Shown here: piece after piece, positions 1 to 64,000 of the stretch
How the letters are laid out: every line of letters starts with the position of its first letter
Position numbering within the stretch: the first letter of the stretch is position 1
Notes under the pieces: generated by a model
The model's input: the letters and a program-made list of their open reading frames with translations, nothing else
What the model was told of the DNA's origin: nothing
Databases searched by the model: none
DNA from: an uncultured Chloracidobacterium sp.
GTDB lineage: Bacteria > Acidobacteriota > Blastocatellia > Pyrinomonadales > Pyrinomonadaceae
NCBI GenBank assembly: GCA_964526245.1
Contig: CAZGLZ010000006.1
Span: 2,215-66,214 of the forward strand
Length of the DNA stretch: 64,000 nt
Reading direction: 5' to 3'
Made by a program: the position numbers and the translations under genes

Positions 1-3000
1 TTGGTCAAGGAACGGTTGCTTCATCCGGATGCTCCAAATATCTTTCGCGGCTATTATCTTTACAGGCATCAACTCGAAGCTGTAAGACTTGGGACCAATA
101 GCCGAGACTTTGTGGTCACATCCGGAACAGGATCCGGAAAGTCGCTTACTTACATCGCTACCATTTTCGACTACCTTCTTCGGCAACCCGATTCCGAAGG
201 GGTAACAGCAATCATCGTTTATCCGATGAACGCGCTAATTAATTCCCAAACAATTGAGTTCAAGAACTACACGGACAATTATGAGTCTGCCACGAGAAAA
301 TCGTTCCCGATAACCTATGGTCAGTATACTGGCCAAGAACGTGAGGAGGCGAGGGAACGAATGCGAAGCAATCCGCCTCAGATTCTGCTCACGAACTACA
401 TGATGTTGGAACTGCTCTTGACGCGCACCCAAGAGCGACCAATCCGAAACGCGATTTTTAAGAATCTAAGATTTTTGTGCTTTGATGAGCTGCATACATA
501 CAGAGGGCGTCAAGGATCGGACGTTTCGATGCTGATCCGACGAATACAGTCGCAGTGTAATAATCCTGTCACATGTATCGGCACATCAGCGACGATGGTT
601 TCTATCGAAAGCGAAAGCTCACAGAAGGAACAAGTTGCCGCTGTGGCATCAACTATTTTTGGAAGGACCTTTATTGCAGAGCAGGTGGTGAACGAAACAC
701 TTGCCCGCTCTTTAGCTGACGGTTCAGAAAAATTGAACTATGAGGATTTAGCAGCCTCGGTTAGTAGTGGGATTAACGCTGATGGCAGTGAAGAGTTGCT
801 TCGTAGCCATCCATTGGCCATTTGGCTTGAGGAAAGCGTCGCGCTTGTTGAAAGAGATTCTATACTAGTTCGACGCACGCCGATGACCGTAAGCGAAATA
901 GTCGATTTGCTCGTAAAGGTTACTTCGGTGTCGGAGATCCAGTGCCGAAAAGCACTAATGGACATGTTGGTTTGGATAAGTCGAATCAACCAGACGATAC
1001 AGAATTCTGGGTCGAGGTATACGATACTTCCATTTAAGCTTCACCAGTTTTTCGCGCAGACCGGTTCGGTTTATACGACGCTCGACTCCGATCGGGAGCA
1101 ACGCTTCATAACACTTGAGCCCGGATTGTACAAGGCAGATGAGCATCCAAGAAAACCAATCTACCCAAATGTTTTCAGCCGTGAATCCGGCCATCCTTTT
1201 ATTTGCGTTACGCGTGCTGGCGACCGTCTAGTGCCGCGGGAGTTTCGGATTAGTGCGGAGGATGAATCCGGTTCAGACGACGGATATATCATTGTCGGCG
1301 ATGACGTTTGGGATCCAGCGACAGATCTCGACTTCCTGCCCGACGCTTGGGTGCGAGTTCGTCAGACTGGGCGTGTTCCGGATACGAAGAAGGCACCATT
1401 TTTTCCCAAGAAGATATATTTTGACGAGTTCGGTAATTGCTCAGAATCAGATGAAACGCTGGGAAACTGGGGGTGGTTTATGAAAGCTCCGCTCCTGTTT
1501 GATCCAACAGCCGGAGTATTCTTCGATACGAGAACGAATGAAGGGACCAAACTTACAAAGCTCGGGAGCGAAGGTAGAAGTACCTCAACGACGATCACCG
1601 CGTTTTCGATTTTAAATCGTCTTAGTGACTCTGGTTACTCGCCTCGCGACCAAAAGCTCTTGAGTTTTACTGATAATAGACAGGACGCCGCACTTCAGTC
1701 AGGTCACTTTAACGACTTTGTTCAAGTAATTCGTTTGCGTTCGGCTATCTTTCACGCTCTCAAGCAGGTTCATGGTAATTCACTCGACTACTCGAATATC
1801 GGTCGGGCGATATTCGAGGCCCTGAAACTTGATTTCAGTGAATATGCCAATGCAATAGAAAGTCCGTTCCCGCACGTCCGGGCGAATATCGACGAGGTTT
1901 TCCAGAACTTTCTGTTTTACCGAGCACTCGCTGATCTTCGGCGTAGCTGGCGGATTGTACTTCCGAGTTTAGAACAGTGTGGATTGCTTTCGGTTGGTTA
2001 CAAGCATCTAGACGATGTAGCCGAAAACCATTCTGCCTGGTCTGATGTTCCGCTGGTTAGAAACCTGGACCCACGCCGACGAAAGGAGTTTCTGACCTTG
2101 ATCTTAGACTTTTTCCGATTTGAGCAGGCAATACACAGCGAATCTCTCCTTAACCGCGACCGACTTGGCGAGTTCGAGAAGCGATTTCGCGAACAATTGA
2201 AGTTGCCGTGGTCACTCGATGAGAGGGAAAGACTAATGGAACCGGCAGTAATTCGAATCGAGACTCTAAATCGAAGTAGACATTTTTATTCAAAGAGCAT
2301 TGGGCCAACTAGTTCGGTTGGGAAGTTCGTAAAGCATTACGCAAAGATGCACCCAGACCTAGACTCAAACGAAGTCCAGGGTGACGCTTACCGTAATTTC
2401 ATCGAGGCAGTTCTTGGAAAACTAGAAGCCGCCGACTATCTAATCCGAGAAACGGTCAGGAATACGGCAGATCAGCCGACTCCGGTATTCAGGCTAAAAC
2501 TAAGCCAGATTGAGTGGCGGCTCGGTGATGGGGAAACTGTGCGAGCGGATGTTGTAAAACGGAGATCTTATAAGGGTAGTGCCCCTAAACCGAACGCGTT
2601 CTTTCGAGAACTTTACGAAAGAGACTTCTCTTCTACTAAGCGTTTTGTAGCAGCAGAGCATACGGGGCAATTGGGAGTCGAACAACGTCGTGATCGCGAG
2701 GAACGGTTTCGGGCTGATTGGGACGATGAGAACAAAATCCTTCATGATTCGATAAGCGCATTATTTTGTTCGCCTACGATGGAGCTCGGGGTGGACATCG
2801 GTGGGCTTAGCGTAGTTCACCTTCGCAATGCCCCGCCGAATCCAGCGAACTATGCCCAGAGATCTGGGCGTGCAGGACGAAACGGGCAAGGGGCTCTAAT
2901 CTTCACGTATTGCTCGAGTTACTCTCCGCATGATCGACATTATTTTCTGGCTCAGCCCCAGCTCGTTGCTGGAATTGTCCGGGCGCCTCGCATCGATCTG

Positions 3001-4968
3001 ACCAATAGGGAACTGCTATTAACCCATTTGCATGCATTGGCAATTTCAGAGATCGGACTTCCGGGACTCGACGTAGTTCCGGGCCATGCACCGTCTCTCA
3101 TGTCTTTGATCGATCCGAACATTAAACATCTCCCGCTTTCTCAAGCGGTTCGGGCCGGACTGAATATAGGTCCCGAGACAAAGAATCGATTACGATTGAT
3201 TTTTGAACGATCTATTAATGGCATATTGAATCAGTTGGCGAGGCAGGATTGGTACGATGATGCGTGGATTGATCGTAACCTTGAAAACCTCGCAGATAAG
3301 CTTGACGAGAGTCTTGATCGATGGCGGGATCTCTACACATCCGCGAAAGAGTTGCTGAGCCGGGCGACACAACAGATCGAGACCGGGTTGCTTGTGGTCG
3401 GTTCTGACGATTACAAGAAGTACAAGAGATTGCAGGATCAAGCGAATCGACAGTTGAATCTACTAAGAAATGACCAGCAAGGATTCGGGGACTTGTCAGA
3501 ATTCTATCCTTTCCGGTATCTGGCTGCGGAGGGGTTTTTGCCTGGATACAATTTCACGCGACTACCGATGCGCGTGTTCGTTCCAAGCGGAACGTCGGGC
3601 GGAGAGTTCATTTCCCGCCCACGGAATCTCGCACTTCGCGAGTTTGGGCCGCTCAATGTGCTCTACCACAGTGGTAGCAAATACAAGATTGCACAGATGG
3701 TTGTCCAAGACGCCGAAGCGAAACTCGAAGAGGCAGTGGTAAGTAAGAAGTCCGGCTATTTTCTCACGAAGAATGAGTTGGCACTTGAGATTTGTCCGTT
3801 TTCAAACGAAAGTCTGCATGACAATGCAAACAAAATCCATTTTCACGATCTCCTGCCGTTGACGGAGTCACGAGCGGAGTCAATTGATCGAATCTCATGC
3901 GAAGAGGAAGAACGCGTTTCAAGGGGTTTTGAGATCAAGACTTACTTTTCAGTTGACGGTGGAGATATGTCCCGCGTAAGAAAGGCCCGGGTCCTATCGT
4001 CTGAAACACTTTTGTTAAACCTGCGTTACATTCCGTCTGCGCGTCTTCATCACTTGAACACAAAATGGCGTTCACAAAAGGCCGATGGATTTCCGATCGG
4101 CCTAATGTCGGGAGATTGGAGCAGTTCGGTCCCGGATCCGGATGAGGCCAGGAAAGAAGAATTTAGGCTCGTGCGACTTCATACTTCCAATGTCGCTGAC
4201 GCTCTCTACATCGAGCCTATCGCGGGTCTTGGCTTAAAAACGGACGGGGTAATCACACTGCAGTACGCGATCAAGCGTGCCATTGAGGAGGTCTTCCAAG
4301 TGGAGCCGAATGAGATCGGCGTAATGGCCGTTGGCGATTCCGATTCTCCGAATATTCTTCTTTTTGAAGCCGCCGAAGCCAATCTGGGTGTTTTGTCACA
4401 ATTTGTCGAAAGCCCACTCGTTTTCAGTCGAGTAGTTCAGGCCGCCGAGGGAATCTGCAGATTCGATGATGAAGGGTATCTTGCTCCGGCTTCGTACAAT
4501 GATCTTCTTAGCTATTACAACCAACGAGATCACTCCGTAATCGATCGCTTCTTGATCAAAGACGCGATCCAAAAGCTGAAAATAGCAAGGCTTGAAATTC
4601 AAGCCAACTCGCACTTCGGAAGTTATGACGAGCACTATGAATACATGATGGCGAATCTAGATCAGAGTTCTTCGACGGAGCGGAAGTTTATCGAATTCCT
4701 TTACAAATCGGGTCTCCGACTGCCAGACTTCGCCCAAAAACAAGTTGATGGAATTTATTGTCAGCCCGATTTCCATTATAACGCCGCCCCCCCTGTTTGG
4801 ATCTTCTGTGACGGAACTCCGCACGACGACCCTGAAATCCGGAAACGCGATCACGAACAGCGCCAACTCATCATTGGACGAGGTGAGCAGGTATGGTTTT
4901 GGCACTATAAAGAAGACTTAGCTGAAAAGGTGGCTCAACGCCCTGACATTTTTTCAAAGATCCGATGA
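1..4968 (+). CDS. DrmA-like SF2 DEAD/DEAH helicase with DUF1998-like segment and C-terminal Vsr/DUF559-like endonuclease domain; ORF is open to the window edge, so the 5' end may be missing
   Basis: Walker A TSGTGSGKS (nt ~118-144), motif II FDELH (nt 481-495), helicase-C SPTMELGVDIG...QRSGRAGR (nt ~2770-2880), DUF1998-like SCEEEERVSRGFEI (nt ~3895-3940), C-terminal QPDFHY...WIFCDGTPHDD...RKRD (nt ~4762-4860). ATGA overlap with the next gene. Confidence 0.8.
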   Translation: MVKERLLHPDAPNIFRGYYLYRHQLEAVRLGTNSRDFVVTSGTGSGKSLTYIATIFDYLLRQPDSEGVTAIIVYPMNALINSQTIEFKNYTDNYESATRKSFPITYGQYTGQEREEARERMRSNPPQILLTNYMMLELLLTRTQERPIRNAIFKNLRFLCFDELHTYRGRQGSDVSMLIRRIQSQCNNPVTCIGTSATMVSIESESSQKEQVAAVASTIFGRTFIAEQVVNETLARSLADGSEKLNYEDLAASVSSGINADGSEELLRSHPLAIWLEESVALVERDSILVRRTPMTVSEIVDLLVKVTSVSEIQCRKALMDMLVWISRINQTIQNSGSRYTILPFKLHQFFAQTGSVYTTLDSDREQRFITLEPGLYKADEHPRKPIYPNVFSRESGHPFICVTRAGDRLVPREFRISAEDESGSDDGYIIVGDDVWDPATDLDFLPDAWVRVRQTGRVPDTKKAPFFPKKIYFDEFGNCSESDETLGNWGWFMKAPLLFDPTAGVFFDTRTNEGTKLTKLGSEGRSTSTTITAFSILNRLSDSGYSPRDQKLLSFTDNRQDAALQSGHFNDFVQVIRLRSAIFHALKQVHGNSLDYSNIGRAIFEALKLDFSEYANAIESPFPHVRANIDEVFQNFLFYRALADLRRSWRIVLPSLEQCGLLSVGYKHLDDVAENHSAWSDVPLVRNLDPRRRKEFLTLILDFFRFEQAIHSESLLNRDRLGEFEKRFREQLKLPWSLDERERLMEPAVIRIETLNRSRHFYSKSIGPTSSVGKFVKHYAKMHPDLDSNEVQGDAYRNFIEAVLGKLEAADYLIRETVRNTADQPTPVFRLKLSQIEWRLGDGETVRADVVKRRSYKGSAPKPNAFFRELYERDFSSTKRFVAAEHTGQLGVEQRRDREERFRADWDDENKILHDSISALFCSPTMELGVDIGGLSVVHLRNAPPNPANYAQRSGRAGRNGQGALIFTYCSSYSPHDRHYFLAQPQLVAGIVRAPRIDLTNRELLLTHLHALAISEIGLPGLDVVPGHAPSLMSLIDPNIKHLPLSQAVRAGLNIGPETKNRLRLIFERSINGILNQLARQDWYDDAWIDRNLENLADKLDESLDRWRDLYTSAKELLSRATQQIETGLLVVGSDDYKKYKRLQDQANRQLNLLRNDQQGFGDLSEFYPFRYLAAEGFLPGYNFTRLPMRVFVPSGTSGGEFISRPRNLALREFGPLNVLYHSGSKYKIAQMVVQDAEAKLEEAVVSKKSGYFLTKNELALEICPFSNESLHDNANKIHFHDLLPLTESRAESIDRISCEEEERVSRGFEIKTYFSVDGGDMSRVRKARVLSSETLLLNLRYIPSARLHHLNTKWRSQKADGFPIGLMSGDWSSSVPDPDEARKEEFRLVRLHTSNVADALYIEPIAGLGLKTDGVITLQYAIKRAIEEVFQVEPNEIGVMAVGDSDSPNILLFEAAEANLGVLSQFVESPLVFSRVVQAAEGICRFDDEGYLAPASYNDLLSYYNQRDHSVIDRFLIKDAIQKLKIARLEIQANSHFGSYDEHYEYMMANLDQSSSTERKFIEFLYKSGLRLPDFAQKQVDGIYCQPDFHYNAAPPVWIFCDGTPHDDPEIRKRDHEQRQLIIGRGEQVWFWHYKEDLAEKVAQRPDIFSKIR

Positions 4969-7823
4969 TGCCGGCATCTCTCATTCAACCTGGAAAACTG
5001 ATAAACCTTCGCGGCCGCGACTGGGTCGTCATGCCGTCGGATGACCCTGAAAAGCTCCTTATTGTTAAGCCCCTTGGTGGCTCGGATGATGAGACAACGG
5101 GGGTGTACCTTCCGTTAGATGTTGACCATGATCGGCCTATCGATGCGAGATTTGACCCACCGTCGATTGCTGACATAGGAAGTATCGCTACGGCGAAACT
5201 CCTATACGATTCCGCCAGGCTTGCGTTTCGTAATGGTGCGGGTCCGTTCCGGTCTCTAGCAAAGCTTTCTTTCCGTCCACGTGCCTATCAGATAGTGCCG
5301 TTGATAATGGCCCTGCGGCAAGATAATGTTCGGCTTCTGATCGCCGATGACGTCGGCGTCGGTAAGACGGTTGAAGCTTTACTGATTGTCCGTGAACTTC
5401 TCGAACGAAGGAAGATCAAGCGATTTGCAGTTGTGTGCCTTCCACATCTTTGCGAACAATGGCAGTCTGAGATCCGCTCAAAACTTGACATCGAAGCGGT
5501 GATCATTAGGTCGAATACTCAGGCTCGATTAGATCGGCAAATTCAAGGTGATACAAGTGTTTATGACTACTATCCCTACCAGATCATTAGCATCGACTTC
5601 ATCAAGGCCGAAAATCGTAAGGATCTCTTCGTGGAGCAATGTCCGGGTTTAGTTGTCGTCGACGAGGCGCATACATGTGCTCGACCGTCCGGTGCTTCCG
5701 ATTCCCAACAGCAGCGTTTCGCGTTGTTGAGTCGCATTGCCAGGAAAGAGCGTCAGCATCTGGTATTGCTGACTGCGACCCCACACAGCGGTAAAGATGA
5801 CGAGTTTCGTTCGTTGCTCGGGCTTCTCGATCCGAAGTTTGAGGAACTGGATCTTCCGAGTTCGTCACAGCCTGAACGCCGAAGTCTTGCTAAACACTTC
5901 ATCCAGCGCAAGCGTGCCCATGTAGCAACCTATGTTGGTGAAGATACTCCTTTTCCCGAACGTGAGGCTTTCGAGTTGGCCTACGATCTAACGACACAGT
6001 ACGCCCACTTTTTTGACGAAATACTTGATTTCGCCCGAAAGATGGTTTCTGGCACTGCCGAAGGAAGAACAAAGCGGGTTCACTACTGGACCGCGCTTGC
6101 ACTTCTACGAGGCGTGATGTCTAGTCCCGCGGCTGGGGTAAAAATGCTGAACACGCGACTGGCTAATCTCGGCGAGGGTAGTGATTCGCCCGAGTCCGTG
6201 GTAGTCGAAGCTGGAAACCCCGTAGCCGATGTAGATTTTGGGTTTGACCCTGACGTTGAGCCAACTTCCGTAATTGAGAGCAGCATTTGGTCGGAGCCAC
6301 AACGCCGGGGGCTCAAGCGATTGGCCGATTCGCTTGATGGCCTGACCGGGCCTGAGCGGGATGGGAAGCTGAAAACGGCGGCCAAAACACTGAAAGGCTG
6401 GATCAACGAAGGATTTAACCCCGTCGTCTTTTGTCGTTACATTGAAACCGCAAAATACGTTGGCGAGCATCTTCGGGGCTTATTGCCAAATAACATTGAT
6501 GTTCAGACCGTAACGAGTGAGGATCCCGATGACGTGCGCAAGCAGCGAATAGCCGATATGGAGGGTTCCGGCCGGAGATTGCTCGTCGCTACCGATTGTT
6601 TGAGCGAAGGCATAAACCTGCAGGATCTTTTTACCGCAGTGATGCACTACGATCTGCCGTGGAATCCCAACCGGCTTGAGCAGCGTGAAGGTCGCGTGGA
6701 TCGTTTCGGTCAGCAGGCCCCGACTGTCAAGGCATGCCTGCTTTATGGGGCGGACAACCCTATCGATGCCGTCGTGCTTGAGGTGCTTTTGAGGAAAGTG
6801 CGGGAAATTAAGAAGGCGACCGGGTTCAACGTGCCGTTTCCCGAAGACTCACAAGGCATCCTCGACACAATCACCCAAGCTCTCCTGCTAAATCCGGATC
6901 GCAAGGTAAAGCGTAGCGTTGATCAGCTCACATTCGATTTCGGCGAGCTCCCCGAGGCCGAGGCGGAAAAGCAGAAGATTACGCACAAGATCGATCAGGC
7001 GGCGGAACGCGAAAAGGTTTCTCGTGCGATCTTTGCACAGCACGCAATTCATGCCGAGGAAATCGAGCAAGACTTGAAAGCCGTCGATGAAGCCATCGGC
7101 GATCCATCCGCGGTTCGGGACTTCGTTACTTCAACCCTGAACAATGTTTTCGGAGTCCAGATCATCGAAGAACGAGAAGGCTACGGCATTGTAACCGGGA
7201 ATCTTCCGGGACAGTTGCGAGACCTGTTGCCTGAGCCTCACCGAAGCAATGAGATTGCCAAGGTCAGCTTCGAGTCGCCGACTCCGGAATGGTATCACTA
7301 TCTCGGCCGCAATAATCGGTTCGTCGAACAACTATGTCAGATGTTGATGGCCAATACGCTCGCTCGGTACGAAAGGCGTGCCGCACGGGCTGCCGTAATC
7401 AAGACCACGCATGTTGAGACAAAAACAACGCTCCTCCTTTTCCGCTGTCGCAATGTGATTGAGGAAGGAAAAGGCGGCGGTCAGATCGTTGCTGAGGAGA
7501 TGCTGCTTTGGGGCTGGCGAGGCACACCAGATGCGAAAGAGTTTCTCGAACACGCCGAAGCAAAGGACCTTCTCACAAGCGCAAGAGCATCGAGCGATAT
7601 GTCTCCACAAGCTCGCGAGAGCTTTCTGGCGAACGAACTTGGTTTGCTTGATGCACTCGAAGACGATTTTGCTGTTATCGCCGAGGGCCAGTCGAAAAAG
7701 TTGGTTGAGGCACACGAACGTTTCAGTTCCCTGATGGACAGATCGAAGTTTCAGGTCGTTTATCCCGTGCTCCCGATGGATCTTCTCGGCATCTATGTTC
7801 TACTTCCGGAGGGTCCGAGATGA
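4965..7823 (+). CDS. SNF2-family helicase (DrmD-like)
   Basis: LLIADDVGVGKT (nt ~5332-5367), VVVDEAH (nt ~5652-5672), LLTATPHSG, helicase-C LLVATDCLSEGINLQ and NPNRLEQREGRVDRFGQ (nt ~6580-6714). ATGA overlaps at both ends. Confidence 0.85.
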   Translation: MMPASLIQPGKLINLRGRDWVVMPSDDPEKLLIVKPLGGSDDETTGVYLPLDVDHDRPIDARFDPPSIADIGSIATAKLLYDSARLAFRNGAGPFRSLAKLSFRPRAYQIVPLIMALRQDNVRLLIADDVGVGKTVEALLIVRELLERRKIKRFAVVCLPHLCEQWQSEIRSKLDIEAVIIRSNTQARLDRQIQGDTSVYDYYPYQIISIDFIKAENRKDLFVEQCPGLVVVDEAHTCARPSGASDSQQQRFALLSRIARKERQHLVLLTATPHSGKDDEFRSLLGLLDPKFEELDLPSSSQPERRSLAKHFIQRKRAHVATYVGEDTPFPEREAFELAYDLTTQYAHFFDEILDFARKMVSGTAEGRTKRVHYWTALALLRGVMSSPAAGVKMLNTRLANLGEGSDSPESVVVEAGNPVADVDFGFDPDVEPTSVIESSIWSEPQRRGLKRLADSLDGLTGPERDGKLKTAAKTLKGWINEGFNPVVFCRYIETAKYVGEHLRGLLPNNIDVQTVTSEDPDDVRKQRIADMEGSGRRLLVATDCLSEGINLQDLFTAVMHYDLPWNPNRLEQREGRVDRFGQQAPTVKACLLYGADNPIDAVVLEVLLRKVREIKKATGFNVPFPEDSQGILDTITQALLLNPDRKVKRSVDQLTFDFGELPEAEAEKQKITHKIDQAAEREKVSRAIFAQHAIHAEEIEQDLKAVDEAIGDPSAVRDFVTSTLNNVFGVQIIEEREGYGIVTGNLPGQLRDLLPEPHRSNEIAKVSFESPTPEWYHYLGRNNRFVEQLCQMLMANTLARYERRAARAAVIKTTHVETKTTLLLFRCRNVIEEGKGGGQIVAEEMLLWGWRGTPDAKEFLEHAEAKDLLTSARASSDMSPQARESFLANELGLLDALEDDFAVIAEGQSKKLVEAHERFSSLMDRSKFQVVYPVLPMDLLGIYVLLPEGPR

Positions 7824-10800
7824 ACTACCCGAGCATCCGGATAGAAGGTGCGATCCTTTCGCCCGATATACTTGAGCATCTTGTCGATGGTGCGAAAGGC
7901 CAGGGGCCAAAGGACTTCGGCTTTGAGTCGGGCACGAAGGTAAAAGATGAGATCGCTCGTGCATGGGCAGATGCTCAGGACTATTGGCGGATCTTCCAGC
8001 GGAAGCTCGCAACGGTAAAGGAAGGCACAGCCGCTACCACCGAAACGCGCCAGAACTGGATAATCCCGCTCCTTGGCCTTCTCAAGTATGAGGTCGAGTT
8101 TCAAAAAGCTGGTACTGAAATCCATGGCAGGAACTACGCGATTTCACATCGCATAACCAATCGCGCCAACACGCCGCTTCATATTGTCGGATACAACGAC
8201 CAGGCCGGGCTTGACCGAAAGTCGGCAGCGTCACGAATGTCCGCCCATGCCCTTGTCCAGCAATATCTTAATCTCTCCGATGAGCTTTACGGAATCGTCA
8301 CTAACGGGCGGGTAGTTCGCCTTCTCCGTGACAGTTCCCGACTGGTAAAACAGAGCTACCTTGAGTTCGACCTCGATCGTATCTTTACTGATGGCCTCTT
8401 CGCCGATTTCGCGATTCTATTTCGGCTGTTGCACGCCACGCGTTTGCCCTTAAAGGCAGAGGAAGCTGCCGAAAGCCTGATCGAAAAATACCACCAGGAT
8501 TCGCTCGATTCAGGCGCAAGAATTCGCGATGGACTTTCCGAGGCGGTTAAGGAAGCAATTCTGAATTTCGCCAATGGCTTTCTTTCCAATCCGGCAAACA
8601 CTCGGCTTTGCGAAGCGATCGAGGTGGGAATACTTACTCCCGATGATTACTATCGCAACCTTCTTCGCCTGATCTACCGGCTGCTCTTTCTGATGGTTAT
8701 AGAGGAGAGAGACCTGGTTTTTCCGTCGGATTCCGAAAACAGAGAAAGACTTCAGCACTTCCGAAGGATCTACCGAGACTATTACAGCGTTGGGAGACTC
8801 AGGCAGCTTGCCGAAAAGCGCTATCTCGCTGACAAGCGGCATCACGACCTATGGATGGCACTGGTATCCACCTTCAAGCTTTTCGAGGCAGATGGTCCCG
8901 GTGAGAAGCTAGGCATTAAGCCGCTTGCCGGCGATCTGTTTGGCCCGAGGGCGATCGAGGAGATCTTCGACGCTCGGCTCGGGAACGACGTACTTCTCGG
9001 CTGCCTGCGATCGCTCGGTTTATACGAGCACCCGGACACACGGCAGATGATCCGCGTAAATTACGGTGCTCTCAATGTTGAAGAATTCGGTTCCGTTTAC
9101 GAAGGTCTTCTCGAATACGAACCGGTGTTTGATCTATCCGGTTCAACTCCTCGCTTCGGCTTTGTCGAAGGCGACGAGCGTTCCCGTACCGGATCTCACT
9201 ACACACCTGACGAACTCGTCCAGCCCCTGATCAAGCACTCACTCGATTACCTGATCGAAGATTGTGTCCGTAGCCCGCACGTAAGTAAGGGCTCCTCCGA
9301 CAGCTCCCCTCCTTACGAAAGAGGGGTGGACGCCGAAGGCGGACGGGGTGGTTCTCCCACTACCGCAGAGCAACGCCTCCTAGATCTTCGCGTAGCAGAC
9401 ATAGCCTGCGGTTCCGGTCATATCTTGCTCGCCGCCGCGAGAAGAATTGCGACCGAGCTTGCCACCGTCCGCACCGGCGAAGAGCAGCCCTCGCCGACAG
9501 CTTACCGACAGGCACTCCGCGATGTTATCCGCAATTGCATTTACGGCGTTGACGTAAATCCCCTGGCAGTTGAGCTGTGTAAGGTCGCTCTTTGGCTTGA
9601 GGCTCACAATCCGGGCGAGCCGCTGAACTTTCTCGATCACCACATCAAATGCGGCAACGCGATCGTCGGTTTTGTCAGCAAGGAAGAAGTAGACCGTGGC
9701 GTTCCAGAAGAGGCGTTCGCCCGGATGCCGGACGACCACGCAGACTTTATCAAGGTGGTCAGAAAAAAGAACAAGGACGAGCGAAGAGAGCGGCAGCGTG
9801 TCTTGAACTTCACCGACGAGCGTCGCGGCGAAATCGCAAATGTGCTTGAGCGTTGGCGCGTGATTACAGCGATGCCGGAACGCTCGCCCGCTGAAATCGA
9901 TGTCAAGAAGGCGGCTTTCGAAAACTTCTCAACACAGGGTGCGGCTTATGAACTGGAAAAGCTCGCATCGGTGCCGGTAGCACAGTTTTTTATTCCGAAG
10001 GTGCCGGAGAATAGTTCTAAGCTGATGACCGACGCTGAGTTTCGCGACTACTGGTCCGGCGAGCGTAGACCGCAAAGCCAGTCTTTCGCGGCGGCCGAAG
10101 CCGTTGCGAGTGAGAAACGATTCTTTCATTGGTTTCTCGAGTTTCCTGGCGTGATGGAACGCGGCGGCTTCGATTGTATTCTTGGGAATCCGCCCTATCT
10201 TGGAAGCCAGGCATTGAGCGGCAATTTCGGCTATCCTTTCTGTCATTTTCTTAAATATGAATACGCACCGGCAGGTTTAAGCGACCTGATAGTTTATTTC
10301 CTCAGGCGTATATTTTGCCTTCTGCGCCCAAGCGGCTTCACTGCGTTCATCACGACAAATTCCATCAAAGATGGGGATAACAGACGCGACGGCCTGGATC
10401 AAGTCTTATCGACGGGCGGAACGATCAATATGGCGGTGCGTGCGATACGTTGGCCTGGTCGGGCAAATGTTGTTGTTTCGCAGTTGGCTATACACAAGGG
10501 GGACTGGATCGGTCCTCGACTACTCGACAACCGAGAAGTAGAAACAATTAATGCGTATTTTGAGGATAATCTACCGGAACCGGATCCAGTACCTTTGCAC
10601 CCCAACAAGAATAGAGTCTTTCAAGGGGTTATTTTCCTGGGCGAGGGATTCTTACTTTCCACCGAGGACGCAGATGCCTTGTTGAGATTAGATCCGAGAA
10701 ATCACGAGGTGATTTACCCGGTCATCAACAACAAAGAAATGAACGGTTCACCGGACCAAAGTTCGACTCGAAAAATTATAAACTTCCATAATTGGCCAAT

Positions 10801-11707
10801 AGAACGAGCTCAGACGTATTCAGAGCCCTTCAGAATTGTGGAAGAGAAGGTTCAACCGTTTCGAGCTACTCAAAATAGAGCGCGAAATCGGGACGTTTGG
10901 TGGGTCTACGCAGAGCATCGACCTGGATTGAATCGTGGGATTGCTCGTTTGCCATTTTGCTTCGCGGTCGGGCGCGTGACAAAACATCTGACCTTCTCGC
11001 GGGTGGCGACAAATTATGTTTTTTTGAACAACCTGTACATATTCACGACCTCACGATGGGACCTTTTTACTGTCGTCCAGAGTGCGATCCACGAAGTGTG
11101 GGCTCGGAATTATAGCATGACGTTGAAGCAGGATTTGCAGTATTCGCCATCGGACTGCTTCGAAACGTTCGCCTTTCCTGACGATCTTTGGAACGAAGAA
11201 AATGCCAAACTCGCTGAGATCGGCGAGCGTTATCACGAACACCGCAAACAGCTAATGCTGATGCTCTGGCTCGGCCTGACAAAGCTCTACAACCTTTTCC
11301 ATGATACGGAGCTATCCGTCGAAATGGTCGCCGATGTTAGCGGCAAAGACGAGGACATCGCCCGCGAAGGCTACGCTGTGCTCGTAGAACTCCGCCGCCT
11401 CCACGTCGAAATGGACAATGCCGTCCGCGACGCCTACGGCTGGCAGGACCTCGACCTCGGCCACGGCTTCCACCAGGTCGAAACCCTCCCCGAAAACGAC
11501 CGCACCCGCTACACCATCAGCCCCACCGCCCGCAAAGAAGTCCTAAAGCGTCTCCTCGCCCTAAACCACACCCGCGCCGCCGAGGAAGCAGCTCATGCCG
11601 CCGCCGCAAAACCGTTCAAAAAGAAAGGTGGCAAGAAATCGAAATCAGACCCGGCAACAGACGGCGACAACCCGCTTTTAGCGGCGGGACCGTTGTTTGA
11701 ACAATGA
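7820..11707 (+). CDS. Large gamma-class N6-adenine DNA methyltransferase (Eco57I/PglX/DrmMI-like), 1295 aa
   Basis: SAM-binding motif VADIACGSGHILL (nt ~9389-9425) and catalytic ILGNPPYLG (nt ~10181-10205). Start overlaps the SNF2 stop (ATGA). Confidence 0.85.
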   Translation: MNYPSIRIEGAILSPDILEHLVDGAKGQGPKDFGFESGTKVKDEIARAWADAQDYWRIFQRKLATVKEGTAATTETRQNWIIPLLGLLKYEVEFQKAGTEIHGRNYAISHRITNRANTPLHIVGYNDQAGLDRKSAASRMSAHALVQQYLNLSDELYGIVTNGRVVRLLRDSSRLVKQSYLEFDLDRIFTDGLFADFAILFRLLHATRLPLKAEEAAESLIEKYHQDSLDSGARIRDGLSEAVKEAILNFANGFLSNPANTRLCEAIEVGILTPDDYYRNLLRLIYRLLFLMVIEERDLVFPSDSENRERLQHFRRIYRDYYSVGRLRQLAEKRYLADKRHHDLWMALVSTFKLFEADGPGEKLGIKPLAGDLFGPRAIEEIFDARLGNDVLLGCLRSLGLYEHPDTRQMIRVNYGALNVEEFGSVYEGLLEYEPVFDLSGSTPRFGFVEGDERSRTGSHYTPDELVQPLIKHSLDYLIEDCVRSPHVSKGSSDSSPPYERGVDAEGGRGGSPTTAEQRLLDLRVADIACGSGHILLAAARRIATELATVRTGEEQPSPTAYRQALRDVIRNCIYGVDVNPLAVELCKVALWLEAHNPGEPLNFLDHHIKCGNAIVGFVSKEEVDRGVPEEAFARMPDDHADFIKVVRKKNKDERRERQRVLNFTDERRGEIANVLERWRVITAMPERSPAEIDVKKAAFENFSTQGAAYELEKLASVPVAQFFIPKVPENSSKLMTDAEFRDYWSGERRPQSQSFAAAEAVASEKRFFHWFLEFPGVMERGGFDCILGNPPYLGSQALSGNFGYPFCHFLKYEYAPAGLSDLIVYFLRRIFCLLRPSGFTAFITTNSIKDGDNRRDGLDQVLSTGGTINMAVRAIRWPGRANVVVSQLAIHKGDWIGPRLLDNREVETINAYFEDNLPEPDPVPLHPNKNRVFQGVIFLGEGFLLSTEDADALLRLDPRNHEVIYPVINNKEMNGSPDQSSTRKIINFHNWPIERAQTYSEPFRIVEEKVQPFRATQNRARNRDVWWVYAEHRPGLNRGIARLPFCFAVGRVTKHLTFSRVATNYVFLNNLYIFTTSRWDLFTVVQSAIHEVWARNYSMTLKQDLQYSPSDCFETFAFPDDLWNEENAKLAEIGERYHEHRKQLMLMLWLGLTKLYNLFHDTELSVEMVADVSGKDEDIAREGYAVLVELRRLHVEMDNAVRDAYGWQDLDLGHGFHQVETLPENDRTRYTISPTARKEVLKRLLALNHTRAAEEAAHAAAAKPFKKKGGKKSKSDPATDGDNPLLAAGPLFEQ
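9275..9365. repeat. Short palindrome-rich REP/MITE-like segment lying in frame inside the methylase ORF
   Basis: Hairpin cccctc(9306-9311)/gagggg(9321-9326) and gtgg(9348-9351)/ccac(9357-9360). The +1 frame reads PLLTKEGWTPKADGVVLP. The methylase frame reads SSPPYERGVDAEGGRGGSPTT, just upstream of motif I. Confidence 0.35.
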
Positions 11708-11717
11708 GATTAGTATG
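11468..11717 (+). repeat. Direct repeat copy A: functional 3' end of the methylase plus spacer up to the next ATG
   Basis: Shares the identical 21-mer gaaaacgaccgcacccgctac (11492-11512) with 14873-14893. Flanking similarity runs through gccctaaaccac and the GPLF-encoding tail. Confidence 0.75.
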
Positions 11718-12416
11718 AAGATAGCTGCGATTAATCACGAAACTTGGTACAAGGAACACATAAGCGTTTTCGAGGTGCCAATACTTGAATCCTACATCGA
11801 CTCTGTTGAAAAACAGGTTCAAATTGGATTTGACACATGGAAGGACAGATTGAAATCCTCAGGGCACTTTGGCGATCCTGATACGGAATATTATCAGGAG
11901 ATCAGTGCCGTTGACGGTCTTGATGATTCAACCTTTCATCTTCCCTCCATATTCGATGAGTACTTTCCTCAGCTTCAACGACAGAGTGCCCTGATCGTCC
12001 TTTATTCTTTTCTAGAACGTGAGCTACTACATCTATGCGAGCTTTGTCGTAAATCAAACAACGCTCCGCTCAAAGCAAAAGACCTTTGTAGGGACGGTAG
12101 CGACATTGCCCGCTGCCAGATGTATCTCGAAAAAGTGATAGGTTTAGGAGTTACAAGAGACGATGCAAAATGGCAGGAAATCGACCACGGAATACGAATC
12201 GTCCGCAATCAAATAGTTCACCACGAAGGCAAAGTGCCGGATACCAACTCCAGAGACTTTAACAAGCTTGAAAACCACGTTAAGCAGCAAAACAATTCGG
12301 TTTCAATAGACAAAATATCTTCATCTATCGTTCTCAACAATGGCTACCTTAAATACACACTCGATACGTTCAACGAGTTCTTTAAGACTTTGGATGATGC
12401 CTTGTCAAACCCTTGA
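11715..12416 (+). CDS. HEPN-domain protein (Rx4H), hypothetical RNase
   Basis: IRIVRNQIVHHEG with RNQIVH at nt 12204-12221. Predicted all-helical protein. ATG at 11715 is the point where homology to repeat copy B ends. The ORF track start at 11697 is TTG. Confidence 0.55.
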   Translation: MKIAAINHETWYKEHISVFEVPILESYIDSVEKQVQIGFDTWKDRLKSSGHFGDPDTEYYQEISAVDGLDDSTFHLPSIFDEYFPQLQRQSALIVLYSFLERELLHLCELCRKSNNAPLKAKDLCRDGSDIARCQMYLEKVIGLGVTRDDAKWQEIDHGIRIVRNQIVHHEGKVPDTNSRDFNKLENHVKQQNNSVSIDKISSSIVLNNGYLKYTLDTFNEFFKTLDDALSNP

Positions 12417-12418
12417 AA

Positions 12419-12455
12419 AACGTCGCAACGCTTTAGGTTTGCGGCGTTATTCTTC
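12419..12455 (+). terminator. Hairpin after the HEPN gene, possible intrinsic terminator
   Basis: aacgtcgcaa (12419-12428) pairs with ttgcggcgtt (12439-12448) with one G-U pair, followed by attcttcc. Confidence 0.4.
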
Positions 12456-12599
12456 CTTGAGTTCAGGTCAGCACCGTGCGGACCGCGAAGGCCACAAACG
12501 GAGGGCACTTTGATCAGGGTCGGGCAAACATGGGGCCGTCGTTTTAGGTAATTATACGGTGCCGAAGGATAACATGCTTAAGTAGGAGGGAGTTCAACT

Positions 12600-12935
12600 G
12601 TGGAACAGATTCATAATGATGACAATCGTAAATTGACGTCATCCGAAGAAAAGCTCGCTGGGATTGCGGATCGAGGCGAAGGAGAACGACGGGACGAATG
12701 GCACCTTGATCCACCGGACTCCTGCGACTATTGTCACCGAAGCCTCTCAAATTCGATCTTCTTCGTCGATGGTAAGGTGAAGGGCAGTTTTCAGTGGGGA
12801 AATATGTGTGCAGAATGTTTCTTTACCTACGGCGACGCGATTCGGTGGGGAGCGGGCCAACTCTACCAACAGGTCGGGTCGAATGAGTGGCTAATGGTCG
12901 GTGGCTTCCCGACGGACGAGCCGGAACCGTTTTAA
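12600..12935 (+). CDS. Small Cys4 (zinc-ribbon-like) protein, hypothetical
   Basis: GTG start preceded by a strong SD taggaggga (12581-12589). CDYC...(about 30 aa)...CAEC pattern. Confidence 0.5.
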   Translation: MEQIHNDDNRKLTSSEEKLAGIADRGEGERRDEWHLDPPDSCDYCHRSLSNSIFFVDGKVKGSFQWGNMCAECFFTYGDAIRWGAGQLYQQVGSNEWLMVGGFPTDEPEPF

Positions 12936-12985
12936 CCCATATAGATCCTCGCCCGGAAGCCCGAGAGATTTTCATTAACTACTCT

Positions 12986-14539
12986 ATGTCTGAACCTGTA
13001 ATTGACCCAATTGATTTTCCACAGTCTGAACTTGTTATCGGGCTCGTCGCCCCAGTTGGTACCGACACGCGGTTTATTGTCGATACGATTTCCCAGCGTC
13101 TCGATCGATTCAATTACACGCGTGAACCTTTGAAGTTAAGCGAGTATCTGAAGACCCTAGACTTGGGTGTTCAGATCGATGAAAATACAGCTTTCCGACG
13201 CGTCGTCACGCTCATGGATGCCGGCGACGCATTGCGAAAAAAAGTTGGCGGCGGAGGTGAGAATATTGACGGTTCGGGGGACGCTCTTGCTCGAATTGCC
13301 GTTTCTGAGATTCACAAACGGAGGCCAATCGATACAGCGTCAAACGAAAAGAACGAATCACGCATCGCAAGACCCAAAACAGCTTATATTCTTGACTCGC
13401 TTAAGCATCCAGACGAAATTGTTTTGTTGCGACGAATTTATGGAGATGGGTTCCTCTTGATTAGTATCTCTTCCTCTCGACAGACCAGGAAAGAGAATTT
13501 GGAAAGACGCGGTATGTCAGGTGACGAAGCCGATACCTTAATCAGCCGTGATGAGAATGAGAGCGACCCTTTGGGACAGAAAACTCGAGACGCATTTCAC
13601 TTAGCTGACGCATTTATCGACGCCAATAATCTTGAAACTAGTCGTTCGCAGATTGAGAGAATACTCGACATTCTGTTCGGTGCTCGGTATAAAACGCCAA
13701 CGTTTGCGGAATACGCAATGTTCCTTGCTTTTGCATCAGCCTTTCGATCAGCAGATCTTTCAAGGCAGGTTGGCGCGGCAATTGCATCCAAAACAAATGA
13801 AATTCTTGCGGTCGGTTGTAATGACGTCCCTCGGTTCGGAGGAGGCTTATACTCTAGTGACGACGCCGAAGATCACCGGGACCATAAGCTCGGCGTTGAC
13901 CCGAATGTTCAGAAGCGGAACGAGATCTTCAGCAACATCGCGCAAATGCTGAAGGATAAATATCCAATGGCAGTTGACGGAAAGTCTGTGGAGGAGTTGA
14001 CGCAGGCGGTGAAAAGGGATTTGAAGGCAAGCGTTTTGTCGAGTCTTACTGAGTTTGGACGAACGGTTCATGCCGAAATGGATGCGATTGTAAGTTGTGC
14101 TAGGAGCGGAATCAGTGTTCGCGGGGGTACGCTATATACAACAACATTTCCGTGCCATAATTGTGCCCGTCATATCATTGCTGCTGGTATCGATACTGTT
14201 GTCTACGTTGAACCGTATCCTAAGAGCCAGGCTGGAGAATTGCATGAGGATTCGATAGACTTGGAAACGCAGTCTGCGAATAAGGTAACTTTTAAGCCAT
14301 TTGTTGGAATCGGATCTCGGCGCTTCATGGACTTGTTTTCGATGGGAATGAGTTCAGGCTATCCAATTGAAAGAAAGTCCAACGAATCCGGTGAAAAATT
14401 AGATTGGACGCCTGAGGCCGGTCGCCTAAGGGTTCCAATGTTACCCACGTCATATATCGAACGCGAACGCCTATCAATACAGAAACTGGACAAACTTGAG
14501 GAGGAAAGTGATGTCGATAAAGAAACGGAAGGACACTGA
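12986..14539 (+). CDS. AvcD/DcdV-like anti-phage deoxycytidylate/dCTP deaminase (N-terminal P-loop-kinase-like domain plus C-terminal CMP/dCMP zinc deaminase)
   Basis: Deaminase zinc motifs HAEMDAI (nt ~14069) and PCHNCARHI (nt ~14150). N-terminal LVIGLVAPVGTD glycine-rich loop. Size ~517 aa from ATG 12986; an alternative GTG at 12887 gives 550 aa. Confidence 0.7.
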   Translation: MSEPVIDPIDFPQSELVIGLVAPVGTDTRFIVDTISQRLDRFNYTREPLKLSEYLKTLDLGVQIDENTAFRRVVTLMDAGDALRKKVGGGGENIDGSGDALARIAVSEIHKRRPIDTASNEKNESRIARPKTAYILDSLKHPDEIVLLRRIYGDGFLLISISSSRQTRKENLERRGMSGDEADTLISRDENESDPLGQKTRDAFHLADAFIDANNLETSRSQIERILDILFGARYKTPTFAEYAMFLAFASAFRSADLSRQVGAAIASKTNEILAVGCNDVPRFGGGLYSSDDAEDHRDHKLGVDPNVQKRNEIFSNIAQMLKDKYPMAVDGKSVEELTQAVKRDLKASVLSSLTEFGRTVHAEMDAIVSCARSGISVRGGTLYTTTFPCHNCARHIIAAGIDTVVYVEPYPKSQAGELHEDSIDLETQSANKVTFKPFVGIGSRRFMDLFSMGMSSGYPIERKSNESGEKLDWTPEAGRLRVPMLPTSYIERERLSIQKLDKLEEESDVDKETEGH

Positions 14540-14717
14540 GGAGAACCGTGCTTTTTGGGCATTTGTTGAAGAGACTTCAAGAAGTGTTGAGGAACATTTT
14601 CCCGCTTGGAAACGAGGCGATGGGTTTCAGGAGCCTTCCGAAGGTATAAATGGCAACAGCTCACAAATTCTTTCTTCGGCAAATAAAGATCCTCAGACGG
14701 GCATGAAATGTGATTAG
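14511..14717 (+). CDS. Small hypothetical protein (68 aa) overlapping the deaminase 3' end
   Basis: ATG 14511 preceded by gaggagg (14498-14504). Overlaps the last 29 nt of the deaminase ORF. Confidence 0.35.
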   Translation: MSIKKRKDTEENRAFWAFVEETSRSVEEHFPAWKRGDGFQEPSEGINGNSSQILSSANKDPQTGMKCD

Positions 14718-14779
14718 TTCGTATTGGGTTTTAACCATTTAAGATTGTGATGTACTCTCTCCGATCGTCGAATCTTTGT

Positions 14780-15101
14780 CGCTGGTTTAACTTATTCCAA
14801 TCTCAAGATCTGCGACGCTGTTGGATCGGCCCGAGCCTTTGCTTTTGTTTCCAGGAGGCTCAAGCCCTCCGTGAAAACGACCGCACCCGCTACTCCATCA
14901 GCTCCAATGTCCCCCCAAAAGTCCTAAAACACCTCCCAGCCCTAAACCACCGACGCGCCGCCGAAGAAGCCGCCACCGGCAAAACCAAGAAGCCAAAAGC
15001 CAAGAAATCAAAAACAAAGAGCCAAACCCCGAAACCAGGCACCGACGACGACCCGCCCCCCCCCTCCTAGCCTCCGGTCCTTTGTTTAAGCATGATGAAT
15101 A
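14780..15101 (+). pseudogene. Decayed 3' remnant of a second DrmMI-like methylase (direct repeat copy B)
   Basis: Reads FQEAQALRENDRTRYSIS..VLKHLPALNHRRAAEEAA against FHQVETLPENDRTRYTIS..VLKRLLALNHTRAAEEAA in the intact gene. Upstream CDAVGS and the tail SGPLFKHDE* lie in other frames, indicating frameshifts. There is no upstream ORF body. Confidence 0.7.
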
Positions 15102-15103
15102 GT

Positions 15104-15739
15104 ATGTGGTGTAACAATTTGAGACAAAGCAATTTGAGCGTTGCGAACTATAACAACCTCCATCCCGAAGGACAGAGGTTAATTCGCAGTTGGTTTGACC
15201 GCTCCTGGCAATCGTACGAAGGGAATGACGATGCTTTCGAAGCATTCATTTTTTTGTGGATTTCGTTCAATGGTTGGGCGACGTGTATTACCGGTCTATT
15301 TCGAGACGCAAGTATTATCGATTCTGTCGCTAACAACCAGGTAATTGCGACTGAGTTCATCCGGTTAGTCCGCAACGACCGTGAGTTCGCTGAAAACGTC
15401 AGAGAACTTTGCGACATGCTGCCGATTTTTGATCCGCGAAGACTGCCGAATAGAAACTGGGGATTGTTTTCGCCTGATCAAGAAGGTCGCCGGCGGCAAA
15501 TACAACAATATCTGCAAACTGGGACGAAATCTTTTAACCCCCCGTGCTGGAAAGATCACGTAGACGCCGGTGGTCGAATGCCCACGGATTGGCCGCATGT
15601 CTTAAAGGCGATCTACCAGATCCGCTGTAACCTCTTCCACGGGCAGAAAACCGCTTTTCAAGAACTTGATAGGAGACTGGTCGATCTCGCCTTCAAGATT
15701 CTTCACCGGTTCGTGTCCGACGGTGGCTACCTTAACTAA
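15104..15739 (+). CDS. Second, unrelated HEPN-like protein (Rx4H)
   Basis: IYQIRCNLFHGQK with RCNLFH at nt 15623-15640. Occupies the same position relative to the methylase tail remnant as the first HEPN gene. Confidence 0.5.
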   Translation: MWCNNLRQSNLSVANYNNLHPEGQRLIRSWFDRSWQSYEGNDDAFEAFIFLWISFNGWATCITGLFRDASIIDSVANNQVIATEFIRLVRNDREFAENVRELCDMLPIFDPRRLPNRNWGLFSPDQEGRRRQIQQYLQTGTKSFNPPCWKDHVDAGGRMPTDWPHVLKAIYQIRCNLFHGQKTAFQELDRRLVDLAFKILHRFVSDGGYLN

Positions 15740-15811
15740 AGGATAACCGATACTGAGGCATGGCAAACTCGTCGAATCAGCAAAGCTTTGTCGGTGATAT
15801 GAAGAACTTTC

Positions 15812-17821
15812 ATGATTGAAATTGGTGACATACTGAACGGGATTCGCGAAGAGATTCGTGCAACGCCGGACTATGTCGCGTTTACGATAAAACGGAGTAT
15901 CCGCGAGGGCTCAATCTGGAAGATCATTCTGTCCTCGGATGAAAAGAGCCTAAATGAACTAGATGAAGCACTGGAAGGGGCACTCGTCTGGTGGCCAGGC
16001 AATCCGCCCGGAACGGCCGAGGTCCTTTCGGTAGTTTCGGAAGAGTCGCAACTGAACCTCCGATTTGCGACCCAAACGCCCCCTGAGAACGGAAAGATTC
16101 TCCGCGTTTACCTACCGCAGTATCTAAATAAGCTCGAAGAACTTTGGTCGGATGACATTTGGGCAAATCGGTGCTCCGAATGGCTTAAACGGGTAAGGGC
16201 CACGAACGCGAAAGATGACGTTATTTCCCTGAAGACCTCCAGCTTTCGGTGGCTCCGAGCGTGTCAGAAGAGGGCGTTTGCCCTTCCTGCTTTCAAGGTG
16301 AGTTTCCTGCATGGCCCCCCAGGCACGGGAAAGACGCGAACACTTGGGGCGTTGGTGGCTCAGTTTCTAAGTACGTTCCAAAACGCGCGTGTTCTTTTGC
16401 TTTCGACGACGAATGTCGCAGTCGATGAAGCGATCACTGCTGTCGATTCGGCGTTGCTCGAAGCGCCCGCGTTGAATGGCGGCCCGCGAATTCGGATGAA
16501 CGAGTGCAAGCGGATTGGGAACCAATTTGTTGCTACAAAATACAAGGGACGCCAACACTTGCTTCCAAAGCAGGAACCCGAAATCCTCGAGCAACTAATC
16601 CTCTTAGAGGCCTCACGGCCACGCGAAGAAGATGTCCAAGCCTACGCCACTTGGAAGGAAAGGACCGAAACTTTACGCGCTCAAATGCGTTCCAAGGCAA
16701 TCAACACATTCAGGCATTCGCGGCTTATCGCGATGACGACAACGCTTGCGGTTTATAGCTTCGATGACCTTCGCGAGCACTACCCGGCTGATCTGATCGT
16801 ATTCGATGAATCGAGCCAAGTTGGGCTTGCCCACGCTCTGGCACTTGCCCCGCTCGGAAAGCGGGCTCTTTTTACAGGGGATCCCAATCAGCTTGCCCCG
16901 ATATGTCGGTCGAAGGTGCAGGATTCTGCGGAGTGGCTTGGTCAATCCATGTTCTCCCTCCAAAATGACTTTGAGGAGGCAACGTGTTTCCTTGACGAAC
17001 AGTCCCGAATGACAGAGCCGATCTGTCATGTTGTAAGCAAAACGTTTTATCAAGGAAGGCTAAAGGTGGCTTCGGGCTGCGACACGAAATGGAAACTAGC
17101 GCGGGACGTTTCGTCCTCGCATGCCGAGAAAAATGCCGTAAGCATCCACCGTGTCAAAAAAGAGGGCCAGTATTCTAAGAAGTACGGCGGCTATATAAGG
17201 TATGAATCGGCAGAGCTGATCTCCGCTCTTGTTGGTCGGCTATCAAGTGAACAAGATGCAGCCGATATTCTTGTCTTGACCCCATTTCGCGCTCAGCGTC
17301 GGTTGATAAAAACTTTCTTAAAGAATGGAACGATTAGGGGTGTCAGAGTCAGTACCGTGCACCGTGCCCAGGGAAGCGAATGTCACACGGTTATTTTTGA
17401 CCCCGTCTCAGGAAGCAATAATTTTCTAAATACTGAAGATGCACCTCGGCTAATTAACGTAGCACTGAGTCGAGCAAAGGCCAGACTTGTCGTATTCCTG
17501 TCACCTGACGACTTGGTGAACCCTACACTACAGAAGTTCAATGCGGTAGCTGCGATTCTACCCGGCATTATGCAGAATGACGGCTCGAGGGTGCCGAGAA
17601 TTCAGCAGCATCGCCATATTTCAAGAATACTCGACGAGAACTTTCCGCAGAACGCAATCAACAAAGAAATAACAATACCTTCGAAGAATGGCCTGATGTT
17701 TGGGCGAATTTTGGAGGTTTCCTCCGATGGCGAGAGCTTCAAAATGCAAGTGTACGAAACCGGGGAAGTTAAGAAATTTATCACAGAATTTGTTCGGAAA
17801 AATGCGAAAGGACGTATATAA
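15812..17821 (+). CDS. Superfamily 1 Upf1/DNA2-like helicase (AAA_11/AAA_12 type, COG1112-like)
   Basis: FLHGPPGTGKT, LLLSTTNVAVDE, LIVFDESSQ, FTGDPNQL, VSTVHRAQGSE, NVALSRAK. The first ~150 aa and last ~80 aa are unassigned. Confidence 0.85.
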   Translation: MIEIGDILNGIREEIRATPDYVAFTIKRSIREGSIWKIILSSDEKSLNELDEALEGALVWWPGNPPGTAEVLSVVSEESQLNLRFATQTPPENGKILRVYLPQYLNKLEELWSDDIWANRCSEWLKRVRATNAKDDVISLKTSSFRWLRACQKRAFALPAFKVSFLHGPPGTGKTRTLGALVAQFLSTFQNARVLLLSTTNVAVDEAITAVDSALLEAPALNGGPRIRMNECKRIGNQFVATKYKGRQHLLPKQEPEILEQLILLEASRPREEDVQAYATWKERTETLRAQMRSKAINTFRHSRLIAMTTTLAVYSFDDLREHYPADLIVFDESSQVGLAHALALAPLGKRALFTGDPNQLAPICRSKVQDSAEWLGQSMFSLQNDFEEATCFLDEQSRMTEPICHVVSKTFYQGRLKVASGCDTKWKLARDVSSSHAEKNAVSIHRVKKEGQYSKKYGGYIRYESAELISALVGRLSSEQDAADILVLTPFRAQRRLIKTFLKNGTIRGVRVSTVHRAQGSECHTVIFDPVSGSNNFLNTEDAPRLINVALSRAKARLVVFLSPDDLVNPTLQKFNAVAAILPGIMQNDGSRVPRIQQHRHISRILDENFPQNAINKEITIPSKNGLMFGRILEVSSDGESFKMQVYETGEVKKFITEFVRKNAKGRI

Positions 17822-18189
17822 CAATAAAACACAATCATCGCTATCCGGTAAAACATCTTTCAGTTCGCGTACCGTGGCACGACAACGCATGGAATGGCAC
17901 CGTTTGTATCGATCCGAAATCGAATAGTGCCTGTCTCGCGCTAAAGAGCTGCTCTCTGACCCGCGATGACGAAAAGGAACAGAGTCTTTGCGGAAAGAAA
18001 ATTGAGAATTTGGGACAAAGCGATTTTCCGGCTTGCCTAAAAGAAAGCGGCGCCATGATGGCCAATTTCGCTTTTAATAAGAGCGTAAACCATCCCTACG
18101 TGCTCACCTCGGACATGGCAGCTTACATCTTTCCGGTTTTAGGGAACATTGGTAGTGCCTCTAAGAAGACCATACCTTCAAGCAGTTAG
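17773..18189 (+). pseudogene. Start-less open frame encoding ..HLSVRVPWHDNAWNGTVCIDPKSNSACLALKSC..; likely an N-terminal remnant of a larger gene
   Basis: Read by hand. Frame is open from 17773 to the stop at 18187-18189 with no ATG/GTG/TTG before the conserved-looking RVPWHDNAWNG block. Absent from the ORF track. Confidence 0.3.
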
Positions 18190-18241
18190 CAGGTCGTCGA
18201 GATCAATCTAAGCTAATCCGATCGCAACCGGTCCTGCTTCG

Positions 18242-18496
18242 TCATGAAAGATCGAGTTCGGAATCATCGTCGATAAGGAGATCCGTGCTTACGCCGGCAA
18301 GCCGAGCATACTTCAGAAGCAGTGGATACGAAGGTTCGCGAGTTCCTCGTTCAAATGCCGAGATCGTACTGCGAACCACTTCCTCTTCAACCCCGAGCCT
18401 TTCGATCAACCCGTCTTGAGAAAGTCCGAGCGACAGTCGGATCTGCCTTAGCTTCCTGGCCAAATGCTTCGGTTTCGGCCGAGAGCGTGTTCCCAT
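18242..18496 (-). CDS. XRE-family helix-turn-helix transcriptional regulator
   Basis: LRQIRLSLGLSQDGLIERLGV....ISAFERGTREPS is the typical HTH_3 pattern. Confidence 0.8.
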   Translation of the reverse strand: MGTRSRPKPKHLARKLRQIRLSLGLSQDGLIERLGVEEEVVRSTISAFERGTREPSYPLLLKYARLAGVSTDLLIDDDSELDLS

Positions 18497-18518
18497 TAGA
18501 AGTTACCTCCTAATGGGA
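18491..18518. promoter_or_regulatory. Perfect 9-bp inverted repeat spanning the XRE start codon and SD
   Basis: tcccattag (18491-18499) and ctaatggga (18510-18518), 10-nt spacer containing the SD (aggaggt on the minus strand). Confidence 0.35.
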
Positions 18519-18753
18519 ATTTGGTGATTCGAATGCCCTTGCGAGTAGAGCCATTTGACTCTATACTCTTGCCGTCAGGTCGCTGAGCCGCAGAGATGCA
18601 AATCGACCCAGCATAAGCTGTCAGAAACGAGCCCTCCGGTTGATGGGCATACCGACAAACATATTACGCCAACTTTCGAGGGATGGAAATCTCGCGAGGC
18701 ACTGGTTTCAGATAACCGAAAAGCACTCAACTTTTCGTCTTGGTGAATAAAAA

Positions 18754-19272
18754 ATGCTAGGTATTGAATTTTTGTCGCCGTTGTATTTGATCGTGCTTGC
18801 GCTTTACTTCCTAACGTCATCGATCAAGATGTTTGATATTCGAATGACTCAAGCTAAGAACGGAGCGTGGGGAGAAGACGCTCGACAGGAAGCGCAGAGC
18901 CTGACACTGCCCGGATGGGTCGGCGCAGTCTTTTACCTTGATTTCCTTCTTGGTGGGCTCCTCCTCCTTTTTAATTGGAAGGCCACTCTTGTCGTTTGGA
19001 TTGTCCGCTTTGTCCTCAAAGTCCTTCCGGTACTAGAAACGGTCGGAAATCTGCTTATGTTTCCGTTTCGGCCCAAACCATTAGACCGGGAAAGAGAAGC
19101 TAGAGATCTCGAGCGAGTCCTTCGAGATCTAGCGGAACGAGAGACCAGAGGGGATACCTTTGCGGAGGTACATCGAAGAATGGCGGACATGCTGGCTCAA
19201 GAGGCTGATAGGGAACGAGATGCGAAAAGGGGTGGAACAGCTCGGAATTTCAACCGAGAAAAGGAGAATTAA
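18754..19272 (+). CDS. Membrane protein (about 3 TM) with highly charged C-terminal tail, hypothetical
   Basis: Hydrophobic stretches LSPLYLIVLALYFL, WVGAVFYLDFLLGGLLLLF and LVVWIVRFVLKVL, then a D/E/R-rich tail. Confidence 0.5.
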   Translation: MLGIEFLSPLYLIVLALYFLTSSIKMFDIRMTQAKNGAWGEDARQEAQSLTLPGWVGAVFYLDFLLGGLLLLFNWKATLVVWIVRFVLKVLPVLETVGNLLMFPFRPKPLDREREARDLERVLRDLAERETRGDTFAEVHRRMADMLAQEADRERDAKRGGTARNFNREKEN

Positions 19273-19334
19273 GTTGCCATTACTGTTTCCTCCGCGGTGG
19301 TTAGGACTATGCTAGCGAAAATATGCGTTCGGTA

Positions 19335-19362
19335 TTGACATTTTATGAAATTTGAGTAGTCT
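19335..19362 (+). promoter_or_regulatory. Sigma70-like promoter candidate
   Basis: TTGACA (19335-19340), 16-nt spacer, TAGTCT (19357-19362). Confidence 0.25.
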
Positions 19363-19372
19363 GAAATATGAG

Positions 19373-19433
19373 ACGCCTGCTTCGAAAACGAGTTCCTCTA
19401 TGGAATAACTTCGAGGCAGGCGTTTATTGTTTT
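19373..19433 (+). terminator. Long hairpin with U-rich tail
   Basis: 14-bp stem 19373-19386 / 19410-19423 (one G-U pair) followed by ttattgtttt. Confidence 0.45.
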
Positions 19434-19434
19434 G

Positions 19435-19473
19435 GCCCGTGTATATCAGCAGATGTACACGGGCTTTTTGTTT
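19435..19473 (+). terminator. Canonical rho-independent terminator
   Basis: gcccgtgta (19435-19443) / tacacgggc (19456-19464) followed by tttttgttt. Confidence 0.65.
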
Positions 19474-19527
19474 GCCCAGAAGCTCAAAAGGAATCGCTTC
19501 TGCAGATGAAGAAAAGAGATACGAGAT

Positions 19528-20754
19528 ATGAAGAAGCAAAGGAAAACAGTCTACGTAGATATGGACAACGTCCTGGTGGATTTCCCGTCCGGCATAGCTA
19601 GGCTAAGCGACGAAGATCGCATCGAATATGAGGGACGATATGACGACTGCCCCGGAATCTTCGCCTTGATGGAACCGGTTCCGGGAGCGGTCGAAGGTTT
19701 CCGGAGCGTTGCCGAACGTTTCGACACGTACATTCTGTCGACCGCCCCATGGGCTAACTCCTCGGCGTGGATGCACAAGGCCGAATGGGTGCACAAGCAC
19801 TTCGGAACCGTCGAAGGAACACCCGCATACAAGCGACTGATCATCAGCCATCACAAGAATCTCAACCGCGGCCACTATCTGATCGATGATCGGACAAAGA
19901 ACGGAGCCTCGGAGTTCGAAGGCGAACATATTCTGTTTGGATCCGAACAGTTTCCCGACTGGAAAACGGTCGTCGAATATTTGATTCAGGCCGAAAGGCC
20001 GGTCGCCGAGAATCGCGACAGATTCTTCCAACCTTTCCCGGAACATCATAATGGGACTTATAAGGTGGTTCCGATCGAAAACCTTATTCCCACAAAAACT
20101 AACCCGGACAAGTCTGTTGAGAACGCTCTCACGCACATCCGCGGACTCGACTCAGGTAACGATGGAGAACACCCTCGTAAACCACTCGACGTACTGGATA
20201 ACGGCGACGGAAGATACTCCATAGTCGACGGAAACGCTACGCATGCAGCCGCACAAATTCTTGAGTGGAGAGAACTGCCGGTGCGTGTAATGGAAAACAC
20301 TCCCGTATTGGACAGGGCCATCCAGATCGCCGCACAGGTCCATGCGGGACAGACCGATAAAGCCGGTGCTCCTTACCTTCTACATCCGATTCGGTTGATG
20401 ATGAAGATGAAATCCGACGCCGCCAAGATCGTCGCAGTGCTGCACGATGTCATTGAGGACTGTTGGCCGAAAGGTAGCTGGACATTCGAACGGCTCAGAA
20501 GCGAGGGTTTTTCCGAAGCCGTCGTTGAAGCACTCAAATGCGTTACAAAGCTGCATGAGAATGAGGACTACGATGAGTTCATTGACCGGTCAATGAGTAA
20601 CGCGATTGCACGCGAAGTAAAACTGGCCGATCTCGAAGACAACATGAACATGCTACGAATGAGCGAGTTGCGACCGAAGGATCTTGAACGGCTCGCAAAG
20701 TACCACCGCTCGTGGCACAGACTATCCGCTGCCGGCGAAGGAGTAAATCTATGA
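19528..20754 (+). CDS. Three-domain fusion: NT5C-type 5'(3')-deoxyribonucleotidase (HAD), ParB/Srx-like domain, and RelA/SpoT-type HD (small alarmone hydrolase-like) domain
   Basis: VYVDMDNVLVDF (DxDxV HAD motif) and the LIDDR region. YSIVDGNATHAAAQILEWRELPVRV is ParB-N-like. AAQVHAGQTDKAGAPYLLHP...VAVLHDVIED...KLADLEDNM is the HD_4 pattern. Confidence 0.7.
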   Translation: MKKQRKTVYVDMDNVLVDFPSGIARLSDEDRIEYEGRYDDCPGIFALMEPVPGAVEGFRSVAERFDTYILSTAPWANSSAWMHKAEWVHKHFGTVEGTPAYKRLIISHHKNLNRGHYLIDDRTKNGASEFEGEHILFGSEQFPDWKTVVEYLIQAERPVAENRDRFFQPFPEHHNGTYKVVPIENLIPTKTNPDKSVENALTHIRGLDSGNDGEHPRKPLDVLDNGDGRYSIVDGNATHAAAQILEWRELPVRVMENTPVLDRAIQIAAQVHAGQTDKAGAPYLLHPIRLMMKMKSDAAKIVAVLHDVIEDCWPKGSWTFERLRSEGFSEAVVEALKCVTKLHENEDYDEFIDRSMSNAIAREVKLADLEDNMNMLRMSELRPKDLERLAKYHRSWHRLSAAGEGVNL

Positions 20755-21551
20755 CAATGCCAATAGATCTAATACTTGTTCGCCACGGACACAGCGAAGG
20801 GAATCTGGCCGTGAGTAGGTCCAAGAAAGGAGACGATAGTCTGTATACTCCCGATTTTCGAGAACGTCCGGGACATCGTTGGAGGCTGACGGCCGAGGGA
20901 CAAGAGCAAGCAGCAACCGCCGGCAAATGGATACTCGACAACATAGGAGTTCAGTTCGATCGATACTACGCGTCACCCTACGTGCGAACTCAGGAAACGG
21001 CCGCTTTGCTCGATCTTCCCGGTGCCGAGTGGCGGCTCGACCAGCGACTTCGCGAACGCGACTGGGGCGAGATAGGATCGGTTCCGATACCGGAACAGGC
21101 CAGTCTCTATCCTCGAAACATAGTCCTACAGAAAACAGATGCCCTTTACTGGCGGCCACCTGGTGGTGAGTCGATAGCGGATGCTCGCATGCGTGTCCGG
21201 ACCTTCTTCGACACGCTGCACCGCGAGTGCGAAGGCCAATCCGTCGTCGTCGTAACGCACGGCGACATTATCTCAGCCGTGAGAGGAGCTATCGAATATC
21301 TAAGCGATGAGGAATGGCTGGCGTTCGACCGTGACGAATCGAAGCGGATCCTGAATTGCCATATCTATCACTATTCCCGACGCGACCCGTCCACCGGCGA
21401 GGTCGGGAAATATCTGAGCTGGCGGCGTGCTGTCTGCCCTACCGACACCGGTATTGACACGGGCTGGGAAACGATCACCCGCAAGAGATTCAGTAACGCA
21501 GAGCTGCTCGAACGCGTTAGCCGCGTCGAGCCAACCGTGGAGGTGCGATGA
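20751..21551 (+). CDS. Histidine phosphatase superfamily (phosphoglycerate-mutase-like) protein
   Basis: LILVRHGHSEGN (RHG motif) and VVVVTHGDII. ATG 20751 forms an ATGA overlap with the upstream stop. Confidence 0.8.
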   Translation: MTMPIDLILVRHGHSEGNLAVSRSKKGDDSLYTPDFRERPGHRWRLTAEGQEQAATAGKWILDNIGVQFDRYYASPYVRTQETAALLDLPGAEWRLDQRLRERDWGEIGSVPIPEQASLYPRNIVLQKTDALYWRPPGGESIADARMRVRTFFDTLHRECEGQSVVVVTHGDIISAVRGAIEYLSDEEWLAFDRDESKRILNCHIYHYSRRDPSTGEVGKYLSWRRAVCPTDTGIDTGWETITRKRFSNAELLERVSRVEPTVEVR

Positions 21552-22870
21552 TCATCCCCGACCCAATAAAGAAGACGGTCAAGATACCGATAAGGATCGT
21601 CGATGGCCAGGTCCGTTACTTCTACGGCGGCGAGCTCCCGAAGCTCAAAAACGTAGTTGGCGACCTCGTCATTCCCGCCTTTGCTCTCCTTGATCAAGAA
21701 CAGGCAAAAGAACTTTCCCACGAAGACGTCTCCGAAATGCTGCCTGCCGGTTCGGAGTTGATGATCAACGTTAGGGTCGATACCTACTCCGAAGGGGTAC
21801 TGACGGAATTGCGGGATAGCTCGGCAGACCTTCCTGGTTTTGCCCCAAAGGAAGGTTTTGTAAGGTTTTGTTTAGACGAACCTTTATATCTGTGGCATCG
21901 CGGGACCAAAACGAGTCAGCTTAACCCGTGCAAAGGCCATTTTGTCGACTTGGATGGAGAGGCAACAAGCCTTAATCACGCATACACGATCGCTTCTAAG
22001 AAATTCGAGACGAAGAGGACGTCGAACACCGGGAACGTCTTCAAGCATGTTTATTACAAAAGCAAGCACGGATGGGAACCGCTTGAGTGGCTTCGCGAAA
22101 GGCTCGACGCACAATTTGAACAAAGGTACCTCAGGTCCGAAAATGCAGAGATCGGACCGCCCGAAGGTGCTCGCGGTTTGTTTCCAAAAGTCGAAGAATT
22201 TCCCGATGTGGAAGTTGAGAAAGTCCCGGAAACGGAAACCGAACCACACATCAATCAACGCTTTCCTGATGATTCCACCATTAAGACGTTTGACGAATAT
22301 ATGGCTGAAGGATGCTATCACTATGATCAAACATACTGGCGATACAACATAAGCGGCGAGCTCAGAACGATCCCCCTTCGAATTCGCATGAAGGATTTTC
22401 GGTTGTCAAAAAGTCAGAAAAGGGTTCTGAGAATTAACGCGGATCTTGACCTCCAAAAGCTGCCATTGAATGTGACGAAGGATGGTGAAGAATGCAAGTT
22501 GTTTAAGCTCCACAACGTCCGGTTCGGGGAACATGCCCCGAAAAAGGTAAACCTCCCCCTGGGAGAACGGAATAGGAAATTCTGTGTTTTAGACGACGGC
22601 AAGCTTATCGCAGCGAGCTTTTTTGAAATGGGGGCCAACGCCTCACACGGCTATTACTGCATTTTCGACCCCTCCATCGAATGGCGAAGCCTCGGCATTT
22701 TCACAATGCTTAAAGAGATCGAATATGCCAGAGAACAAGCAAACGAGTTTTATTACCTCGGCTATGCTTTTGATAAGCCGACTCTCTATGATTACAAAAA
22801 ACGCTTCCACGGACTCGAGAGCTACGACTGGAAAACCGGAGAATGGGTCGACTTCAAAAGATCAGTCTAG
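21548..22870 (+). CDS. Protein with unassigned N-terminal ~260 aa and C-terminal Bpt/ATE-type aminoacyl-tRNA-protein transferase domain
   Basis: FRLSKSQKRVLR and YCIFDPSIEWRSLGIFTMLKEIEYAREQANEFYYLGYAFDKPTLYDYKKRFHGLESYDWKTGEWV match the conserved Bpt/ATE_C pattern (SxG..., YxYLGYxI..., xYKxxFxPxE). ATGA overlap with the upstream gene. Confidence 0.6.
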   Translation: MIIPDPIKKTVKIPIRIVDGQVRYFYGGELPKLKNVVGDLVIPAFALLDQEQAKELSHEDVSEMLPAGSELMINVRVDTYSEGVLTELRDSSADLPGFAPKEGFVRFCLDEPLYLWHRGTKTSQLNPCKGHFVDLDGEATSLNHAYTIASKKFETKRTSNTGNVFKHVYYKSKHGWEPLEWLRERLDAQFEQRYLRSENAEIGPPEGARGLFPKVEEFPDVEVEKVPETETEPHINQRFPDDSTIKTFDEYMAEGCYHYDQTYWRYNISGELRTIPLRIRMKDFRLSKSQKRVLRINADLDLQKLPLNVTKDGEECKLFKLHNVRFGEHAPKKVNLPLGERNRKFCVLDDGKLIAASFFEMGANASHGYYCIFDPSIEWRSLGIFTMLKEIEYAREQANEFYYLGYAFDKPTLYDYKKRFHGLESYDWKTGEWVDFKRSV

Positions 22871-22920
22871 CGATCAATCCGGTAGTTCATGCAAAGACAT
22901 CCTTACTCGGCGACTCTGTG

Positions 22921-22948
22921 CTCCGCCTGAGGAGGGTTCAGGCGGGAG
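22921..22948. terminator. Hairpin between convergent genes (no clear U-tract)
   Basis: ctccgcctga / tcaggcgggag with one bulge and a 7-nt loop. Confidence 0.3.
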
Positions 22949-22953
22949 AGAGT

Positions 22954-25900
22954 CTATCGGACAAACGCATTCGGCAGCGGTCTATCGCCGGTGGTGCCGA
23001 ATTGAAGGATGAGCGGCCCTCCCGTTGATCTCAACGCGAACCAGTTCGAGTTCGATGGCCTGAAGACCGCTGCGTCGATCTTCCCGTCGCCATCATAATC
23101 GCCCGGTGCCGGAAGATCGCCATTGGCTCCCCACGGGAAAGCGTAGAAACTCGAGTCCTCGCTGCGAAGCACGTACCATTCACCGGTCGAAGGCCGGAAG
23201 TATGCCAGGTCGGCCTTGCCGTCGCCGGTGTAATCGCCCGGCACGGTCAGGTCGGTCGCCGAGCCGAACGCGAATGCACGGTTGGCTCCGTCGCTCGATC
23301 TCAGATACCACCACTCGCCGCCGCCCGAGCCGCCCGTTGGACGGAAGATCGCCACGTCGGCCTTGCCGTCGCCGTCGTAATCGGCCGGGACGGGCCTGTC
23401 GCCCGCAGTTCCGAACGGCGTCGCCGCAACCTGCCCATCCGACGAACGCAGCGTGAACCACGTGTTCGTCGAAGGCCTGTAAACCGTCGCGTCCGACTTC
23501 CCGTCCCCGTCAAAATCCGCCGGCGAAGGCACGTCGCCCGCCGCCCCGAACGGGAACGCAAAGAACGTCGAATCCTCCGACCTCAACACGAACCACTCGC
23601 CCGAGGCCGGCCGCCAGAAAGCAAGGTCCGTCTTCCCGTCGCCCGTGAAATCCGCCGGCACGATCGTGTCCGTCGCCTCACCAAAAGCAAACGCCCGATT
23701 CCCACCATCCGACGACCTCAAATACCACCACTCCGATCCACTTCCACCAACCGGCCGAAACACCGAGATGTCCGTCTTTCCATCACCATCAAAATCAATC
23801 CCCGCTTTGGGTCTCACCAAAAATACATACGCGTTTATTCCTCCCAACATCGGCGATGATGCAAGAGCAGAGCCAGCTTTTGTATCTCGCTTGCCGTTTC
23901 CCGAAGGATCATCGGCAATGGGGTTGACCGAGGTCGCATCAGTTCCGTCCGTTGCGTAGAAATAGATAATATGGATGCCTGGCCTCAAATTAGAGGTGAT
24001 CGCCTTCGCGGTTAGTGTGGTCGCCGTGCTGGCGGTGTTCGAAGCTCTTGTCCACATTCCGTTAGTGGAATTCAGCTGGAAGTAAATATTCCGAGGCTGA
24101 GGCGCGGTCGGAGAGTATGTTGAAGAGGCAAATAACTCGAAATGCGGGTTCGGATGATTCGCTATGTTTCCAGGGAGGGGCGTGATGCTGGTATTCAGAG
24201 GAATCGAGTTTGTGGGAACAGGGGTAATAACGGTTAAATTGTCGCTCCCTTGATTAGTAACATAGACCCTATTAGTAATTGGATTTACCGCGACTGAAGA
24301 TGGGTTATCAGCCGAAGGAATAAATGTCCTTGAGTTATTCGTTCCATCGATCGCGGAAACCGTCCCTGCGACAGCTAATGAGAAATTCGCTACATAGATC
24401 TTATTATTTGATAGGTTAACAGCGACCGCCAGTGGATTCACACCTCCTTGAATGTTTGATGTTGAATTGTTCGTCCCGTTGATTACGGTCACGTTACCAC
24501 CCGAGTTTGCGACATAGATCCTATTGGACAAAGGGTTAACCGCCACACCGTCTGGAGAGGTACCTACTGGAATTGTCGTAACTGCCTTACTGGCTCCATC
24601 GATAAGCGTAACTGTGTTGCTGTCCCGATTGGTCACATAGATCCTGTTTGTCGAGTCATTAACAGCAATGCCCTCGGGGCCGTTGCCCACGGCAATCGAA
24701 GTCGTCGAATTCGTATAACCGTTAATAACGGTGACGTTATTGCTATTCCGGTTGGTCACATAGATCTCGTTGGTCACGGAATTGACTGCGATAGCATTGG
24801 GCCCGATTCCTGCTGGAACGTTGGTCGCCGAGTTGCTTGAACCGTCGATTACTGTCACGTTGTTGCTGTTATTATTCGCCACATAAATTTTATTCGTCAC
24901 TGGATTGACAACTATTGCTTCAGGAAAAGATCCGGCAGCAACCGTTGTTGTAGAATTGTCCGTCCCGTCAATCACAGTAACGTTGTTACTTTTATTGGCT
25001 ACATAAATTAAGTTGGTTATAGGATTGACTGCGATCGCCACCGGGCCAGTACCGTTTATTACGGAAGTTGACGAATTGTTCGCACCATCGATCACAGTGA
25101 CGCTTCCTGAGCCTGTTCCGCCGGAGCAAGCAGATCCGCAATTTGCGACATAGATTTTGTTTGTTACGGGATTGATCGCGACGGCTGATGGTCTTGAACC
25201 TGTAGTGACAAAAGCTGTCGTATTATACGAGCCGTCAATCACAGTCACACTAGCACTATCTCTGTTCGCTGAATATATCTTGTTTGTATTCGGATTTACA
25301 GCTAGATCGATCGGCGACGAACCTGCAGTTACCGTCGATTGGGAATTGTCGATACCATTGATTACTGACACACTCGCCCCGCCGAAGTTGGCCACATAGA
25401 CTTTATTCGTAAACGAGTTAATTGCCACAGAGGTTGGCGAGGAACCAGACGGAACCGTACCCGTGGAGTTATCAACCCCGTTTATCACAGTGACATTGTT
25501 GCTCGATTGATTGGCTACGTAGATCTTATTTGTCACGGAATTAACGGCTAACGCAACTGGTTGTGATCCCGTCGTTATTGATGCAACTGAGTTATCCACG
25601 CCGTTTATAACCTTAACGACGCTCTCACCCTGAATTGAGACATAAATCATGTTTGTCACAAAGTTGATCGCTATTCCCCGTGGATTAAAACCAATATTGA
25701 ATGTATTTGTCGCATTACTGGTGCCGTCAATAACGGTTACGCTGCCACTGAAATTGTTGACGACGTATATCAAGTTGGTAACTGGATTGACTGCGATCGC
25801 TGCGGGCCCCATGCCGACCGCTACTGTTGTAGTGGTATGGTCGTCTCCGTTTATAACGGTTACACTATTGCTCCCGAGACTGGTGTTGGCCACATAGATC

Positions 25901-26346
25901 TTATTGGTCACCGAATTTATCGCCAGGGCGCTAGGTTCGGCCCCTACTGAAATCGTCATGGTCGAATTGTCCGCTCCATCGATAACGGTGACACTTGCAC
26001 CACCTTCATTCGCAACATAAATCCGATTCGTTGTTGGGTTGATCGCCAGCGAATTGGGACCAACGCCCGTAGCAATCGATGTTGTAGAGTTGTTTGTACC
26101 GTCTATAACCGACACGTTGTTCGCCGATCTGTTTGCGACATAAATCCGGTTTGTCAGCGGATTGACAGCAACGGCAGCAGGGCCACCACCAACTGGAATA
26201 TCTCCAATTGAGGTGTCGGCCTGCACGATCGTTTCGATAAAGTGGAAGTTGATGATCTGGCCAGTCATCACTAAAACCAGAAGCAAGACAAATCGAGACG
26301 TCTTTTTAAGCAATCCCGACGCGCTCGAAGGCTTAACCAATTTCAT
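22954..26346 (-). CDS. Secreted surface protein: about 16 YVTN-type beta-propeller repeats plus 6 C-terminal FG-GAP/VCBS-like repeats
   Basis: N-terminal signal/TM LLLVLVMTGQIINF. Repeated N[KR]IYVAN..S..VTVIDG..NS. C-terminal DFDGDGKTDISVFRP-type repeats. Confidence 0.8.
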   Translation of the reverse strand: MKLVKPSSASGLLKKTSRFVLLLVLVMTGQIINFHFIETIVQADTSIGDIPVGGGPAAVAVNPLTNRIYVANRSANNVSVIDGTNNSTTSIATGVGPNSLAINPTTNRIYVANEGGASVTVIDGADNSTMTISVGAEPSALAINSVTNKIYVANTSLGSNSVTVINGDDHTTTTVAVGMGPAAIAVNPVTNLIYVVNNFSGSVTVIDGTSNATNTFNIGFNPRGIAINFVTNMIYVSIQGESVVKVINGVDNSVASITTGSQPVALAVNSVTNKIYVANQSSNNVTVINGVDNSTGTVPSGSSPTSVAINSFTNKVYVANFGGASVSVINGIDNSQSTVTAGSSPIDLAVNPNTNKIYSANRDSASVTVIDGSYNTTAFVTTGSRPSAVAINPVTNKIYVANCGSACSGGTGSGSVTVIDGANNSSTSVINGTGPVAIAVNPITNLIYVANKSNNVTVIDGTDNSTTTVAAGSFPEAIVVNPVTNKIYVANNNSNNVTVIDGSSNSATNVPAGIGPNAIAVNSVTNEIYVTNRNSNNVTVINGYTNSTTSIAVGNGPEGIAVNDSTNRIYVTNRDSNTVTLIDGASKAVTTIPVGTSPDGVAVNPLSNRIYVANSGGNVTVINGTNNSTSNIQGGVNPLAVAVNLSNNKIYVANFSLAVAGTVSAIDGTNNSRTFIPSADNPSSVAVNPITNRVYVTNQGSDNLTVITPVPTNSIPLNTSITPLPGNIANHPNPHFELFASSTYSPTAPQPRNIYFQLNSTNGMWTRASNTASTATTLTAKAITSNLRPGIHIIYFYATDGTDATSVNPIADDPSGNGKRDTKAGSALASSPMLGGINAYVFLVRPKAGIDFDGDGKTDISVFRPVGGSGSEWWYLRSSDGGNRAFAFGEATDTIVPADFTGDGKTDLAFWRPASGEWFVLRSEDSTFFAFPFGAAGDVPSPADFDGDGKSDATVYRPSTNTWFTLRSSDGQVAATPFGTAGDRPVPADYDGDGKADVAIFRPTGGSGGGEWWYLRSSDGANRAFAFGSATDLTVPGDYTGDGKADLAYFRPSTGEWYVLRSEDSSFYAFPWGANGDLPAPGDYDGDGKIDAAVFRPSNSNWFALRSTGGPLILQFGTTGDRPLPNAFVR
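24225..26190 (-). repeat. Coding tandem repeat, about 129-bp period (YVTN blades)
   Basis: 16 recognisable IYV[AT]N...VTVI[DN]G units in the translation. Confidence 0.7.
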
Positions 26347-26488
26347 ATATTCGTCTTTCTTTCTAAACTTCTCGCAATGGTAAGGTCATATGCGCGGTTT
26401 TGCAAGAGCTTTTAAAAGTAGAAACCTCCGAACATTGCGCGGTCTTTTGACGAGGTAGGGTCGAAACGAAGAAGGTAGGGCGTCCACA

Positions 26489-27880
26489 ATGAGAAATATT
26501 TTCTATGACTACGAGACATCCGGTTTTAGCCGTTCATTTGACCAAGTTTTTAGTTTCGGTGCAGTTGTTACCGATGAAAATTTCAATTTAATTGAAGATC
26601 CAATCGAGCTCCATTGCAGACCTCGGCCAGATATTTTGCCAAGCCCCAAGGCAATGTTGGTCAATAGGCTCGATTTAGAAATGTTGGCAAGTAACGGTCT
26701 AACTGAGTATGAGTTTGCTCGCCGGATTCACGACGTCTTTACCAAAGAAACGAACACTTGCATATTTGGTTATAACAGCAAGAAATTTGACGATAGCTTT
26801 ACTGAGTTTCTCTTTTACCGAAACTTACTTCCGCCGTATGAATGGCGGTTTCGGAACGGAAACTCATCAGCGGATTTGATTGAACTATTCCGATTTGCTC
26901 ACAGCTTCGGGCGATTAGGTGGGTTATCTTGTCTCGATGAAAACAACCGTCTCTCGTTCAAGCTGGAAGACCTCGCGAAACGAAATTTAACGAACATTTC
27001 AATCGCGCACGACGCACTGAGTGATGCAATGACAACCCAAAGACTTTGTAAGGAGCTAAAGAGCAGTTCGACTAAGTTATTTGAATTCGGTTTAGGAATG
27101 AGGAGCTTTAATCGTGCAAGCGAAGAGTTAGTGAAGCGCAAACAGTTTTTTCATAGTGACGTGTGCTATGGAGCGGAGAAGAACAATTTGGCACTGCTCA
27201 CCTTAATCGCCAAACATCCTCTTATCCCGAAACGGGTAATCGCCTGGCGCCTCGACAAGGATCCGCGCGAAGTTATCGTTCTCTCGATTGACGACTTAAA
27301 GGCTGACCGCAATCTACGCTTCGACGCAGGTTTTGTTGAACTGAAAGTCAATCGTGGTCCGATGATCGTCGCCTACAATGAAGCATTTAATTCGCAGCTT
27401 ATCGGCTTTGATCACGCCGAAGTCAATTTCCAACTTGTAACGGAAAACTTGGAGTCCCTTCGAGAAATTGCGTCTCAAGTATACAGCTCCAGTTATTCCC
27501 CGTCCGAAGACGTCGATAATGCACTCTATGATTCGAGCTTCTTTAATGAATTCGACGCGAACCAACGATATATTAGCGATTTTCATGAGGCTCCAAATAG
27601 CTTTAACTTGGGTAAATTTACGAATTCACGGTTTACCAAACTTGGATTGCGAATACGTGCTCGGAATATGCCCGAGCATCTCACCGAGACCCAAAAAGTT
27701 CGTTTCAAACAGTTCGTGGCTGATCGCTTATCGTCCGAGAATAGCCTCGGTTGGCGAACGGCAAAAGAATTTTATGAGGAAATCGCCGAAATCAAAGAGC
27801 GCGAGAATATTGCGAGCGACGACCTTGAGATCATCGATAAACTTTGTGATTACGCCAAAACCATCCTTCCACAGTCATAG
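26489..27880 (+). CDS. sbcB: Exodeoxyribonuclease I
   Basis: FYDYETSG (Exo I), FGYNSKKFDD, AHDALSDA (DEDDh), and C-terminal DVDNALYDSSFF and RIRARNMPEHL blocks that parallel E. coli SbcB. Confidence 0.85.
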   Translation: MRNIFYDYETSGFSRSFDQVFSFGAVVTDENFNLIEDPIELHCRPRPDILPSPKAMLVNRLDLEMLASNGLTEYEFARRIHDVFTKETNTCIFGYNSKKFDDSFTEFLFYRNLLPPYEWRFRNGNSSADLIELFRFAHSFGRLGGLSCLDENNRLSFKLEDLAKRNLTNISIAHDALSDAMTTQRLCKELKSSSTKLFEFGLGMRSFNRASEELVKRKQFFHSDVCYGAEKNNLALLTLIAKHPLIPKRVIAWRLDKDPREVIVLSIDDLKADRNLRFDAGFVELKVNRGPMIVAYNEAFNSQLIGFDHAEVNFQLVTENLESLREIASQVYSSSYSPSEDVDNALYDSSFFNEFDANQRYISDFHEAPNSFNLGKFTNSRFTKLGLRIRARNMPEHLTETQKVRFKQFVADRLSSENSLGWRTAKEFYEEIAEIKERENIASDDLEIIDKLCDYAKTILPQS

Positions 27881-28043
27881 CCCTTTCATTAGTATGGAAT
27901 CCTAGATGCGGCGATATGCCGCCGGAGGCCGACAAAACATTGGGTCTCAGACGGTTCTCGGGTGGTTTTGGGCCGTTGTTCGGACGACGCGGACAGTTGT
28001 ACGGAGGTCGCGGGCAGGTCTTTCTCGTCCCGGTGAGTGAGTA

Positions 28044-28526
28044 TCATGCAACTCGCGTCACCCGGATGATCTTTTCGCTGAGCTTTTCGCTCTTCACGGT
28101 TATTCCCAATCTCTGAGCCATTCGGTAAATGTTGAAAGGCGGCCGTTTGGTCTTAGGCATTGGAAGCTCCGCCGATTCGCCAACAGCGAGCGTTGCAAGT
28201 TCAGGATAGTGAGGTCGCCGATACTTGGCCCGCGGCTCGATGCCCACCTCTTTCATCGACCACTCGATCCGATCGCGTGAGACACCAAGCCGACGTTCTA
28301 TCTGCCTTATGTTTAAATCCTCTTCGATGAAGAGCCTGAAAAGCACGTCCTTCGGTATAGGGTTTGTTCGTGGCGGCCTGCCCTTTCTGATAGCGACGTG
28401 CGGCCGCAGACGTTTGAGGACGCCTTCGACGGAGTAGCCGAATCGCTTGGCGATCTCAGTCAACGAAAGCTCGTCCGTCTCATAAATGCGGGCCAATTCG
28501 GAATTGCTGAGCTTTACCCTTCGCAC
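28044..28526 (-). CDS. Hypothetical DNA-binding protein with two HTH-like repeats
   Basis: LSLTEIAKRFGYSVEGVLKRL and LNIRQIERRLGVSRDRIEWSM. Confidence 0.4.
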   Translation of the reverse strand: MRRVKLSNSELARIYETDELSLTEIAKRFGYSVEGVLKRLRPHVAIRKGRPPRTNPIPKDVLFRLFIEEDLNIRQIERRLGVSRDRIEWSMKEVGIEPRAKYRRPHYPELATLAVGESAELPMPKTKRPPFNIYRMAQRLGITVKSEKLSEKIIRVTRVA

Positions 28527-28610
28527 CCGGGCATCTTACCAAACCGCAGTTCCCTTTTTTAGCATGTAGACTTTTGTCTACATTCTTACTTGGGCTTCTC
28601 ACTCAAATCT

Positions 28611-29501
28611 CTACCACAATCGCTCGGCCGTCACGGTTTCAATACGGCTCTCCATCATGTCCGAAAGATCGGAAAGAAAATTGAGATTTGTCCGAGACTC
28701 GACGGAGTTAATGCTATTAACGAAATCCAAGGAGAGATTGGCATTTCTTGGAACTTCCTGATCGAAAACAAAGGTCAAATAGTTTGCGTTCCCCGGTCTG
28801 TCTTCCGGGTATCGAAATGGCCTCGCCAGTATGCAGTAGAATGCGGATGGGATCGCGATCCGTGTGCCATTTGGTCGTGAGATGAATTCAGGATCCGCAT
28901 CAAAGATCGGCCCTACCAAAACCCAAACATGGTTCATCTCGTATGTTCCCGAAGTTGCCTTCGGATAAACGTCGAGGATCTTTTCTTCGAGCTTTTTCCA
29001 AACACCCTGATTCAGATCCTTATGCTGTGGAGAGATGTTACTCATAAGGAAGGTATCCATTTGCGACAGCTTGCCAAACTGTTTATTGATCGCTGAATTC
29101 GGAGCTAAGTGCCCACGATCATAATCGTTACCGAATGTCTCGGGACCGATGCGATTGGCTTCAGCCAATCTGTGGTCATCGACGAAGTTTGGAAACCGAG
29201 AATAGTCCACGTCTCGTTTCGATCTTGAGACCTGATATGCCACCCAAAGAGGCTGATTGTACTTTCTTGAAAAACCTGCTGCATATCCGTGATTGATCAG
29301 TATCGTCACCGGGTTGCTCGCGTCTTGGTTCTTGGGAACTCCGTGAATCGTGAACAATGCGAGGAGGTGCTCGAAGGGTACGGAAGATGGATGAATTGAT
29401 GAAGCGTCGTTCTGTCCATCTTGGCCGTTTGCCTTGGCCGACATCGCTAGGACTATCGCGAGTGAAATTACGGTTATCGATCGGCGAAATTTCTCGGGCA
29501 T
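28611..29501 (-). CDS. Secreted DNA/RNA non-specific endonuclease (NUC/EndoG family)
   Basis: Signal peptide ITVISLAIVLAMSAKA; catalytic DRGHLAPN motif. Confidence 0.8.
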   Translation of the reverse strand: MPEKFRRSITVISLAIVLAMSAKANGQDGQNDASSIHPSSVPFEHLLALFTIHGVPKNQDASNPVTILINHGYAAGFSRKYNQPLWVAYQVSRSKRDVDYSRFPNFVDDHRLAEANRIGPETFGNDYDRGHLAPNSAINKQFGKLSQMDTFLMSNISPQHKDLNQGVWKKLEEKILDVYPKATSGTYEMNHVWVLVGPIFDADPEFISRPNGTRIAIPSAFYCILARPFRYPEDRPGNANYLTFVFDQEVPRNANLSLDFVNSINSVESRTNLNFLSDLSDMMESRIETVTAERLW

Positions 29502-29602
29502 TTCATTTCTCCATTCGTGTTGCGGGCCTACTTTAACAATGGGGTTTCAATCCCGAGGGACTTAACTCCAGATTTCCACCCCGCGTGTGATTGATCATCC
29601 TA

Positions 29603-31645
29603 CTAGATTTGCGGCCGCGGTCTGAGAACCGGTCTTGGTCTTGGCGCTCCGTGAGCGGCTGTGGTTTCCGACTCGGTCCAGATCGCCTGTAATTCTTTGA
29701 GCTTTTCAAACGTCTCTATCGCTGTTCTGATCTGTTTTTTGGTCGGCTCGTAGCTCAGTCCTCTGTAGAGTCCTGTCTCGTCCTCCTCTAGTTCCATGAG
29801 CCAGTCTTTGTAACTCTGATCACCATCTTCGGGAAATTCATATGCCGTCAGCGTTTCATTTGTCATTCGTTCAAACGAAGCCAGCATTCCCCTCAGTCGT
29901 ATCCATCGGTGGTTATCCCAATTCATTCTTGAGCCGTCAGCCATGACTCGTTCGTATTCCGCTGAATCTATGTCGAATCGCTCAATTATCTTGTCGGCAC
30001 TCGCCTCGCCCTGCCCGGCGAGAAACTTCACCAGATCCCGTTCCATATTCAGGTTCAGCCCGCCCTGCTTAGATGTCAGAGGAATACGAGTTATTCGGTC
30101 CCGATACCCGGGTAGGCAACTCTGTGTTGCATCATTCCAATTTTGCATCGTCGAGATCAAGGTCCCTACAAAGCCGGAGAGCTTCCCAAGGCTGCCTCTA
30201 TCAGAAAAGCCGTTCTTGACTGAGACAATTTCATCAAATCGATTCCACCGATCCATTAGCTCAGGTTTGTTGCTTTCGGGCATAGTCGGAACAAGATCCT
30301 TTATGTCCGTATCATCTGGAACCGCGGTCAGGTCTAAGCTAAAAGTTGGCCTTCGCGGCAACGGAGAATCGAAAAAATGTAGAGGAAAATTACTGCATAC
30401 GCCCCCGTCCGAAAACCAGCAGCGCTCCATCTCACGACGATCTTTATTCTTGGTAAAGTTCTGCCAATGAAGCGGCACGATGCTGAGAAGAACTGGAAAG
30501 CTAAGGCTCATTCGAGTAGCAACGATCACGGGCAGATCCGCGGGATCCGGCATTGGATAGTACCCGGCCTCTCTTCTTGCTTTACGCGTTCCCTCTGGAT
30601 CTTTCTTACTATCATCACCTGGATCGCTTTCCCTCGGATGCGCTATCATCCACTCGACCACACTCGCCGGAAAAAGCGCGTCAAATTCGTCTTTCCTGAA
30701 ATAGAAGGGATGGTTTTCTTTAAGGTCCGCATCGTACCGAAATGGTAAACGGTACGGCCGGCCGTGCGTCAGGTTCGTGGTCATCATCTCGAGATTGATC
30801 GCACGATCCGCTAACTGGTCTTCTAAATTCGCCGCCTTCGACTCGCTAACATCGGATTGTTCAGCAAAGTTTTCAATCGCAGTAACGTCTTTCTCATCAA
30901 CTTCATCGTCACGATGCCTGGGGTTCCACAAATCGCCAAAGGTTAGAGGCCTTTCCCCTTCTATCCCTGCAACCTCGTTTAGGTATCTGTAAAGCCACTC
31001 TGTCAGTGGTTCGACATCGACCGAGTCCTTGGCCTTCGGATCCTTGATGCCACTACAAAGCCCGTACTTGTCTGTCGGAAGCCTTGTAACAAACTGATAT
31101 AGAATCGCTGCAATCATACCGATCAGTGCTCCAACAATGGCCAGAGCAATCGCGATCGCAATCCAGACCCACGTTATTGTCGCTGCAGACCAGAAAAAGC
31201 TGATAAGGGCCAAAGAAACTCCCGGTAAACTGCCAAGAAATCCAGCCCAGTAATAATGACGCACGGCTTTCTTTAACACTTCCCATAACGCTCTCTTCTT
31301 TGTCTTATGCCCAATAGAACCCATAAGAACTTCAAAGATCCGACGGGTGCGTGGATTCGGTAAGAAAAGCGACGAGAGCTTCGTCCTATTTGTCTTGCCG
31401 GAAACTGTAGATAGCTCATCTCCAAGACCCTCTAGCATCTCAAAGCCTTTCTCACTACCGGTTCGCACACGCCTGTATTCCGCCGCCGCAGTTGCCGCTG
31501 CCGCGATACCGCCGGCCGAGGTTCCCCCCACATTCTTGAATGTGAAATGCTGCGAAAGCTTCGCAATCGCCTTTGGATAAACAACACCGCTGGTGATACC
31601 ACCCTTCATAACGATGTCGCATGTGCGTTCGGGTTTAGTGGGCAT
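29603..31645 (-). CDS. Patatin-like phospholipase with an internal two-TM insertion and a long C-terminal extension
   Basis: MKGGITSGVVYP (oxyanion Gly loop), GGTSAGG (GxSxG), FSDGGVCSNFP (DGG). Hydrophobic WAGFLGSLPGVSLALISFFW and WVWIAIAIALAIVGALIGMIAAILY lie between the catalytic Ser and Asp. Confidence 0.8.
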   Translation of the reverse strand: MPTKPERTCDIVMKGGITSGVVYPKAIAKLSQHFTFKNVGGTSAGGIAAAATAAAEYRRVRTGSEKGFEMLEGLGDELSTVSGKTNRTKLSSLFLPNPRTRRIFEVLMGSIGHKTKKRALWEVLKKAVRHYYWAGFLGSLPGVSLALISFFWSAATITWVWIAIAIALAIVGALIGMIAAILYQFVTRLPTDKYGLCSGIKDPKAKDSVDVEPLTEWLYRYLNEVAGIEGERPLTFGDLWNPRHRDDEVDEKDVTAIENFAEQSDVSESKAANLEDQLADRAINLEMMTTNLTHGRPYRLPFRYDADLKENHPFYFRKDEFDALFPASVVEWMIAHPRESDPGDDSKKDPEGTRKARREAGYYPMPDPADLPVIVATRMSLSFPVLLSIVPLHWQNFTKNKDRREMERCWFSDGGVCSNFPLHFFDSPLPRRPTFSLDLTAVPDDTDIKDLVPTMPESNKPELMDRWNRFDEIVSVKNGFSDRGSLGKLSGFVGTLISTMQNWNDATQSCLPGYRDRITRIPLTSKQGGLNLNMERDLVKFLAGQGEASADKIIERFDIDSAEYERVMADGSRMNWDNHRWIRLRGMLASFERMTNETLTAYEFPEDGDQSYKDWLMELEEDETGLYRGLSYEPTKKQIRTAIETFEKLKELQAIWTESETTAAHGAPRPRPVLRPRPQI

Positions 31646-31859
31646 AGGTCACTCTGGAGAATGTGAAAGACTTGTGAAATTTCGCTGCCGTTTCGGTTTG
31701 CTCTTCAAGCCGCGAAATCAATGGGTGCTCTACTTCACCTCACATTATGTACCGGGTGTCAATACCTAATATGAGTTATGCCTGGCAAATGGGTAAACCA
31801 GGTACGATTTCGCGGAACTCTTGGGATTTGATGGGGTGGTCCCCGATGCGGCGAAGGAG

Positions 31860-32150
31860 TTGGTTGTGTTTCCGCGAACCCGCGACAAGACGGAAAATGT
31901 CGATGCTTCGTTCAGGCGCGTTCACGACTTCGACCTGCTTGTTTATTGGCATCGTAGATAAACGAACGGCCTCGTGAATCGGCGATGACGTTTCCGGCCG
32001 CGTCATAGCTCCAGCCCTGGCCCGCGGCCATTCGGTTGTCCGATGTGTTGAGGTCCGGATTGAGCATCTTCTTGTCCGTCTCGCAAACGACCGCCGTGCT
32101 TCCATCCATCCAGTCGCTGGCGGTGTTCTTCTCGACGCTCAGTAAATGCG
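31860..32150 (-). pseudogene. Frameshifted RHS-repeat fragment
   Basis: VVCETDKKMLNPDLNTSDNRMAAGQGWSYDAAGNVIADSRGRSFIYDANKQ parallels VVCEAIRPIVNPSANAANNRLSSTGWQYDAAGN..FTYDAENKQ of the full-length gene. It continues in another frame and then ends. Confidence 0.55.
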
Positions 32151-32153
32151 CCT

Positions 32154-32639
32154 TCAGAACCAATTTACGCCCGAACCAGATAATGGATCCAATCGTCTCT
32201 TTCGGGCTTCTTCAAGGCCAATCTTCTTTATTTGGTCAAACCATCGTCGGTAGCTAACAAACGCAGTCTTTACCGTTTTGTCAGAAATGGCATTATCGCC
32301 TTCTTCGCGTAATGCGACTCCGTTCGCGTGTTCCCAGTCGCCATAAAATAGATAAGAAATGTAAAACAAAGCACACACTTCAACTGTCGCATTAGGGAAG
32401 ACCTGTGACACCCTTATGTTTGTCGCACCGCCGAACAGCCCATCTGATTTATTGCCTTCCTGTTCCAAAAGACAGCTTATGCCTTTTAGGATGTTCTCCG
32501 GGTTGCTTTCATCAATCTCAAAATCGACCTCGATACTGGGATCCACTTGTGCGAACCAATATTTGCAAGCATCCGCCCTCGCATCCATTACACAAATGCC
32601 TAAAGTCACGAGCAAGATTATAATCGATTTTGTGTACAT
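32154..32639 (-). CDS. Small secreted protein downstream of an orphan RHS tip (immunity candidate)
   Basis: Signal peptide MYTKSIIILLVTLGICVMDARA. Starts 11 nt after the toxin stop. Confidence 0.45.
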   Translation of the reverse strand: MYTKSIIILLVTLGICVMDARADACKYWFAQVDPSIEVDFEIDESNPENILKGISCLLEQEGNKSDGLFGGATNIRVSQVFPNATVEVCALFYISYLFYGDWEHANGVALREEGDNAISDKTVKTAFVSYRRWFDQIKKIGLEEARKRRLDPLSGSGVNWF

Positions 32640-32650
32640 AAAACTTAACC

Positions 32651-34531
32651 TCAGTTTTTTGGTTTTGGTCGCTGCGTCCAGACCGTCAGCTTAACACTTT
32701 CATTTCTTTTCGGATTCCAGGCCGTACCTGGACCAGGCCCGTACGAAACGCTTGGTTTTAGGGGTTCAAGCCCCCCTTTACTTGTTACGGTTGATCGATC
32801 CTGATTAAGAGTTGCGCTGTGTACGGTTCCATTCGGTGTCCCATCGGTTGTGTAAATAACTACATCACCTGCTTGAACTTCCTCGTTTCCAGTAACTTGC
32901 CGATAACCATCCGCTTTCAACAATTTTGGCACTTCACTATTGTCAATCCATACCTGGCCACTGGCAAAGGAAACACCGTGGCAATCGGTTGAATTGTCCA
33001 AACCTTGTTGCAGAAACGCTTGCAGGTCACTGTTGTCCCCTTCCAACGGTCTACCGTTGCCACCCACAATGGTTACCGTCGCTGGCTCGAGCGCTCTTGA
33101 TGCCCTGATCTCGGTTTTCTTATCGTCGCCTTTAACGTAACCAACCTCAGCCTTGTAACTTATTGTGTAGTAGGCCTTCTTGCCGTTAATTCTAACTTGT
33201 TTGCCATCGGATCCTATAAGTGGCTTCCTTCTTTGATAGGTTATCGTCTCCTCACCAGTTTTGTGGAAAATTACATTACCATCCGCGTCTCTCTCGATTT
33301 CCCCTGTCGGATCAATATATCTAAGCGGATTGTTCAATACGTACACATATAGGTTCCAAGTTGCCGGATTCTCCGCACGTGTAGCGTTCAGAAAATTATC
33401 AGGGGTCGAAAATCTGCCGTAACCGTTTGCAAAATACCTTGCCTGCGCAAAGTCTAGATTCGTCTCATCATCTCTCTCATACCCTGTAAACTGTTTGCGA
33501 ATGGTGTCGGAGTCGTAGGCGGTGCGGGCGATCTCTTCGCCGTAGGGCATGAAGTCTCGGCGGGAGATGGTTGTGCCGTTTTGGTCGGTGAGGATCCGCG
33601 GGCTGCCGAGGTGGTCGGCGGTGGTGTAGCTGACCTTTGGGGATTCGGTTTCGGCGACGGTTGAGTACTCGCCGATGAGCTTCCCGCCGGCGTCATAGAC
33701 GAACACCGTCACCTCGCCGGTCGAGGGCACGTGCTTCTTCACCCGCTTGCCGTCGCCGTCGTATTCGTACTCGCCGACGGTCGAGACAGGGTTGCCGTTC
33801 AGGTCGAGCGTTTCCACCATCACCTGCTTGTTCTCGCCGTCATACGTAAAGCGTCGGCTTTGCGGGTCGCGGACCGTGTTGCCAGCCGTGTCGAAAACAT
33901 AACCATCCGACGAACTCAGCCGATTGTCCGAGGCATTTGCCGACGGGTTCATAACCTTTCGCAGCTCGGCACAAAGTTCCGTCCCGCTCGCACAAAGCTT
34001 CTCGAATCCCTCAAATGTCGTATTCCCCTCCACGAATCTGCGGTTGCCGTAGCGGTCGAACGTGAAATCCTGCCGCCAAGACGGGTTCGGGCTCCCGTCG
34101 ATGTACTCCGCCGCGTCGTCCAGCCGGTTCAAAGAGTCGTAGGTGTAATTCTGCACAGCGGTGAAGCCGTTATGCGTAGTCCCGCCGATCGTAACGCTCG
34201 GAACCGTGATCGTTTGAGAGAGCACATTGCCATTGTTTGCGGTCGTGCCATAGCTGTAATCGAGCTTGAGGAGGTTCGTAGCGTTCGGTGTTACACCAAG
34301 CCCGATCTGGGTGGGCTGTAAACGGGAATTAAATTGCGTCGATTCCCAGCGGCCGTTGCCGAGCTGCATTGAGGTGACGGCACCGGCGGGGTTGTAGGTG
34401 AAGTTCTTCGCGTAGTTCCAGAGGCCGGCCTGTTCGGTGCAGTCGGCGTCGGTGCCCGCCGCGGTGTCCATGCACCGGGCACTCTGCACCATCGAAAGAT
34501 CGCCGCTTGCGTCGAGCACGTTCTTCACCAC
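32651..34531 (-). CDS. Orphan RHS C-terminal cassette (core repeats plus about 215-aa variable toxin tip)
   Basis: Homologous to the full-length RHS from about aa 1110 (NSRLQPTQIGLG, YTYDSLNRL, DRYGNR, RRDFMPYGEE). Core end NNPLRYIDPTGE. No N-terminal region or signal peptide. Confidence 0.7.
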   Translation of the reverse strand: MVKNVLDASGDLSMVQSARCMDTAAGTDADCTEQAGLWNYAKNFTYNPAGAVTSMQLGNGRWESTQFNSRLQPTQIGLGVTPNATNLLKLDYSYGTTANNGNVLSQTITVPSVTIGGTTHNGFTAVQNYTYDSLNRLDDAAEYIDGSPNPSWRQDFTFDRYGNRRFVEGNTTFEGFEKLCASGTELCAELRKVMNPSANASDNRLSSSDGYVFDTAGNTVRDPQSRRFTYDGENKQVMVETLDLNGNPVSTVGEYEYDGDGKRVKKHVPSTGEVTVFVYDAGGKLIGEYSTVAETESPKVSYTTADHLGSPRILTDQNGTTISRRDFMPYGEEIARTAYDSDTIRKQFTGYERDDETNLDFAQARYFANGYGRFSTPDNFLNATRAENPATWNLYVYVLNNPLRYIDPTGEIERDADGNVIFHKTGEETITYQRRKPLIGSDGKQVRINGKKAYYTISYKAEVGYVKGDDKKTEIRASRALEPATVTIVGGNGRPLEGDNSDLQAFLQQGLDNSTDCHGVSFASGQVWIDNSEVPKLLKADGYRQVTGNEEVQAGDVVIYTTDGTPNGTVHSATLNQDRSTVTSKGGLEPLKPSVSYGPGPGTAWNPKRNESVKLTVWTQRPKPKN

Positions 34532-34651
34532 CCGGCCCTATGCAAGTAACCGTATCGAGTGCAACCCGCAGCGTGTAGGTATAGGCAGTCGCGTATTCGT
34601 AACCGCCCGTCGTCCAATTGTGGGCGGTCACATCCACACAGGACCACTAAA

Positions 34652-35341
34652 CTACCCGGCATCCCATTCCCTGAGTAGCCTGTTAAACGCCTGATCCAAA
34701 AGCTTCGCCTGCTTGCTGTTCCTGCCAAGTCTGTCCTTTACGGATTCGACTTGATTCTGAGACTCCTTATCCTTTGGAGTGGGGAAGTCAAAGAGAAAAT
34801 ACCAAAACGAAATCGCCTTCTGATCTGACAAGCCATCGAGGATGCTCTGAGCGAGAACTGGATTTTTCGTTATCAAGTCTATAGCCGGACCGTTAAACAA
34901 GTCGACAGGACTTCCGTCCCTGTAGCGTCCGTCCAATCCAATGCTAATCACCTTTTCGAGGCGTTGTTTATCTGAAACCTCGCCACAGCTAAAGAAATAC
35001 GGGAAATGTTCTGGATATTTGGCGTATAGAGCACCGCCACCTTTCTCATCGTCAAATCCATACAGGTTGTCGAAGTCCTTGAACGACGAGGGAAACGCTT
35101 CCACAAAGTCCTTACACTTTTTGTCGTTGAAGGAACTGATGAGTACCGCTGCCCGGTTTGACCCATCTTCGTAACTTCGTTGCGGCAGCGGGGTTGGAGT
35201 GCTTCCCAAATCTGCAGGAACGCCATTTGAGAAGCCCTTGTTTCCTCCATTGCATGCACTAGCGAAAGTGAATGTAGCCAAAAGCAAAACTAGCGCAACA
35301 GTTCTAATTGCTAATCCGGTTTCGAATAATGAACTTAACAT
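34652..35341 (-). CDS. Lipoprotein downstream of an orphan RHS tip (immunity candidate)
   Basis: LLLATFTFASAC lipobox-like signal. The start is ambiguous (35395 or 35341) and overlaps the toxin 3' end. Confidence 0.4.
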   Translation of the reverse strand: MLSSLFETGLAIRTVALVLLLATFTFASACNGGNKGFSNGVPADLGSTPTPLPQRSYEDGSNRAAVLISSFNDKKCKDFVEAFPSSFKDFDNLYGFDDEKGGGALYAKYPEHFPYFFSCGEVSDKQRLEKVISIGLDGRYRDGSPVDLFNGPAIDLITKNPVLAQSILDGLSDQKAISFWYFLFDFPTPKDKESQNQVESVKDRLGRNSKQAKLLDQAFNRLLREWDAG

Positions 35342-36893
35342 TGCTTGCTCCCCTTTCTTTAATGAATGCTTTGAGCTCCTTAGTTTTCGACTCACTCGTA
35401 CCGGCCTTAATTCTGCCTTCCTTCACGCTTCCTCCCGGCATAATACAGCCCTCGGTCCACCCGCCATCGTAACCCCTGTGAAAGAGAATTGCCCGATCCT
35501 TCGGAACGAACTCATTCGAAATCACGAACGTATTCTTGTGCTTTTTACCCGAGTGATCGCTAAGGTCAAAAAGGCCTGCCTTAACTCGTTTGTCCTGGTT
35601 ACGCTCCGTGGTATCTGGTCCCGCAGGTTCCAGCATCACTCCTTGGACATCCTTCTCCCCGCCGCCAACCGTTTTGAACGTGCCACTTGTATAATCGCTC
35701 CCTTCCTCATTTCGGTCGTAGATGATAAGTCCTTTAACCTCGATCGATGCGGCCTTGAGTTCAGCAACCGTTTGAGCGTCGAGTTTGCCGCCCCAATTGA
35801 CGTTCGGCTTTTTTTTGTTCGGCACTTGTCCGGGGCCCAGTAGATATATTTTTTTGTCCCCTACTTCATCAGTGCCGAGCCAATTCCCCTCACGGTCATA
35901 AAAATCCCCGGTGACAGCAATCATTCCAGTCGGATCAGTTAAGATCAGCGGGCGGTTCATTGTGTAGGCGTAACGATTGAAAGTCTGAGGATCGGCGGAT
36001 TTGCCGCTGGCGAGGAGCGGATCGACGGCGGTAAAGCGGCCGTGGTTGTTGTAGTAATAGCGAGCCTCGGCAAAGTCGAGCCCCGTTTCCTCGTCGCGCT
36101 CGTAGCCGGTGAATTTCTGCCGCACCCCATCGCCGACGCCGTATTTGTCGCCGGGCGTGCGGTGCGTCTCCGCCATCGCCGCGATCTCTTCGCCAAAGGG
36201 CATAAAGTCCCGCCGCGAAACGACCTCGCCCTGCTTGTTGGTCAGCACCCGCGGACTGCCAAGTGGGTCCGTCGCCGTGTAGTTGACGGTCGGAGCGGCC
36301 GGCGGCCCATCCGCTGAATACTCCCCGATCAACTTGCCTAAACCGTCATAGACGAATACAACATACTCCGTCGCGGCTTCCTTTTTGATCCGCTTCCCGA
36401 GCCCGTCGTATTTGTACTCGCCCACCACCTGGTTTGCGCTGTTCCTGACCTCAACCTGCTTGTTGTCACCGTTGAAGGTAAATTGCCGGCCGTGTATGTC
36501 CCTGATCAGATTGCCAACGGCATCAAACTCATAATCGGTCGTGTTCGAGAACTTGTTCGTGTTCACATCAACCGCCGGGAGCGTCACCTCGTTGATCGCC
36601 TTCGCCTGTGAACCGACCGTTTCGGCATGCGAGGTCCTGTTCCCGTAGCGGTCATACCCGAACGTCTGAATCCAGGTCTGACCGCCGTTTACCGTCTCCT
36701 TCGCCTCGGTGATCCGATCCAAAGAATCGTATTTGTAGCTTTGAACAAACGGATTTGCCAGCCCGTTGAAAGTAATGGTCTGTTTGGCAATGTTCCCTGC
36801 ATTCTTCGTCACGTCAACATTCCCGCCGGTATCAAACTCGCCGTATTCGTAGGTCAGGTGCATCAAACCGCCATTCGTCGGCGAATTGCCCAT
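35304..36893 (-). CDS. Orphan RHS C-terminal cassette with distinct toxin tip
   Basis: YKYDSLDRI, DRYGNR, RRDFMPFGEE. Core end MNRPLILTDPTGM. About 205-aa tip containing LFHRGYDGGWTEGCIMPGG. Confidence 0.7.
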   Translation of the reverse strand: MGNSPTNGGLMHLTYEYGEFDTGGNVDVTKNAGNIAKQTITFNGLANPFVQSYKYDSLDRITEAKETVNGGQTWIQTFGYDRYGNRTSHAETVGSQAKAINEVTLPAVDVNTNKFSNTTDYEFDAVGNLIRDIHGRQFTFNGDNKQVEVRNSANQVVGEYKYDGLGKRIKKEAATEYVVFVYDGLGKLIGEYSADGPPAAPTVNYTATDPLGSPRVLTNKQGEVVSRRDFMPFGEEIAAMAETHRTPGDKYGVGDGVRQKFTGYERDEETGLDFAEARYYYNNHGRFTAVDPLLASGKSADPQTFNRYAYTMNRPLILTDPTGMIAVTGDFYDREGNWLGTDEVGDKKIYLLGPGQVPNKKKPNVNWGGKLDAQTVAELKAASIEVKGLIIYDRNEEGSDYTSGTFKTVGGGEKDVQGVMLEPAGPDTTERNQDKRVKAGLFDLSDHSGKKHKNTFVISNEFVPKDRAILFHRGYDGGWTEGCIMPGGSVKEGRIKAGTSESKTKELKAFIKERGASNVKFIIRNRISN

Positions 36894-36979
36894 CTTGAGT
36901 TCCAGAGCCTGATTTTAATCCCAACGTCGAAACCCGCTAGATTTTGGCATTGATGCAGGAATTGCCTTCGATTGTTATC

Positions 36980-37432
36980 CTATTTCTTGTCGTCACCTTC
37001 GAGCGGCTTCAAGTCGTCGATCTCATTTGGCACGACATTTTCATAGACCCGATAAACCAACGACGACTCGGAAAGAAGCCTCCTTAGATCTTCTTTGTTC
37101 TGTTCGGACGCGTCTGCGAAAAATAAAGATCCGAATCCTTCATAACCATTACGGTCAATCCCAAATGTGGCTTTTACTCCATTTCGCGGCCAATACCCCC
37201 CGCCTGGATGCGGCTGGTTCAAGACGTTCTCGTAGAACTCTTTCCGATCCGCTTTAGAGGAGTCCTTCTTAAAAAAGAACAACATTTCAACCTTGCTGTC
37301 TAGATTGAAAATTTCTCTTACTTCTTTTGACTGTCCCGAAGTCTCCCTCGTTTGACACGATTGAGACTGAGCCAACAACAGCGAGATAGCGATGGCCAAA
37401 ACTGTTACCTTGAATGTCATAATCCCGTCCAC
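36980..37432 (-). CDS. Small secreted protein (immunity candidate)
   Basis: Signal peptide VTVLAIAISLLLAQSQS. Starts 12 nt after the upstream toxin stop. Confidence 0.45.
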   Translation of the reverse strand: MDGIMTFKVTVLAIAISLLLAQSQSCQTRETSGQSKEVREIFNLDSKVEMLFFFKKDSSKADRKEFYENVLNQPHPGGGYWPRNGVKATFGIDRNGYEGFGSLFFADASEQNKEDLRRLLSESSLVYRVYENVVPNEIDDLKPLEGDDKK

Positions 37433-37444
37433 CTCTGCTAAAAA

Positions 37445-38422
37445 CTACTGAATAATACGATGGGGTTGTAGTGGCTTAGTTAGATTCTCGACCGGTGGAG
37501 TTTCACGCTCTTCAACATGCTTTTTCGTAATGATAGTCTTCCCATCGGACCCTACGGTATAGCTGTATGCAGCGTAAGACGGGAAGGGCCGACCTTCAGC
37601 AGAAACTCCCGTCACTTGACCATCACCAGTAATTCGCAAAGTAACGCTGCCGTCGATAGTCCCTGCAGGTGCGAGCCGGCCAACAACCGGGAGGGTTTGA
37701 AAACCATTTTTTCCGTCAGCAATGGAGACCGTAACGTCAACACCAGCACCGAAGTCCTCTTCGCCCTGAACTTTTTGCATATTGGAAAGCTCTACACCGG
37801 TCTCGGCGGAACCGGTAGCAGAAACGTCAACGCCCACATTTGAACTATACCCGGAGGTTGTAGGGAGATCGATCCTTCCATTATCGGTTAGGTTTACTGA
37901 GGCCCGCGCATGGCTAGGCCAAATTGTGGTCGTGCTTTCCCAATAAACCTTTTCCGTATCGGTGGAGATAATTACTTGTACCATTACTCTCGCGGTTAGG
38001 TTCGCGTTATCACCACTGAATCCCCGATTGTCACCATTTCCCCTAAGATTAGCCGAACCAACGGTCTTCGAGGAAATAAATGCCTCATAACAAATTCCCA
38101 CTTGACCTTGTTTCAATCCAGATGGCGCGGCGCACAATCCCTCTGGGTCAACGAATGTCATCGGGTTATTCATTACATAAATATATCGATTAAAAGACTG
38201 CGGATCGCTTGATTTCCCTGAAGCCGACAACGGATCAACGGCGGTGAATCGTCCGAAGTTATTTGCATACATCCTTGCTTCGGCAAAGTCGAGGTTTGTT
38301 TCGTTGTCTTTCTGGTAGCCGGTGAATTTTTGTCTTATGTCGTCTTCACTGGATGAATATTTGAGTCCCGTGTCGCCTGTTCTATTTCCGACTCCGGCGT
38401 AGAGTTCTTCGCCGAAGGGCAT
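37445..38422 (-). CDS. Minimal orphan RHS tip (last about 90 aa of core plus about 225-aa toxin)
   Basis: Begins inside the conserved RRDFMPFGEE block, with a stop codon immediately upstream of GQVSSRRDF. Core end NNPMTFVDPEGL. Confidence 0.6.
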   Translation of the reverse strand: MPFGEELYAGVGNRTGDTGLKYSSSEDDIRQKFTGYQKDNETNLDFAEARMYANNFGRFTAVDPLSASGKSSDPQSFNRYIYVMNNPMTFVDPEGLCAAPSGLKQGQVGICYEAFISSKTVGSANLRGNGDNRGFSGDNANLTARVMVQVIISTDTEKVYWESTTTIWPSHARASVNLTDNGRIDLPTTSGYSSNVGVDVSATGSAETGVELSNMQKVQGEEDFGAGVDVTVSIADGKNGFQTLPVVGRLAPAGTIDGSVTLRITGDGQVTGVSAEGRPFPSYAAYSYTVGSDGKTIITKKHVEERETPPVENLTKPLQPHRIIQ

Positions 38423-38594
38423 GAAGTCTCGGCGGGAGCTGACCTGTCCACTTCCTCTCAGTTCTCAGCGACTGTTTACCTTCCATTTCAAGAATTTTTC
38501 CTTACCGTCTCGGCCTACGAGTGGAATCTTGTAAACACCAACGCGCTTAACCTAAGTAGTTACTTCATAGATGACATCGATTTCTCCCACTTCA

Positions 38595-38948
38595 CTATCT
38601 GCTAGACGTACTTTCAATGCTGTCGTGAATCGTTGCCCACGCAATATTTCTCAACTCCTCAAGTTTGGTTGGCACAGTTTCCGGGCGTTTCGGAACCAGA
38701 ACGTAGACCTCAATCGGAAATGTCTCTAACCGCTCGATCTGATTCTCCCTTCCAACATATCGGTTTGTAAGAAATACCCATTCAGTCACAATTTCTGAAG
38801 GCCGCTGGTCAAATACCGTTACCGGGCGGTCGAGTCGGACACGCAGAACAGGAGTTCCATCCATCTCCAAGTGGTTGACATCGAGAAGTTTACGTGGAAC
38901 TTCAAAATCAATCGTATCGGTTGACGATAAGAAAAGCCCTTTAATCAT
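38595..38948 (-). CDS. Immunity candidate for the full-length RHS toxin
   Basis: ATGA start/stop overlap with the RHS gene (38945-38948). 117 aa, no signal peptide. Confidence 0.55.
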   Translation of the reverse strand: MIKGLFLSSTDTIDFEVPRKLLDVNHLEMDGTPVLRVRLDRPVTVFDQRPSEIVTEWVFLTNRYVGRENQIERLETFPIEVYVLVPKRPETVPTKLEELRNIAWATIHDSIESTSSR

Positions 38949-41900
38949 AACGGTTTCAGTAGCTTGGTATTTACTTTGTTCATCACATTTGCAGGATTAA
39001 TTCGATATTCAATTATACCACCCTGGTTACCATGAAGAGGTTTTGCTACGGTAATCTCCCTGATATTTGAGGTCCGGACATCCCCCTCAACCAAATACTC
39101 TCCCGTGTTCCAGTCGGGCAACCCTGCCGCGTCTCGATAATTTGGTACGGTTCGTGGATCTATAGGGGTCCAGTAATCACTATCCATCCGGGATCCTCCC
39201 CCCCACACTCTATATACTCGTTGTAAAGGGTCTCGGTCTTGCGAAGTGGTAGTTGTTGTTGTCGACGTCTGACCGGCTGGAGCAGGCCCTGGTGCTTGTA
39301 CTGTAACTGGGGCGGCAAGAATTATCGCCGCCGGAGCAAGTGCTGCCACTACAACCGCTCGCCCTACATTGCTGAGGATTGTCCGACCGACGCTCGGGGC
39401 CGCACCAGGCGGCGGAGCAGTTACAGGAGCCGGAGCTCCTGGAGCGACTACTGGCGGCGGCGGTGGTCCTACAAACCCGGCTGCTGGCCCTTGTGGTACG
39501 TACTTGGCGCACTCGTCGGTTACTTTGCCACCACAACCCGGAACGCTGGTCTTTTCATTCTCGACCTTAATCGGACCGGTTTTATCTTCTCCATCTTCAT
39601 CGGTGTAACACTCTGGGTCTTCCGGAGGGCAGGCAATCAATCCCGACGGATCGACGTAGCGAAGAGGACTATTCAATGAATAGGTGTATCTATTGAACGT
39701 TTGCGGAGCGATTCTCCTCGCTGAGGCCATCAAGGGATCAGGGCTTGTAAACCGTCCGAGATTGAAACTATGAAATCGGGCCTGAGCAAAATCAAGATCG
39801 GTTTCATTATCTCTTTCATACGAGGTGAATTTTTGGCGGATTGAGTCTGCTCCATAGTTTTGGCGGGCGATCTCTTCGCCGTAGGGCATGAAGTCGCGAC
39901 GGGAGGCGACTTGGCCGAATTGGTCGGTCGTGATCCTGGGGCTGCCGAGGTGGTCGGTTGTCAAATAGCTGGTTTTGGCGGTTGCGGTCGGTTCGACGAC
40001 GGTTGAATACTCGGCAACCAGTTTATTGGAAGCATCATACGCGAAGATGGTTGTTTCGCCCGTGCCGGGGACAACCTTCTTGATCCGAAGCCCGTCGCCG
40101 TTGTAAAAGTACTCGCCGACGATCTGGTTCTGCGGGTCCTTTACCTTGACCTGCTTATTCTCGGCGTCGTAGGTGAACTGACGGCCCTCGGCATCGACGG
40201 TCGTATTCCCGGCGGCGTCATACTGCCACCCGGTCGAACTCAGTCGATTATTCGCCGCGTTTGCCGAAGGATTGACGATCGGCCGTATCGCCTCGCAGAC
40301 GACCGGGTTGCCGGATTCGGTGCACTCTTTTGGAAGAGTTGTAGTATTCGCCTCGTCGAAATTACGATTGCCGTAGCGGTCAAAAGTATAGGTCTGCTGC
40401 CACGACGGCGTTGGATTGCCGTCTATGTTCTCAGTCGCGGATTTCAAACGGTTCAGCGAATCGTAAGTGTAATTTTGTACCGCAGTGAAGCCCGGCGTCT
40501 GCCCGACCGTCGGGACCGTGATCGTCTGGCTCAGGACGTTACCGTTGTTGTTCGTACTGCCGTAATCGTAATTTAGTTTAAGCAAGCCCTGGTTTGTCGC
40601 CGAGCTTCCGAGGCCGATCTGCGTGGGTTGCAGACGGCTGTTGAATGCCGTGTTCTCAAACCTGCCGTTGCCGAGCTTCATGCTCGAAACCGCACCGGCC
40701 GCAGTGTAAACAAAATTGCTCGCGTAAGGCCGCCAGATGTCGGTCGAACTATTCCGGCTGTGAACCTGTGCAAGATTCCCATCCGCATCCAAAGTGCTCT
40801 TAACCTTCCGGCCCGAAGGGTACGTCTGCTCGATCAAAGCCCCGCTCAGGTTGTAAACATAACCGGTCGTGTAGTCCTGTCCGTCGGTCGTCTGTTTGTG
40901 GGCCTTTATCCTGCCGAGAATGTCGAACTCTGTGTACTCCGTCGTCGAAATACTGCTTTCGACCTTCGTCAGCCGGCCGATGGCGGGTGCGACCGTCCCG
41001 TAGGTATAGTTCACGGTCGGGGTCGTGTATCCCGTCTCGCCCGAATAGCTTCGCTGAGTAACCCTGTTGAGAGCGTCGTAAGAATAGGTCGTTGTGATAC
41101 TCCGAGCGTCAGTTTTGCTCGTTAAATTGCCGTTCGGATCGTATTGATAGCTGATGGTGCCGCTTTCCGGGTTTGCGGCCGAAAGCAGGCGCGAGAGGCT
41201 GCTGTAGCTGAATGTCCTTGTCTGAACCCCCTGGGAAACTGTCGTCAGGTTATTGAGCGTGTCGTAGCCATAGGCGGTCCTAAAGCCATGGGCGACGGTT
41301 GTGTTCGGGAACGCAACGCTCTCCGAACCCGCCTCGCTCGCCGCAAGCACTTCCCAAACCTCTTCCAATTGCCCAAGAGCATTCGTCTTGCTGATCCGGC
41401 GCTTCCCGGCCTGATCCGTAACCAACACGCGATCACCATCAACATTTGTCAATACGGATCCGGTCGAGTTTTCGTTCGCCCCCAATGGAGCCGGAAGTGA
41501 TGACCCAACGAATGTTTTTATCTCGGTTTGAAGTCCTGAACTATTCTTCGAACTTCGTGTCCATCCCATGGTCTCTTCGTTCGATGCGTTAGAAGAATTT
41601 GAAGCTCGGAACGGATTCGAAACGACTTGGACGCTGCAGGTTTGAGTAGAATCAAAACCACACTGAGTAGATGTCATGTATTTCGTTTCAACTTTGATCC
41701 CGTGCTGCTCGTTATACGGATCCTCGTTACTCGCGTTTTCGATTACGCGACTCAGCCGAACCCGCCCAAGCCTGTCGAAGTGTTGGACTGATATTGACCG
41801 GCCATCGCCAACTGTTTCCAAATCACTCCGAGTCACGATCCTGCGCTCAGAATGGCTGTATTCCGTAGTCGTCCATTGTTCCAGCGGAGTTCCGGGCGCT

Positions 41901-44140
41901 GTGATCGTTTTGGTGTTCCGACCGAGAATATCGTACTCACTTTCGACGGAAACACCATTATCTTCGTCCGTTACACGCACCGGAAGACCCGTGTGGAAGT
42001 CGTATTGTGTTGAACTTGTGAGCGCAATGGATGTCCCTGAAGCCGAAATTGTCTGGGTCGGGTAGAGTCCTGTGACGCCACCGATCGAGCCGTAGACGAA
42101 TTGAGTCACCGTTCCATTTGCGTCGGTCGTCGATTCGACGTTCCCGCGAGTATCGTAGGTCGTGCTAGTTGCTATCCATTGGTTAGTGTGGTTATCCCAA
42201 GAACTCACCGATGTTAAATTGCCCAAAGTTGGGGCGGCTCCATAAACCTGCCCGTCATAACTGTACCGGCTAATGCTAGACCCCACCGAAGTTTCCTTTA
42301 ACGAATTCAGGAACAAATTACCAGTCTTCGCATAAACATCCGTCGAGTTCCAAGTAGCAGGAGAGTTATGGTAATTGTTCGATACCGTCCGAACAGGTTG
42401 CTCGCCCGGGGGCACGTCAATCGGGACACCATTCGAGTCGCGGCCCACCAATTCCGGGTCGAACCAATCGTATTCGGACACCTGCGTCACATTGCCGTTG
42501 AAATCGTATTGAAAAGCGCGAGCGGACATTTTCGTCGCGTTTCCGCTCGCGTCGAGAAGGCTCGTAAATTCCTTCGTTACCACGGGGTTGAAAGTTAGCT
42601 TGACAAATCCATTTGTGTATTCATACGCACCATCAAAAACTATTCGGCCCCACTGACGCTCGATTCGAGTTCGATTCGGATGATCCTCTCGAACAACAAG
42701 TCCATTTAAACCATTCAGGGATCCCGAAATTTTTGTAATCGTACTGACCGCACCACTTGGACCCGTCACGGTTGAGGTATGTGGGGATATAAGGTAATCC
42801 CATGTATCGGTCATTCCATCGTAATTCAAACGCTTTTCGGAGATAGTGTTGGCGGCCGCGTCAATTTCACCGCCCACCCCTGTGCCGCCAACAGTATGGG
42901 CATCATCGAGGTAATACTCGTATTCATACACCGCCCCGAGTGGGGTAGTCATTGAACTAAGTTCACCCCAACCTAGCGACGGATTCGGATGGGTAGTCGG
43001 CGACGCTCCACAGCCGCCAACGTAGGTGGCACCGGCTCCTGCGACATCCGCGTTGTAAGAGAAAGCATAGGTTGCCTGCGGTTCACCTGAAGCGGGGGCC
43101 GGGAATTTAATCTCCCGAACCACCGGTAAATCTATCTGGCCTGGTAGTGAATCCTCTTGGTAAACACATCCATTATTTGGTCCAATATCCGGGTAGTCGA
43201 CGTTATGAAACTTTCCGGAAACTGTAGTGGTCCCGTAAACGATTTCGACCGTTTGCCATGTGCCGCCAACGGACTGATAAGATACCCCACTCTTCCCTGT
43301 TACTGCATTACTGCCGACTCTGATTTCCCGACCACTGTGCTCGTCCTGATACCGTGTTTCCTGACCATCGTTAAATATCTTGATCTTGTTTCCGTTTGCG
43401 TCACTAATTCTTTGGAAAGTTTGAAACTGCTGTACCTTTGTGCCGTCCGGGAAGAATGCCTCCCACCGAAGATCCGGATGACTCGCTGGGTAGATCGTTA
43501 CTCTGGTATAACTGCCGTCGGCAGTATAGTAGCTCATCGCCGCCCCCGTAGAATCAGGCGTGTCTTTGTAATAGCCTCTAAAGAAATCGTCAGTCCCCCA
43601 AAATGGAGCCATTCCAAGAGGCCTGATCTCGTGTTTGGAGCCATCTGGCATCACCAAATGTGCGCGAGTCCAGTTATAGTCTCTTAACAAGATCTCATCA
43701 TCAGGAGCTGCAAAATTCAGATCTTTCTGATAGTCCCAAGTGTCTCCAGCATCCCAGTCGATGCTGTACCCTCCGCCAATCCGCCAACCGCCGTATGTGC
43801 TCACATACGGCACTGAAACCACATAAGGAACGCAACCGTCACCAGGGACGCACCGCACCCGCTCCTCTAATCGCGTATCCCAGAGCTTGGAGTTATACTG
43901 TGCGAAGATCGTGAACCCCAGTTTCCCGCCCGCCATCTTGGGAAGTGAAGCCAACGGAATCGAAATACTGACATTTCCATTTTCGAGATTTACATTTTCG
44001 ATTCCAGACGAATCGAAAGGCGCAATATGGCTAGTTCCCCTGTCGGGCCTCGAGATCGACTGGGATCTAGGTACATCAGCAAACGAAATTACTAGAACGA
44101 TTCCCACTGCAACTTTGGACAAACTCTTTAGCATACTCAC
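38945..44140 (-). CDS. Full-length RHS/YD-repeat polymorphic toxin with Sec signal peptide
   Basis: MSMLKSLSKVAVGIVLVISFADVP signal, many YD repeats (YxYDxxGN/R), core end NSPLRYVDPSGL, then a 230-aa C-terminal tip with a Pro-rich linker. Confidence 0.9.
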   Translation of the reverse strand: MSMLKSLSKVAVGIVLVISFADVPRSQSISRPDRGTSHIAPFDSSGIENVNLENGNVSISIPLASLPKMAGGKLGFTIFAQYNSKLWDTRLEERVRCVPGDGCVPYVVSVPYVSTYGGWRIGGGYSIDWDAGDTWDYQKDLNFAAPDDEILLRDYNWTRAHLVMPDGSKHEIRPLGMAPFWGTDDFFRGYYKDTPDSTGAAMSYYTADGSYTRVTIYPASHPDLRWEAFFPDGTKVQQFQTFQRISDANGNKIKIFNDGQETRYQDEHSGREIRVGSNAVTGKSGVSYQSVGGTWQTVEIVYGTTTVSGKFHNVDYPDIGPNNGCVYQEDSLPGQIDLPVVREIKFPAPASGEPQATYAFSYNADVAGAGATYVGGCGASPTTHPNPSLGWGELSSMTTPLGAVYEYEYYLDDAHTVGGTGVGGEIDAAANTISEKRLNYDGMTDTWDYLISPHTSTVTGPSGAVSTITKISGSLNGLNGLVVREDHPNRTRIERQWGRIVFDGAYEYTNGFVKLTFNPVVTKEFTSLLDASGNATKMSARAFQYDFNGNVTQVSEYDWFDPELVGRDSNGVPIDVPPGEQPVRTVSNNYHNSPATWNSTDVYAKTGNLFLNSLKETSVGSSISRYSYDGQVYGAAPTLGNLTSVSSWDNHTNQWIATSTTYDTRGNVESTTDANGTVTQFVYGSIGGVTGLYPTQTISASGTSIALTSSTQYDFHTGLPVRVTDEDNGVSVESEYDILGRNTKTITAPGTPLEQWTTTEYSHSERRIVTRSDLETVGDGRSISVQHFDRLGRVRLSRVIENASNEDPYNEQHGIKVETKYMTSTQCGFDSTQTCSVQVVSNPFRASNSSNASNEETMGWTRSSKNSSGLQTEIKTFVGSSLPAPLGANENSTGSVLTNVDGDRVLVTDQAGKRRISKTNALGQLEEVWEVLAASEAGSESVAFPNTTVAHGFRTAYGYDTLNNLTTVSQGVQTRTFSYSSLSRLLSAANPESGTISYQYDPNGNLTSKTDARSITTTYSYDALNRVTQRSYSGETGYTTPTVNYTYGTVAPAIGRLTKVESSISTTEYTEFDILGRIKAHKQTTDGQDYTTGYVYNLSGALIEQTYPSGRKVKSTLDADGNLAQVHSRNSSTDIWRPYASNFVYTAAGAVSSMKLGNGRFENTAFNSRLQPTQIGLGSSATNQGLLKLNYDYGSTNNNGNVLSQTITVPTVGQTPGFTAVQNYTYDSLNRLKSATENIDGNPTPSWQQTYTFDRYGNRNFDEANTTTLPKECTESGNPVVCEAIRPIVNPSANAANNRLSSTGWQYDAAGNTTVDAEGRQFTYDAENKQVKVKDPQNQIVGEYFYNGDGLRIKKVVPGTGETTIFAYDASNKLVAEYSTVVEPTATAKTSYLTTDHLGSPRITTDQFGQVASRRDFMPYGEEIARQNYGADSIRQKFTSYERDNETDLDFAQARFHSFNLGRFTSPDPLMASARRIAPQTFNRYTYSLNSPLRYVDPSGLIACPPEDPECYTDEDGEDKTGPIKVENEKTSVPGCGGKVTDECAKYVPQGPAAGFVGPPPPPVVAPGAPAPVTAPPPGAAPSVGRTILSNVGRAVVVAALAPAAIILAAPVTVQAPGPAPAGQTSTTTTTTSQDRDPLQRVYRVWGGGSRMDSDYWTPIDPRTVPNYRDAAGLPDWNTGEYLVEGDVRTSNIREITVAKPLHGNQGGIIEYRINPANVMNKVNTKLLKPL

Positions 44141-44201
44141 TCTCTTTCGAAATCAGTTTACTCGGGTAAGGAAGGAACGTATCCGTTTACGATACATTTC
44201 C

Positions 44202-45419
44202 TTATCGTCGATAAAACGACGGGACCGGAACATCTTCACTCGCTCCCCACTGAACCTGTCGGAGTTCATCCTGTTGGCCGAGTTTGCTTGATTGGCGGAT
44301 GTACCAGGTACCGTTGGAGTCGCGCCAGACGGCGATGTCAACGATGCCGTCGCCGTCGTAGTCGTTGTGAACGGCGACGTCGCCTCCGTTCTCCCAAGAA
44401 ACGGTATGAACGCTCTCCGATGACTGTGGCGATCCGGAGCCGGTGACGATGTTCGGGAAAGCCGAAAGGATCTTCCAATCGGCCCCGCTTCTGACCGCAT
44501 AGTTAGCCTTGCCATCGCCATCGTAGTCGGCAGGTACGGGTGTGCCGCCGGTGCTAAAGCTGGTGGTCGCGACGGTCAGATCCGAGCTGCGATAGGTGTA
44601 AAACGTCGTGTTCGAGCCACGGTAAACGGCGATGTCGGCCTTGCCGTCGCCGTCAAAGTCGCCCGGTGCAGGCGTGTCGCTCGAGAGCCCGAACTGGACC
44701 TGATAGCTCGAGCTGTCCGAGCTTTTGGTGATGTACCAGGTGCCGTTCGATGGCCGGTAAAGTGCGGCATCCGAGCGGCCGTCGCCGTCGTAGTCACCAA
44801 CTGCCGGCAGGTCGGCGGCTTGGCCAAAGGCGAGGGTCGTCGAGGTGCTGTCGGATGAGCGGTAGATCCACCACTCGCCGGTCGATCCTCTATAGATCGA
44901 GAAGTCCGTCTTGCCGTCGCCGTCAAAGTCGCCCGGGACCGGCTTGTCTCCGGTACCGCCCCATTGGAACGAGGTCTGCTGCGAACCCGGCCCACCGAGC
45001 ACCCACCAGACGCCGGTCGAAGGCCGCCAGACGGCAAGATCCGCCGGCGGTGCGGCATTGGCGTTCGCATCCTCGACCGCAAGCAGCCGCGAACCCGCGT
45101 AGATGTACTCCTTCGAGAGCTGCGGTGTCGGCGTCGGGCTCGGGCTCGTAACATATGGGTTGATCGCCGAAAGAAGCGAGCGGTCACGCGGCTTCATCGC
45201 GTTCTGCCGCCGGGCGTCCTCTTCCATGTACTTGAGCGTGGCACCGGCAACTCCGGCCACGAGCAGAAGCACAACGGGGACAAGCCAGAGACGCTGCCGT
45301 AAATAGCGGATCACAGAACGTGTCGCTCCGGCTGCGGCTTCGTGTGTAACGGTCGGCTCGGCTGTCGGTGCTTCCATCGCCATCTGCTTCGCCCGTTTTG
45401 AACTCTTCGATCTTGACAT
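44202..45419 (-). CDS. Membrane-anchored FG-GAP/VCBS-repeat protein
   Basis: TM LWLVPVVLLLVAGVAGATL. Five GD[FY]DGDG[KR].D..[IVL][YW]R repeats. Start chosen at MSRSKSSKR (ATG 45419); the ORF track start is 45623. Confidence 0.7.
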   Translation of the reverse strand: MSRSKSSKRAKQMAMEAPTAEPTVTHEAAAGATRSVIRYLRQRLWLVPVVLLLVAGVAGATLKYMEEDARRQNAMKPRDRSLLSAINPYVTSPSPTPTPQLSKEYIYAGSRLLAVEDANANAAPPADLAVWRPSTGVWWVLGGPGSQQTSFQWGGTGDKPVPGDFDGDGKTDFSIYRGSTGEWWIYRSSDSTSTTLAFGQAADLPAVGDYDGDGRSDAALYRPSNGTWYITKSSDSSSYQVQFGLSSDTPAPGDFDGDGKADIAVYRGSNTTFYTYRSSDLTVATTSFSTGGTPVPADYDGDGKANYAVRSGADWKILSAFPNIVTGSGSPQSSESVHTVSWENGGDVAVHNDYDGDGIVDIAVWRDSNGTWYIRQSSKLGQQDELRQVQWGASEDVPVPSFYRR

Positions 45420-46037
45420 CAGGTGAACCTCTCTCATGTGGAAGGCCAGACCGAGCCCTTCGGCAAAGGCCGGATGGCCGCCCAGCGGCGGTCGTATGTT
45501 GATTTTTGGGGACTTCTGGGTGTAGTATGCGCTTGTCTGGGGGCATACTACGGAACCCTCGGGTCCCGTTCTATGAACCAAGAGAGCCGGTCGGTAACGC
45601 CAATTACCGGCCGGCTCATTCATTTATGGTCGAACTTCTCTCGTGCTTTCGCTGCTCGCTCGTCTCTCCGAACGACTTTCTCTTACGGATGCCTCGCACC
45701 CCGACTGCTCAGAGCCGAGCGGCTGTACCATCGAAAAGGCACACTCCGACTCGAGAATCCCGGTGGAAGATCCATTTTGAAATCGTGAACCTGGGAAGAA
45801 ATGTAAAGCCATCTAGCTGAAAATGCGGGATACCCCAGCTAAGCATCCGGAATCTCTCCGGACGATCGCCGCACCTAGGCACGGCCAGAAAAACGAAAAT
45901 AGCTTGTCGAGAAAACTACCACGTACCCCGTTCAAGTGTCAATAACTTTTTTTCCGATGGGGAGCTAGCACATCATATGTCCGGCAGGAGTAACCGATAA
46001 AATGTCCGTCGCCTGTTTTCGATTCTCGTGTCATTTC

Positions 46038-46679
46038 TCAATCATTGCCGAACTTGAATCCGACCTCATACGCAAGCTCATCGACGTCGATCTTCAGTCT
46101 TTCGGCAAACCCAATCAGCATTACTTCTCGTTCTTCCCTTGGGGCGTTCGGGTACTCTGTGAGCCAGAGCATAAACGCCTCGGCCCCGCTTTGTACAAGG
46201 CTCTTTCTCTCCGTGTAGCCCCTACCGAAATCCAAACCATCTCTTTCATTCCAACCCCTATCTCTGCCTTTCGTCTTTAAGGTGAAAATTATCGCAGCAA
46301 TGTCCCCATCGGCGACTTTTTGCATTAGTCGCGACTCTGCAAGATCTACTAGGCGATCATTGGCACGAACCAGCTTAATCCTCTCCCGGAACCGAATGTT
46401 CACCGGCGTTAGACTCTTGATCCAGCGGTAGTAGGTCTGCCGCGATATTCCGGCATACTCACAGCTTGCACTCACATTGCCGCACGTCCGCTCATAAGCC
46501 TCGATGAAACGCCGCCTTGTATCAAATTTCACACGGGCCGAGTATAACGCATCCGGTTTCTTCTTTTTTTTCTCCTCGATCTGTAACATTTGTAACTCCG
46601 AAAATGGCTTCGTCGATCTTTCAATATCGTCGACGCTTGGCGATCGCTCAGAACTCGTTATGAGTAATCGAAAAGTCAT
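46038..46679 (-). CDS. HTH protein resembling phage small terminase subunits
   Basis: CEYAGISRQTYYRWIK (HTH) followed by LAESRLMQKVADGDIAAIIFTLKTKGRDRGW, a pattern I associate with TerS-type proteins. Confidence 0.45.
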   Translation of the reverse strand: MTFRLLITSSERSPSVDDIERSTKPFSELQMLQIEEKKKKKPDALYSARVKFDTRRRFIEAYERTCGNVSASCEYAGISRQTYYRWIKSLTPVNIRFRERIKLVRANDRLVDLAESRLMQKVADGDIAAIIFTLKTKGRDRGWNERDGLDFGRGYTERKSLVQSGAEAFMLWLTEYPNAPREEREVMLIGFAERLKIDVDELAYEVGFKFGND

Positions 46680-46704
46680 TCGGACGTCGCTGAAGTCCTA
46701 TTGT

Positions 46705-48789
46705 TCAATCTAATTCCTCACAGACGATACATATCCCAACCTCGCCGGGATGACACGCTTCGCCGCACTTGATGCAGGGCTTCCAAGGGACAATATGGCC
46801 GTTTCCGTTCGTGCCAAGATTGCCACGAAGATTGCCAGATTCTAAATTTTGGCAATCTTCGGCAGAGTGTCCGTAATTTCGGGCTTTTTCATCGGCGACT
46901 ACACAAAGGTTGCCAACTTCTACTTTTTGGCAATCTTCGTGGCAATCTTCGAGAAGCTCCCATCGCCATCCGCCGCTGAATGTCGCGTCCTTAACGCTAC
47001 GAGCAACTTTCGATTTCGCTCGGTCGAGCGTTCGCTTTTTGATTCCCTCTTGCATTGCGGCTGCCATAAGGTCCGCCGAACCAACCGCGCCGTTTGCGAG
47101 CGTCTCTTTGAGAAATTTAACCGCTTTACCGCGGGCTCCACGCTCTTCGCCGGTAGCACTCTCCCGAAAGGCGAGCATCCTCTCGGCTGTTAGATCACAC
47201 TCACCGGTCCATTCAAAGCGATCGCCGCGAATTTCAAAACCGAGCGGGGTGCGGTCAACAGGTGCGAGGTTGTTCTTTGTTTGTACAAATGCTCGCCGAT
47301 CTTCGTCGTTTGGATCGCAACCGACAAGCATTGCTGTTCTCGCCCCAGCCCTCCAGCCGACTCCGTTTAGTCCAGCCGCTCTCGCCTCGCCGAGCCCCTT
47401 AGACTTACCAATGTGACGGATACCGACGACAGAGCAATCATAGGCTTCTGCCAGATCATTGAGCGCATTCGTTACAGTCTTGATCTGGTTGTCTTTGTTG
47501 AGGTCAATATTACCAACCCTTGCAAAAAGTGGGTCGATCACAACGAGCGATGGTCTAATATCGGCCAGCTTGTGCGAAAGGCGAATAGTGCCATCCTCGT
47601 CTAGGGCGAAGCATTCCTTTATGATTGCTACTCTTTCGCAGTCCGCGCCAACCATCTCCAATCGCGGCTTAACCACGAACGCAAGAGCGTCTTCGGCTAG
47701 TATCAGAAGCACTTTATGACCGGCTCGCGTGAGTTCCCCGGTCTTGTCTAGCATTAGCCACGTTTTACCAATGCCTTCAATCCCATCAATAAGACTAAAA
47801 GCTCCATACGCGAGATATGGCTCCCAAAGCCAACGCACGTCCTGCGCTTCTATATCGGAAGCCCAAACGGATTGAAGCGGGGCGAGCTTTTGGTTCTCTG
47901 CCGGGGGTGATTCTGGCGTTTCGCTCACGCTCGCTGTTTCCGCCCGCCAAGTATCGGCAGCTTCCGCGATTGCGACAAGTGACTCGGCAATCTCTCCATT
48001 GGTCTCGCCCGCCGTTCTTCGTTCGTCTATCCAATCGGAAACATCCTTGCCATGCTTGTCCGGCAGAGGCTCGCCTTCGTATAGATCTATGATTTTTATT
48101 GACTTTGCGGCCTGTGCAATTATTCTGGCCGATTCCTCCGCCTGCTTTTTCCCAGACTTATCGTGATCGGCAAGAAGAACAGAGCGGGTGCCGTCGATGT
48201 ACGAGTTAAAGCCCTGGCTCCAGGTTTTAAAGCTGGTCGCCGTAAAGCCGAGCGACCGCAGATTATCGGCATCCTTTTCGCCTTCGGTATACCAAATCTC
48301 ATCGGTACCGAGGCTAACTGCACTAAGCAATTCCGGTAGCCGGTACGGCACACGGACGACCCCTTCCAAGTTGTAAATGTATCCGCCTTTGCCATCCGGT
48401 CTTCGTTGCCGGAAACCTTTTGGCGAGTACCGAACGTTTTCGTACACGAGCTTCCCCTTACGGTCCGTGTACTCGTAAATTTCCGTGATCGTTTTGGATG
48501 TCGAGCCAGAGCCATTGCCGGTGTGCACCACCCGCGAGGCATATGGAGTGAGCGGCAGTTTCCTCAGAGTATTCGTATTTGTAAAAAGGTCTTTCATTTC
48601 AAGCCCGATCGCACTCAAAATCGCCTCGACAGGGCAGCCGGCAAAACATTTCAGGAGCACACGTCCTCCGTCGCCTTCTGCTATCGAAAGACTTTGCTTC
48701 CCATCATCATGCGCGGGACAAAGGGCGACAAAGCTCTTGCCCGTTTTCTTTAGTCCTTCAAGCCGTGAGACGATCTCATCAAATGTCAT
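46705..48789 (-). CDS. Bifunctional primase / RecA-fold replicative helicase (P4 alpha-like)
   Basis: CPAHDDGKQSLSI zinc motif, Toprim YTEGEKDADNL and LLADHDKSGKK, Walker A DGIEGIGKTW. Confidence 0.75.
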   Translation of the reverse strand: MTFDEIVSRLEGLKKTGKSFVALCPAHDDGKQSLSIAEGDGGRVLLKCFAGCPVEAILSAIGLEMKDLFTNTNTLRKLPLTPYASRVVHTGNGSGSTSKTITEIYEYTDRKGKLVYENVRYSPKGFRQRRPDGKGGYIYNLEGVVRVPYRLPELLSAVSLGTDEIWYTEGEKDADNLRSLGFTATSFKTWSQGFNSYIDGTRSVLLADHDKSGKKQAEESARIIAQAAKSIKIIDLYEGEPLPDKHGKDVSDWIDERRTAGETNGEIAESLVAIAEAADTWRAETASVSETPESPPAENQKLAPLQSVWASDIEAQDVRWLWEPYLAYGAFSLIDGIEGIGKTWLMLDKTGELTRAGHKVLLILAEDALAFVVKPRLEMVGADCERVAIIKECFALDEDGTIRLSHKLADIRPSLVVIDPLFARVGNIDLNKDNQIKTVTNALNDLAEAYDCSVVGIRHIGKSKGLGEARAAGLNGVGWRAGARTAMLVGCDPNDEDRRAFVQTKNNLAPVDRTPLGFEIRGDRFEWTGECDLTAERMLAFRESATGEERGARGKAVKFLKETLANGAVGSADLMAAAMQEGIKKRTLDRAKSKVARSVKDATFSGGWRWELLEDCHEDCQKVEVGNLCVVADEKARNYGHSAEDCQNLESGNLRGNLGTNGNGHIVPWKPCIKCGEACHPGEVGICIVCEELD

Positions 48790-48893
48790 CGGGTCGTCCT
48801 CCCCCCTTTCGTCGGCACCGTGGGAATCCGCCCTTCACGGAGTACATATTCGACACACTGCTGGCACATAGGATTTTCTTTTGCTTTGAATGG

Positions 48894-49103
48894 TCAGCAA
48901 TCATTTTGCTTAAATTCTCGCGGTTTTGACTCCAGCGGTTTTCGTTCACAATTCCGCAGGAATTCATCGAGATGCTCTTGCGCCATAATGATTCGCCGCC
49001 CGATCTTGAAGTGACCAATAAGGTTCTTGGCGAGTGCTCGGTCGATCGTGATCGTGCTCACTCCGCAATATTCCGCGGCTTCAACTCGATTAAACTTCTT
49101 CAT
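48894..49103 (-). CDS. Excisionase-family HTH protein
   Basis: VEAAEYCGVSTITIDRALAKNLIGHFKIGRRIIM. Confidence 0.65.
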   Translation of the reverse strand: MKKFNRVEAAEYCGVSTITIDRALAKNLIGHFKIGRRIIMAQEHLDEFLRNCERKPLESKPREFKQNDC

Positions 49104-49212
49104 TCAGATATGCCTCCTCGAAAAGAAATGACGTCACCGGATTTCTTCCGATGACGCCAGTTTCTACTGGTTTGCGTTAGAATGGAACAACCCAAAACCT
49201 TCAGAAAGGTTT

Positions 49213-49893
49213 TCAGTCTTCAAAATATCTGCATTTCATAATTCGATCTATTTGCTCGAGCTTATCTTCGATTAATGATACCCTCTCAGCCCTCTGTCCA
49301 TTGAAAGAACCAATCAGTTGGTCAAACGATAAATTGAACCTTTTCAACCTGTGTCTCAAGGCCTTTTCCAAATTCGTGATGCGTTGGGAACTAAACAACT
49401 CCTTTGCAAGATTAATCTTAGACAATTCCTCGCCACGCTCTTGGATCTTCGAAAGTGCATCAAAGCACTGCTCCGCAAAAATGCGTTTTTCAATTACGCG
49501 AGTGGCGGAGCCCTCCGATCGAGGCCGTCCTCCGCCTTTATTAGGAAGTCGCTTTCGAAGTCTGGCATCAGTTCGCTTCAGTATCTCCTGAATCACAAAC
49601 TTGCGAGATTTTGCGCCGGCATCATCCCCGATACAGTACATTTGAAACACCGCCCATTCGTGCAAAGTAAATTGATTTGCAACCTCCCAAAGTTCATTTG
49701 CAAGATACCTGTGGAGGTACTCGATTCGGGCCGCTTTCTCGTCAACATGATCGGAGGCAGCGTTGTAGTGTGCGGAATGCTCAACCTCACTTACATTAAC
49801 AATGCCTCCAAAACTACCGTGCACGACCTCAACTTCAACGAGAAAAGAGATTCTGTGTCGAATCGGTGGCGCTCCTTCTTCAACCTTGTTCAT
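49213..49893 (-). CDS. Hypothetical protein of the integrative element
   Basis: 226-aa ORF abutting the integrase stop. No motif recognised. Confidence 0.4.
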   Translation of the reverse strand: MNKVEEGAPPIRHRISFLVEVEVVHGSFGGIVNVSEVEHSAHYNAASDHVDEKAARIEYLHRYLANELWEVANQFTLHEWAVFQMYCIGDDAGAKSRKFVIQEILKRTDARLRKRLPNKGGGRPRSEGSATRVIEKRIFAEQCFDALSKIQERGEELSKINLAKELFSSQRITNLEKALRHRLKRFNLSFDQLIGSFNGQRAERVSLIEDKLEQIDRIMKCRYFED

Positions 49894-51140
49894 TAGTGCT
49901 TCTCTCTAACTATCGCTATCCCGATTGCCGACATCGCATCGGCTCTCGATTCGTTGAGATACCGATCGAGGCTCTTCGCGGATTCCGAGACGCTTTCGTT
50001 AGTTTGGTTTAGGTACCTCAGGAAAGTAGACATCTGAGAATGTCCTGTGATCTTCATTACTTCAGTTACCGGCACACCGGCCCGGATGAAGCGGGTCGTT
50101 GCAGTGTGGCGAAGGTCGTGAAAACGTAGATCTTGAATCTCAGCAGCGTTGCAAAGCGATTTCCAACCATTCTTTATTGTCGAGACGATCCCAAAAACAA
50201 GCTCATCCTGACTCTGTGGGGATCGATGCCAAAGTTGGGTAAGCTCCGCTTTCACACGCTGGGTTATACCAACAACTCGCATCCTCTCGGTTTTTGCATT
50301 TTCCGCCCGCACGGTAATCTTGCCAGTTTCCAGATCGACATCATTCCATCGCAGTTTGAACAATTCGCCACGCCTCATTGCCGTGTCAACAGCAACGACT
50401 ATCAATGGCCTAAGATGCTCTCGGCGATCTACACACGCAGCCAAAAGTCGCACTTCTTCTTCCCGCGAAAGAATTCGGTCTCGCATAACCTCTGCCGCGC
50501 TCGAGATCAGTTTGGTTCCGCGTTCAAAAGGCGTCACATTGATCAAGCCCTCACCCTTTGCGAAATTCAACAGTGCCCGCAGTAGCTCAAGTTCTCGATT
50601 TACCGATGCGATCTTCCTCGGTCGCCGCAAAACACGCTTGGGAGCCGCCGCCCGTTCTGAACGACCACGCTTGTCGGGAATGTTTACCAATATTTCCACG
50701 GGTTCCGCCAGTCTAGACACTTTGTATGTTTCGATGTCGCTCGGTCGAAGGCTTTTAACTTTTCGGTCGCCTAACCGTGCAACCAGATTTCGCAGCGCAG
50801 AGACTGCCGGGCCAAGCGATCGCCTTCCGGCGACCTTGATTCCGTTTTGGTATGTGGCCGGGACGAGCTTCAGGGACTCGTACTTTTCAGCAAGTTGTCG
50901 GATCGTAATTTGATCAGATTCAAGAGCGAGTTGACCGCTCTGCGAGAGCTCATTCCGCATCTCCTTGATCAGCTCGTTTGCGTGCCTTCGGTTCTTCGCT
51001 CGCCGGAGCTTTTCCTTCCGCTTTCCAGTAAGTTCATCGCGATACTGTATGCGGGCGTAGATCAGGCCGTTAATCTCTTTGATACTGCCATCTCGATGCC
51101 GCTTTTGACCTCGCCAGGGTTCAGTCGTTTGTCGTGCCAT
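49893..51140 (-). CDS. Tyrosine recombinase/integrase
   Basis: AVDTAMRRGEL (Arg), FHDLRHTATTRF (HxxR), ITGHSQMSTFLRYLN (His, Tyr). Confidence 0.9.
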   Translation of the reverse strand: MARQTTEPWRGQKRHRDGSIKEINGLIYARIQYRDELTGKRKEKLRRAKNRRHANELIKEMRNELSQSGQLALESDQITIRQLAEKYESLKLVPATYQNGIKVAGRRSLGPAVSALRNLVARLGDRKVKSLRPSDIETYKVSRLAEPVEILVNIPDKRGRSERAAAPKRVLRRPRKIASVNRELELLRALLNFAKGEGLINVTPFERGTKLISSAAEVMRDRILSREEEVRLLAACVDRREHLRPLIVVAVDTAMRRGELFKLRWNDVDLETGKITVRAENAKTERMRVVGITQRVKAELTQLWHRSPQSQDELVFGIVSTIKNGWKSLCNAAEIQDLRFHDLRHTATTRFIRAGVPVTEVMKITGHSQMSTFLRYLNQTNESVSESAKSLDRYLNESRADAMSAIGIAIVREKH

Positions 51141-51291
51141 TTTCCTCTTTATTTTCCTCTATATCTATGACAGTATCAGAAAATCACAGAGTGTTCAAGA
51201 TAATTTTAGATGAGACAACTACGCGTAAATCCAATGATTGCAGATAAATACAGACAGTTCAGGAGGGTGAGGGATAATGGCCGAGAAGCGA

Positions 51292-51336
<45 letters not shown>

Positions 51337-51349
51337 AGTTTTGACGCAA

Positions 51350-51379
51350 AAGAACGGGCCTCAGTGCCCGTTCTTTTTT
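51350..51379 (+). terminator. Rho-independent terminator after the tRNA remnant
   Basis: aagaacgggc (51350-51359) / gcccgttctt (51366-51375) followed by tttt. Confidence 0.7.
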
Positions 51380-51756
51380 GGTCGGAAGATGCTCAAGCGA
51401 ATGCGGAATGCCCGTGTCAGAGGCCCGACCGTAAAGGAGGGCTCGCTCCAAATTCGGAATTCGGAATCTCCGTTTTGAGTCCCGGCTTCAGCCGGCCGCC
51501 GATGCGCAGGCCCGCACTAAAGTAAGGGCGGTTCATCCGACCGAGCGTTCGCCCAGCCGCTGCCTCACACGACCAAACGATAAAGCCCACCCTTAACCCC
51601 CAACCGAATTTCTCTTGCCATCCCATACCCCCAAAGCCTAAAATTGCACAGCGAATCGGGAAAGATCGCAACACCGCAGGCTTGAGGCGGTTTCTATCGT
51701 AATTTGAATGACAACAAGGCACATTGGAACGAGCTCAAGAGGGAGTGTGGTAAATC

Positions 51757-52341
51757 ATGAAAGATCTACTTTTGCTGTTTATGATCTTCGCCGTTGGGGC
51801 AATGAACATCACATGCCAGGGGACGCCGGAGAATAAAGGAGGCGATACTGCGAGAGAGACCGACGACGAAATGGCGTCACATTGCACCGGAACAGAGCAA
51901 CTGAGATTCGACATGGAAGACCATGCCGTGTGTGAGAAAAAACAGTTGCCCGCGATCATTTGGAAGCAGATCGTGGAGTCGGACGCATCGACAGTGCTGA
52001 AAGCTCAGTTGTCAGAGAGTAGAGACCCGGGCGAGTGGGTAGATTCCGGGCAGATAGATATTAATCTTGATGGTAAATTGGATTATGTTGTCGTCGCCGT
52101 TGCTCCGCCGCTAGCGGGGCCAAGCGTAACGCCATTCTGGGTCTTTCTGTCCGGTCCATCGGGTTACGAATGTGTTTTGAGCACAACAGCTTTATCCCTT
52201 GAGTTCTCGTCTCAACCGTCGAACGGCTTTCGCGATATCAAAGCATCATGGGTCTCGGGGAACGAGTACACAACCTCCACTTTTCAATTTGAAAAAGGAA
52301 AATACCGATTGAAGAACTCTGAAACAAGAAAGATCGAATAA
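51757..52341 (+). CDS. Secreted hypothetical protein
   Basis: Signal peptide MKDLLLLFMIFAVGAMN. Confidence 0.45.
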   Translation: MKDLLLLFMIFAVGAMNITCQGTPENKGGDTARETDDEMASHCTGTEQLRFDMEDHAVCEKKQLPAIIWKQIVESDASTVLKAQLSESRDPGEWVDSGQIDINLDGKLDYVVVAVAPPLAGPSVTPFWVFLSGPSGYECVLSTTALSLEFSSQPSNGFRDIKASWVSGNEYTTSTFQFEKGKYRLKNSETRKIE

Positions 52342-52446
52342 CGCAGAAACTTTGAACGGAGGCAACCGCATGTGGCCTGAGTTCGATCTCACTTTGTTGT
52401 CGGACGGCGGTATGGTAACTTACCCGGAAATTCAGTAGCGGAGGAT

Positions 52447-52992
52447 TTGATCGTGGCACTAGGCGGGAAGGTTGCGCTCATTCCAATGATGACCATCGAT
52501 ATGGGGTCTGGAGAACGGAAGTTTGATATCGCTTGTCATCAAGCGACATGTTACTGGCTTTACGAAGAGGCCAAAGGGACCTCGCCGACGGGAGCTAATT
52601 ATCAGGCCGGGGTCTTGGGCGATGTAACGACAATGCGGGCGATCGCCGGCCTCGGCCAACCGGTGACCAATGCAGCGGCGTTGAATCGATTGCCGAGTGG
52701 AACGGTACTAATATTCACGGAAAACGGGGGCACGGCGGAGCACTCGTGCGTGATAGCCAGCAACGGCGACATCGGCGGCTATAATCAAACGCCTTGGTTC
52801 TTCGGTGGGCTGCCTAACATGTTCTCGATGCATCCGAGGTCGGCTGTGAAGTGGTCGGGGACCATGGTCAAGCCTTACCAAAAGGCCCCGCATAATCTGG
52901 TTGCAGTAAGCGAGGCGGCGGCCGTCCAATACGCGCAGGCTGACTTTCGATACTATCGCAAGCGGCTATTCTTCTTTCGTTTTCGGACATGA
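52447..52992 (+). CDS. Hypothetical protein with a Cys...His pattern suggestive of a papain-like/NlpC-P60-like fold
   Basis: DIACHQATCYW ... GTVLIFTENGGTAEHSCVI. Start uncertain. Confidence 0.35.
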   Translation: MIVALGGKVALIPMMTIDMGSGERKFDIACHQATCYWLYEEAKGTSPTGANYQAGVLGDVTTMRAIAGLGQPVTNAAALNRLPSGTVLIFTENGGTAEHSCVIASNGDIGGYNQTPWFFGGLPNMFSMHPRSAVKWSGTMVKPYQKAPHNLVAVSEAAAVQYAQADFRYYRKRLFFFRFRT

Positions 52993-53098
52993 CGGGTTCA
53001 GGCCTGCGATATTGCGATTCTTGCTTTGATTTAAAGCTGAAGCTTCAAACCGCAATCTGAATCCCGAACTCCGCAACTCCGCAACTCTGCAACTTCCG

Positions 53099-55531
<2,433 letters not shown>

Positions 55532-55682
55532 TTAGAGATAAGTGTTTTTTGTTCTATTTTCGATCTAAAAGTTCGTGCGAGACACTACGCTTAAGATGCG
55601 GTAAATAAGAGAGGTTTCAGGCCTCTTAAACAATATCTAATTATACCATTTCGAAAGGGGTTAGTGTAGCGGCGAGCGGGCC

Positions 55683-56798
55683 TCAAACGGCCGATCTGGC
55701 GGCATTTTCGGCACCGCCTGCGGCGATCCTGAAAATTGCGGCCGAAGCCCCGAATTCATTGACAAATGCGGCCTTTGAGGTCGTAATGAAGGTCTGCGTT
55801 CGGCCCTCCAAAAATTCGAGCAGGCTGCCGATCCGCTTGAAGTCGAGCTCGGCATCGATATCGTCAAGCAGGAAGAGCGGATATTCGCCCCGCGTGGCAC
55901 GGAAAACCTCCAGGTTTGCAAGCAGCAGAACGAGCATTGCGCTCCGCTGCTGGCCCGAGGAGCCGTATTTCCGGATGTCGTGCCCGTCGAATGTTATCTC
56001 GAGCTCATCACGGTGCGGGCCGATCAGCGCCCTGCCGGCGACGACCTCGGCCTGAACACGCATCCGCAGCCGCTCAGCGAGCAATGCCTCATAGTCGGAA
56101 AGGTCGCCCTTGCCCTCAAGCGATGAAACATAGCGGAGCTGCACGTCCTCATTGCCGAAGAGCCGCTTTTCGAGCGCCGAATTGAGCCTTTCGACGATCC
56201 GCACCCGGCCGCGATGAACACGCCCGGCGAGCGAAACGAGCTGTTCATTCCAAGGCTCGAGCAGCTCGGCTGCCTTTTCTAGCGGGTCGCCGCGTTCCGC
56301 GATCGCCTGTATCAATGCGTTTTTCTGTTTCAGGGTCCGGGCAAGGTCGCGAAAAGCCTGAACAAAAGGCGGGTGCACGGCTATGATGCTTTCATCAAGA
56401 AAGCGCCGGCGTGCTTCGGGCTGGCCGCGGACAACATCAAGTGACTCGGCGGTGAAGACAAAAGAATGCATCTCTTCGGCATAACGAGAATGCGATTCGC
56501 GCTTGCCGTTGATCGAAAAACTCTTTATATTTTTCTCTAAAGTGACCTGTAGGTCACGAGCAATACCTTCGGACTGGCGCACACGCCCACGTATGATCGC
56601 CAGTTCTTCCCCAAAACGAATGGTTTCCTGTAGTTTCGCGGTCCGGAAGGATCGGGTCGTGGAAAGAAGGTTTATCGCCTCGAGCCAGTTCGTTTTGCCT
56701 TGGCCGTTGTCGCCAATCAGGACATTTAGTCCATTCCCCCAATTGATCTTTCCGGCTAGGTTGCGAAAGGCCCGGGCCTCGAGATTCTCGAGCAGCAT
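55683..56798 (-). CDS. recF: DNA replication/repair protein RecF
   Basis: LENLEARAFRNL...NVLIGDNGQGKTNWLEAI (Walker A), SSGQQR signature, LLLDDIDAELD (Walker B). Confidence 0.93.
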   Translation of the reverse strand: MLLENLEARAFRNLAGKINWGNGLNVLIGDNGQGKTNWLEAINLLSTTRSFRTAKLQETIRFGEELAIIRGRVRQSEGIARDLQVTLEKNIKSFSINGKRESHSRYAEEMHSFVFTAESLDVVRGQPEARRRFLDESIIAVHPPFVQAFRDLARTLKQKNALIQAIAERGDPLEKAAELLEPWNEQLVSLAGRVHRGRVRIVERLNSALEKRLFGNEDVQLRYVSSLEGKGDLSDYEALLAERLRMRVQAEVVAGRALIGPHRDELEITFDGHDIRKYGSSGQQRSAMLVLLLANLEVFRATRGEYPLFLLDDIDAELDFKRIGSLLEFLEGRTQTFITTSKAAFVNEFGASAAIFRIAAGGAENAARSAV

Positions 56799-56952
56799 AG
56801 GCGAATTCTAGCATGCCGGCCGCCGTTCGGGCTTCCCGGCCCCGCACGGAAAAATAATTTTGAGTTTCTGGAAGCTGAAGCCATTGGGTTTTTGTTTAAA
56901 ATAGGAACGTTAAACGTTCTTAAACTTCTAAAAACACTTTGGGCTCTCAAAA

Positions 56953-57462
56953 ATGCGTCTTACCTCGATTCTAATGACCTTGCTCCTTGTTGCTGCCGGT
57001 GCCGCGGCACAGCAGCAGTTGCGCATTGGAAATCCGGCACCTGAGTTCACGGCTCAGTCGCTTGAGGGCAGCGTGATCGACTCTAAGGCCCTGGAGGGCA
57101 AGGTCATCGTGATGACCTTCTGGTCGACCCGCTGTGCCGTATGCCACAGCGAGATCCCGAAGCTCAATCAGCTCGTCGAGCGTTACCGCGGAAAGGATGT
57201 GGTCTTTCTAGCGTTGACGATGGAAAACAACGTTCGCATCGAGCCGTATCTGAAAAAGAACCCGTTCACCTTCGACATCATTCCTAATAGCTTCGGCGTT
57301 CTGCTTAAATTTGCTGATATGGACGCCGGCGGACGCGTGAACATGGGTTACCCGGCGCATTTTCTGATCAGCCGGTCGGGCAAGATCGCCCACCGCACCG
57401 ATGGGTTCGACAAGGCCTCGAATCTTGACGCCCAGATACAAAGAATTCTTGCTTCTGAATAG
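56953..57462 (+). CDS. TlpA/redoxin-family thiol-disulfide oxidoreductase (secreted)
   Basis: Signal peptide; FWSTRCAVCHSEIPKL CxxC motif. Confidence 0.8.
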   Translation: MRLTSILMTLLLVAAGAAAQQQLRIGNPAPEFTAQSLEGSVIDSKALEGKVIVMTFWSTRCAVCHSEIPKLNQLVERYRGKDVVFLALTMENNVRIEPYLKKNPFTFDIIPNSFGVLLKFADMDAGGRVNMGYPAHFLISRSGKIAHRTDGFDKASNLDAQIQRILASE

Positions 57463-57493
57463 GGAGCGTCAAGTTCTCTCTTTACTCCTTAGA

Positions 57494-57527
57494 GTCCGGC
57501 TGTTGGGGAACAGCCGGACCTTTTTTT
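57494..57527 (+). terminator. Rho-independent terminator
   Basis: gtccggctgtt / aacagccggac, gggg loop, then ttttttt. Confidence 0.8.
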
Positions 57528-57624
57528 GTTCGGCGTCTGGCCGCCAGCTGGCGTTTTGCGGTCGTATTTTGGTTTGTCCGGCCGCGGGATTTACGCTATA
57601 GTCTCTTTTCGCCCCGCAGTAGCC

Positions 57625-57710
57625 GGAGGGGTAGCCTAATTGGTAAGGCAGTAGTCTTGAAAACTACCGCGGGAAACCGCTTGCAGGTTCGAGTCCTGTC
57701 CCCTCCGCCA
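57625..57710 (+). tRNA. tRNA-Ser (anticodon TGA)
   Basis: Acceptor GGAGGGG/CCCCTCC. Anticodon stem GTAGT/ACTAC with loop CTTGAAA. Long variable arm CGCGG-GAAA-CCGC. T-arm GCAGG-TTCGAGT-CCTGT. Encoded CCA. Confidence 0.9.
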
Positions 57711-57817
57711 TCTCCTTCCGATCTGATAAAAAGCGAAAATTGTTGACCCGAGAGGAGAATTAGGGTAAGTTTGCAAATGAATGATGATTCATTCAGTCGC
57801 TTGCCCCTGCTGCGGGC

Positions 57818-58453
57818 ATGCATTTCTTTCGCCTAATGTCACGAATCCCTAAGAACGCAGCGGCGGCCCGTGCAGCCGTTTCAGATAAGCGCAACGCAAT
57901 TCACCGTGCGGCGGTCGAGGTCTTTGCCGCAAAGGGGTATTTCAACTCGAAGGTCGCTGACATCGCATCGGCAGCCGGAGTTGCGGACGGCACGGTCTAT
58001 CTTTATTTCAAGAGCAAGGAAGAGATCCTGCACTACATTTTTGATCGGGCGATGGAGGAATTCATCGGTGACGGGCTCCGCGAACTGGCCGAGATCGAAG
58101 CTCCCGCCGATAAACTCCGACGAGTTGCGGAGCTTCACCTCGAAAGGCTCGGGGCGGACCGCGACCTTGCCGTGGTCTTTCAGGTCGAACTTCGCGGCTC
58201 GACCAAATTCATGAGTGAGTTTTCGCGTGCGGGCTTTGCGAAGTATCTGGACATAATCAAGAAAACCATCGACGAAGGCCAAAAGGCCGGCAGCTTTCGG
58301 AAGGACATCAAGCCAATCGTCGCAGCAAAGATCTTTTACGGCGCTCTGGATGAAATGGTTACGAACTGGATACTTTCAGATCGCTCTTACCCGCTTCGCC
58401 CGATGGCAAACGAAGTAATGAAGATATTTCTCGGAGGTATTGCGGCCAAGTGA
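57818..58453 (+). CDS. TetR/AcrR-family transcriptional regulator
   Basis: IHRAAVEVFAAKGYFNSKVADIASAAGVADGTVYLYFKSKEEIL. An alternative start at 57836 is possible. Confidence 0.85.
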   Translation: MHFFRLMSRIPKNAAAARAAVSDKRNAIHRAAVEVFAAKGYFNSKVADIASAAGVADGTVYLYFKSKEEILHYIFDRAMEEFIGDGLRELAEIEAPADKLRRVAELHLERLGADRDLAVVFQVELRGSTKFMSEFSRAGFAKYLDIIKKTIDEGQKAGSFRKDIKPIVAAKIFYGALDEMVTNWILSDRSYPLRPMANEVMKIFLGGIAAK

Positions 58454-60315
58454 CCATTTCGCTCGAAACCGGCATTCACTCACCGCGGCGGAACACCGGT
58501 CGCGGTCTGCCGCATTTTCCTGATGAGCCCCGAACGCTGAGTGGGCTCTTTGAATATGCGGCCGAGAAAAAGGCACGTCCGGACGCGCTGCGTTATCGAA
58601 CGCCGGATGGCTGGGTCGCGATCTCGTCGGGCGAAATGCTTGAGCAGGCAGGCAACATCGCTCTCGGGCTCTATTCGCTGGGCCTAAGAAAGGGCGACCG
58701 GGCGGCGATACTTGCCGCCAATTCCCCGTGGTGGACGCTAGCCGATGCGGGCTGCCAGTTTGCGGGCGTCATCGACGTCCCGATCTACACGACACTCGCT
58801 CCGGCTTCGATCGAGTACATCCTCAATGATTCGGGCGCCAGGGCGATCTTCATTGATACCGCCGAGGCGTTCGAACGGATCGCCGACGTTTTGCCGAATT
58901 GCCCGCAGCTTGAGCACGTCGTTTTCTTTGACGCGGCGGCTGCCGAGCGGCACTCCGCGATCGACCTCGCCCTGCTCGAGAAAAGCGGTGCCGAGATACG
59001 CGTTGACGAACCCGGGTTGTTGCAGAAGCTTGAAGCTGAGGCCGACCCCGACGACGTGGCGACGCTTATTTACACCAGCGGGACAACGGGCGAACCGAAG
59101 GGAGTGATGCTGACGCATGCCTGCATCCTTTCGAACGTCATTGACGCGGGTGAGAAGTATTCGTTCACGTCGGCGGATTCGTGCCTTTCGGTGCTTCCGC
59201 TCTCTCACATCTTCGAACGCTCGGCGATGTACCTCTACATCTTCAACGGGATGTGCGTCAATTTCGCCGAGTCTATCGAGAAAGTGCCGGAAAACCTCGC
59301 CGAGGTTCGGCCGACGATACTTGTCGGCGTTCCGCGGATCTTCGAGAAAGTTTATGCTCGCGGTAAGCTCAAGGCATCCGAGAGCGGCGGTTTGAAAGAA
59401 AAGATCTTTGACTGGGCGATCGCGACCGCAAAGGAATACGCCCTTTTGAACGAGCAGGACGCGAACATGCCGCTTTCGCTTAAGCTGAAGCACTCGCTAG
59501 CCGATCGGTTGGTCTTTTCCAAACTTAGAGAGTTCTTCGGCGGGCAGCTTCGCTTCTGCATTACAGGCGGTGCCGCTTTAGCCGATGATATTTTCCTCAT
59601 TTTTACGGGTGCGGGCATTCCGATCATGCAGGGCTATGGCCTGACCGAAACTTCGCCGGTCATTTCGTCAAACAACCCTTTCGATATCCGGCTTGGCACG
59701 GTCGGAAAGCCGATCCGCAATGTGCAGGTCCGAATCGCCGAAGATGGTGAGATCGAGACGACCGGCCCGGGCGTAATGCTCGGCTATTACAAGAAAGAGC
59801 AAGCGACCCGCGAGGCCTTTACCGAGGACGGTTGGTTCCGGACGGGCGACATCGGCGAGATAGACGAGGATGGCTTTCTTCGGATAACGGACCGCAAGAA
59901 AGAACTTTTCAAGACCTCCGGCGGCAAGTACATCGCGCCGTCGCCGATCGAACAGATGCTAAAGGCGTCAAAATTCGTGAGTCAGGCTGTTCTCGTTGGT
60001 AACGAGCGAAAATTTGCGGCGGCATTGATCGTGCCCAATTTCGATATGCTCGTGTCTTACGCAAAGCACAAGGGTCTTGAGATCTCTGGCCCGGAGGAGT
60101 TTGTCTCGCACCCACGGATCCTTGACCTGTTCGAAAGGCAGATCGCTGCCGCGACCGAAGGCCTAGCTCGATTTGAAACGGTTAAACGGTTTGCTTTGCT
60201 GACCGAAGAGCTTACGGTAGAGGGCGGCGAAATGACGCCGACGCTCAAGGTAAAACGCCGGGTCATCGATGAAAAATACGCCGAAATCATAGAAAAGCTA
60301 TATGAGGAAGATTAA
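58450..60315 (+). CDS. AMP-dependent long-chain-fatty-acid--CoA ligase (FadD-like)
   Basis: IYTSGTTGEPKGVMLTH AMP-binding motif, GYGLTETS, TGDIGEIDEDGFLRITDRKK. Overlaps the TetR stop. Confidence 0.88.
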   Translation: MTISLETGIHSPRRNTGRGLPHFPDEPRTLSGLFEYAAEKKARPDALRYRTPDGWVAISSGEMLEQAGNIALGLYSLGLRKGDRAAILAANSPWWTLADAGCQFAGVIDVPIYTTLAPASIEYILNDSGARAIFIDTAEAFERIADVLPNCPQLEHVVFFDAAAAERHSAIDLALLEKSGAEIRVDEPGLLQKLEAEADPDDVATLIYTSGTTGEPKGVMLTHACILSNVIDAGEKYSFTSADSCLSVLPLSHIFERSAMYLYIFNGMCVNFAESIEKVPENLAEVRPTILVGVPRIFEKVYARGKLKASESGGLKEKIFDWAIATAKEYALLNEQDANMPLSLKLKHSLADRLVFSKLREFFGGQLRFCITGGAALADDIFLIFTGAGIPIMQGYGLTETSPVISSNNPFDIRLGTVGKPIRNVQVRIAEDGEIETTGPGVMLGYYKKEQATREAFTEDGWFRTGDIGEIDEDGFLRITDRKKELFKTSGGKYIAPSPIEQMLKASKFVSQAVLVGNERKFAAALIVPNFDMLVSYAKHKGLEISGPEEFVSHPRILDLFERQIAAATEGLARFETVKRFALLTEELTVEGGEMTPTLKVKRRVIDEKYAEIIEKLYEED

Positions 60316-60321
60316 CCTCCG

Positions 60322-61275
60322 CTAGAATGGGCGGATCGGGATACGATTCGGCACGCCCGTTACGAATTCCAGCAGATAATCCGTAAATTTCTTTCCTGCT
60401 TTGTCGACCTCGACGATGTCGAATGGCTGCAGCATAACATCTTTCTGCTCGCCTTTCTTGATCGAATCGTAATTGGCGACGATCACCTCGGGCTCGGTGC
60501 TTCCTTGCTGCCGGCGATAGATCTTGATGTTCTTAGTTTTTGCCTCGCGGGTGATGCCGCTGGCCATCGCGACCGCCTGCGTTAGCGGCAGCCCGCCTTC
60601 CGGAATGCTCAACTCGCCCGGTTTGATCACTTCACCGGTAACGTAAACCGGTGATGCTTTCTGTACAATGATGATATCGCCGGGAAGGATCTCAGGATTT
60701 GATTCTTCGCGTCCCTGGCGGAGGCTTGCAAGGCTATACATCCGCGAGGGCACCTCGGCACCGGAGGTGCTCCAATTCTCTGTTGCCTCGGAACACATCG
60801 GCGGGCGCGTACGAAAGACCTGGATCATCCCGCCGCTCTTTTCCGTTTCGCCGCCGGCAAAGGAAATAAGTTCTAGAAGATAGGCACGTCGAGTTAGATT
60901 TACCTGTTGCTGCTGCCGGACCTCGCCATAGATGCTGACAGGCGGACGGCTGTTCCGCTGCGTTACGCGGAGACTGAGCTGCGGCGTACGCAAATAGCGC
61001 GTAAGAAGCTTTACGACATCGCCCCGGAGGTCGCGTTCCGTTTTGCACCTGGCAACGATCGGATCCTCGAAAAAAGGCACCTCGATCTTACCGTCCTCAT
61101 CGACCGTGGCCACGAAATCGAACTGCGGTTCGCCGAGCACCTTGCCGGTTATCTCGTCGCCGGGCCCGATTAGATAACCCTGCGGGCCTTCCGCAGGCTC
61201 CGGGGTCTGGGCCACGGCGGCAAGGCCAAGCGTTAGTATCGGTAAGAGCGAAAGGGCAAATTTCTTGAACATCAT
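60322..61275 (-). CDS. Polysaccharide export protein (Wza-like Poly_export plus SLBB)
   Basis: Signal peptide; YLIGPGDEI motif; PGDIIIV and FDIVEV SLBB-like elements. Confidence 0.75.
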   Translation of the reverse strand: MMFKKFALSLLPILTLGLAAVAQTPEPAEGPQGYLIGPGDEITGKVLGEPQFDFVATVDEDGKIEVPFFEDPIVARCKTERDLRGDVVKLLTRYLRTPQLSLRVTQRNSRPPVSIYGEVRQQQQVNLTRRAYLLELISFAGGETEKSGGMIQVFRTRPPMCSEATENWSTSGAEVPSRMYSLASLRQGREESNPEILPGDIIIVQKASPVYVTGEVIKPGELSIPEGGLPLTQAVAMASGITREAKTKNIKIYRRQQGSTEPEVIVANYDSIKKGEQKDVMLQPFDIVEVDKAGKKFTDYLLEFVTGVPNRIPIRPF

Positions 61276-61429
61276 ACTTCTCCGGCCGTTTTCACCGACC
61301 CTCAGACTATCTTATAACCCGATTCGATTCAATTTTCCGCGTCTAACGTTGCCTTTTGTTGAGTTAACCGCGCCATAACAAACCCTTCCTCGGCGCTTGC
61401 ACGTTAAGGCTATTCGCTTCAAAGTATTA

Positions 61430-63427
61430 ATGTTTTCCCCGAATTGTCGGTTTCTTAACGTGAAAGAGAACTATCGCGAAAGATTGTGGTATCTCCGGCG
61501 GCCAACGCAGGTGGCGGCGGACCTCGTAGTCATGACGGTCGCGTTCTTTCTTGCGTATCTGCCGGCGATCAATATTCAGCTCGGCGAGTTCTACTTCAAT
61601 ACGGCACTTAGCCAACTTCCGCTAGTTATTCTTGTTCAGTTCTCTTCGCTTTTCCTTACCGGAGCCTATTCGATCCTCTGGCGATATATCAGCATCGAGG
61701 ACCTCAAGGTCTTTCTGTGGGCGGCGGCGATCTCAGGTGCCGTTCTCGTACTCTTCCGTTTTTCACTGAGTTTTGCCGAGTTCCCGCTCTGGCAGGTGCC
61801 GATCTCGGTGATAATGATCGACACGGTGCTGGCCTTCGGCGGCTTGCTGGCGCTTCGGATCAGTCGCCGGTTCATTTATGAGCTCGGCGAGAAGCGAACG
61901 TTGCTTGTTCCGCACCGCCGGATGAAGCGGACGCCCTCGCTCGTGGTCGGTGCAGGAAGAACCGGTGCCGCACTCGCGAAGGAGGTCGTCGGCCGTGCCG
62001 ATTCGCGGCTTCTGCTTCGCGGTTTTGTTGACGATGACCGCCGCAAACAGGGCGGTAGTGTTAGCGGCATAAAGATACTCGGGACTACGCACGACCTGCC
62101 GAGGCTCGTTGAAGAGCTTGACGTTGAAGAGGTCGTTATCGCGATCGACCAAGGTAACGGTAAGGACCTTCGTAGGATACTCGAGATCTGCCGCTCGATC
62201 CCGGTCAAGGCCCAGATGATCCCGAATCTCAATGAGATCGCCCAGGGCAAGATATCGATAAACCGCATTCGTGACGTCGAGATCGAGGACCTTCTTGGCC
62301 GCGACCCCGTAAAGCTTGACGAAAGCAACCTCCACGAATTTCTCTCCGGCAAGGTCGTAATGGTGACCGGTGCCGGCGGCTCGATCGGTTCGGAGCTTGT
62401 CCGCCAGATCGCCCGCTTTAAGCCCCAAGAGGTGCTGCTGGTCGAAAGGGCCGAGTTCAATCTTTTCACCATCGAACGCGAAGCTCGGATCGACCTGCCC
62501 GAGCTTCGGACGCGGCCGCTGCTTGCCGATGCGGGCGACGAAGCGCGGATGCGCGAGCTTTTCGAGCGGCACCGGCCCGCGGTCGTCTTCCATGCCGCGG
62601 CGCACAAGCACGTGCCGATGATGGAAGCGAACCCGATCGAGGCCGTGACGAACAACATCTTCGCCACGCTTAATGTTGCCTCGCTGGCCGGCGTTTTCGG
62701 AGCAAGCCATTTCGTGCTTATTTCGACCGACAAGGCGGTAAACCCGACCTCGGTAATGGGCGCTTCTAAGCGCGTCGCGGAGATCGTCGTTCAGGACCTC
62801 AGCCGCAATTACAAAACGCGGTACACCTCGGTTCGTTTTGGCAATGTGCTCGGCTCGGCGGGTTCGGTCGTACCGATCTTTCGTGAACAGATCCGTCGCG
62901 GCGAGCCGATCACGGTAACGCATCCGGATATGACGCGTTACTTCATGACCATCCCTGAGGCATCGCAACTCGTACTTCAGGCCGGCGCGCTCGGCGAGGG
63001 CGGCGAGATATTTATCCTCGACATGGGCCAACCGGTCCGCATCGTTGACCTCGCGGAGGAAATGATCCGGCTCTCCGGCCTTATTCCGTATGAGGATATC
63101 GACATCGTCTTTACGGGAACGCGAAAGGGCGAAAAGCTTTTTGAGGAACTCGAGATCACGGGCGAGAATCTGCTCAAGACGCGGCACCCGAAGATCTTCA
63201 TCGGCAAGATCGCGGCTTACTCGAAGGAGCAAGTTGCGGAGATCGTCGAGCGCTTTCGGCGTTCGGTCGAGCTGAGGAACGAGTCCGAGATTCGAAGCGT
63301 GCTTTCTGACGTCCTGCCCGAGGCATCGCTGAGCGGAACCAACGCAGCCGAGTTGGAACCCGAGGGCGACGCCGAAACCGGCAAGGCATTTGCTCAACCC
63401 GGTAAGCTCGGGCTGGCCGGGAAGTGA
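61430..63427 (+). CDS. Membrane-bound polysaccharide biosynthesis protein, CapD/WbpM/PglF-like NDP-sugar 4,6-dehydratase/epimerase
   Basis: N-terminal TM segments, [25 protein letters not shown] Rossmann motif, [19 protein letters not shown] 61430 chosen; a TTG at 61397 is also possible. Confidence 0.85.
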
Positions 63428-63437
63428 CCCTGCAATT

Positions 63438-64000
63438 ATGTCGATCCTTGTTACCGGCGGGGCCGGCTACATCGGAAGCGTGACGGTCGAAGCCCTCAGG
63501 GGACGCGGACAAAAGGTCGTCGTCATTGATAACCTCGTTTACGGCCACCGCAATGCGGTCGATGCTTCAGTGCCGTTCTACGAAGGCGACATCGGCGATA
63601 AGGAACTCGTCTCTCGAATGATCGCCGAACATTCCGTTACAGCCTGCATACATTTTTCCGCATACGCCTACGTCGGCGAATCCGTTCAGCAGCCGCAGAA
63701 ATATTTTCAGAACAACGTCCGCCAAACGCTCGACCTGCTTGATGTCCTTCTCGAGCATGATGTAAAGCAGTTCATCTTCTCGTCGACCTGTGCCACCTTT
63801 GGCGAGCCGCAATATACGCCGATAGACGAGCAACACCCACAGAAGCCGACCAACCCTTACGGCTGGTCAAAGCTGATGATTGAACGTGTGCTTGAGGCTT
63901 ACTCGACGGCCTATGGGCTTCGTTGCGTAGTTCTTCGCTACTTCAACGCATCGGGCGCGACCGCAACGCGAGGCGAAGATCATTTTCCTGAAACGCACCT
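63438..64000 (+). CDS. galE: UDP-glucose 4-epimerase, 5' part (runs off the window)
   Basis: Hand translation: [33 protein letters not shown]...FSSTCATFG...NPYGWSKLM...LRYFNASGA. Confidence 0.75.

Follow-up and report, generated by a model that had tools for sequence, protein, structure and literature searches.

The 3′ end of a methylase gene in a DISARM-like defence locus of an uncultured Chloracidobacterium sp. occurs twice, once as the functional end of the gene and once about 3.38 kb downstream as a decayed remnant that stands directly before another set of genes. This structure of the window (the whole stretch of 64,000 nucleotides that was analysed) is an evolutionary scar and not a new molecular system. 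Displacement of a resident gene module, with homology in the methylase gene (drmMI) as anchor and an illegitimate joint at the distal end, is the best model for its origin, and we hold it with modest confidence.

The DISARM-like locus and its duplicated methylase tail

The genes of the locus are all co-oriented; coordinates are those of the window.

1-4968, + strand: large DEAD/DEAH helicase, DruE/DrmA-like, first core gene, 5′ end cut by the window edge
4965-7823, + strand: SNF2-family helicase, DrmD/DpdE-like
7820-11707, + strand: drmMI, intact Eco57I/MmeI-type N6-adenine methylase of 1295 aa
11426-11714, + strand: tail A, functional drmMI 3′ end with the 7-nt spacer to the next ATG, duplicated downstream
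11492-11512, + strand: first copy of an exact 21-mer, GAAAACGACCGCACCCGCTAC
11715-12416, + strand: “HEPN-A”, 233 aa, invariant Rx4H (RNQIVH), first cassette gene
12600-12935, + strand: Cys-rich ORF, 111 aa
12887-14539, + strand: AvcD-like dCTP deaminase
14511-14717, + strand: small ORF, 68 aa, last cassette gene, intact, one of a family of 50-78-aa proteins
14718-14807, + strand: junction spacer between cassette and copy B, probable site of a novel (illegitimate) joint
14808-15103, + strand: copy B (psi-tail), decayed 3′ end of a drmMI allele, still colinear with the HEPN-B start
14873-14893, + strand: second copy of the 21-mer, GAAAACGACCGCACCCGCTAC
15056-15064, + strand: C9 homopolymer, in which one added C restores the frame into the PLLASGPLFKHDE end and its stop
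15104-15739, + strand: “HEPN-B”, 211 aa, all-alpha, invariant RCNLFHG.K, first gene of the putatively displaced module
15812-17821, + strand: SF1 helicase (AAA_11/AAA_12 by Pfam, MkoA-like by PADLOC), partner of HEPN-B

The large helicase matches the DruE profiles of PADLOC (E 3e-80) and DrmA weakly, carries the Pfam domains DEAD and Helicase_C, and has homologs at the equivalent position in L002, L066 and L004 (L numbers designate the compared loci). The second helicase matches DpdE (4e-180) and DrmD (1e-80), with Pfam SNF2-rel_dom and Helicase_C, and drmMI matches the DrmMI profile PDLC02643 (E 6e-215), with Pfam Eco57I, MmeI_Mtase and MmeI_TRD. Class 1 DISARM reportedly comprises DrmD, DrmMI, DrmA, DrmB and DrmC. 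The window resembles this class (Ofir et al. 2018) by its strong matches to the DrmMI and DrmD profiles and by the large helicase preceding both, but it has neither a PLD-nuclease DrmC (none seen) nor a separate DUF1998 DrmB, its large helicase best matches Druantia DruE profiles, and drmMI stands at the end of its gene order (helicase, DrmD, DrmMI). It is a DISARM-like locus, not a canonical one.

The 3′ ~290 nt of drmMI (~11426-11714) occur again at ~14808-15103. Local alignment of 11400-11750 with 14720-15150 scores 128, far above chance (20.6 ± 2.4 in 200 shuffles, maximum 28), and a direct-repeat search pairs 11468-11592 with 14849-14973, i.e. 125 nt of 78% identity at a spacing of 3381. 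The first-pass annotation had described this duplication as covering ~240 nt from ~14849; the duplication stands, with its left edge now moved to ~14808 (CTGCGACGC), upstream of which similarity is absent. The shared 21-mer it had reported, which codes for ENDRTRY, is exact and found nowhere else in the window. In protein terms, 39 of 79 residues are identical between the DrmMI tail and copy B (tblastn), and the ORF 14747-15070 matches the extreme C-terminus of DrmMI (PDLC02643 positions 1282-1338 of 1347, E 1e-7). Similarity continues past the stop to the ATG of the next gene and is then lost, 22 of 31 positions being identical by hand count between 11687-11717 and 15076-15106 (about 21 of 31 in the earlier reading). 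The best-matching part is the ENDRTRY...VLK.L.ALNH.RAAEEA block and not the Lys/Pro-rich stretch; a low-complexity match was rejected.

Six contigs, drawn from several samples, contain the left junction, five of them at 100% identity and L075 at 99.8% (3 mismatches). The right junction was recovered in two ENA contigs, each from a different sample; one of these has 3 SNPs relative to the window and an identical copy B, C9 run included. Since both junctions are reproduced in assemblies from several samples, the double-tail structure is no assembly artefact. A misassembly of two strains, in which a repeat-induced chimera should give one hybrid tail and not two, or an integrase-mobilised element that targets the drmMI 3′ end and uses the 21-mer as att core, is accordingly extremely unlikely: the identical 21-mer in both repeats and the integrases of L061, L077 and L080, which are located distally to the cargo, would fit such an element, but no integrase or transposase was found in window positions 1-32 kb, and the left edges of stranded tails vary between loci, which indicates no fixed site. 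These observations, with the junctions recovered in independent assemblies, largely refute both possibilities.

Copy B had been called a dead remnant needing at least two frameshifts to be read, and both statements are borne out. The gene body is absent and the frame is broken twice: CDAVGS and the W...ENDRTRY block lie in different frames, and the end PLLASGPLFKHDE with its stop is reachable only by one extra C in the C9 run. Differences between copy B and intact tails are spread evenly over codon positions 1/2/3 (13/14/16), whereas intact tails differ from one another by 4/3/12, 2/2/10 and 3/3/14 (Fisher p = 0.004), and 11 of the 28 residues invariant in intact tails are gone. Because of these frame breaks, flat substitutions and lost residues, copy B is identified as a decayed drmMI pseudogene under relaxed constraint. 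Its identity to every intact tail is 60-64%, against 70-87% among intact tails, and no gene is called at copy B in the ENA assemblies.

It is very unlikely that copy B is kept as functional DNA or RNA, be it as promoter, 5′ leader, translational coupling for HEPN-B and the SF1 helicase, or homology arm for programmed cassette loss. The segment fills the entire 386-nt gap between cassette and HEPN-B, the part that it shares with L002 and L066 is the junction to the ATG, it has escaped deletion although codon positions 1 and 2 have diverged by ~26% in a neutral-looking way, and the tails have an unusual C/A-rich, T-poor composition; orphan modules of CDI/Rhs loci can moreover be reloaded by recombination (PMC3150448). 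However, neither tail contains a sigma-70-like promoter or an Rfam family, and in L076 HEPN-B and the SF1 helicase stand behind a different gene without a tail remnant. Deletion of the cassette between the repeats, suggested in the first-pass annotation, is possible in principle but should be rare, given 78% identity and a longest perfect match of 21 nt, and no deletion variant is seen in any assembly. A functional role would be compatible with any of the proposed origins.

The two modules and their native junctions

The description of a defence cassette bracketed by two tails holds, HEPN-A, the Cys-rich ORF, the deaminase and the small ORF lying between tail A and copy B. HEPN-A has seven homologs only; six of the seven family members show weak, sub-threshold HEPN_RiboL-PSP matches, PADLOC gives RTasHEPN at 6e-6, and no significant structural match was found. 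HEPN-B has 63 homologs and a model of pLDDT 91 with no significant PDB match, and its homologs have as neighbour an SF1 helicase (L076) or a NACHT protein (L080/81). The first 63 aa of the L076 helicase, which also stands behind a HEPN-B homolog, are 98% identical to those of the window's. No kinship is detectable between the two families (BLASTP; hhalign probability 0.5%), and both are only putative HEPN proteins, named for their Rx4H motif alone. The deaminase (PADLOC dCTPase, E 1e-166; Pfam dCMP_cyt_deam_1, E 4e-17) has 517 aa from the ATG at 12986 or 550 aa from the GTG at 12887 used by gene callers, and the small ORF has 25 homologs, nearly all of similar length and aligning from residue 1. 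The Cys-rich ORF is without Pfam match, and its homologs (64-67% identity) come after HEPN-B in L002 and L066-69. The first-pass annotation had counted it as cassette cargo; as it travels with HEPN-B in relatives and with HEPN-A here, the history of the locus involves more than one event.

Loci with one tail and either downstream arrangement, for which the first-pass annotation had proposed to look, do exist. In L002 and L066-68, the closest DISARM-like relatives (DrmD 75%, DrmMI N part 75-81%), a single drmMI tail leads directly into a HEPN-B homolog that opens with the same ATGTGGTG, and in L065 and L077/78 a HEPN-A homolog begins within 7 nt after an Eco57I/MmeI-type methylase. Both types of junction are thus native somewhere, and the arrangement in the closest relatives indicates that copy B with HEPN-B is probably a native drmMI-end junction moved downstream. 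The repeat, the decayed copy and this native junction together support the earlier reading of a recombination scar. No relative having drmMI, HEPN-A, the Cys-rich ORF and the deaminase but lacking copy B was found, and the donor arrangement is hypothetical.

Proposed displacement of the resident module

According to the displacement model, the initial drmMI allele would have ended immediately before HEPN-B, as in the closest relatives, and copy B would represent its last ~100 codons. Incoming DNA may have brought a drmMI 3′ region and, behind it, HEPN-A, the Cys-rich ORF, the dCTP deaminase and the small ORF. It would have paired by homology with the DISARM-like locus already present, either within drmMI or at a point upstream of it, while its far end, which lacked homology, was joined illegitimately to a point in the resident drmMI ~300 bp short of the stop, in a one-sided, homology-facilitated event. 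The joint would lie at 14718-14807, a spacer with no match to drmMI or to any fetched locus (blastn, tblastx). The outcome would be an intact drmMI “loaded” with the HEPN-A/deaminase cassette and an orphan, consisting of the old tail and the HEPN-B/SF1-helicase module, shifted 3.4 kb downstream, the stranded tail decaying afterwards.

Similar scars are present in unrelated bacteria, with independent stranded or duplicated tails in L021, L031, L053, L058, L060, L154 and L160. In L031, drmMI is followed by an AIG2-like gene, ~140 aa from the start of the next core gene, a tail copy and a different gene, whereas the donor-type loci L036 and L013 have drmMI, AIG2 and the full core gene; the pattern of L021 is similar, with an AlbA_2 gene. 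Displacement is favoured by these two loci, L031 and L021, because the import ends there within a foreign gene fused to the resident tail. For the same reason, homologous recombination within the tail, as first proposed, is retained as regards homology in drmMI, but a clean reciprocal exchange inside the tail is not favoured; between insertion of the cassette and replacement of the front of a resident locus, the data are not strictly decisive and the two loci lean towards displacement. On the other side, the association of the Cys-rich ORF with HEPN-B in L002/L066 obliges this model to assume at least one further exchange. Stranded tails measure ~70-150 codons in the window, L021, L031, L053, L060, L154 and L160; L044, by contrast, has kept 346 aa. 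Random illegitimate joints do not by themselves explain why most are short, so that selection, long-repeat instability or a mechanistic bias has to be invoked.

Integration of the Campbell type, in which a circle bearing a drmMI tail and the four-gene cassette enters by a single crossover in the resident tail (e.g. at the 21-mer) and leaves two reciprocal hybrids, is unlikely, although it accounts for cargo flanked exactly by direct repeats and for the longest perfect identity lying inside both copies. The tail copies of L031, at 99% over 150 nt and then abruptly divergent, look as expected on one side of a crossover, and closure of a circle could have left the gene fragments that are fused to the second tail in L031 and L021. 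Yet tail B past the crossover should then be the resident allele and be nearest to L002-type tails, whereas it is tail A that lies nearer to L002, L066 and L061, to the left of the 21-mer as well as to its right, a test blurred by the decay of B. Minimal efficient processing segments are ~20-30 bp in E. coli, and a homologous crossover between sequences that are 78% identical and match perfectly over 21 nt at most would be a very inefficient event. Evidence of circular intermediates is absent, and L053, where the tail is split from the methylase body without duplication, is left unexplained.

Defence systems pile up side by side, and the scar could derive from two complete DISARM-like loci in tandem, the second later removed by a deletion that ran from just past the small ORF to the last ~300 bp of its drmMI. 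A contig with two convergent drmMI genes (L138), a longer fragment of 346 aa with target-recognition domain and tail but no methylase N part (L044) and orphan tails far from any DISARM genes (L154, L058) fit this scenario. It is nevertheless quite unlikely, as it requires a deletion of ~10 kb or larger with one end just past the cassette, does not explain the head of the next core gene fused to the tail in L031 and L021, and finds no further DISARM fragment at 14.7-22 kb of the window.

Known systems and the drmMI 3′ end as cargo hotspot

Displacement has already been proposed for T6SS effector-immunity arrays (PMC5361080) and for Rhs/CDI orphan modules (PMC3150448). In Rhs, CDI (cdiA-CT/cdiI) and T6SS loci, a conserved segment adjoins a hypervariable module (Jackson 2009; Poole 2011, PMC3150448; Kirchberger 2017, PMC5361080); a new module is loaded onto the main gene and the old one moves downstream, retaining an upstream coding stub of variable length, often with stops or frameshifts, by a proposed homology-facilitated illegitimate recombination, and recombination between stubs can reload an orphan (PMC3150448, PMC5361080). 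The window likewise has a conserved segment, a variable module and a putatively displaced old module with a decayed stub. Its stub is, however, the 3′ end of a DNA methylase gene in a DISARM-like defence locus, its modules are separate downstream genes instead of a fused toxin domain with an immunity gene, it has one orphan and no array, and no self/non-self immunity logic accounts for the keeping of the old module.

Embedded genes have been described in DISARM, BREX, type I RM and Hma systems (Payne et al. 2024, bioRxiv 10.1101/2024.01.29.577857), and the window shares with these the presence of accessory defence genes (HEPN, GmrSD, ATPase and others) in or beside methylase-containing systems. 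That study catalogued the cargo and tested its function; the arrival of cargo is not described and the word “recombination” is absent from its main text. It excluded pseudogene-containing loci, so that scars such as copy B would be filtered out.

The drmMI 3′ end is a cargo hotspot: the first ORFs downstream of drmMI, 135 in number, fall into 93 families or clusters, and many overlap the drmMI stop. Identity to L002/L066/L061 is 81/75/71% in the N part of the protein, 65/47/37% in the target-recognition domain and 72/79/73% in the tail. At the nucleotide level, the tail reaches 0.87-0.92 to relatives, compared with 0.4-0.8 elsewhere; no part of the gene scores higher against L066 and L061, and against L002 the tail comes within 0.01 of the top value. 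Its third codon positions are 52-57% C, and its synonymous identity (0.81-0.82) is close to that expected from its own codon usage (0.77-0.80), so that this extreme C-ending bias accounts for the high value and recent exchange is not proven. Tails are C/A-rich and T-poor, and in 102 of 105 loci they have a larger AT skew than the gene body; the DNA of the 21-mer is conserved across phyla, its degenerate version matching 96 metagenome stretches. As in the swapping of target-recognition domains in MmeI-family and type IIG/IIL enzymes, the most variable part (37-65%) is flanked by conserved segments usable as recombination arms, but the event in the window concerns the genes downstream of the enzyme and left a duplicated arm behind. 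A short block of high identity, set between a hypervariable target-recognition domain and variable cargo, the drmMI tail would be a natural anchor for recombination.

Gene content of the DISARM-like locus

The locus carries two sets of accessory genes behind the methylase gene drmMI, the second of which is preceded by another, decayed drmMI 3' end (hereafter copy B; the 3' end of drmMI itself, 11426-11714, is called tail A). Loci from other genomes and metagenomes used for comparison are designated by L-numbers.

Genes and remnants of the locus, in order
1-4968 (cut by the window edge): DruE/DrmA-like large helicase; best against DruE profiles, DrmA weakly (1e-9)
4965-7823: SNF2 helicase; PADLOC DpdE 4e-180 (best), DrmD 1e-80
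7820-11707: drmMI, Eco57I/MmeI-type methylase, 1295 aa; PADLOC DrmMI 6e-215
First cassette gene: HEPN-A, 233 aa, Rx4H motif
Second cassette gene: Cys-rich ORF, 111 aa
Third cassette gene: AvcD-like dCTP deaminase; PADLOC dCTPase 1e-166, Pfam dCMP_cyt_deam_1 4e-17
14511-14717, last cassette gene: small ORF, 68 aa
14808-15103: copy B
Directly 3' of copy B: HEPN-B, 211 aa, all-alpha, invariant RCNLFHG.K
3' of HEPN-B, past copy B: SF1 helicase

Two components of DISARM class 1, a DrmMI N6-adenine methylase and a DrmD SNF2 helicase, are present. Of the others, DrmA, DrmB (DUF1998) and DrmC (PLD nuclease), the first has its weak match in the large helicase; no PLD gene lies downstream in the window, and the 5' side of the locus lies beyond the window edge. 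The deaminase unites an AvcD-type profile match with a zinc-binding domain, and its translation displays the HAE and PCxxC motifs. A search for the AvcI small-RNA antitoxin over 11000-16000 (E up to 0.1) matched no family of Rfam, which may or may not model AvcI. The small ORF belongs to a family of 50-78 aa proteins with about 40 conserved N-terminal residues (25 representatives at E <= 1e-3) and may act together with the deaminase or regulate it. Its interpretation as a truncated fragment of a donor end, comparable to the gene heads of L021 and L031, was rejected because its homologs are all 50-78 aa long.

The HEPN labels of the first-pass annotation stay provisional. The Rx4-6H motif is invariant in both families (R164/H169 in 7/7 HEPN-A and R174/H179 in 37/37 HEPN-B sequences), but neither protein has a significant match to a curated HEPN family or a PDB entry. 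HEPN-A reached HEPN_RiboL-PSP below threshold only (lowest E 0.018; the window protein scored 10.7 bits, with a cutoff of 28.4) and PADLOC RTasHEPN at 6e-6, HEPN-B matched none of the curated HEPN families, and Foldseek comparison of AlphaFold models (pLDDT 75 for HEPN-A, 91 for HEPN-B) with the PDB gave no significant neighbour, the best E-values being 1.3 and 0.84.

Between HEPN-A and the Cys-rich ORF, a 184-nt non-coding gap (12417-12600) contains a GC-rich hairpin at about 12423-12448 (CGTCGCAACGCTTTAGGTTTGCGGCG) followed by a T-rich run. This putative terminator may separate HEPN-A from the deaminase operon; it was not called by a consensus terminator scan. Around the same gap (12380-12640), blastn gave no hit to a HEPN-B 3' end that might have persisted ahead of the Cys-rich ORF. 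Further downstream, 18242-22870 holds an unusual gene combination: a minus-strand HTH regulator (capH-like, PADLOC 2e-7) and a 172-aa ORF, an NT5C 5'-nucleotidase fused to an HD_4 domain (408 aa), a His_Phos_1 phosphatase, and a 440-aa protein with an ATE_C (arginyl-tRNA transferase C-terminal) domain, with a possible function in defence or nucleotide metabolism. An SbcB-like exonuclease (PADLOC RTasSbcB 1e-46), an Endonuclease_NS non-specific endonuclease and a 680-aa patatin-like phospholipase are encoded at 26489-31645, and the defence island may extend past 22 kb.

The decayed methylase tail and its native context

The duplicated methylase tail reported in the first-pass annotation was recovered by repeat search, by alignment and through a shared 21-mer. 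A direct repeat of 125 nt at 78% identity (11468-11592 and 14849-14973, spacing 3381) is the only long one in 7000-20000, and the exact 21-mer GAAAACGACCGCACCCGCTAC occurs solely at 11492-11512 and 14873-14893. Smith-Waterman alignment of 11400-11750 with 14720-15150 scored 128, while 200 shuffles scored 20.6 +/- 2.4 with a maximum of 28. Gapped similarity runs from about 11426/14808 through the last base before the next ATG (11714/15103), and none was detected upstream of about 14808. Low-complexity sequence, which that annotation had named as the explanation that would undo its claim, does not account for the similarity; it peaks in the block coding for ENDRTRY(T/S)IS...VLK.L.ALNH.RAAEEA and is lowest in the Lys-rich stretch. 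HEPN-A and HEPN-B show no homology by BLASTP, and profile-profile comparison gave a probability of 0.5%; the duplication therefore ends at the start codons. For the same reason, a tandem duplication of tail plus HEPN gene, envisaged from short repeats at similar offsets (D3, D5), was rejected.

Copy B is a dead remnant of drmMI. The ORF at 14747-15070 matches positions 1282-1338 of the 1347 of the DrmMI profile (E 1e-7), i.e. the extreme C-terminus, and tblastn of the DrmMI tail on copy B gave 39/79 identities. Its main frame reads WIGPSLCFCFQEAQALRENDRTRYSISSNVPPKVLKHLPALNHRRAAEEA..., and two breaks interrupt it: a 4-nt indel in the RDAYGW region, which places the corresponding CDAVGS upstream in a different frame, and the C9 run at 15056-15064, where one extra C is needed to read the end PLLASGPLFKHDE and its stop (PLLAAGPLFEQ and stop in the intact tail). 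No gene was placed in the region by gene callers. Differences among the intact tails of the window, L002, L066 and L061 are dominated by third codon positions (4/3/12, 2/2/10 and 3/3/14 for positions 1/2/3), whereas those between copy B and the intact tails are evenly spread (13/14/16, 14/16/12, 11/15/17 and 13/16/16), indicating relaxed constraint (Fisher p = 0.004, positions 1+2 vs 3). Copy B has also lost 11 of the 28 residues that are invariant in six intact tails from several phyla, and is 60-64% identical to every intact tail, these being 70-87% identical among themselves.

Misassembly and sequencing error were excluded, as the junctions are reproduced in contigs from several samples. 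The left junction (drmMI, HEPN-A, Cys-rich ORF, deaminase) was found in six contigs, five of them 100% identical to the window and L075 at 99.8% (3 mismatches). Two ENA contigs, originating from different samples, contain the right junction (deaminase, small ORF, copy B, HEPN-B, SF1). In one of them, 3 SNPs in 8.6 kb separate the sequence from that of the window; its copy B is base-identical, including the C9 run, so that both frame breaks are the same in a second sample.

A genome scan with the DrmMI C-terminus as query yielded 59 loci. Single-tail relatives, which the first-pass annotation had proposed to look for, were found: in L002 and L066-68, drmMI is followed directly by HEPN-B. The closest locus of the scan, L002 from an Acidobacteria MAG (helicase 70%, DrmD 75%, DrmMI N part 81%), has a single tail with a HEPN-B homolog (56%) immediately behind it, then a Cys-rich ORF homolog (67%) and a gene of 340 aa; L066-68 share this order. 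Its junction, ...CTGTTTGAATGA...ATGTGGTGCACC, is colinear with that of copy B, ...CTTTGTTTAAGCATGA...ATGTGGTGTAAC, from which it follows that copy B and HEPN-B preserve a native drmMI-end junction. Between L002 and L066, the Cys-rich ORF, a 320-aa gene and an AlbA_2 gene are 92-98% identical, and HEPN-B only 71%.

Both HEPN genes behave as the first genes of portable modules, judging by their neighbourhoods in relatives. The HEPN-A homologs, seven only, include those of L065 and L077/78, which begin 7 nt past the stop of Eco57I/MmeI-type methylases of other subfamilies, and that of L061, 2 kb downstream of a drmMI belonging to the window clade. HEPN-B accompanies a NACHT ATPase in L080/81 and an SF1 helicase in L076, where the helicase N-terminus is 98% identical to that of the window and the pair lies behind a different gene with no tail remnant. 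This gene, of 317 aa, belongs to the family of the 340-aa gene of L002, and the comparison of L076:1-2038 with window 15104-16000 displays a sharp mosaic (first 63 aa of SF1 98% identical, adjacent HEPN-B only 74%). As the Cys-rich ORF accompanies HEPN-B in relatives, the history of the window must have taken more than one exchange. An alternative reading remains in which copy B was kept functionally as the leader of HEPN-B; against it, a promoter and terminator search of the tails gave nothing beyond shuffle expectation, Rfam matched no family in them, and L076 does without the remnant.

The drmMI 3' end in other lineages

Stranded or duplicated tails recur at the same kind of locus in independent lineages: duplicated in L021 and L031, stranded in L053, L058, L060, L154/L099 and L160, and as part of a longer fragment in L044. 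A recent-looking analogue of the window scar is L031:5300-6800 (Chitinophaga MAG CAZLOQ010000182.1), in which drmMI is followed by a 151-aa AIG2/GGACT gene, a 207-aa fusion ORF and an unrelated 175-aa gene. In the fusion ORF, the N-terminal ~140 aa encoded by the next core helicase gene run into a second copy of the drmMI tail (150 nt at 99% identity, spacing 1096), similarity resuming at the stop/ATG overlap as in the window; loci of the donor type (drmMI, AIG2, full core gene) are represented by L036 and L013. Nested scars are found in L021:2800-6800 (Isosphaeraceae MAG JBAUOX010001128.1), where drmMI precedes an AlbA_2 gene, a core-gene head fragment, a dCTP-deaminase-like fragment and a fusion of 220 aa of core-gene head with a second tail (84-91% identity) carrying a 108-nt internal insertion, the two head fragments (4982-5071 and 5766-5855) being 79% identical.

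In L053:4120-12670 (Nitrospirae MAG DRDE01000083.1), the tail was split from the methylase without duplication: the C-terminus of the Eco57I-type methylase is a fused DUF3800 domain, the usual tail is absent, and it occurs 1.3 kb downstream as an ORF of its own (142 aa), with a 167-aa gene and an EVE-domain gene on its upstream side and an OLD-family ATPase behind it. The remnant of L160 is abutted directly by an AlbA_2 gene, those of L154/L099, L058 and L060 are isolated, and the 346-aa fragment of L044 comprises target-recognition domain plus tail. Separately, a 4-kb metagenome contig (L138:990-3840) carries two convergent drmMI 3' ends, both with frameshifted tails.

Stranded tails always extend through the native stop on their right, and their left edges vary from roughly 70 to 150 codons before it. 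This variation, which leaves no fixed attachment-site boundaries, argues against a site-specific event, and integration of a site-specific element is also unlikely because no integrase is encoded within window 1-32 kb.

The 3' end of drmMI is a cargo hotspot, with 135 first downstream ORFs in 93 sequence clusters over all fetched loci, many of these ORFs overlapping the drmMI stop by 4-17 nt. Where a core helicase gene comes after drmMI, as in one subtype, 0-9 kb of cargo separate the two, among it AIG2-like and AlbA_2/Schlafen-like genes. The target-recognition domain of drmMI is hypervariable, at 65/47/37% identity to L002/L066/L061, and the tail is conserved (72-79% amino-acid and 0.87-0.92 nucleotide identity to the same loci). 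In nucleotide identity no other part of the gene surpasses the tail in the comparisons with L066 and L061, and in that with L002 the tail lies within 0.01 of the maximum. Where residues are identical, third positions agree at 0.81-0.82 in the tail and at 0.41-0.50 elsewhere (p <= 1e-6). Codon shuffling within amino-acid classes inside the tail still gives 0.77-0.80, which points to the extreme C-ending codon bias of tails in the window clade (C3 52-57%, T3 6-8%) as the origin of this signal. Low synonymous divergence was therefore rejected as proof of recent tail exchange, codon bias being sufficient. Whatever the cause, the tail is a place where diverged loci can still pair.

Compositional peculiarities accompany this region. 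The coding strand of 11200-11800 and 14800-15200 is C/A-rich and G/T-poor (GC skew about -0.2, AT skew +0.25 to +0.3), and AT skew is higher in the tail than in the gene body in 102 of 105 intact tails; codon bias, an unstructured or Rho-loading-like RNA, or a DNA-level constraint could cause it. A second tract of raised synonymous identity (0.67-0.76 vs about 0.4 elsewhere), shared with L002 only, covers window 9510-10135 (DrmMI aa ~564-772) and looks like a recent recombination tract inside the methylase domain.

Proposed cargo displacement and its significance

The window locus is a well-supported recombination scar that documents cargo exchange at a DISARM-like locus. In the comparators, imports start within the tail or upstream of it and break off at arbitrary positions in foreign genes, where a resident tail is attached; this pattern is characteristic of integration anchored by homology on one side and joined illegitimately at the distal end. 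In the window, an incoming segment with a drmMI 3' region and the HEPN-A/deaminase cassette would have displaced the resident tail together with HEPN-B and SF1, the novel joint probably lying in 14718-14807, a stretch for which similarity search gave no match. Single-crossover integration of a circle remains an alternative; against it, tail A is nearer to relatives than tail B both left and right of the 21-mer, although the decay of B blurs this test. Another that remains is the former adjacency of two loci followed by a deletion. That most remnants are consistently short is more than random joints alone can explain; long direct repeats may be unstable, truncated proteins carrying a target-recognition domain may be harmful, or later trimming may have taken place.

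Neither the donor type (drmMI, HEPN-A, Cys-rich ORF and deaminase, without copy B) nor the cassette-deletion variant (left part of tail A joined to right part of tail B, ...AACCCTCCCCGAAAACGACCGCACCCGCTACTCCATCAGCTCC...) was encountered in the genome scan, the metagenome motif scan or exact-protein look-ups. The repeats could in principle recombine and delete the cassette, but at 78% identity and with a 21-nt perfect match such events should be rare.

Displacement scars are well known in polymorphic-toxin loci. For the methylase ends of defence systems, no description of them was found in the searchable literature, a limited search that leaves their absence unproven. A homology-anchored displacement model has been proposed for T6SS effector-immunity arrays (PMC5361080) and for Rhs/CDI C-terminal displacement (PMC3150448), and the orphan modules of these systems keep varying lengths of upstream conserved coding sequence (PMC5361080; PMC3150448). 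Likewise in the window, the stub stands directly before an intact module, copy B reaching the ATG of HEPN-B, with HEPN-B and SF1 intact and conserved, and the displaced module is loaded on the main gene in relatives (L002, L066-68). In Rhs/CDI/T6SS loci, however, the conserved protein itself carries the variable part as a fused C-terminal domain, accompanied by a cognate immunity gene, whereas the variable modules here are separate genes starting past the drmMI stop, with no evident toxin-immunity pair.

A more specific interpretation sees in the last ~100 codons of drmMI-type methylases, beyond a protein domain, a dedicated recombination arm whose DNA sequence stays uniform and with which DISARM-like loci would capture, stack and re-load downstream defence cassettes, stranded tails representing stored orphan modules. 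Drawn from the C-ending codon bias and the 0.87-0.92 nucleotide identity between otherwise diverged alleles, this interpretation appears doubtful. If true, the arm would play in defence systems the part that the VENN and Rhs-core boundaries play in polymorphic toxins, and deletion between tails could reactivate stranded orphan modules such as that of copy B.

Many anti-phage genes sit inside methylase-based systems (such as DISARM, BREX and type I RM) or are attached to them. This ‘guilt by embedding’ now serves the discovery of defence genes and, to our knowledge, the route by which the embedded cargo arrives has hitherto not been described. Accessory defence genes are known to be embedded in DISARM, BREX and RM systems, in a study that left out pseudogene-containing loci and did not discuss recombination (bioRxiv 10.1101/2024.01.29.577857). 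Pipelines discarding such loci miss informative cases. The scar is an evolutionary trace and does not represent a new molecular system or immunity mechanism; its interest for the evolution of defence islands is moderate, and it can serve annotation as a marker, stranded methylase tails offering a cheap indication of cargo boundaries and former DISARM sites. The scar also delimits two candidate portable modules, HEPN-B with the SF1 helicase, and HEPN-A with the Cys-rich ORF, the dCTP deaminase and the small ORF. Together with its analogues in several phyla, the window locus provides a concrete footprint of exchanges anchored at a conserved methylase gene end, in which old modules are displaced rather than lost and leave datable pseudogene stubs.

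What the first reader, a model, noticed from the sequence alone, without database searches (positions are those of the whole stretch)
11715..15739. Two sequence-unrelated HEPN (Rx4H) genes occupy the same slot directly after a DrmMI-like methylase tail
The gene after the live methylase tail (11715-12416) has RNQIVH at 12204-12221. The gene after the dead tail (15104-15739) has RCNLFH at 15623-15640. Both motifs sit in the C-terminal third of small helical proteins, as expected for HEPN RNases. By eye the two proteins are otherwise not alignable. Independent retention of a HEPN gene in the same position in two diverged copies suggests HEPN is an integral component of this helicase/SNF2/methylase family. 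HEPN is not part of the published DISARM parts list.
Basis: partly seen in the sequence, partly recalled or inferred. Interest (0 to 1): 0.7.

Follow-up and report, generated by a model that had tools for sequence, protein, structure and literature searches.

The report
Swappable RNase-like genes behind ARMADA methylase
Two unrelated small genes with the catalytic signature of HEPN RNases take turns in the position just after the DNA methylase of an ARMADA type I anti-phage operon, but a survey shows they are rare, exchangeable add-ons of the kind often attached to methylase-based defence systems, not a core part of the system.

Summary
Gene A (11715-12416) follows the live methylase, and gene B (15104-15739) follows a 250-bp frameshifted remnant of a second methylase tail. 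Both carry an Rx4H motif that is conserved across their families, and the two proteins are not alignable.

- **The system.** The helicase/SNF2/methylase core is ARMADA type I (Bell et al. 2025), not canonical DISARM.
- **Gene A is HEPN.** It matches PADLOC RTasHEPN at 6e-6. In its superfamily, 26 of 150 members hit Pfam RiboL-PSP-HEPN.
- **Gene B is HEPN-like by motif only.** It has no Pfam match and no Foldseek match. Its only link is a roughly 30-residue match to the Dazbog protein DzbB.
- **"Same slot" is stronger than claimed.** In relatives the order is methylase, gene B, small Zn-ribbon gene. In the window gene A sits between the same conserved flanks.
- **"Integral component" fails.** Among 80 ARMADA-I loci from other species, one has gene B and none has gene A. 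The downstream gene is otherwise heterogeneous.

Both families also occur after other methylase and restriction genes and next to DUF262 proteins. The best reading is that they are interchangeable, co-oriented accessory RNase-type effectors. This is the known "embedded defence gene" theme of PrrC and HEC-08. Interest is moderate.

The parts
1..4968 (+). YprA-family DEAD/DEAH helicase with a DUF1998/MZB domain. This is the first gene of the ARMADA type I core. Its 5' end is cut by the window edge.
   Evidence: Pfam: DEAD 2.5e-24, Helicase_C, and MZB 0.0023 at residues 1420-1486. PADLOC: DruE 3.4e-80. Homologues of 1718-1722 aa occur in L006, L008 and L010.
4965..7823 (+). SNF2 / BrxHII-like helicase (ArmA/DrmD-like).
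   Evidence: Pfam: SNF2-rel_dom and Helicase_C. PADLOC: DpdE 4e-180, DrmD 1e-80, BrxHII 2e-51.
7820..11707 (+). PglX/DrmMI-like N6-adenine DNA methyltransferase, 1295 aa. This is the 'live' methylase. The tail region that is duplicated downstream is 11468-11707.
   Evidence: Pfam: Eco57I 3e-23, MmeI_Mtase, MmeI_TRD. PADLOC: DrmMI 5.7e-215. It is 77% identical to the methylase of L014.
11715..12416 (+). Gene A, a 233-aa RiboL-PSP-type HEPN protein. It starts 7 nt after the methylase stop.
   Evidence: PADLOC RTasHEPN 6e-6 over residues 145-231. Six of 7 close homologues and 26 of 150 superfamily members hit PF18735 HEPN_RiboL-PSP, best 4e-8. The superfamily has 2278 representatives.
12204..12221 (+). 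RNQIVH, the Rx4H motif of gene A (R164...H169).
   Evidence: Invariant in 7 close homologues. R164 and H169 are conserved in at least 90% of 150 relatives.
12600..12935 (+). Small CxxC...CxxC (Zn-ribbon-like) protein. This is the conserved right-hand flank of the slot. The conserved part is 12708-12932.
   Evidence: 67-71% aa identity to the gene immediately after gene B in L008, L009, L011, L012 and L014. 73% nt identity to L008 10740-11018. It has no Pfam or PADLOC family.
12887..14539 (+). dCTP-deaminase-type defence gene. It is a neighbouring cargo gene and not part of the slot. Its true start may be the ATG near 12986.
   Evidence: PADLOC dCTPase 1.1e-166. Pfam dCMP_cyt_deam_1 4e-17.
14849..15103 (+). 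Dead methylase tail. It is a 5'-truncated, frameshifted remnant that corresponds to about the last 85 codons of an ARMADA-I methylase.
   Evidence: 78% nt identity to 11468-11592. Alignment to the live tail and to the L014, L010 and L006 tails is. tblastn E=2e-9. The poly-C run at about 15059-15067 shifts the frame.
15104..15739 (+). Gene B, a 211-aa helical protein of an uncharacterised family. It has an HEPN-like motif and a motif-level match to DzbB.
   Evidence: 238 relatives, none with a Pfam domain. 74 of 121 hit PADLOC DzbB, best 8.4e-6. AF2 pLDDT is 87. Orthologues follow an intact methylase in L008, L010 and L012.
15623..15640 (+). RCNLFH, the Rx4H motif of gene B, within Y-x-[IV]-R-C-N-L-F-H-G-x-K.
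   Evidence: R, N, L, F, H, G and K are invariant in 121 sequences.
15812..17821 (+). Upf1/IGHMBP2-like SF1 helicase (MkoA-like), 72 nt after gene B. Its relation to gene B is unknown.
   Evidence: Pfam: AAA_12 7e-28 and AAA_11. PADLOC: MkoA 1.3e-51. NCBIfam: IGHMBP2 family 1e-29. It is not found next to gene B relatives elsewhere.

Best explanation
**What it is.** The locus is an ARMADA type I anti-phage operon (YprA-like helicase, BrxHII-like SNF2, PglX-like methylase). Its 3' end carries an exchangeable accessory slot.

**What fills the slot.** In this Acidobacteria-like subclade the slot lies between the methylase stop and a small Zn-ribbon gene. It is filled by one of two unrelated small helical proteins with an invariant Rx4H motif:
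- Gene A is a RiboL-PSP-type HEPN protein.
- Gene B belongs to an undescribed family with a DzbB-like motif.

**How the window came to hold both.** One cassette displaced the other. A 250-bp remnant of a second methylase tail, still joined to its gene B, was left downstream.

**Inferred function.** Both proteins are latent, metal-independent RNases expressed with the methylase. They would act as a second, abortive-infection layer when the DNA-targeting core is evaded or when foreign or modified DNA is sensed. Known parallels are PrrC in type I R-M loci, the HEPN candidate HEC-08 embedded in Hma systems, and the RelE domain of ArmD in ARMADA type II.

**Status.** They are optional riders, not core components.

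**Shown versus inferred.** Shown: gene order, flanks, conservation, family links and rarity. Inferred: RNase activity, co-transcription, the trigger and the abortive outcome.
For: **Core identity**
- Domain content and gene order match the published definition of ARMADA type I.
- The same order occurs in 63 of 73 related loci.

**The slot**
- L008, L010 and L012 have methylase, gene B, Zn-ribbon gene.
- The window has the homologous methylase 3' end (74% nt) and Zn-ribbon gene (73% nt), with non-homologous gene A in between.
- The junction of the dead tail and gene B is collinear with the L008 junction of methylase and gene B.

**Coupling**
- Gene A starts 7 nt after the methylase stop.
- Gene B homologues lie a short distance downstream of the methylase stop, 13-17 nt in the gene calls. 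A longer ORF reading overlaps the methylase end by 4-8 nt.

**Catalytic signature**
- Invariant R and H.
- Gene A is linked to HEPN profiles.
- Gene B is linked to DzbB, the non-DUF262 partner of the abortive Dazbog system.

**Exchangeable-rider behaviour**
- Gene A relatives follow a different PLD-SNF2 + MmeI-type methylase system (L002-L005). They sit two genes further out in L006 and have no methylase in L001.
- Gene B relatives follow an MmeI-type methylase (L113, L115), a DUF1156 methylase (L094, L111), a type I hsdS (L105) and hsdR (L122). They are the last gene of other defence operons on plasmids.

**Rarity**
- 1 of 80 ARMADA-I loci has gene B and 0 of 80 have gene A.

**Literature**
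- Embedded genes in Hma, BREX, DISARM and type I R-M systems are mostly autonomous defence genes. They include HEPN, RelE and GmrSD-like proteins, and they are co-oriented with the host system in 96.7% of cases.
Against: - No experiment or structural match shows nuclease activity.
- Foldseek found nothing for either model in PDB (best E 0.84 for gene A, 1.3 for gene B) or for gene B in BFVD (best E 0.59).
- Gene B has no HEPN profile match. Its similarity to the gene A superfamily is confined to the motif helix (hhalign score about 19, P about 0.04).
- Promoter and terminator scans gave nothing usable, so co-transcription is inferred from spacing only.
- The conserved Zn-ribbon gene next to both A and B could mean the slot belongs to a functional module rather than to a neutral insertion hot spot.
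- Gene A lies next to a methylase in 5 of 6 contexts, which could point to a specific functional tie.
Confidence: 0.55

Rival explanations
1. In this subclade the HEPN-like protein is a genuine fourth subunit of the ARMADA-I machine. It is physically or functionally coupled to the methylase, for example as a PrrC-like guard held inactive by the methylase complex. Gene A and gene B would then be analogous replacements that do the same job.
For: - One gene displaces the other in place, between conserved flanks, which suggests functional equivalence.
- Both genes sit close behind the methylase on the same strand.
- Gene A relatives sit directly after an MmeI/Eco57I-type methylase in two different system types.
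- Gene B relatives sit directly after four different kinds of methylase or R-M gene.
- ARMADA type II has an obligatory fourth protein with a RelE-like RNase domain.
Against: - 79 of 80 related ARMADA-I loci lack both families.
- In the closest gene A relative, two other genes separate it from the methylase.
- Both families also occur with no methylase nearby (L001, L013, L097, L119).
- Fifteen loci instead have a methylase extension plus an LmuB-like ATPase.
Confidence: 0.25
2. Gene B, and possibly gene A, is not a nuclease. The conserved R/H helix would serve ligand or nucleic-acid binding, or protein-protein contact. Examples are a sensor or adaptor for DUF262-type modified-DNA readers, or a regulator of methylase expression.
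For: - There is no HEPN profile hit in 121 gene B relatives.
- There is no structural neighbour for a confident model.
- Gene B recurs next to GmrSD_N/DUF262 proteins in 7 loci and resembles part of DzbB, whose biochemical role is unknown.
- Some HEPN-fold proteins are non-catalytic. This point is from general knowledge and was not tested here.
Against: - R-x4-H followed by G-x-K is invariant over 121 sequences that share as little as about 26-30% identity with gene B. This is the pattern of a catalytic site.
- The best local profile alignment to a bona fide HEPN superfamily places R on R and H on H.
- The neighbourhoods are defence-type throughout.
Confidence: 0.15
3. The juxtaposition is an accident of a crowded defence island. 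On this view the two genes are unrelated passengers and the shared motif is a coincidence.
For: - The region is packed with independent defence genes, including a dCTP deaminase and a MkoA-like helicase.
- R.{4,6}H strings are common in random ORFs.
Against: - The motifs are family-invariant and not incidental.
- The same adjacency of methylase and gene B occurs in at least three other assemblies.
- Both families recur next to methylases and DUF262 genes elsewhere.
- The flanks are conserved around the swap.
Confidence: 0.05

Closest known systems
ARMADA type I (disARM-related Antiviral Defense Array; Bell et al., bioRxiv 10.1101/2025.09.15.676423)
   Same: - A YprA-like helicase with DUF1998 comes first, then a BrxHII-like SNF2 helicase, then a PglX-like methylase, all co-directional.
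- The same order is found in 63 of 73 related loci.
   Different: - The published type I parts list has three genes.
- Neither the main text nor the three supplementary files held as text mention HEPN.
- Here a fourth gene (HEPN-like) and a fifth (Zn-ribbon) are appended.
ARMADA type II ArmD (RelE-like RNase domain fused to a GajB-like UvrD helicase)
   Same: It is a predicted RNase module placed after the SNF2/methylase/YprA core of a sister system, and it is required for defence.
   Different: - The fold is different (RelE, not HEPN).
- It is fused to a helicase and almost always present.
- Gene A and gene B are stand-alone, rare and interchangeable.
DISARM class 1 (DrmA, DrmB, DrmC, DrmD, DrmMI)
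   Same: It shares an SNF2 helicase (DrmD-like) and an adenine methylase (DrmMI 5.7e-215).
   Different: - DUF1998 is fused to the helicase rather than being a separate DrmB.
- No PLD DrmC is visible.
- The helicase scores best with DruE models.
RiboL-PSP-HEPN (Pfam PF18735) and other stand-alone HEPN RNases
   Same: - Gene A has the Rx4H motif at the equivalent profile position (144-179 of 191).
- 26 of 150 superfamily members reach E down to 4e-8.
   Different: - The window protein itself scores only E=0.48.
- It has an extra N-terminal helix and hairpin.
- No solved structure matches it.
Dazbog DzbB (partner of the DUF262 protein DzbA; abortive system triggered by a phage cytosine methylase)
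   Same: - 74 of 121 gene B relatives match the C-terminal region of the DzbB model around the RCNLFHG motif.
- Gene B relatives pair with DUF262 proteins in 7 loci.
   Different: - The match covers about 30 of 341 profile positions.
- The gene order is reversed.
- There is no DUF262 gene in the window.
PrrC in type I R-M loci, and HEC-08 (HEPN) embedded in Hma systems (Payne et al., bioRxiv 10.1101/2024.01.29.577857)
   Same: - These are small RNase-type defence genes, co-oriented inside or at the edge of methylase-based systems. HEC-08 defence needs the Rx4-6H histidine.
- Gene B relatives occur between a DUF1156 methylase and a DUF499 ATPase, and after hsdS and hsdR.
   Different: - No sequence relationship to either was detected.
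- Gene A and gene B are appended after the last core gene rather than placed between core genes.

Membership tests
ARMADA type I | YprA-family DExH helicase with a DUF1998 module | tested here: met
   DEAD and Helicase_C domains are present. MZB/DUF1998 scores 0.0023, which is below the Pfam cut-off. PADLOC DruE scores 3.4e-80.
ARMADA type I | BrxHII/RapA-like SNF2 helicase plus PglX-like methylase, in the order YprA first, then SNF2, then methylase | tested here: met
   The published order is described. 63 of 73 homologous loci share it.
ARMADA type I | C-terminal Vsr-type nuclease on the YprA homologue, and placement in the ARMADA clade of the YprA tree | not tested
   There is no Vsr hit at E<=0.1 in Pfam for residues after 1486. 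No phylogeny was made.
DISARM class 1 | Separate DrmA and DrmB (DUF1998) proteins plus the PLD nuclease DrmC | tested here: not met
   DUF1998 lies inside the helicase ORF. No PLD gene lies between 1 and 18 kb. The region upstream of the window is unseen.
HEPN superfamily (gene A) | Conserved Rx4-6H motif | tested here: met
   R164 and H169 are invariant in 7 homologues and conserved in at least 90% of 150 relatives.
HEPN superfamily (gene A) | Profile match to a curated HEPN family | tested here: met
   PADLOC RTasHEPN 6e-6. PF18735 is hit by 6 of 7 close homologues and 26 of 150 relatives, best 4e-8, and HEPN_Cthe2314 and HepT-like are also hit. The window protein alone is below threshold.
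HEPN superfamily (gene A) | Helical-bundle fold similar to solved HEPN structures | tested here: inconclusive
   The AF2 model has pLDDT 74.8. The best Foldseek PDB hit is E 0.84 and no HEPN entry appears.
HEPN superfamily (gene B) | Conserved Rx4-6H motif | tested here: met
   R178 and H183 are invariant in 121 sequences, within RCNLFHGxK.
HEPN superfamily (gene B) | Profile match to a curated HEPN family | tested here: not met
   No HEPN family appears for 121 members at E<=1. One member hits PADLOC CARF_HEPN at 0.0057. hhalign against the gene A superfamily aligns the motif only, with probability 1-3%.
HEPN superfamily (gene B) | Helical-bundle fold similar to solved HEPN structures | tested here: not met
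   The AF2 model is confident (pLDDT 87.1, pTM 0.86). Even so, the best Foldseek E is 1.3 in PDB and 0.59 in BFVD. Foldseek is weak on all-helical proteins, so this does not exclude HEPN.
HEPN superfamily (both) | Metal-independent RNase activity that depends on R and H | not testable with these tools
   This needs biochemistry.
Dazbog (DzbA + DzbB) | DzbB-like protein encoded next to a DUF262 (DzbA) protein | tested here: not met
   Gene B matches only DzbB profile positions 294-322 of 341, at E 0.017. The window has no DUF262 homologue. Seven metagenome relatives do pair with GmrSD_N.

The most novel reading that the evidence does not exclude
**Claim.** ARMADA systems in general have an RNA-targeting arm. 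In type II it is the RelE domain of ArmD. In some type I operons it would be a stand-alone HEPN or HEPN-like protein wired to the PglX-like methylase. The methylase-bearing complex would license or restrain an RNase, so that a nominally direct, DNA-targeting system can switch to abortive infection.

**Gene B.** It would also define a new HEPN-like catalytic fold family shared with the Dazbog effector DzbB.

**Testability.** The in-place swap of gene A for gene B between conserved flanks would be a natural experiment showing functional equivalence.
Probability: 0.15. Interest if true: 0.65.

Novelty: new variant of a known kind. Interest (0 to 1): 0.4.

Why it matters
- **ARMADA.** The system was described only in 2025, and its type I form has not been dissected. 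A natural, exchangeable RNase-like rider at its 3' end gives a concrete handle on whether methylase-based direct defences are backed by abortive RNases.
- **Gene B family.** At least 238 proteins have no Pfam model and no structural neighbour, yet carry an invariant RCNLFHGxK site and a link to the unexplained Dazbog partner DzbB. This makes the family a reasonable target for biochemistry.
- **For annotation.** The practical lesson is negative. HEPN should not be added to the core parts list of this system family.

Tried and rejected
1. **Sequence searches of both proteins and their family profiles against PDB.** Nothing at E<0.1.
2. **Foldseek of both AF2 models against PDB, and of gene B against BFVD.** Nothing significant.
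3. **Idea: the ~180-aa C-terminal extensions on 19 methylase homologues are fused gene B domains, and the ~670-aa gene after them (15 loci) is the window's SF1 helicase.** Rejected. Neither the A3 HMM nor phmmer of the helicase hits them. The extensions lack a conserved Rx4H, and the downstream protein is LmuB-like.
4. **Idea: the ~190-aa gene after gene A in L002/L004 or L001 is a conserved partner that is also present in the window.** Rejected. The L001 protein is unrelated, and tblastn against the window finds nothing.
5. **Direct homology between gene A and gene B.** Only a motif-helix alignment was found. The short collinear DNA repeats D3 and D4 are treated as chance.
6. **Promoter and terminator scan.** Fewer promoter-like sites than in shuffles, so it is uninformative about operon structure.
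7. **Source organism.** The cluster look-up gave no names.
8. **Supplementary files of the ARMADA preprint.** No mention of HEPN, RiboL or Dazbog.
Full report
**Anatomy.** Eight co-directional ORFs fill 1-17821 on the + strand.
- 1-4968: a DEAD/Helicase_C protein with a weak MZB/DUF1998 match and strong DruE-type PADLOC hits. Its 5' end is cut by the window.
- 4965-7823: an SNF2 helicase (DrmD/BrxHII/DpdE-like).
- 7820-11707: a 1295-aa Eco57I/MmeI-type methylase (PADLOC DrmMI 5.7e-215).
- 11715-12416: gene A.
- 12600-12935: a 111-aa CxxC...CxxC ORF.
- 12887-14539: a dCTP-deaminase defence gene (PADLOC 1e-166).
- 15104-15739: gene B.
- 15812-17821: an SF1 helicase (MkoA-like 1e-51).

**Checking the observation.**
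- The motif coordinates are exact.
- The dead tail is a real remnant. 14849-14973 is 78% identical to 11468-11592, and tblastn gives E=2e-9.
- The alignment runs on to the start of gene B. The terminal LLAxGPLF peptide is recoverable in a different frame after a poly-C run.
- Nothing upstream of 14849 resembles the methylase.
- Gene A and gene B are not alignable by BLASTP or by profile comparison.

**Gene A.**
- Seven close homologues keep R164, N165 and H169 invariant.
- The window protein hits PADLOC RTasHEPN at 6e-6 over residues 145-231.
- Six of the 7 close homologues touch Pfam HEPN_RiboL-PSP weakly.
- An exhaustive profile search found 2278 cluster representatives, nearly all about 230 aa.
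- Of the best 150, 26 hit HEPN_RiboL-PSP (best 4e-8), 2 hit HEPN_Cthe2314 and 1 hits HepT-like. R164 and H169 are conserved in at least 90%.
- I accept gene A as a HEPN protein, although the AF2 model (pLDDT 74.8) found no structural neighbour.

**Gene B.**
- The family has at least 238 members, none with a Pfam domain.
- R178, N180, L181, F182, H183, G184 and K186 are invariant in 121 sequences.
- The AF2 model is confident (pLDDT 87, pTM 0.86) and all-helical, with the motif at the end of the penultimate helix. Foldseek nevertheless found nothing in PDB or BFVD.
- The only database link is to PADLOC DzbB. 74 of 121 members hit it (best 8.4e-6), always around the motif. For the window protein this is residues 172-199 against profile positions 294-322 of 341.
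- DzbB is the partner of the DUF262 protein DzbA in Dazbog. Dazbog is an abortive system triggered by a phage cytosine methylase.
- Profile-profile comparison with the gene A superfamily always picks the same local alignment, W-x11-R-x4-H on W-x11-R-x4-H. The score is about 19 and P about 0.04 at full length.
- HEPN membership of gene B is therefore plausible but unproven.

**What the system is.** The gene order (YprA-like helicase, then BrxHII-like SNF2, then PglX-like methylase) is the published definition of ARMADA type I. DISARM class 1 would need a separate DrmB and a PLD DrmC, and neither is seen here. [quoted passage not shown] The ARMADA preprint does not mention HEPN in its text or in its held supplements.

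**The slot.**
- Gene B orthologues (55-57% identical) sit directly after intact 1267-1274-aa methylases of complete YprA-SNF2-methylase operons in an Acidobacteria MAG and in two other assemblies.
- There, gene B is followed by a small gene that is 67-71% identical to the window's 111-aa ORF. In the window, that ORF follows gene A.
- blastn shows three collinear blocks:

| Window | L008 | Content | nt identity |
|---|---|---|---|
| 10775-11592 | 9067-9884 | methylase 3' end | 74% |
| 12654-12932 | 10740-11018 | Zn-ribbon gene | 73% |
| 14848-15695 | 9759-10592 | tail plus gene B | 64% |

- Gene A therefore occupies, between conserved flanks, the place that gene B holds in relatives. This is a non-homologous displacement in place.
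- The remnant tail plus gene B further downstream is more diverged. It may come from a second ARMADA-I locus.
- In the closest gene A relative (78% identical; L006/L007), two further genes lie between the methylase and gene A. The junction is evidently an insertion-prone site.

**Is HEPN integral to the family?**
- I fetched 80 loci with full-length homologues (44-77% identity) of the methylase from species-representative genomes.
- 63 of 73 loci show YprA-SNF2-methylase.
- The immediately downstream ORF is heterogeneous across 62 non-redundant cases:
  - one cluster of 15 LmuB/DUF2326-like ATPases, always behind a methylase with a 160-200-aa C-terminal extension that has no Rx4H;
  - two gene B sequences;
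  - the window's gene A;
  - singletons such as KAP NTPase, AbiLi-like ATPase, SIR2, reverse transcriptase, RhuM, a kinase, a patatin and transposases.
- HMMs of both families were searched against every ORF within 10 kb in these 80 loci. They found only the one gene B already known.

**Where else the two families live.**
- Gene A relatives:
  - They follow a PLD-SNF2 helicase plus MmeI-type methylase in L002-L005, with a DUF262-HNH protein one or two genes downstream.
  - One relative has no methylase nearby.
- Gene B relatives in 71 metagenome loci lie:
  - after an MmeI-type methylase and before a 587-aa GmrSD_N protein (L113, L115), with GmrSD_N directly downstream in 7 loci;
  - between a DUF1156 methylase and a DUF499 ATPase (L094, L111);
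  - after type I hsdS (L105) and hsdR (L122);
  - after a UvrD-like helicase (L119), and before an nSTAND3 NTPase (L097).
- On plasmids, gene B relatives are the last gene of defence-type operons and are annotated as hypothetical.
- This matches the "embedded defence gene" pattern of Payne et al. Genes nested in Hma, BREX, DISARM and type I R-M systems are co-oriented in 96.7% of cases. They are often autonomous defences, including PrrC, BrxU/GmrSD-like proteins, a RelE protein and the HEPN protein HEC-08, whose defence needs the motif histidine.

**Conclusion.**
- The most likely reading is that gene A and gene B are interchangeable accessory effectors riding on the 3' end of an ARMADA type I operon. 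Gene A is a HEPN protein and gene B is HEPN-like.
- They probably act as latent RNases that provide an abortive back-up layer.
- The gene order, flanks, conservation, family links and rarity are shown. RNase activity, co-transcription and the trigger are inferred.
- The subclade-restricted "true fourth subunit" model remains possible at about 0.25. A deletion experiment would decide it.

Noticed in passing
L018, L020, L035, L037, L047, L048, L052, L054, L055, L061, L064, L068, L070, L084, L087 (methylase end at about 14270-14340 in locus coordinates, and the next gene): Fifteen of 62 non-redundant ARMADA-I loci have a 160-200-aa C-terminal extension on the PglX-like methylase. The extensions fall into at least three unrelated sequence types and have no conserved Rx4H. 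Each is followed, at -23 to +12 nt, by a 650-690-aa LmuB/DUF2326-like ATPase. This looks like a recurrent four-part ARMADA-I variant.
   Followed up: partly
window 12600-12935: A small CxxC...CxxC protein with no Pfam or PADLOC family. It is 67-71% identical to the gene right after gene B in L008, L009, L011, L012 and L014. It follows either gene A or gene B, and its function is unknown.
   Followed up: partly
window 12887-14539: A dCTP-deaminase-type anti-phage gene (PADLOC dCTPase 1.1e-166) sits between the gene A cassette and the dead methylase tail. Its annotated GTG start overlaps the Zn-ribbon ORF by 49 nt, and an ATG near 12986 may be the true start.
   Followed up: no
window 15812-17821: An Upf1/IGHMBP2-like SF1 helicase (PADLOC MkoA 1.3e-51; NCBIfam PLuB helicase-like 7e-25) lies directly after gene B. 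No homologue is found next to gene B relatives elsewhere.
   Followed up: partly
L107, L113, L115, L123, L124, L125, L149 (gene directly after the gene B relative): Gene B relatives are followed within 4-85 nt by a 412-587-aa protein that forms one cluster. The L113 member is GmrSD_N/DUF262 (1e-31). This is a Dazbog-like pair in reversed gene order.
   Followed up: partly
L094 3131-3808 and L111 5971-6633: A gene B relative sits between a DUF1156 methylase (1022-1029 aa) and a DUF499 ATPase (1107-1120 aa). This is the kind of position where Payne et al. found Hma-embedded defence candidates.
   Followed up: partly
L006/L007 8034-9996: In the closest relative of the window locus, two genes of 362 and 258 aa with no recorded Pfam hit are inserted between the methylase and the gene A homologue.
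   Followed up: no
L002-L004 (about 2382-11833 in L002): This is a different system. A PLD-SNF2 helicase (1121 aa), an MmeI-type methylase (about 1110 aa), a gene A relative, a 190-aa protein and a DUF262-HNH protein (464 aa) are conserved across three assemblies.
   Followed up: partly
window 15059-15067: A run of nine C in the dead tail coincides with the frame shift that separates the RAAEEAA-containing frame from the terminal LLASGPLF frame.
   Followed up: yes
window 57625-57710: tRNA-Ser(tga) is the only tRNA in the window. Genes switch to the minus strand from about 23 kb onward, and cumulative GC skew turns there.
   Followed up: no

Follow-up and report, generated by a model that had tools for sequence, protein, structure and literature searches.

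The two genes examined here lie in the window, the whole stretch of 64,000 nt of DNA that was analyzed, in a series of genes and one gene remnant that all read on the plus strand:

1-4968, plus strand: DEAD/Helicase_C/MZB (DUF1998) helicase, the first gene of the core, 5'-truncated by the window edge
4965-7823, plus strand: SNF2 helicase, DrmD/DpdE-like
7820-11707, plus strand: MmeI/Eco57I-type N6-adenine DNA methyltransferase, DrmMI-like and intact
11715-12416, plus strand: p239, a 233-aa protein in the slot right after the methylase
12887-14539, plus strand: anti-phage dCTP deaminase
14822-15091, plus strand: decayed, frameshifted 3' remnant of a gene for an MmeI-type methylase (its ~85 final codons), abutting the p215 start
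15104-15739, plus strand: p215 gene (211 aa plus stop); the product is all-alpha, belongs to an unannotated family, and has a HEPN-like motif and topology
15623-15640, plus strand: codons of the RCNLFH (R-x4-H) motif, an invariant motif within IYQIRCNLFHGQK
15812-17821, plus strand: Upf1-like SF1B helicase of 669 aa, its ~155 N-terminal and ~107 C-terminal residues being family-specific

The small reading frame is open over positions 15092-15739 and likely starts at 15104, because its homologues begin at MWC. An earlier note on this DNA had described a HEPN-like protein of 212 aa; the reading frame is there and intact, with a length of 211 aa, and the HEPN-like part of that description holds by motif and topology only, with no family match. 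A word-index search for relatives returned 21 matches, and a profile search returned 1,882 representatives, so that the family comprises about 1,900 clusters when grouped at 50% identity; the closest relative (P0002) is 74% identical and lies on a 2-kb contig. The family motif, Y-x2-R-[C/N]-N-L-F-H-G-x-K, is invariant and is placed as in HEPN domains. RCNLFH corresponds to residues R174-H179, numbered from 15104; in sets of 21, 44, and 150 sequences it shows either no variation or a conservation of at least 90%, with R, N, L, F, H, G, and K of the motif invariant in the 21 sequences and conserved to at least 90% in the 150.

The helicase follows after a spacer of exactly 72 nt (15740-15811). 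This gap, the 669-aa COG1112-type SF1 helicase behind it, and the motifs GPPGTGKT (residues 168-175), DESSQ (332-336), and VHRAQGSE (516-523) are all present as previously described, together with GDPNQLAP (356-363) and NVALSRAK (549-556), and all of these motifs are invariant in 34 relatives. Membership in the Upf1-like SF1B group (COG1112) is indicated by the presence of motifs I, II, III, V, and VI and by the Pfam domains AAA_11 (61 bits, cut-off 27) and AAA_12 (97.9 bits), both above the gathering score; the nearest PDB sequences are those of Sen1, Dna2, IGHMBP2, and Upf1. The two domains span residues 156-562, which leaves about 155 residues at the N terminus and 107 at the C terminus without a domain. 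Such domain-free ends had been claimed before, with lengths of about 150 aa, close to the actual value, and about 80 aa, which was too low. Both regions are kept in full-length relatives. No Pfam, NCBIfam, or PADLOC domain was found in the N-terminal 155 aa, and the residues that are invariant there among the 34 relatives (E14, D51, E55, W60, W61, and R84) include no lysine of the PD-(D/E)xK type.

According to Pfam, PADLOC, and NCBIfam annotation, the pair sits in a defense island. The large helicase at its upstream end matches the PADLOC model DruE best (3.4e-80) and, weakly, DrmA (1e-9), and its homologues are proteins of 1722 aa with DEAD, Helicase_C, and MZB domains. The SNF2 helicase matches DpdE (4.3e-180) and DrmD (1.1e-80) as well as Pfam SNF2-rel_dom and Helicase_C. 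The methylase matches DrmMI (5.7e-215), and the Pfam domains Eco57I, MmeI_Mtase, and MmeI_TRD were found in the gene of locus L008 that is identical to it. Directly downstream, p239 contains an invariant GIRIVRNQIVH (R-x4-H) and matches PADLOC RTasHEPN (6.4e-6); six of the seven members of its family weakly match HEPN_RiboL-PSP (best E 0.018), so judging by sequence p239 is probably a RiboL-PSP-like HEPN protein. The dCTP deaminase is identified by NCBIfam NF041025 (476.7 bits, cut-off 400), PADLOC dCTPase (1.1e-166), and Pfam dCMP_cyt_deam_1. A known defense gene is thus embedded beside uncharacterized ones.

The methylase remnant in front of p215 records part of the history of the locus. It holds a 125-nt direct repeat with 78% identity to positions 11468-11592, its tblastn match to methylase residues 1208-1258 has 55% amino acid identity, and the terminal peptide PLLA(S/A)GPLF is found in a different frame. 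A tandem duplication was judged an unlikely source, because the remnant is equally distant (78-80% identity) from five methylase 3' ends, namely, the window's own and those of four homologues. The GC3 values of p239 (0.457) and of the deaminase gene (0.454), compared to those of the methylase (0.587), p215 (0.547), and the helicase (0.539), suggest that the former two genes were inserted between the methylase and p215. Since the decayed methylase 3' end abuts the p215 start, the original order was apparently methylase, p215, SF1 helicase. Later recombination may then have brought in a cassette comprising a second HEPN-like gene and the anti-phage dCTP deaminase, along with a homologous methylase 3' part, and would thus have displaced the pair. 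Today, p215 and the helicase are parted from the intact methylase by this lower-GC3 cassette.

The relationship of p215 to HEPN proteins was addressed with two confident AlphaFold models, of the full-length protein (pLDDT 87) and of a 161-aa short-form relative (pLDDT 94). In both, DSSP places R-x4-H where the penultimate core helix reaches its C-terminal end, ahead of a loop and the last helix; the motif closes helix 3, and a large insert separates helices 2 and 3. Going by these models, the motif position and the insert agree with the published description of HEPN domains (Anantharaman et al., 2013, PMC3710099). A four-helix up-down core is likewise consistent with the order of the helices and with the insert, yet neither model had a Foldseek match with E < 0.1: nothing better than E ~0.1 was obtained for the full-length model against PDB and BFVD or for the short form against PDB, and the HEPN-related entries 2gsc and 6tug (Csm6) and a MAE_28990-like phage protein appeared only within the noise. 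Sequence searches gave a similar picture. There was no match for p215 in Pfam at E ≤ 10, in NCBIfam, or in PADLOC, and no match to a HEPN family in Pfam for the 150 relatives. PDB sequence and profile searches with the 21- and 150-sequence profiles returned only spurious designed and EF-hand proteins. The hhalign comparison with the RiboL-PSP-like p239 family aligned the motif region alone (probability 0.08%, not significant), and BLASTP between p215 and p239 detected no similarity. Significant profile similarity to a described HEPN family was thus absent from the Pfam, NCBIfam, PADLOC, PDB profile, and hhalign searches. Taken together, the HEPN assignment of p215 is made by motif and predicted topology, without statistical support from sequence, profile, or fold matches, and is only partly verifiable.

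In the earlier note, the two genes had been proposed to form a split nuclease-helicase module of the Mokosh (helicase plus PLD) or Nhi kind. A conserved, dedicated system of HEPN protein and Upf1-like helicase would be in keeping with the surrounding defense island, with the two intact reading frames and their conserved catalytic motifs, and with the matches of the helicase domain to PADLOC MkoA (1.3e-51) and MkoC (2.5e-31). However, the proposal fails in the very test, co-occurrence, that had been named for it beforehand, because the two genes do not occur together elsewhere. An orthologous helicase was found at none of 80 metagenomic loci with p215 relatives, one of which has a distant SF1 match 3.6 kb away; this census covers at least 1 kb of downstream sequence at 53 loci and at least 2 kb at 36, many of the comparison contigs are short, and the contexts of P0002 and of the close helicase relatives P0024-P0026 and P0028 lie outside the loci compared. 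Conversely, p215 homologues were absent from all 24 genome loci that carry a full-length relative of the helicase and from all 6 loci that carry a close one. The only loci with both genes, L008 and L009, are the same sequence as the window. The families also differ in size, with 21 matches for p215 versus 964 for the helicase (E ≤ 1e-10 among 8000 candidates scored) in the word-index search, but this gap may be largely methodological, because the later profile search gave the far higher number of p215 representatives. Furthermore, the helicase matches MkoA over model positions 632-1072 of 1112 only; the N-terminal 630 residues and the PLD partner are both absent, and PADLOC contains no model that matches p215. 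We therefore regard a conserved dedicated pair as very unlikely, and the case warns that it is risky to name two-gene systems from a single adjacency.

A 218-aa gene that precedes the helicase at locus L013 was tested as a p215 homologue and ruled out. Scans of viral contigs yielded two weak p215 matches and only distant SF1 helicases, so that neither gene is phage-borne as a rule. In a plasmid search, three distant p215 relatives were found, and no helicase relative at E ≤ 1e-30.

At other loci, p215 and the helicase each recur without the other, reading in the same direction as the methyltransferase-containing defense operons whose 3' ends they occupy. These hosts are operons of a DEAD/MZB helicase, an SNF2 helicase, and an MmeI-type methylase, Type I/III-like R-M systems, BREX, and DUF1156/DUF499 systems. 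Behind the DEAD/MZB-SNF2-MmeI triad, p215 follows the methylase by 13-17 nt at three loci that have no helicase (L001, L004, and L006) and lies farther along the tail at three others (L087, L091, and L101). ResIII and p215, overlapping by 4 nt, are the last genes of a Type III-like operon (L017). Throughout the census, the neighbors of p215 are overwhelmingly R-M and defense genes (Eco57I/MmeI and N6 methylases, GmrSD_N, HNH, Mrr, DUF1156/DUF499, and PglZ/BrxA), and on plasmids the gene orders Dam-DpnII-SMEK-DUF2326-p215-like and AAA ATPase-hypothetical-p215-like were found. The helicase, in turn, follows the methylase of a DEAD/MZB-SNF2-MmeI operon by 12 nt at L011 and lies lower down such an operon at L013. 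It is the terminal gene after N6_N4 methylases at L015 and L155, adjoins BREX genes at L156 and L035, and is located between McrBC/BrxL and other defense genes at L154. In a neighbor-joining tree, these copies form one clade with the window's helicase. All seven sampled independent loci of this clade are in defense islands, and at six of the seven the helicase shares its strand with a DNA methylase gene or methylase remnant.

The tails of the DEAD/MZB-SNF2-MmeI core vary. They consist of p215 alone, of the helicase followed by a DUF2779 gene, of other inserted genes followed by the helicase, of p215 and a DUF262 protein, or of a second HEPN-like gene and the dCTP deaminase, so that the cargo differs between otherwise homologous operons. 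The locus consists of a core of three genes and a tail of variable accessory genes, which makes it a system of a known kind. Because p215 and the helicase occur separately elsewhere as operon-end add-ons, they resemble a tail that was displaced from the neighboring DISARM-like system. With moderate confidence, we interpret the two genes as the surviving accessory tail of this methylation-based operon, in which a DEAD/MZB and an SNF2 helicase precede the MmeI-type methyltransferase, and not as a self-contained two-gene system. The view that they are the distal end of an ancestral methylase operon had already been put forward, and it is upheld by the upstream remnant, by the loci at which p215 or the helicase directly follows the methylase, and by the GC3 values. 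The accompanying idea of a five-gene system is right as to a core of three genes and a tail, but the tail is variable and the number of genes is not fixed. Both genes were added at the 3' end of the operon and are not nested between core genes.

Relatives of the helicase at 36-49% identity stand alone among metabolic and housekeeping genes in Burkholderiales (Rubrivivax, Roseateles, and Ideonella), where the copies form a tight lineage-specific clade, and in Acidobacteria. One could accordingly imagine a housekeeping or repair helicase joined by an unrelated, hitch-hiking small reading frame, its place in a defense island being incidental. Yet these stand-alone loci have no synteny in common, the helicase of the window falls into another clade, whose seven sampled independent loci are all in defense islands, and the prevalence of R-M and defense genes around p215 argues against a hitch-hiker. 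We attach hardly any probability to this explanation. The previous assignment of the helicase to the Upf1-like group and to a defense context was correct, and the possibility raised with it, that the helicase might belong to a housekeeping group, was given little weight.

No terminator is predicted between the two genes, and since they are also only 72 nt apart on one strand, they are probably co-transcribed and could cooperate at this locus. A sigma-70 promoter scan found no site upstream of p215, but it returned fewer sites than shuffled sequences and is thus uninformative for this organism. Such cooperation would fit a locus-specific pair, in which a member of the p215 family serves as exchangeable effector or adaptor for whichever NTPase is adjacent, here the Upf1-like helicase, and in which the two genes act as an abortive-infection module although the combination is not conserved. 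The NTPases and other partners that adjoin p215 relatives are indeed diverse. They include NERD and UvrD upstream (L010), a UvrD_C protein upstream (L097), DUF499 ATPases (L072 and L089), STAND NTPases (L075 and L082), a 1914-aa AAA protein (L081), DUF2326 and AAA ATPases on plasmids, and, at seven loci (about four of them independent), a DUF262 protein 4-13 nt downstream. In addition, 6 of 150 representatives of the p215 family have a weak match to DzbB, which accompanies the DUF262 protein DzbA in the Dazbog system, and HEPN fusions to SF-I helicases have been described in R-M contexts (PMC3710099). However, adjacency to an NTPase discriminates weakly, because almost every defense operon contains one. 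Moreover, there is no NTPase downstream of p215 at L001, L004, and L006, where the nearest is the DISARM-like core, and the helicase clade works without p215 at every other locus seen. The locus-specific pair is therefore possible but doubtful. In a more far-reaching version, p215 would represent a widespread, undescribed family of putative HEPN-like effectors or adaptors, distantly related to DzbB, that plug into interchangeable NTPase sensors (DUF262, DUF499, STAND, UvrD, and here the Upf1-like helicase), and the two genes would together be a new unit that guards a DISARM-like system by abortive infection; this we consider unlikely.

If the two genes are, as we favor, the tail of the DISARM-like operon, p215 may be a metal-independent HEPN-type RNase or a DzbB-like partner protein that is kept inactive by a neighboring NTPase or restriction complex. 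HEPN active sites usually form where two subunits of a dimer meet. By analogy with PrrC and Dazbog, p215 would be released once a phage has escaped or knocked out the methylation-based system and would then act as a second line of defense through abortive infection. The Upf1-like helicase could be an independent 5'-3' translocase, added on to aid or broaden the host system. The locus clearly illustrates how methylation-based operons come to have variable 3' tails, made up of add-ons swapped by recombination, and it points to two candidates for functional work, the unannotated p215 family and a defense-linked clade of ~660-aa Upf1-like helicases. Should p215 prove to be an RNase checked by its host system, it would be another PrrC-like guard, in this case for DISARM-like systems, and it could also illuminate the role of DzbB in Dazbog.

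Neither p215 nor the helicase has a full-length match to any candidate model in PADLOC v2.0.0. With Mokosh (MkoA helicase and MkoB PLD, or the MkoC fusion) and Nhi, the locus shares an Upf1-like COG1112 SF1 helicase in a defense context. Unlike in those systems, neither a PLD nor a recognizable nuclease domain is present in or beside the helicase; neither the helicase nor p215 nor the reading frames between 11.7 and 22.9 kb contained a PLD domain. The putative nuclease next to the helicase would be of the RNase-type HEPN class and is not conserved as its partner. Mokosh type I or II was rejected on account of the partial MkoA match and the missing PLD. Nhi, a single polypeptide in which an N-terminal nuclease is fused to an SF1 helicase, seems excluded by the N-terminal region of the helicase, in which no domain was found, and no Nhi model is among the 25 listed of 30 PADLOC matches.

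With DISARM class 1 (DrmD, DrmMI, DrmA, DrmB, and DrmC), the core of the window shares a DrmD-like SNF2 helicase, DrmMI, and a DUF1998/MZB helicase. In contrast to class 1, the large helicase is DruE-like, with helicase and MZB fused, and the gene order is different. DrmC (PLD) was not found downstream of the core in the window or at related loci, the start of the operon lying outside the window; matches to the SNF2 protein, used to look beyond that edge, were confined to 4-kb contigs. Neither p215 nor the SF1 helicase is a component of DISARM.

Dazbog consists of DzbA, with DUF262, and DzbB. Apart from the weak DzbB matches in the p215 family, a DUF262-only protein is the most common immediate downstream partner of p215 relatives, sometimes at a DISARM-like tail. 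Unlike in Dazbog, however, the window's p215 has neither a DzbB match nor a DUF262 neighbor, and it was rejected as a member. The order observed is p215 followed by DUF262, whereas Dazbog has been described with the DUF262 gene first.

HEPN proteins of R-M loci are another close parallel. Among them is PrrC, encoded within the EcoprrI Type Ic R-M locus. It has an ABC-ATPase domain that p215 lacks, and its host is the Type Ic prr locus, compared to DISARM-like, Type I/III-like, and DUF1156/DUF499 systems for p215. Unlike the R-M-linked HEPN proteins, of which at least 16 clades have been recognized (Anantharaman et al., 2013, PMC3710099), p215 matches no Pfam HEPN family or solved HEPN structure. 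Nevertheless, p215 resembles them in being a small protein with R-x4-H where the penultimate core helix ends, encoded in the direction shared by the adjacent genes within or at the end of methylase or restriction operons, and a plausible shared logic would be that of a latent RNase serving as a second line of defense.

The p215 gene, which encodes a small HEPN-like protein, and the adjacent Upf1-like helicase gene lie at the end of a defence island around a core resembling class 1 DISARM. An unbroken series of + strand ORFs runs from the start of the window to nt 17821.

Gene array from the window start to the gene downstream of the helicase
1-4968, + strand: DEAD/Helicase_C/MZB helicase, first gene upstream, cut by the window edge
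4965-7823, + strand: SNF2 helicase (PADLOC DpdE, 4.3e-180; DrmD, 1.1e-80)
7820-11707, + strand: MmeI/Eco57I-type methyltransferase (PADLOC DrmMI, 5.7e-215)
11715-12416, + strand: p239, a second small R-x4-H protein (233-239 aa; invariant GIRIVRNQIVH; weak RiboL-PSP and retron-HEPN matches)
12887-14539, + strand: anti-phage dCTP deaminase (NF041025, 476.7 bits versus a cut-off of 400)
14822-15091, + strand: decayed methylase 3' end, the degraded and frameshifted last ~85 codons
15104-15739, + strand: p215, 211 aa (probable start at MWC, as in relatives)
15812-17821, + strand: Upf1-like SF1B helicase, 669 aa (AAA_11 and AAA_12)
18242-18496, - strand: XRE-type HTH gene

The arrangement described in the earlier note, a small ORF followed after a 72 nt gap by a 669-aa COG1112-type helicase with the quoted motifs, was confirmed. 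The p215 ORF spans 15092-15739, and translation probably starts at 15104, because the relatives begin at MWC. The bona fide dCTP deaminase is wedged between the core and the p215-helicase tail.

Even at permissive thresholds, p215 had no match in Pfam, NCBIfam or PADLOC. A word-index search retrieved only 21 relatives (seven family members for p239). When 1.84 billion representatives were searched with a profile, 1,882 scored E <= 1e-3, 716 passed E <= 1e-10 and 172 passed E <= 1e-30. The p215 family is sizeable and unannotated, and its members come in a long (~220 aa) and a short (~160 aa) form; a W/F-rich FIxLWISFNGW helix is conserved among them and the motif Y-x2-R-[C/N]-N-L-F-H-G-x-K is invariant. 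The AlphaFold models of the window p215 (pLDDT 87, pTM 0.86) and of a short-form relative (pLDDT 94, pTM 0.89) are both all-alpha, with a large insert after the second helix; the R-x4-H closes the penultimate helix at its C-terminal end, before a loop and a long final helix. HEPN Pfam families matched none of 150 family members, PDB profile searches and Foldseek searches with both models returned nothing, and hhalign of the p215 and p239 families aligned the motif alone. Because these significance-based tests all failed, we infer HEPN membership from motif and topology rather than from demonstrated homology. Six of 150 family representatives weakly matched PADLOC DzbB (best E 5.3e-6), which hints at a distant link of the family to Dazbog.

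The helicase contains GPPGTGKT (residues 168-175), DESSQ (332-336), GDPNQLAP (356-363), VHRAQGSE (516-523) and NVALSRAK (549-556), and AAA_11 and AAA_12 score above the Pfam gathering thresholds across residues 156-562. By sequence, its closest relatives among solved proteins are Sen1, Dna2, IGHMBP2 and Upf1, and these features mark it as an intact Upf1-like SF1B helicase. The N-terminal ~155 and C-terminal ~107 residues lack a domain assignment, yet are conserved in full-length relatives. Among 8000 candidates scored, 964 proteins were relatives at E <= 1e-10.

The earlier note had suggested a possible HEPN-helicase defence module. The distribution of homologues does not support this: although many of the comparison contigs are short, both genes were found together only in two records of the window's own sequence (L008/L009). 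L001, L004 and L006, an Acidobacteria MAG and related contigs, have a p215 of 55–57% identity that starts 13–17 nt after the methylase (68–77% identical) of the same three-gene core, and no helicase lies 3' of it. Elsewhere, a p215 relative closes a Type III-like operon, overlapping ResIII by 4 nt (L017), or follows NERD and UvrD (L010). An orthologous SF1 helicase was found in none of 80 metagenomic loci with relatives of 29–44% identity (at least 1 kb downstream in 53, at least 2 kb in 36); one of the 80 had a distant SF1 match 3.6 kb away. The neighbours in these loci include Eco57I/MmeI and N6 methylases, HsdS/HsdR, GmrSD_N (DUF262), HNH, Mrr, DUF1156/DUF499, STAND NTPases, PglZ/BrxA and integrases. 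Distant p215 relatives also occur on plasmids of cultured bacteria, as the final gene of the arrays Dam-DpnII-SMEK-DUF2326-p215-like and AAA ATPase-hyp-p215-like.

The DEAD/MZB-SNF2-methylase core also recurs in L087, L091 and L101, with a p215 relative within its tail and, in the latter two, a DUF262 protein 4–5 nt 3' of that relative. DUF262 (GmrSD_N) proteins without DUF1524 lie 4–85 nt downstream of p215 relatives in L091, L093, L101-L103, L128 and L085. Given these neighbours, and as some family members weakly match DzbB, the pairs resemble Dazbog with the order of the genes reversed, some of them at DISARM-like operon tails. Two unrelated records, the Acidobacteria MAG (L001/L004, 10–15.5 kb) and a Methylocystis plasmid (L172, 1.2–3.7 kb), carry a ThiF/E2/multiubiquitin-type conjugation cluster on the opposite strand, a few kb from the p215 relatives; genes for SLFN_AlbA_2 and pP_pnuc_1 are also near it in the MAG.

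Conversely, p215 was absent from all the other helicase loci examined. In L011 (66% helicase identity), the same methylase is followed after 12 nt by the helicase and then a DUF2779 gene; in L013 (64%), three other inserted genes precede the helicase in the same operon. The helicase is terminal after N6_N4 methylases, with GmrSD, AIPR and ResIII, in L015 (52%) and L155 (60%), lies 5' of a BREX operon in L156 (53%), and stands between McrBC/BrxL and other defence genes in L154 (57%). In an NJ tree, these six helicases and that of the window form one clade. The 24 GTDB genomes with more distant relatives (36–49%), also without p215, have them mostly among ordinary genes without synteny; exceptions with defence-type neighbours are L035 (BrxC-PglX-UvrD-helicase) and L036 (N6_N4 methylase-SNF2-...-helicase). 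A tight clade of stand-alone ~690-aa relatives (36–40% identity) in Rubrivivax, Roseateles, Ideonella and Rhizobacter (L021-L032, L040) has ordinary metabolic neighbours and no shared synteny; these may be housekeeping or solitary defence genes. In the loci covered, p215 and the helicase do not travel together.

The alternative in the earlier note, that the pair is the distal end of an ancestral methylase operon, was supported. The segment 11468-11592 inside the methylase 3' end recurs as a 125-nt direct repeat (78% identity) at 14849-14973. When translated, 14822-15091 proves to be the final ~85 methylase codons in degraded form, reading ...LRENDRTRYSIS...LNHRRAAEEAA... to a frameshifted PLLASGPLFKH and stopping at the p215 start. 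The junction is the same as in L001 and L004. Five homologous methylase ends are all about as distant from the remnant (78–80%), which makes a recent tandem copy unlikely. The GC3 values of p239 (0.457) and the deaminase (0.454) are lower than those of the methylase (0.587), p215 (0.547) and the helicase (0.539). The simplest reading is that the ancestral order was methylase-p215-helicase, and that a donor segment (methylase 3' part, p239 and deaminase) would later have recombined in, displacing the pair and reducing the old methylase end to a pseudogene. The listed ORF at 14747-15070 is a fragment of this pseudogene, not a real gene. The slot right after the methylase, occupied by p215 in related operons, now again holds a small R-x4-H protein, p239.

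Both genes are intact, and each has its own association with methylase-based defence operons, independent of the other. As they are 72 nt apart with no terminator predicted in the gap, they are probably co-transcribed. The putative role of the helicase would most simply be that of an add-on 5'-3' translocase. p215 could be an RNase of the HEPN type or a partner resembling DzbB, which the host complex would keep silent and which would be released when a phage evades or inhibits this complex. PrrC is freed when T4 Stp inhibits EcoprrI (PMC3710099), and phage DNA methylation is the trigger of Dazbog (bioRxiv 10.1101/2022.08.27.505566). A dzbB deletion was not transformable, toxicity being a possible cause (bioRxiv 10.1101/2022.05.11.491447); by analogy, p215, if DzbB-like, might be the restraining partner instead of the toxin.

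Beside the XRE-type HTH gene lies a 172-aa ORF of no known type, and next come, on the + strand, a fusion of NT5C (5'-deoxynucleotidase) with an HD_4/SpoT-like hydrolase domain, a histidine phosphatase and an arginyltransferase-like protein (ATE_C); the region 18242-22870 could form an additional nucleotide-centred module within the island. On the minus strand, a 1130-aa ORF (22954-26346) is made of ~123-nt and ~135-nt periodic repeats (D1, D2, D3, D10), the 135-nt type recurring ~21 kb away in a second gene (44202-45623). At 31.9-40.5 kb, minus strand, the direct-repeat families D4-D8 and D11 (62–84% identity) connect four genes at ~33.4, 36.1, 38.3 and 39.8 kb, which indicates a tandem paralogous family. 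A 44-nt inverted repeat (82% complementary, 46-nt spacer) is located at 46816-46949.

Among the known systems, the pair is not Mokosh, because PLD and the MkoA N-terminal region are absent, not Nhi, because no nuclease domain was found in it, and not Dazbog, because no DUF262 partner adjoins it and the window's p215 does not match DzbB. Membership of the core in DISARM class 1 is partial: DrmD and DrmMI are present, the large helicase is a fusion resembling DruE, and no DrmC was seen, the operon start lying beyond the window edge. The arrangement itself is of a known kind and fits the published concept of HEPN proteins linked to R-M systems; the unannotated HEPN-like family and the defence-linked clade of Upf1-like helicases are new members of this kind.
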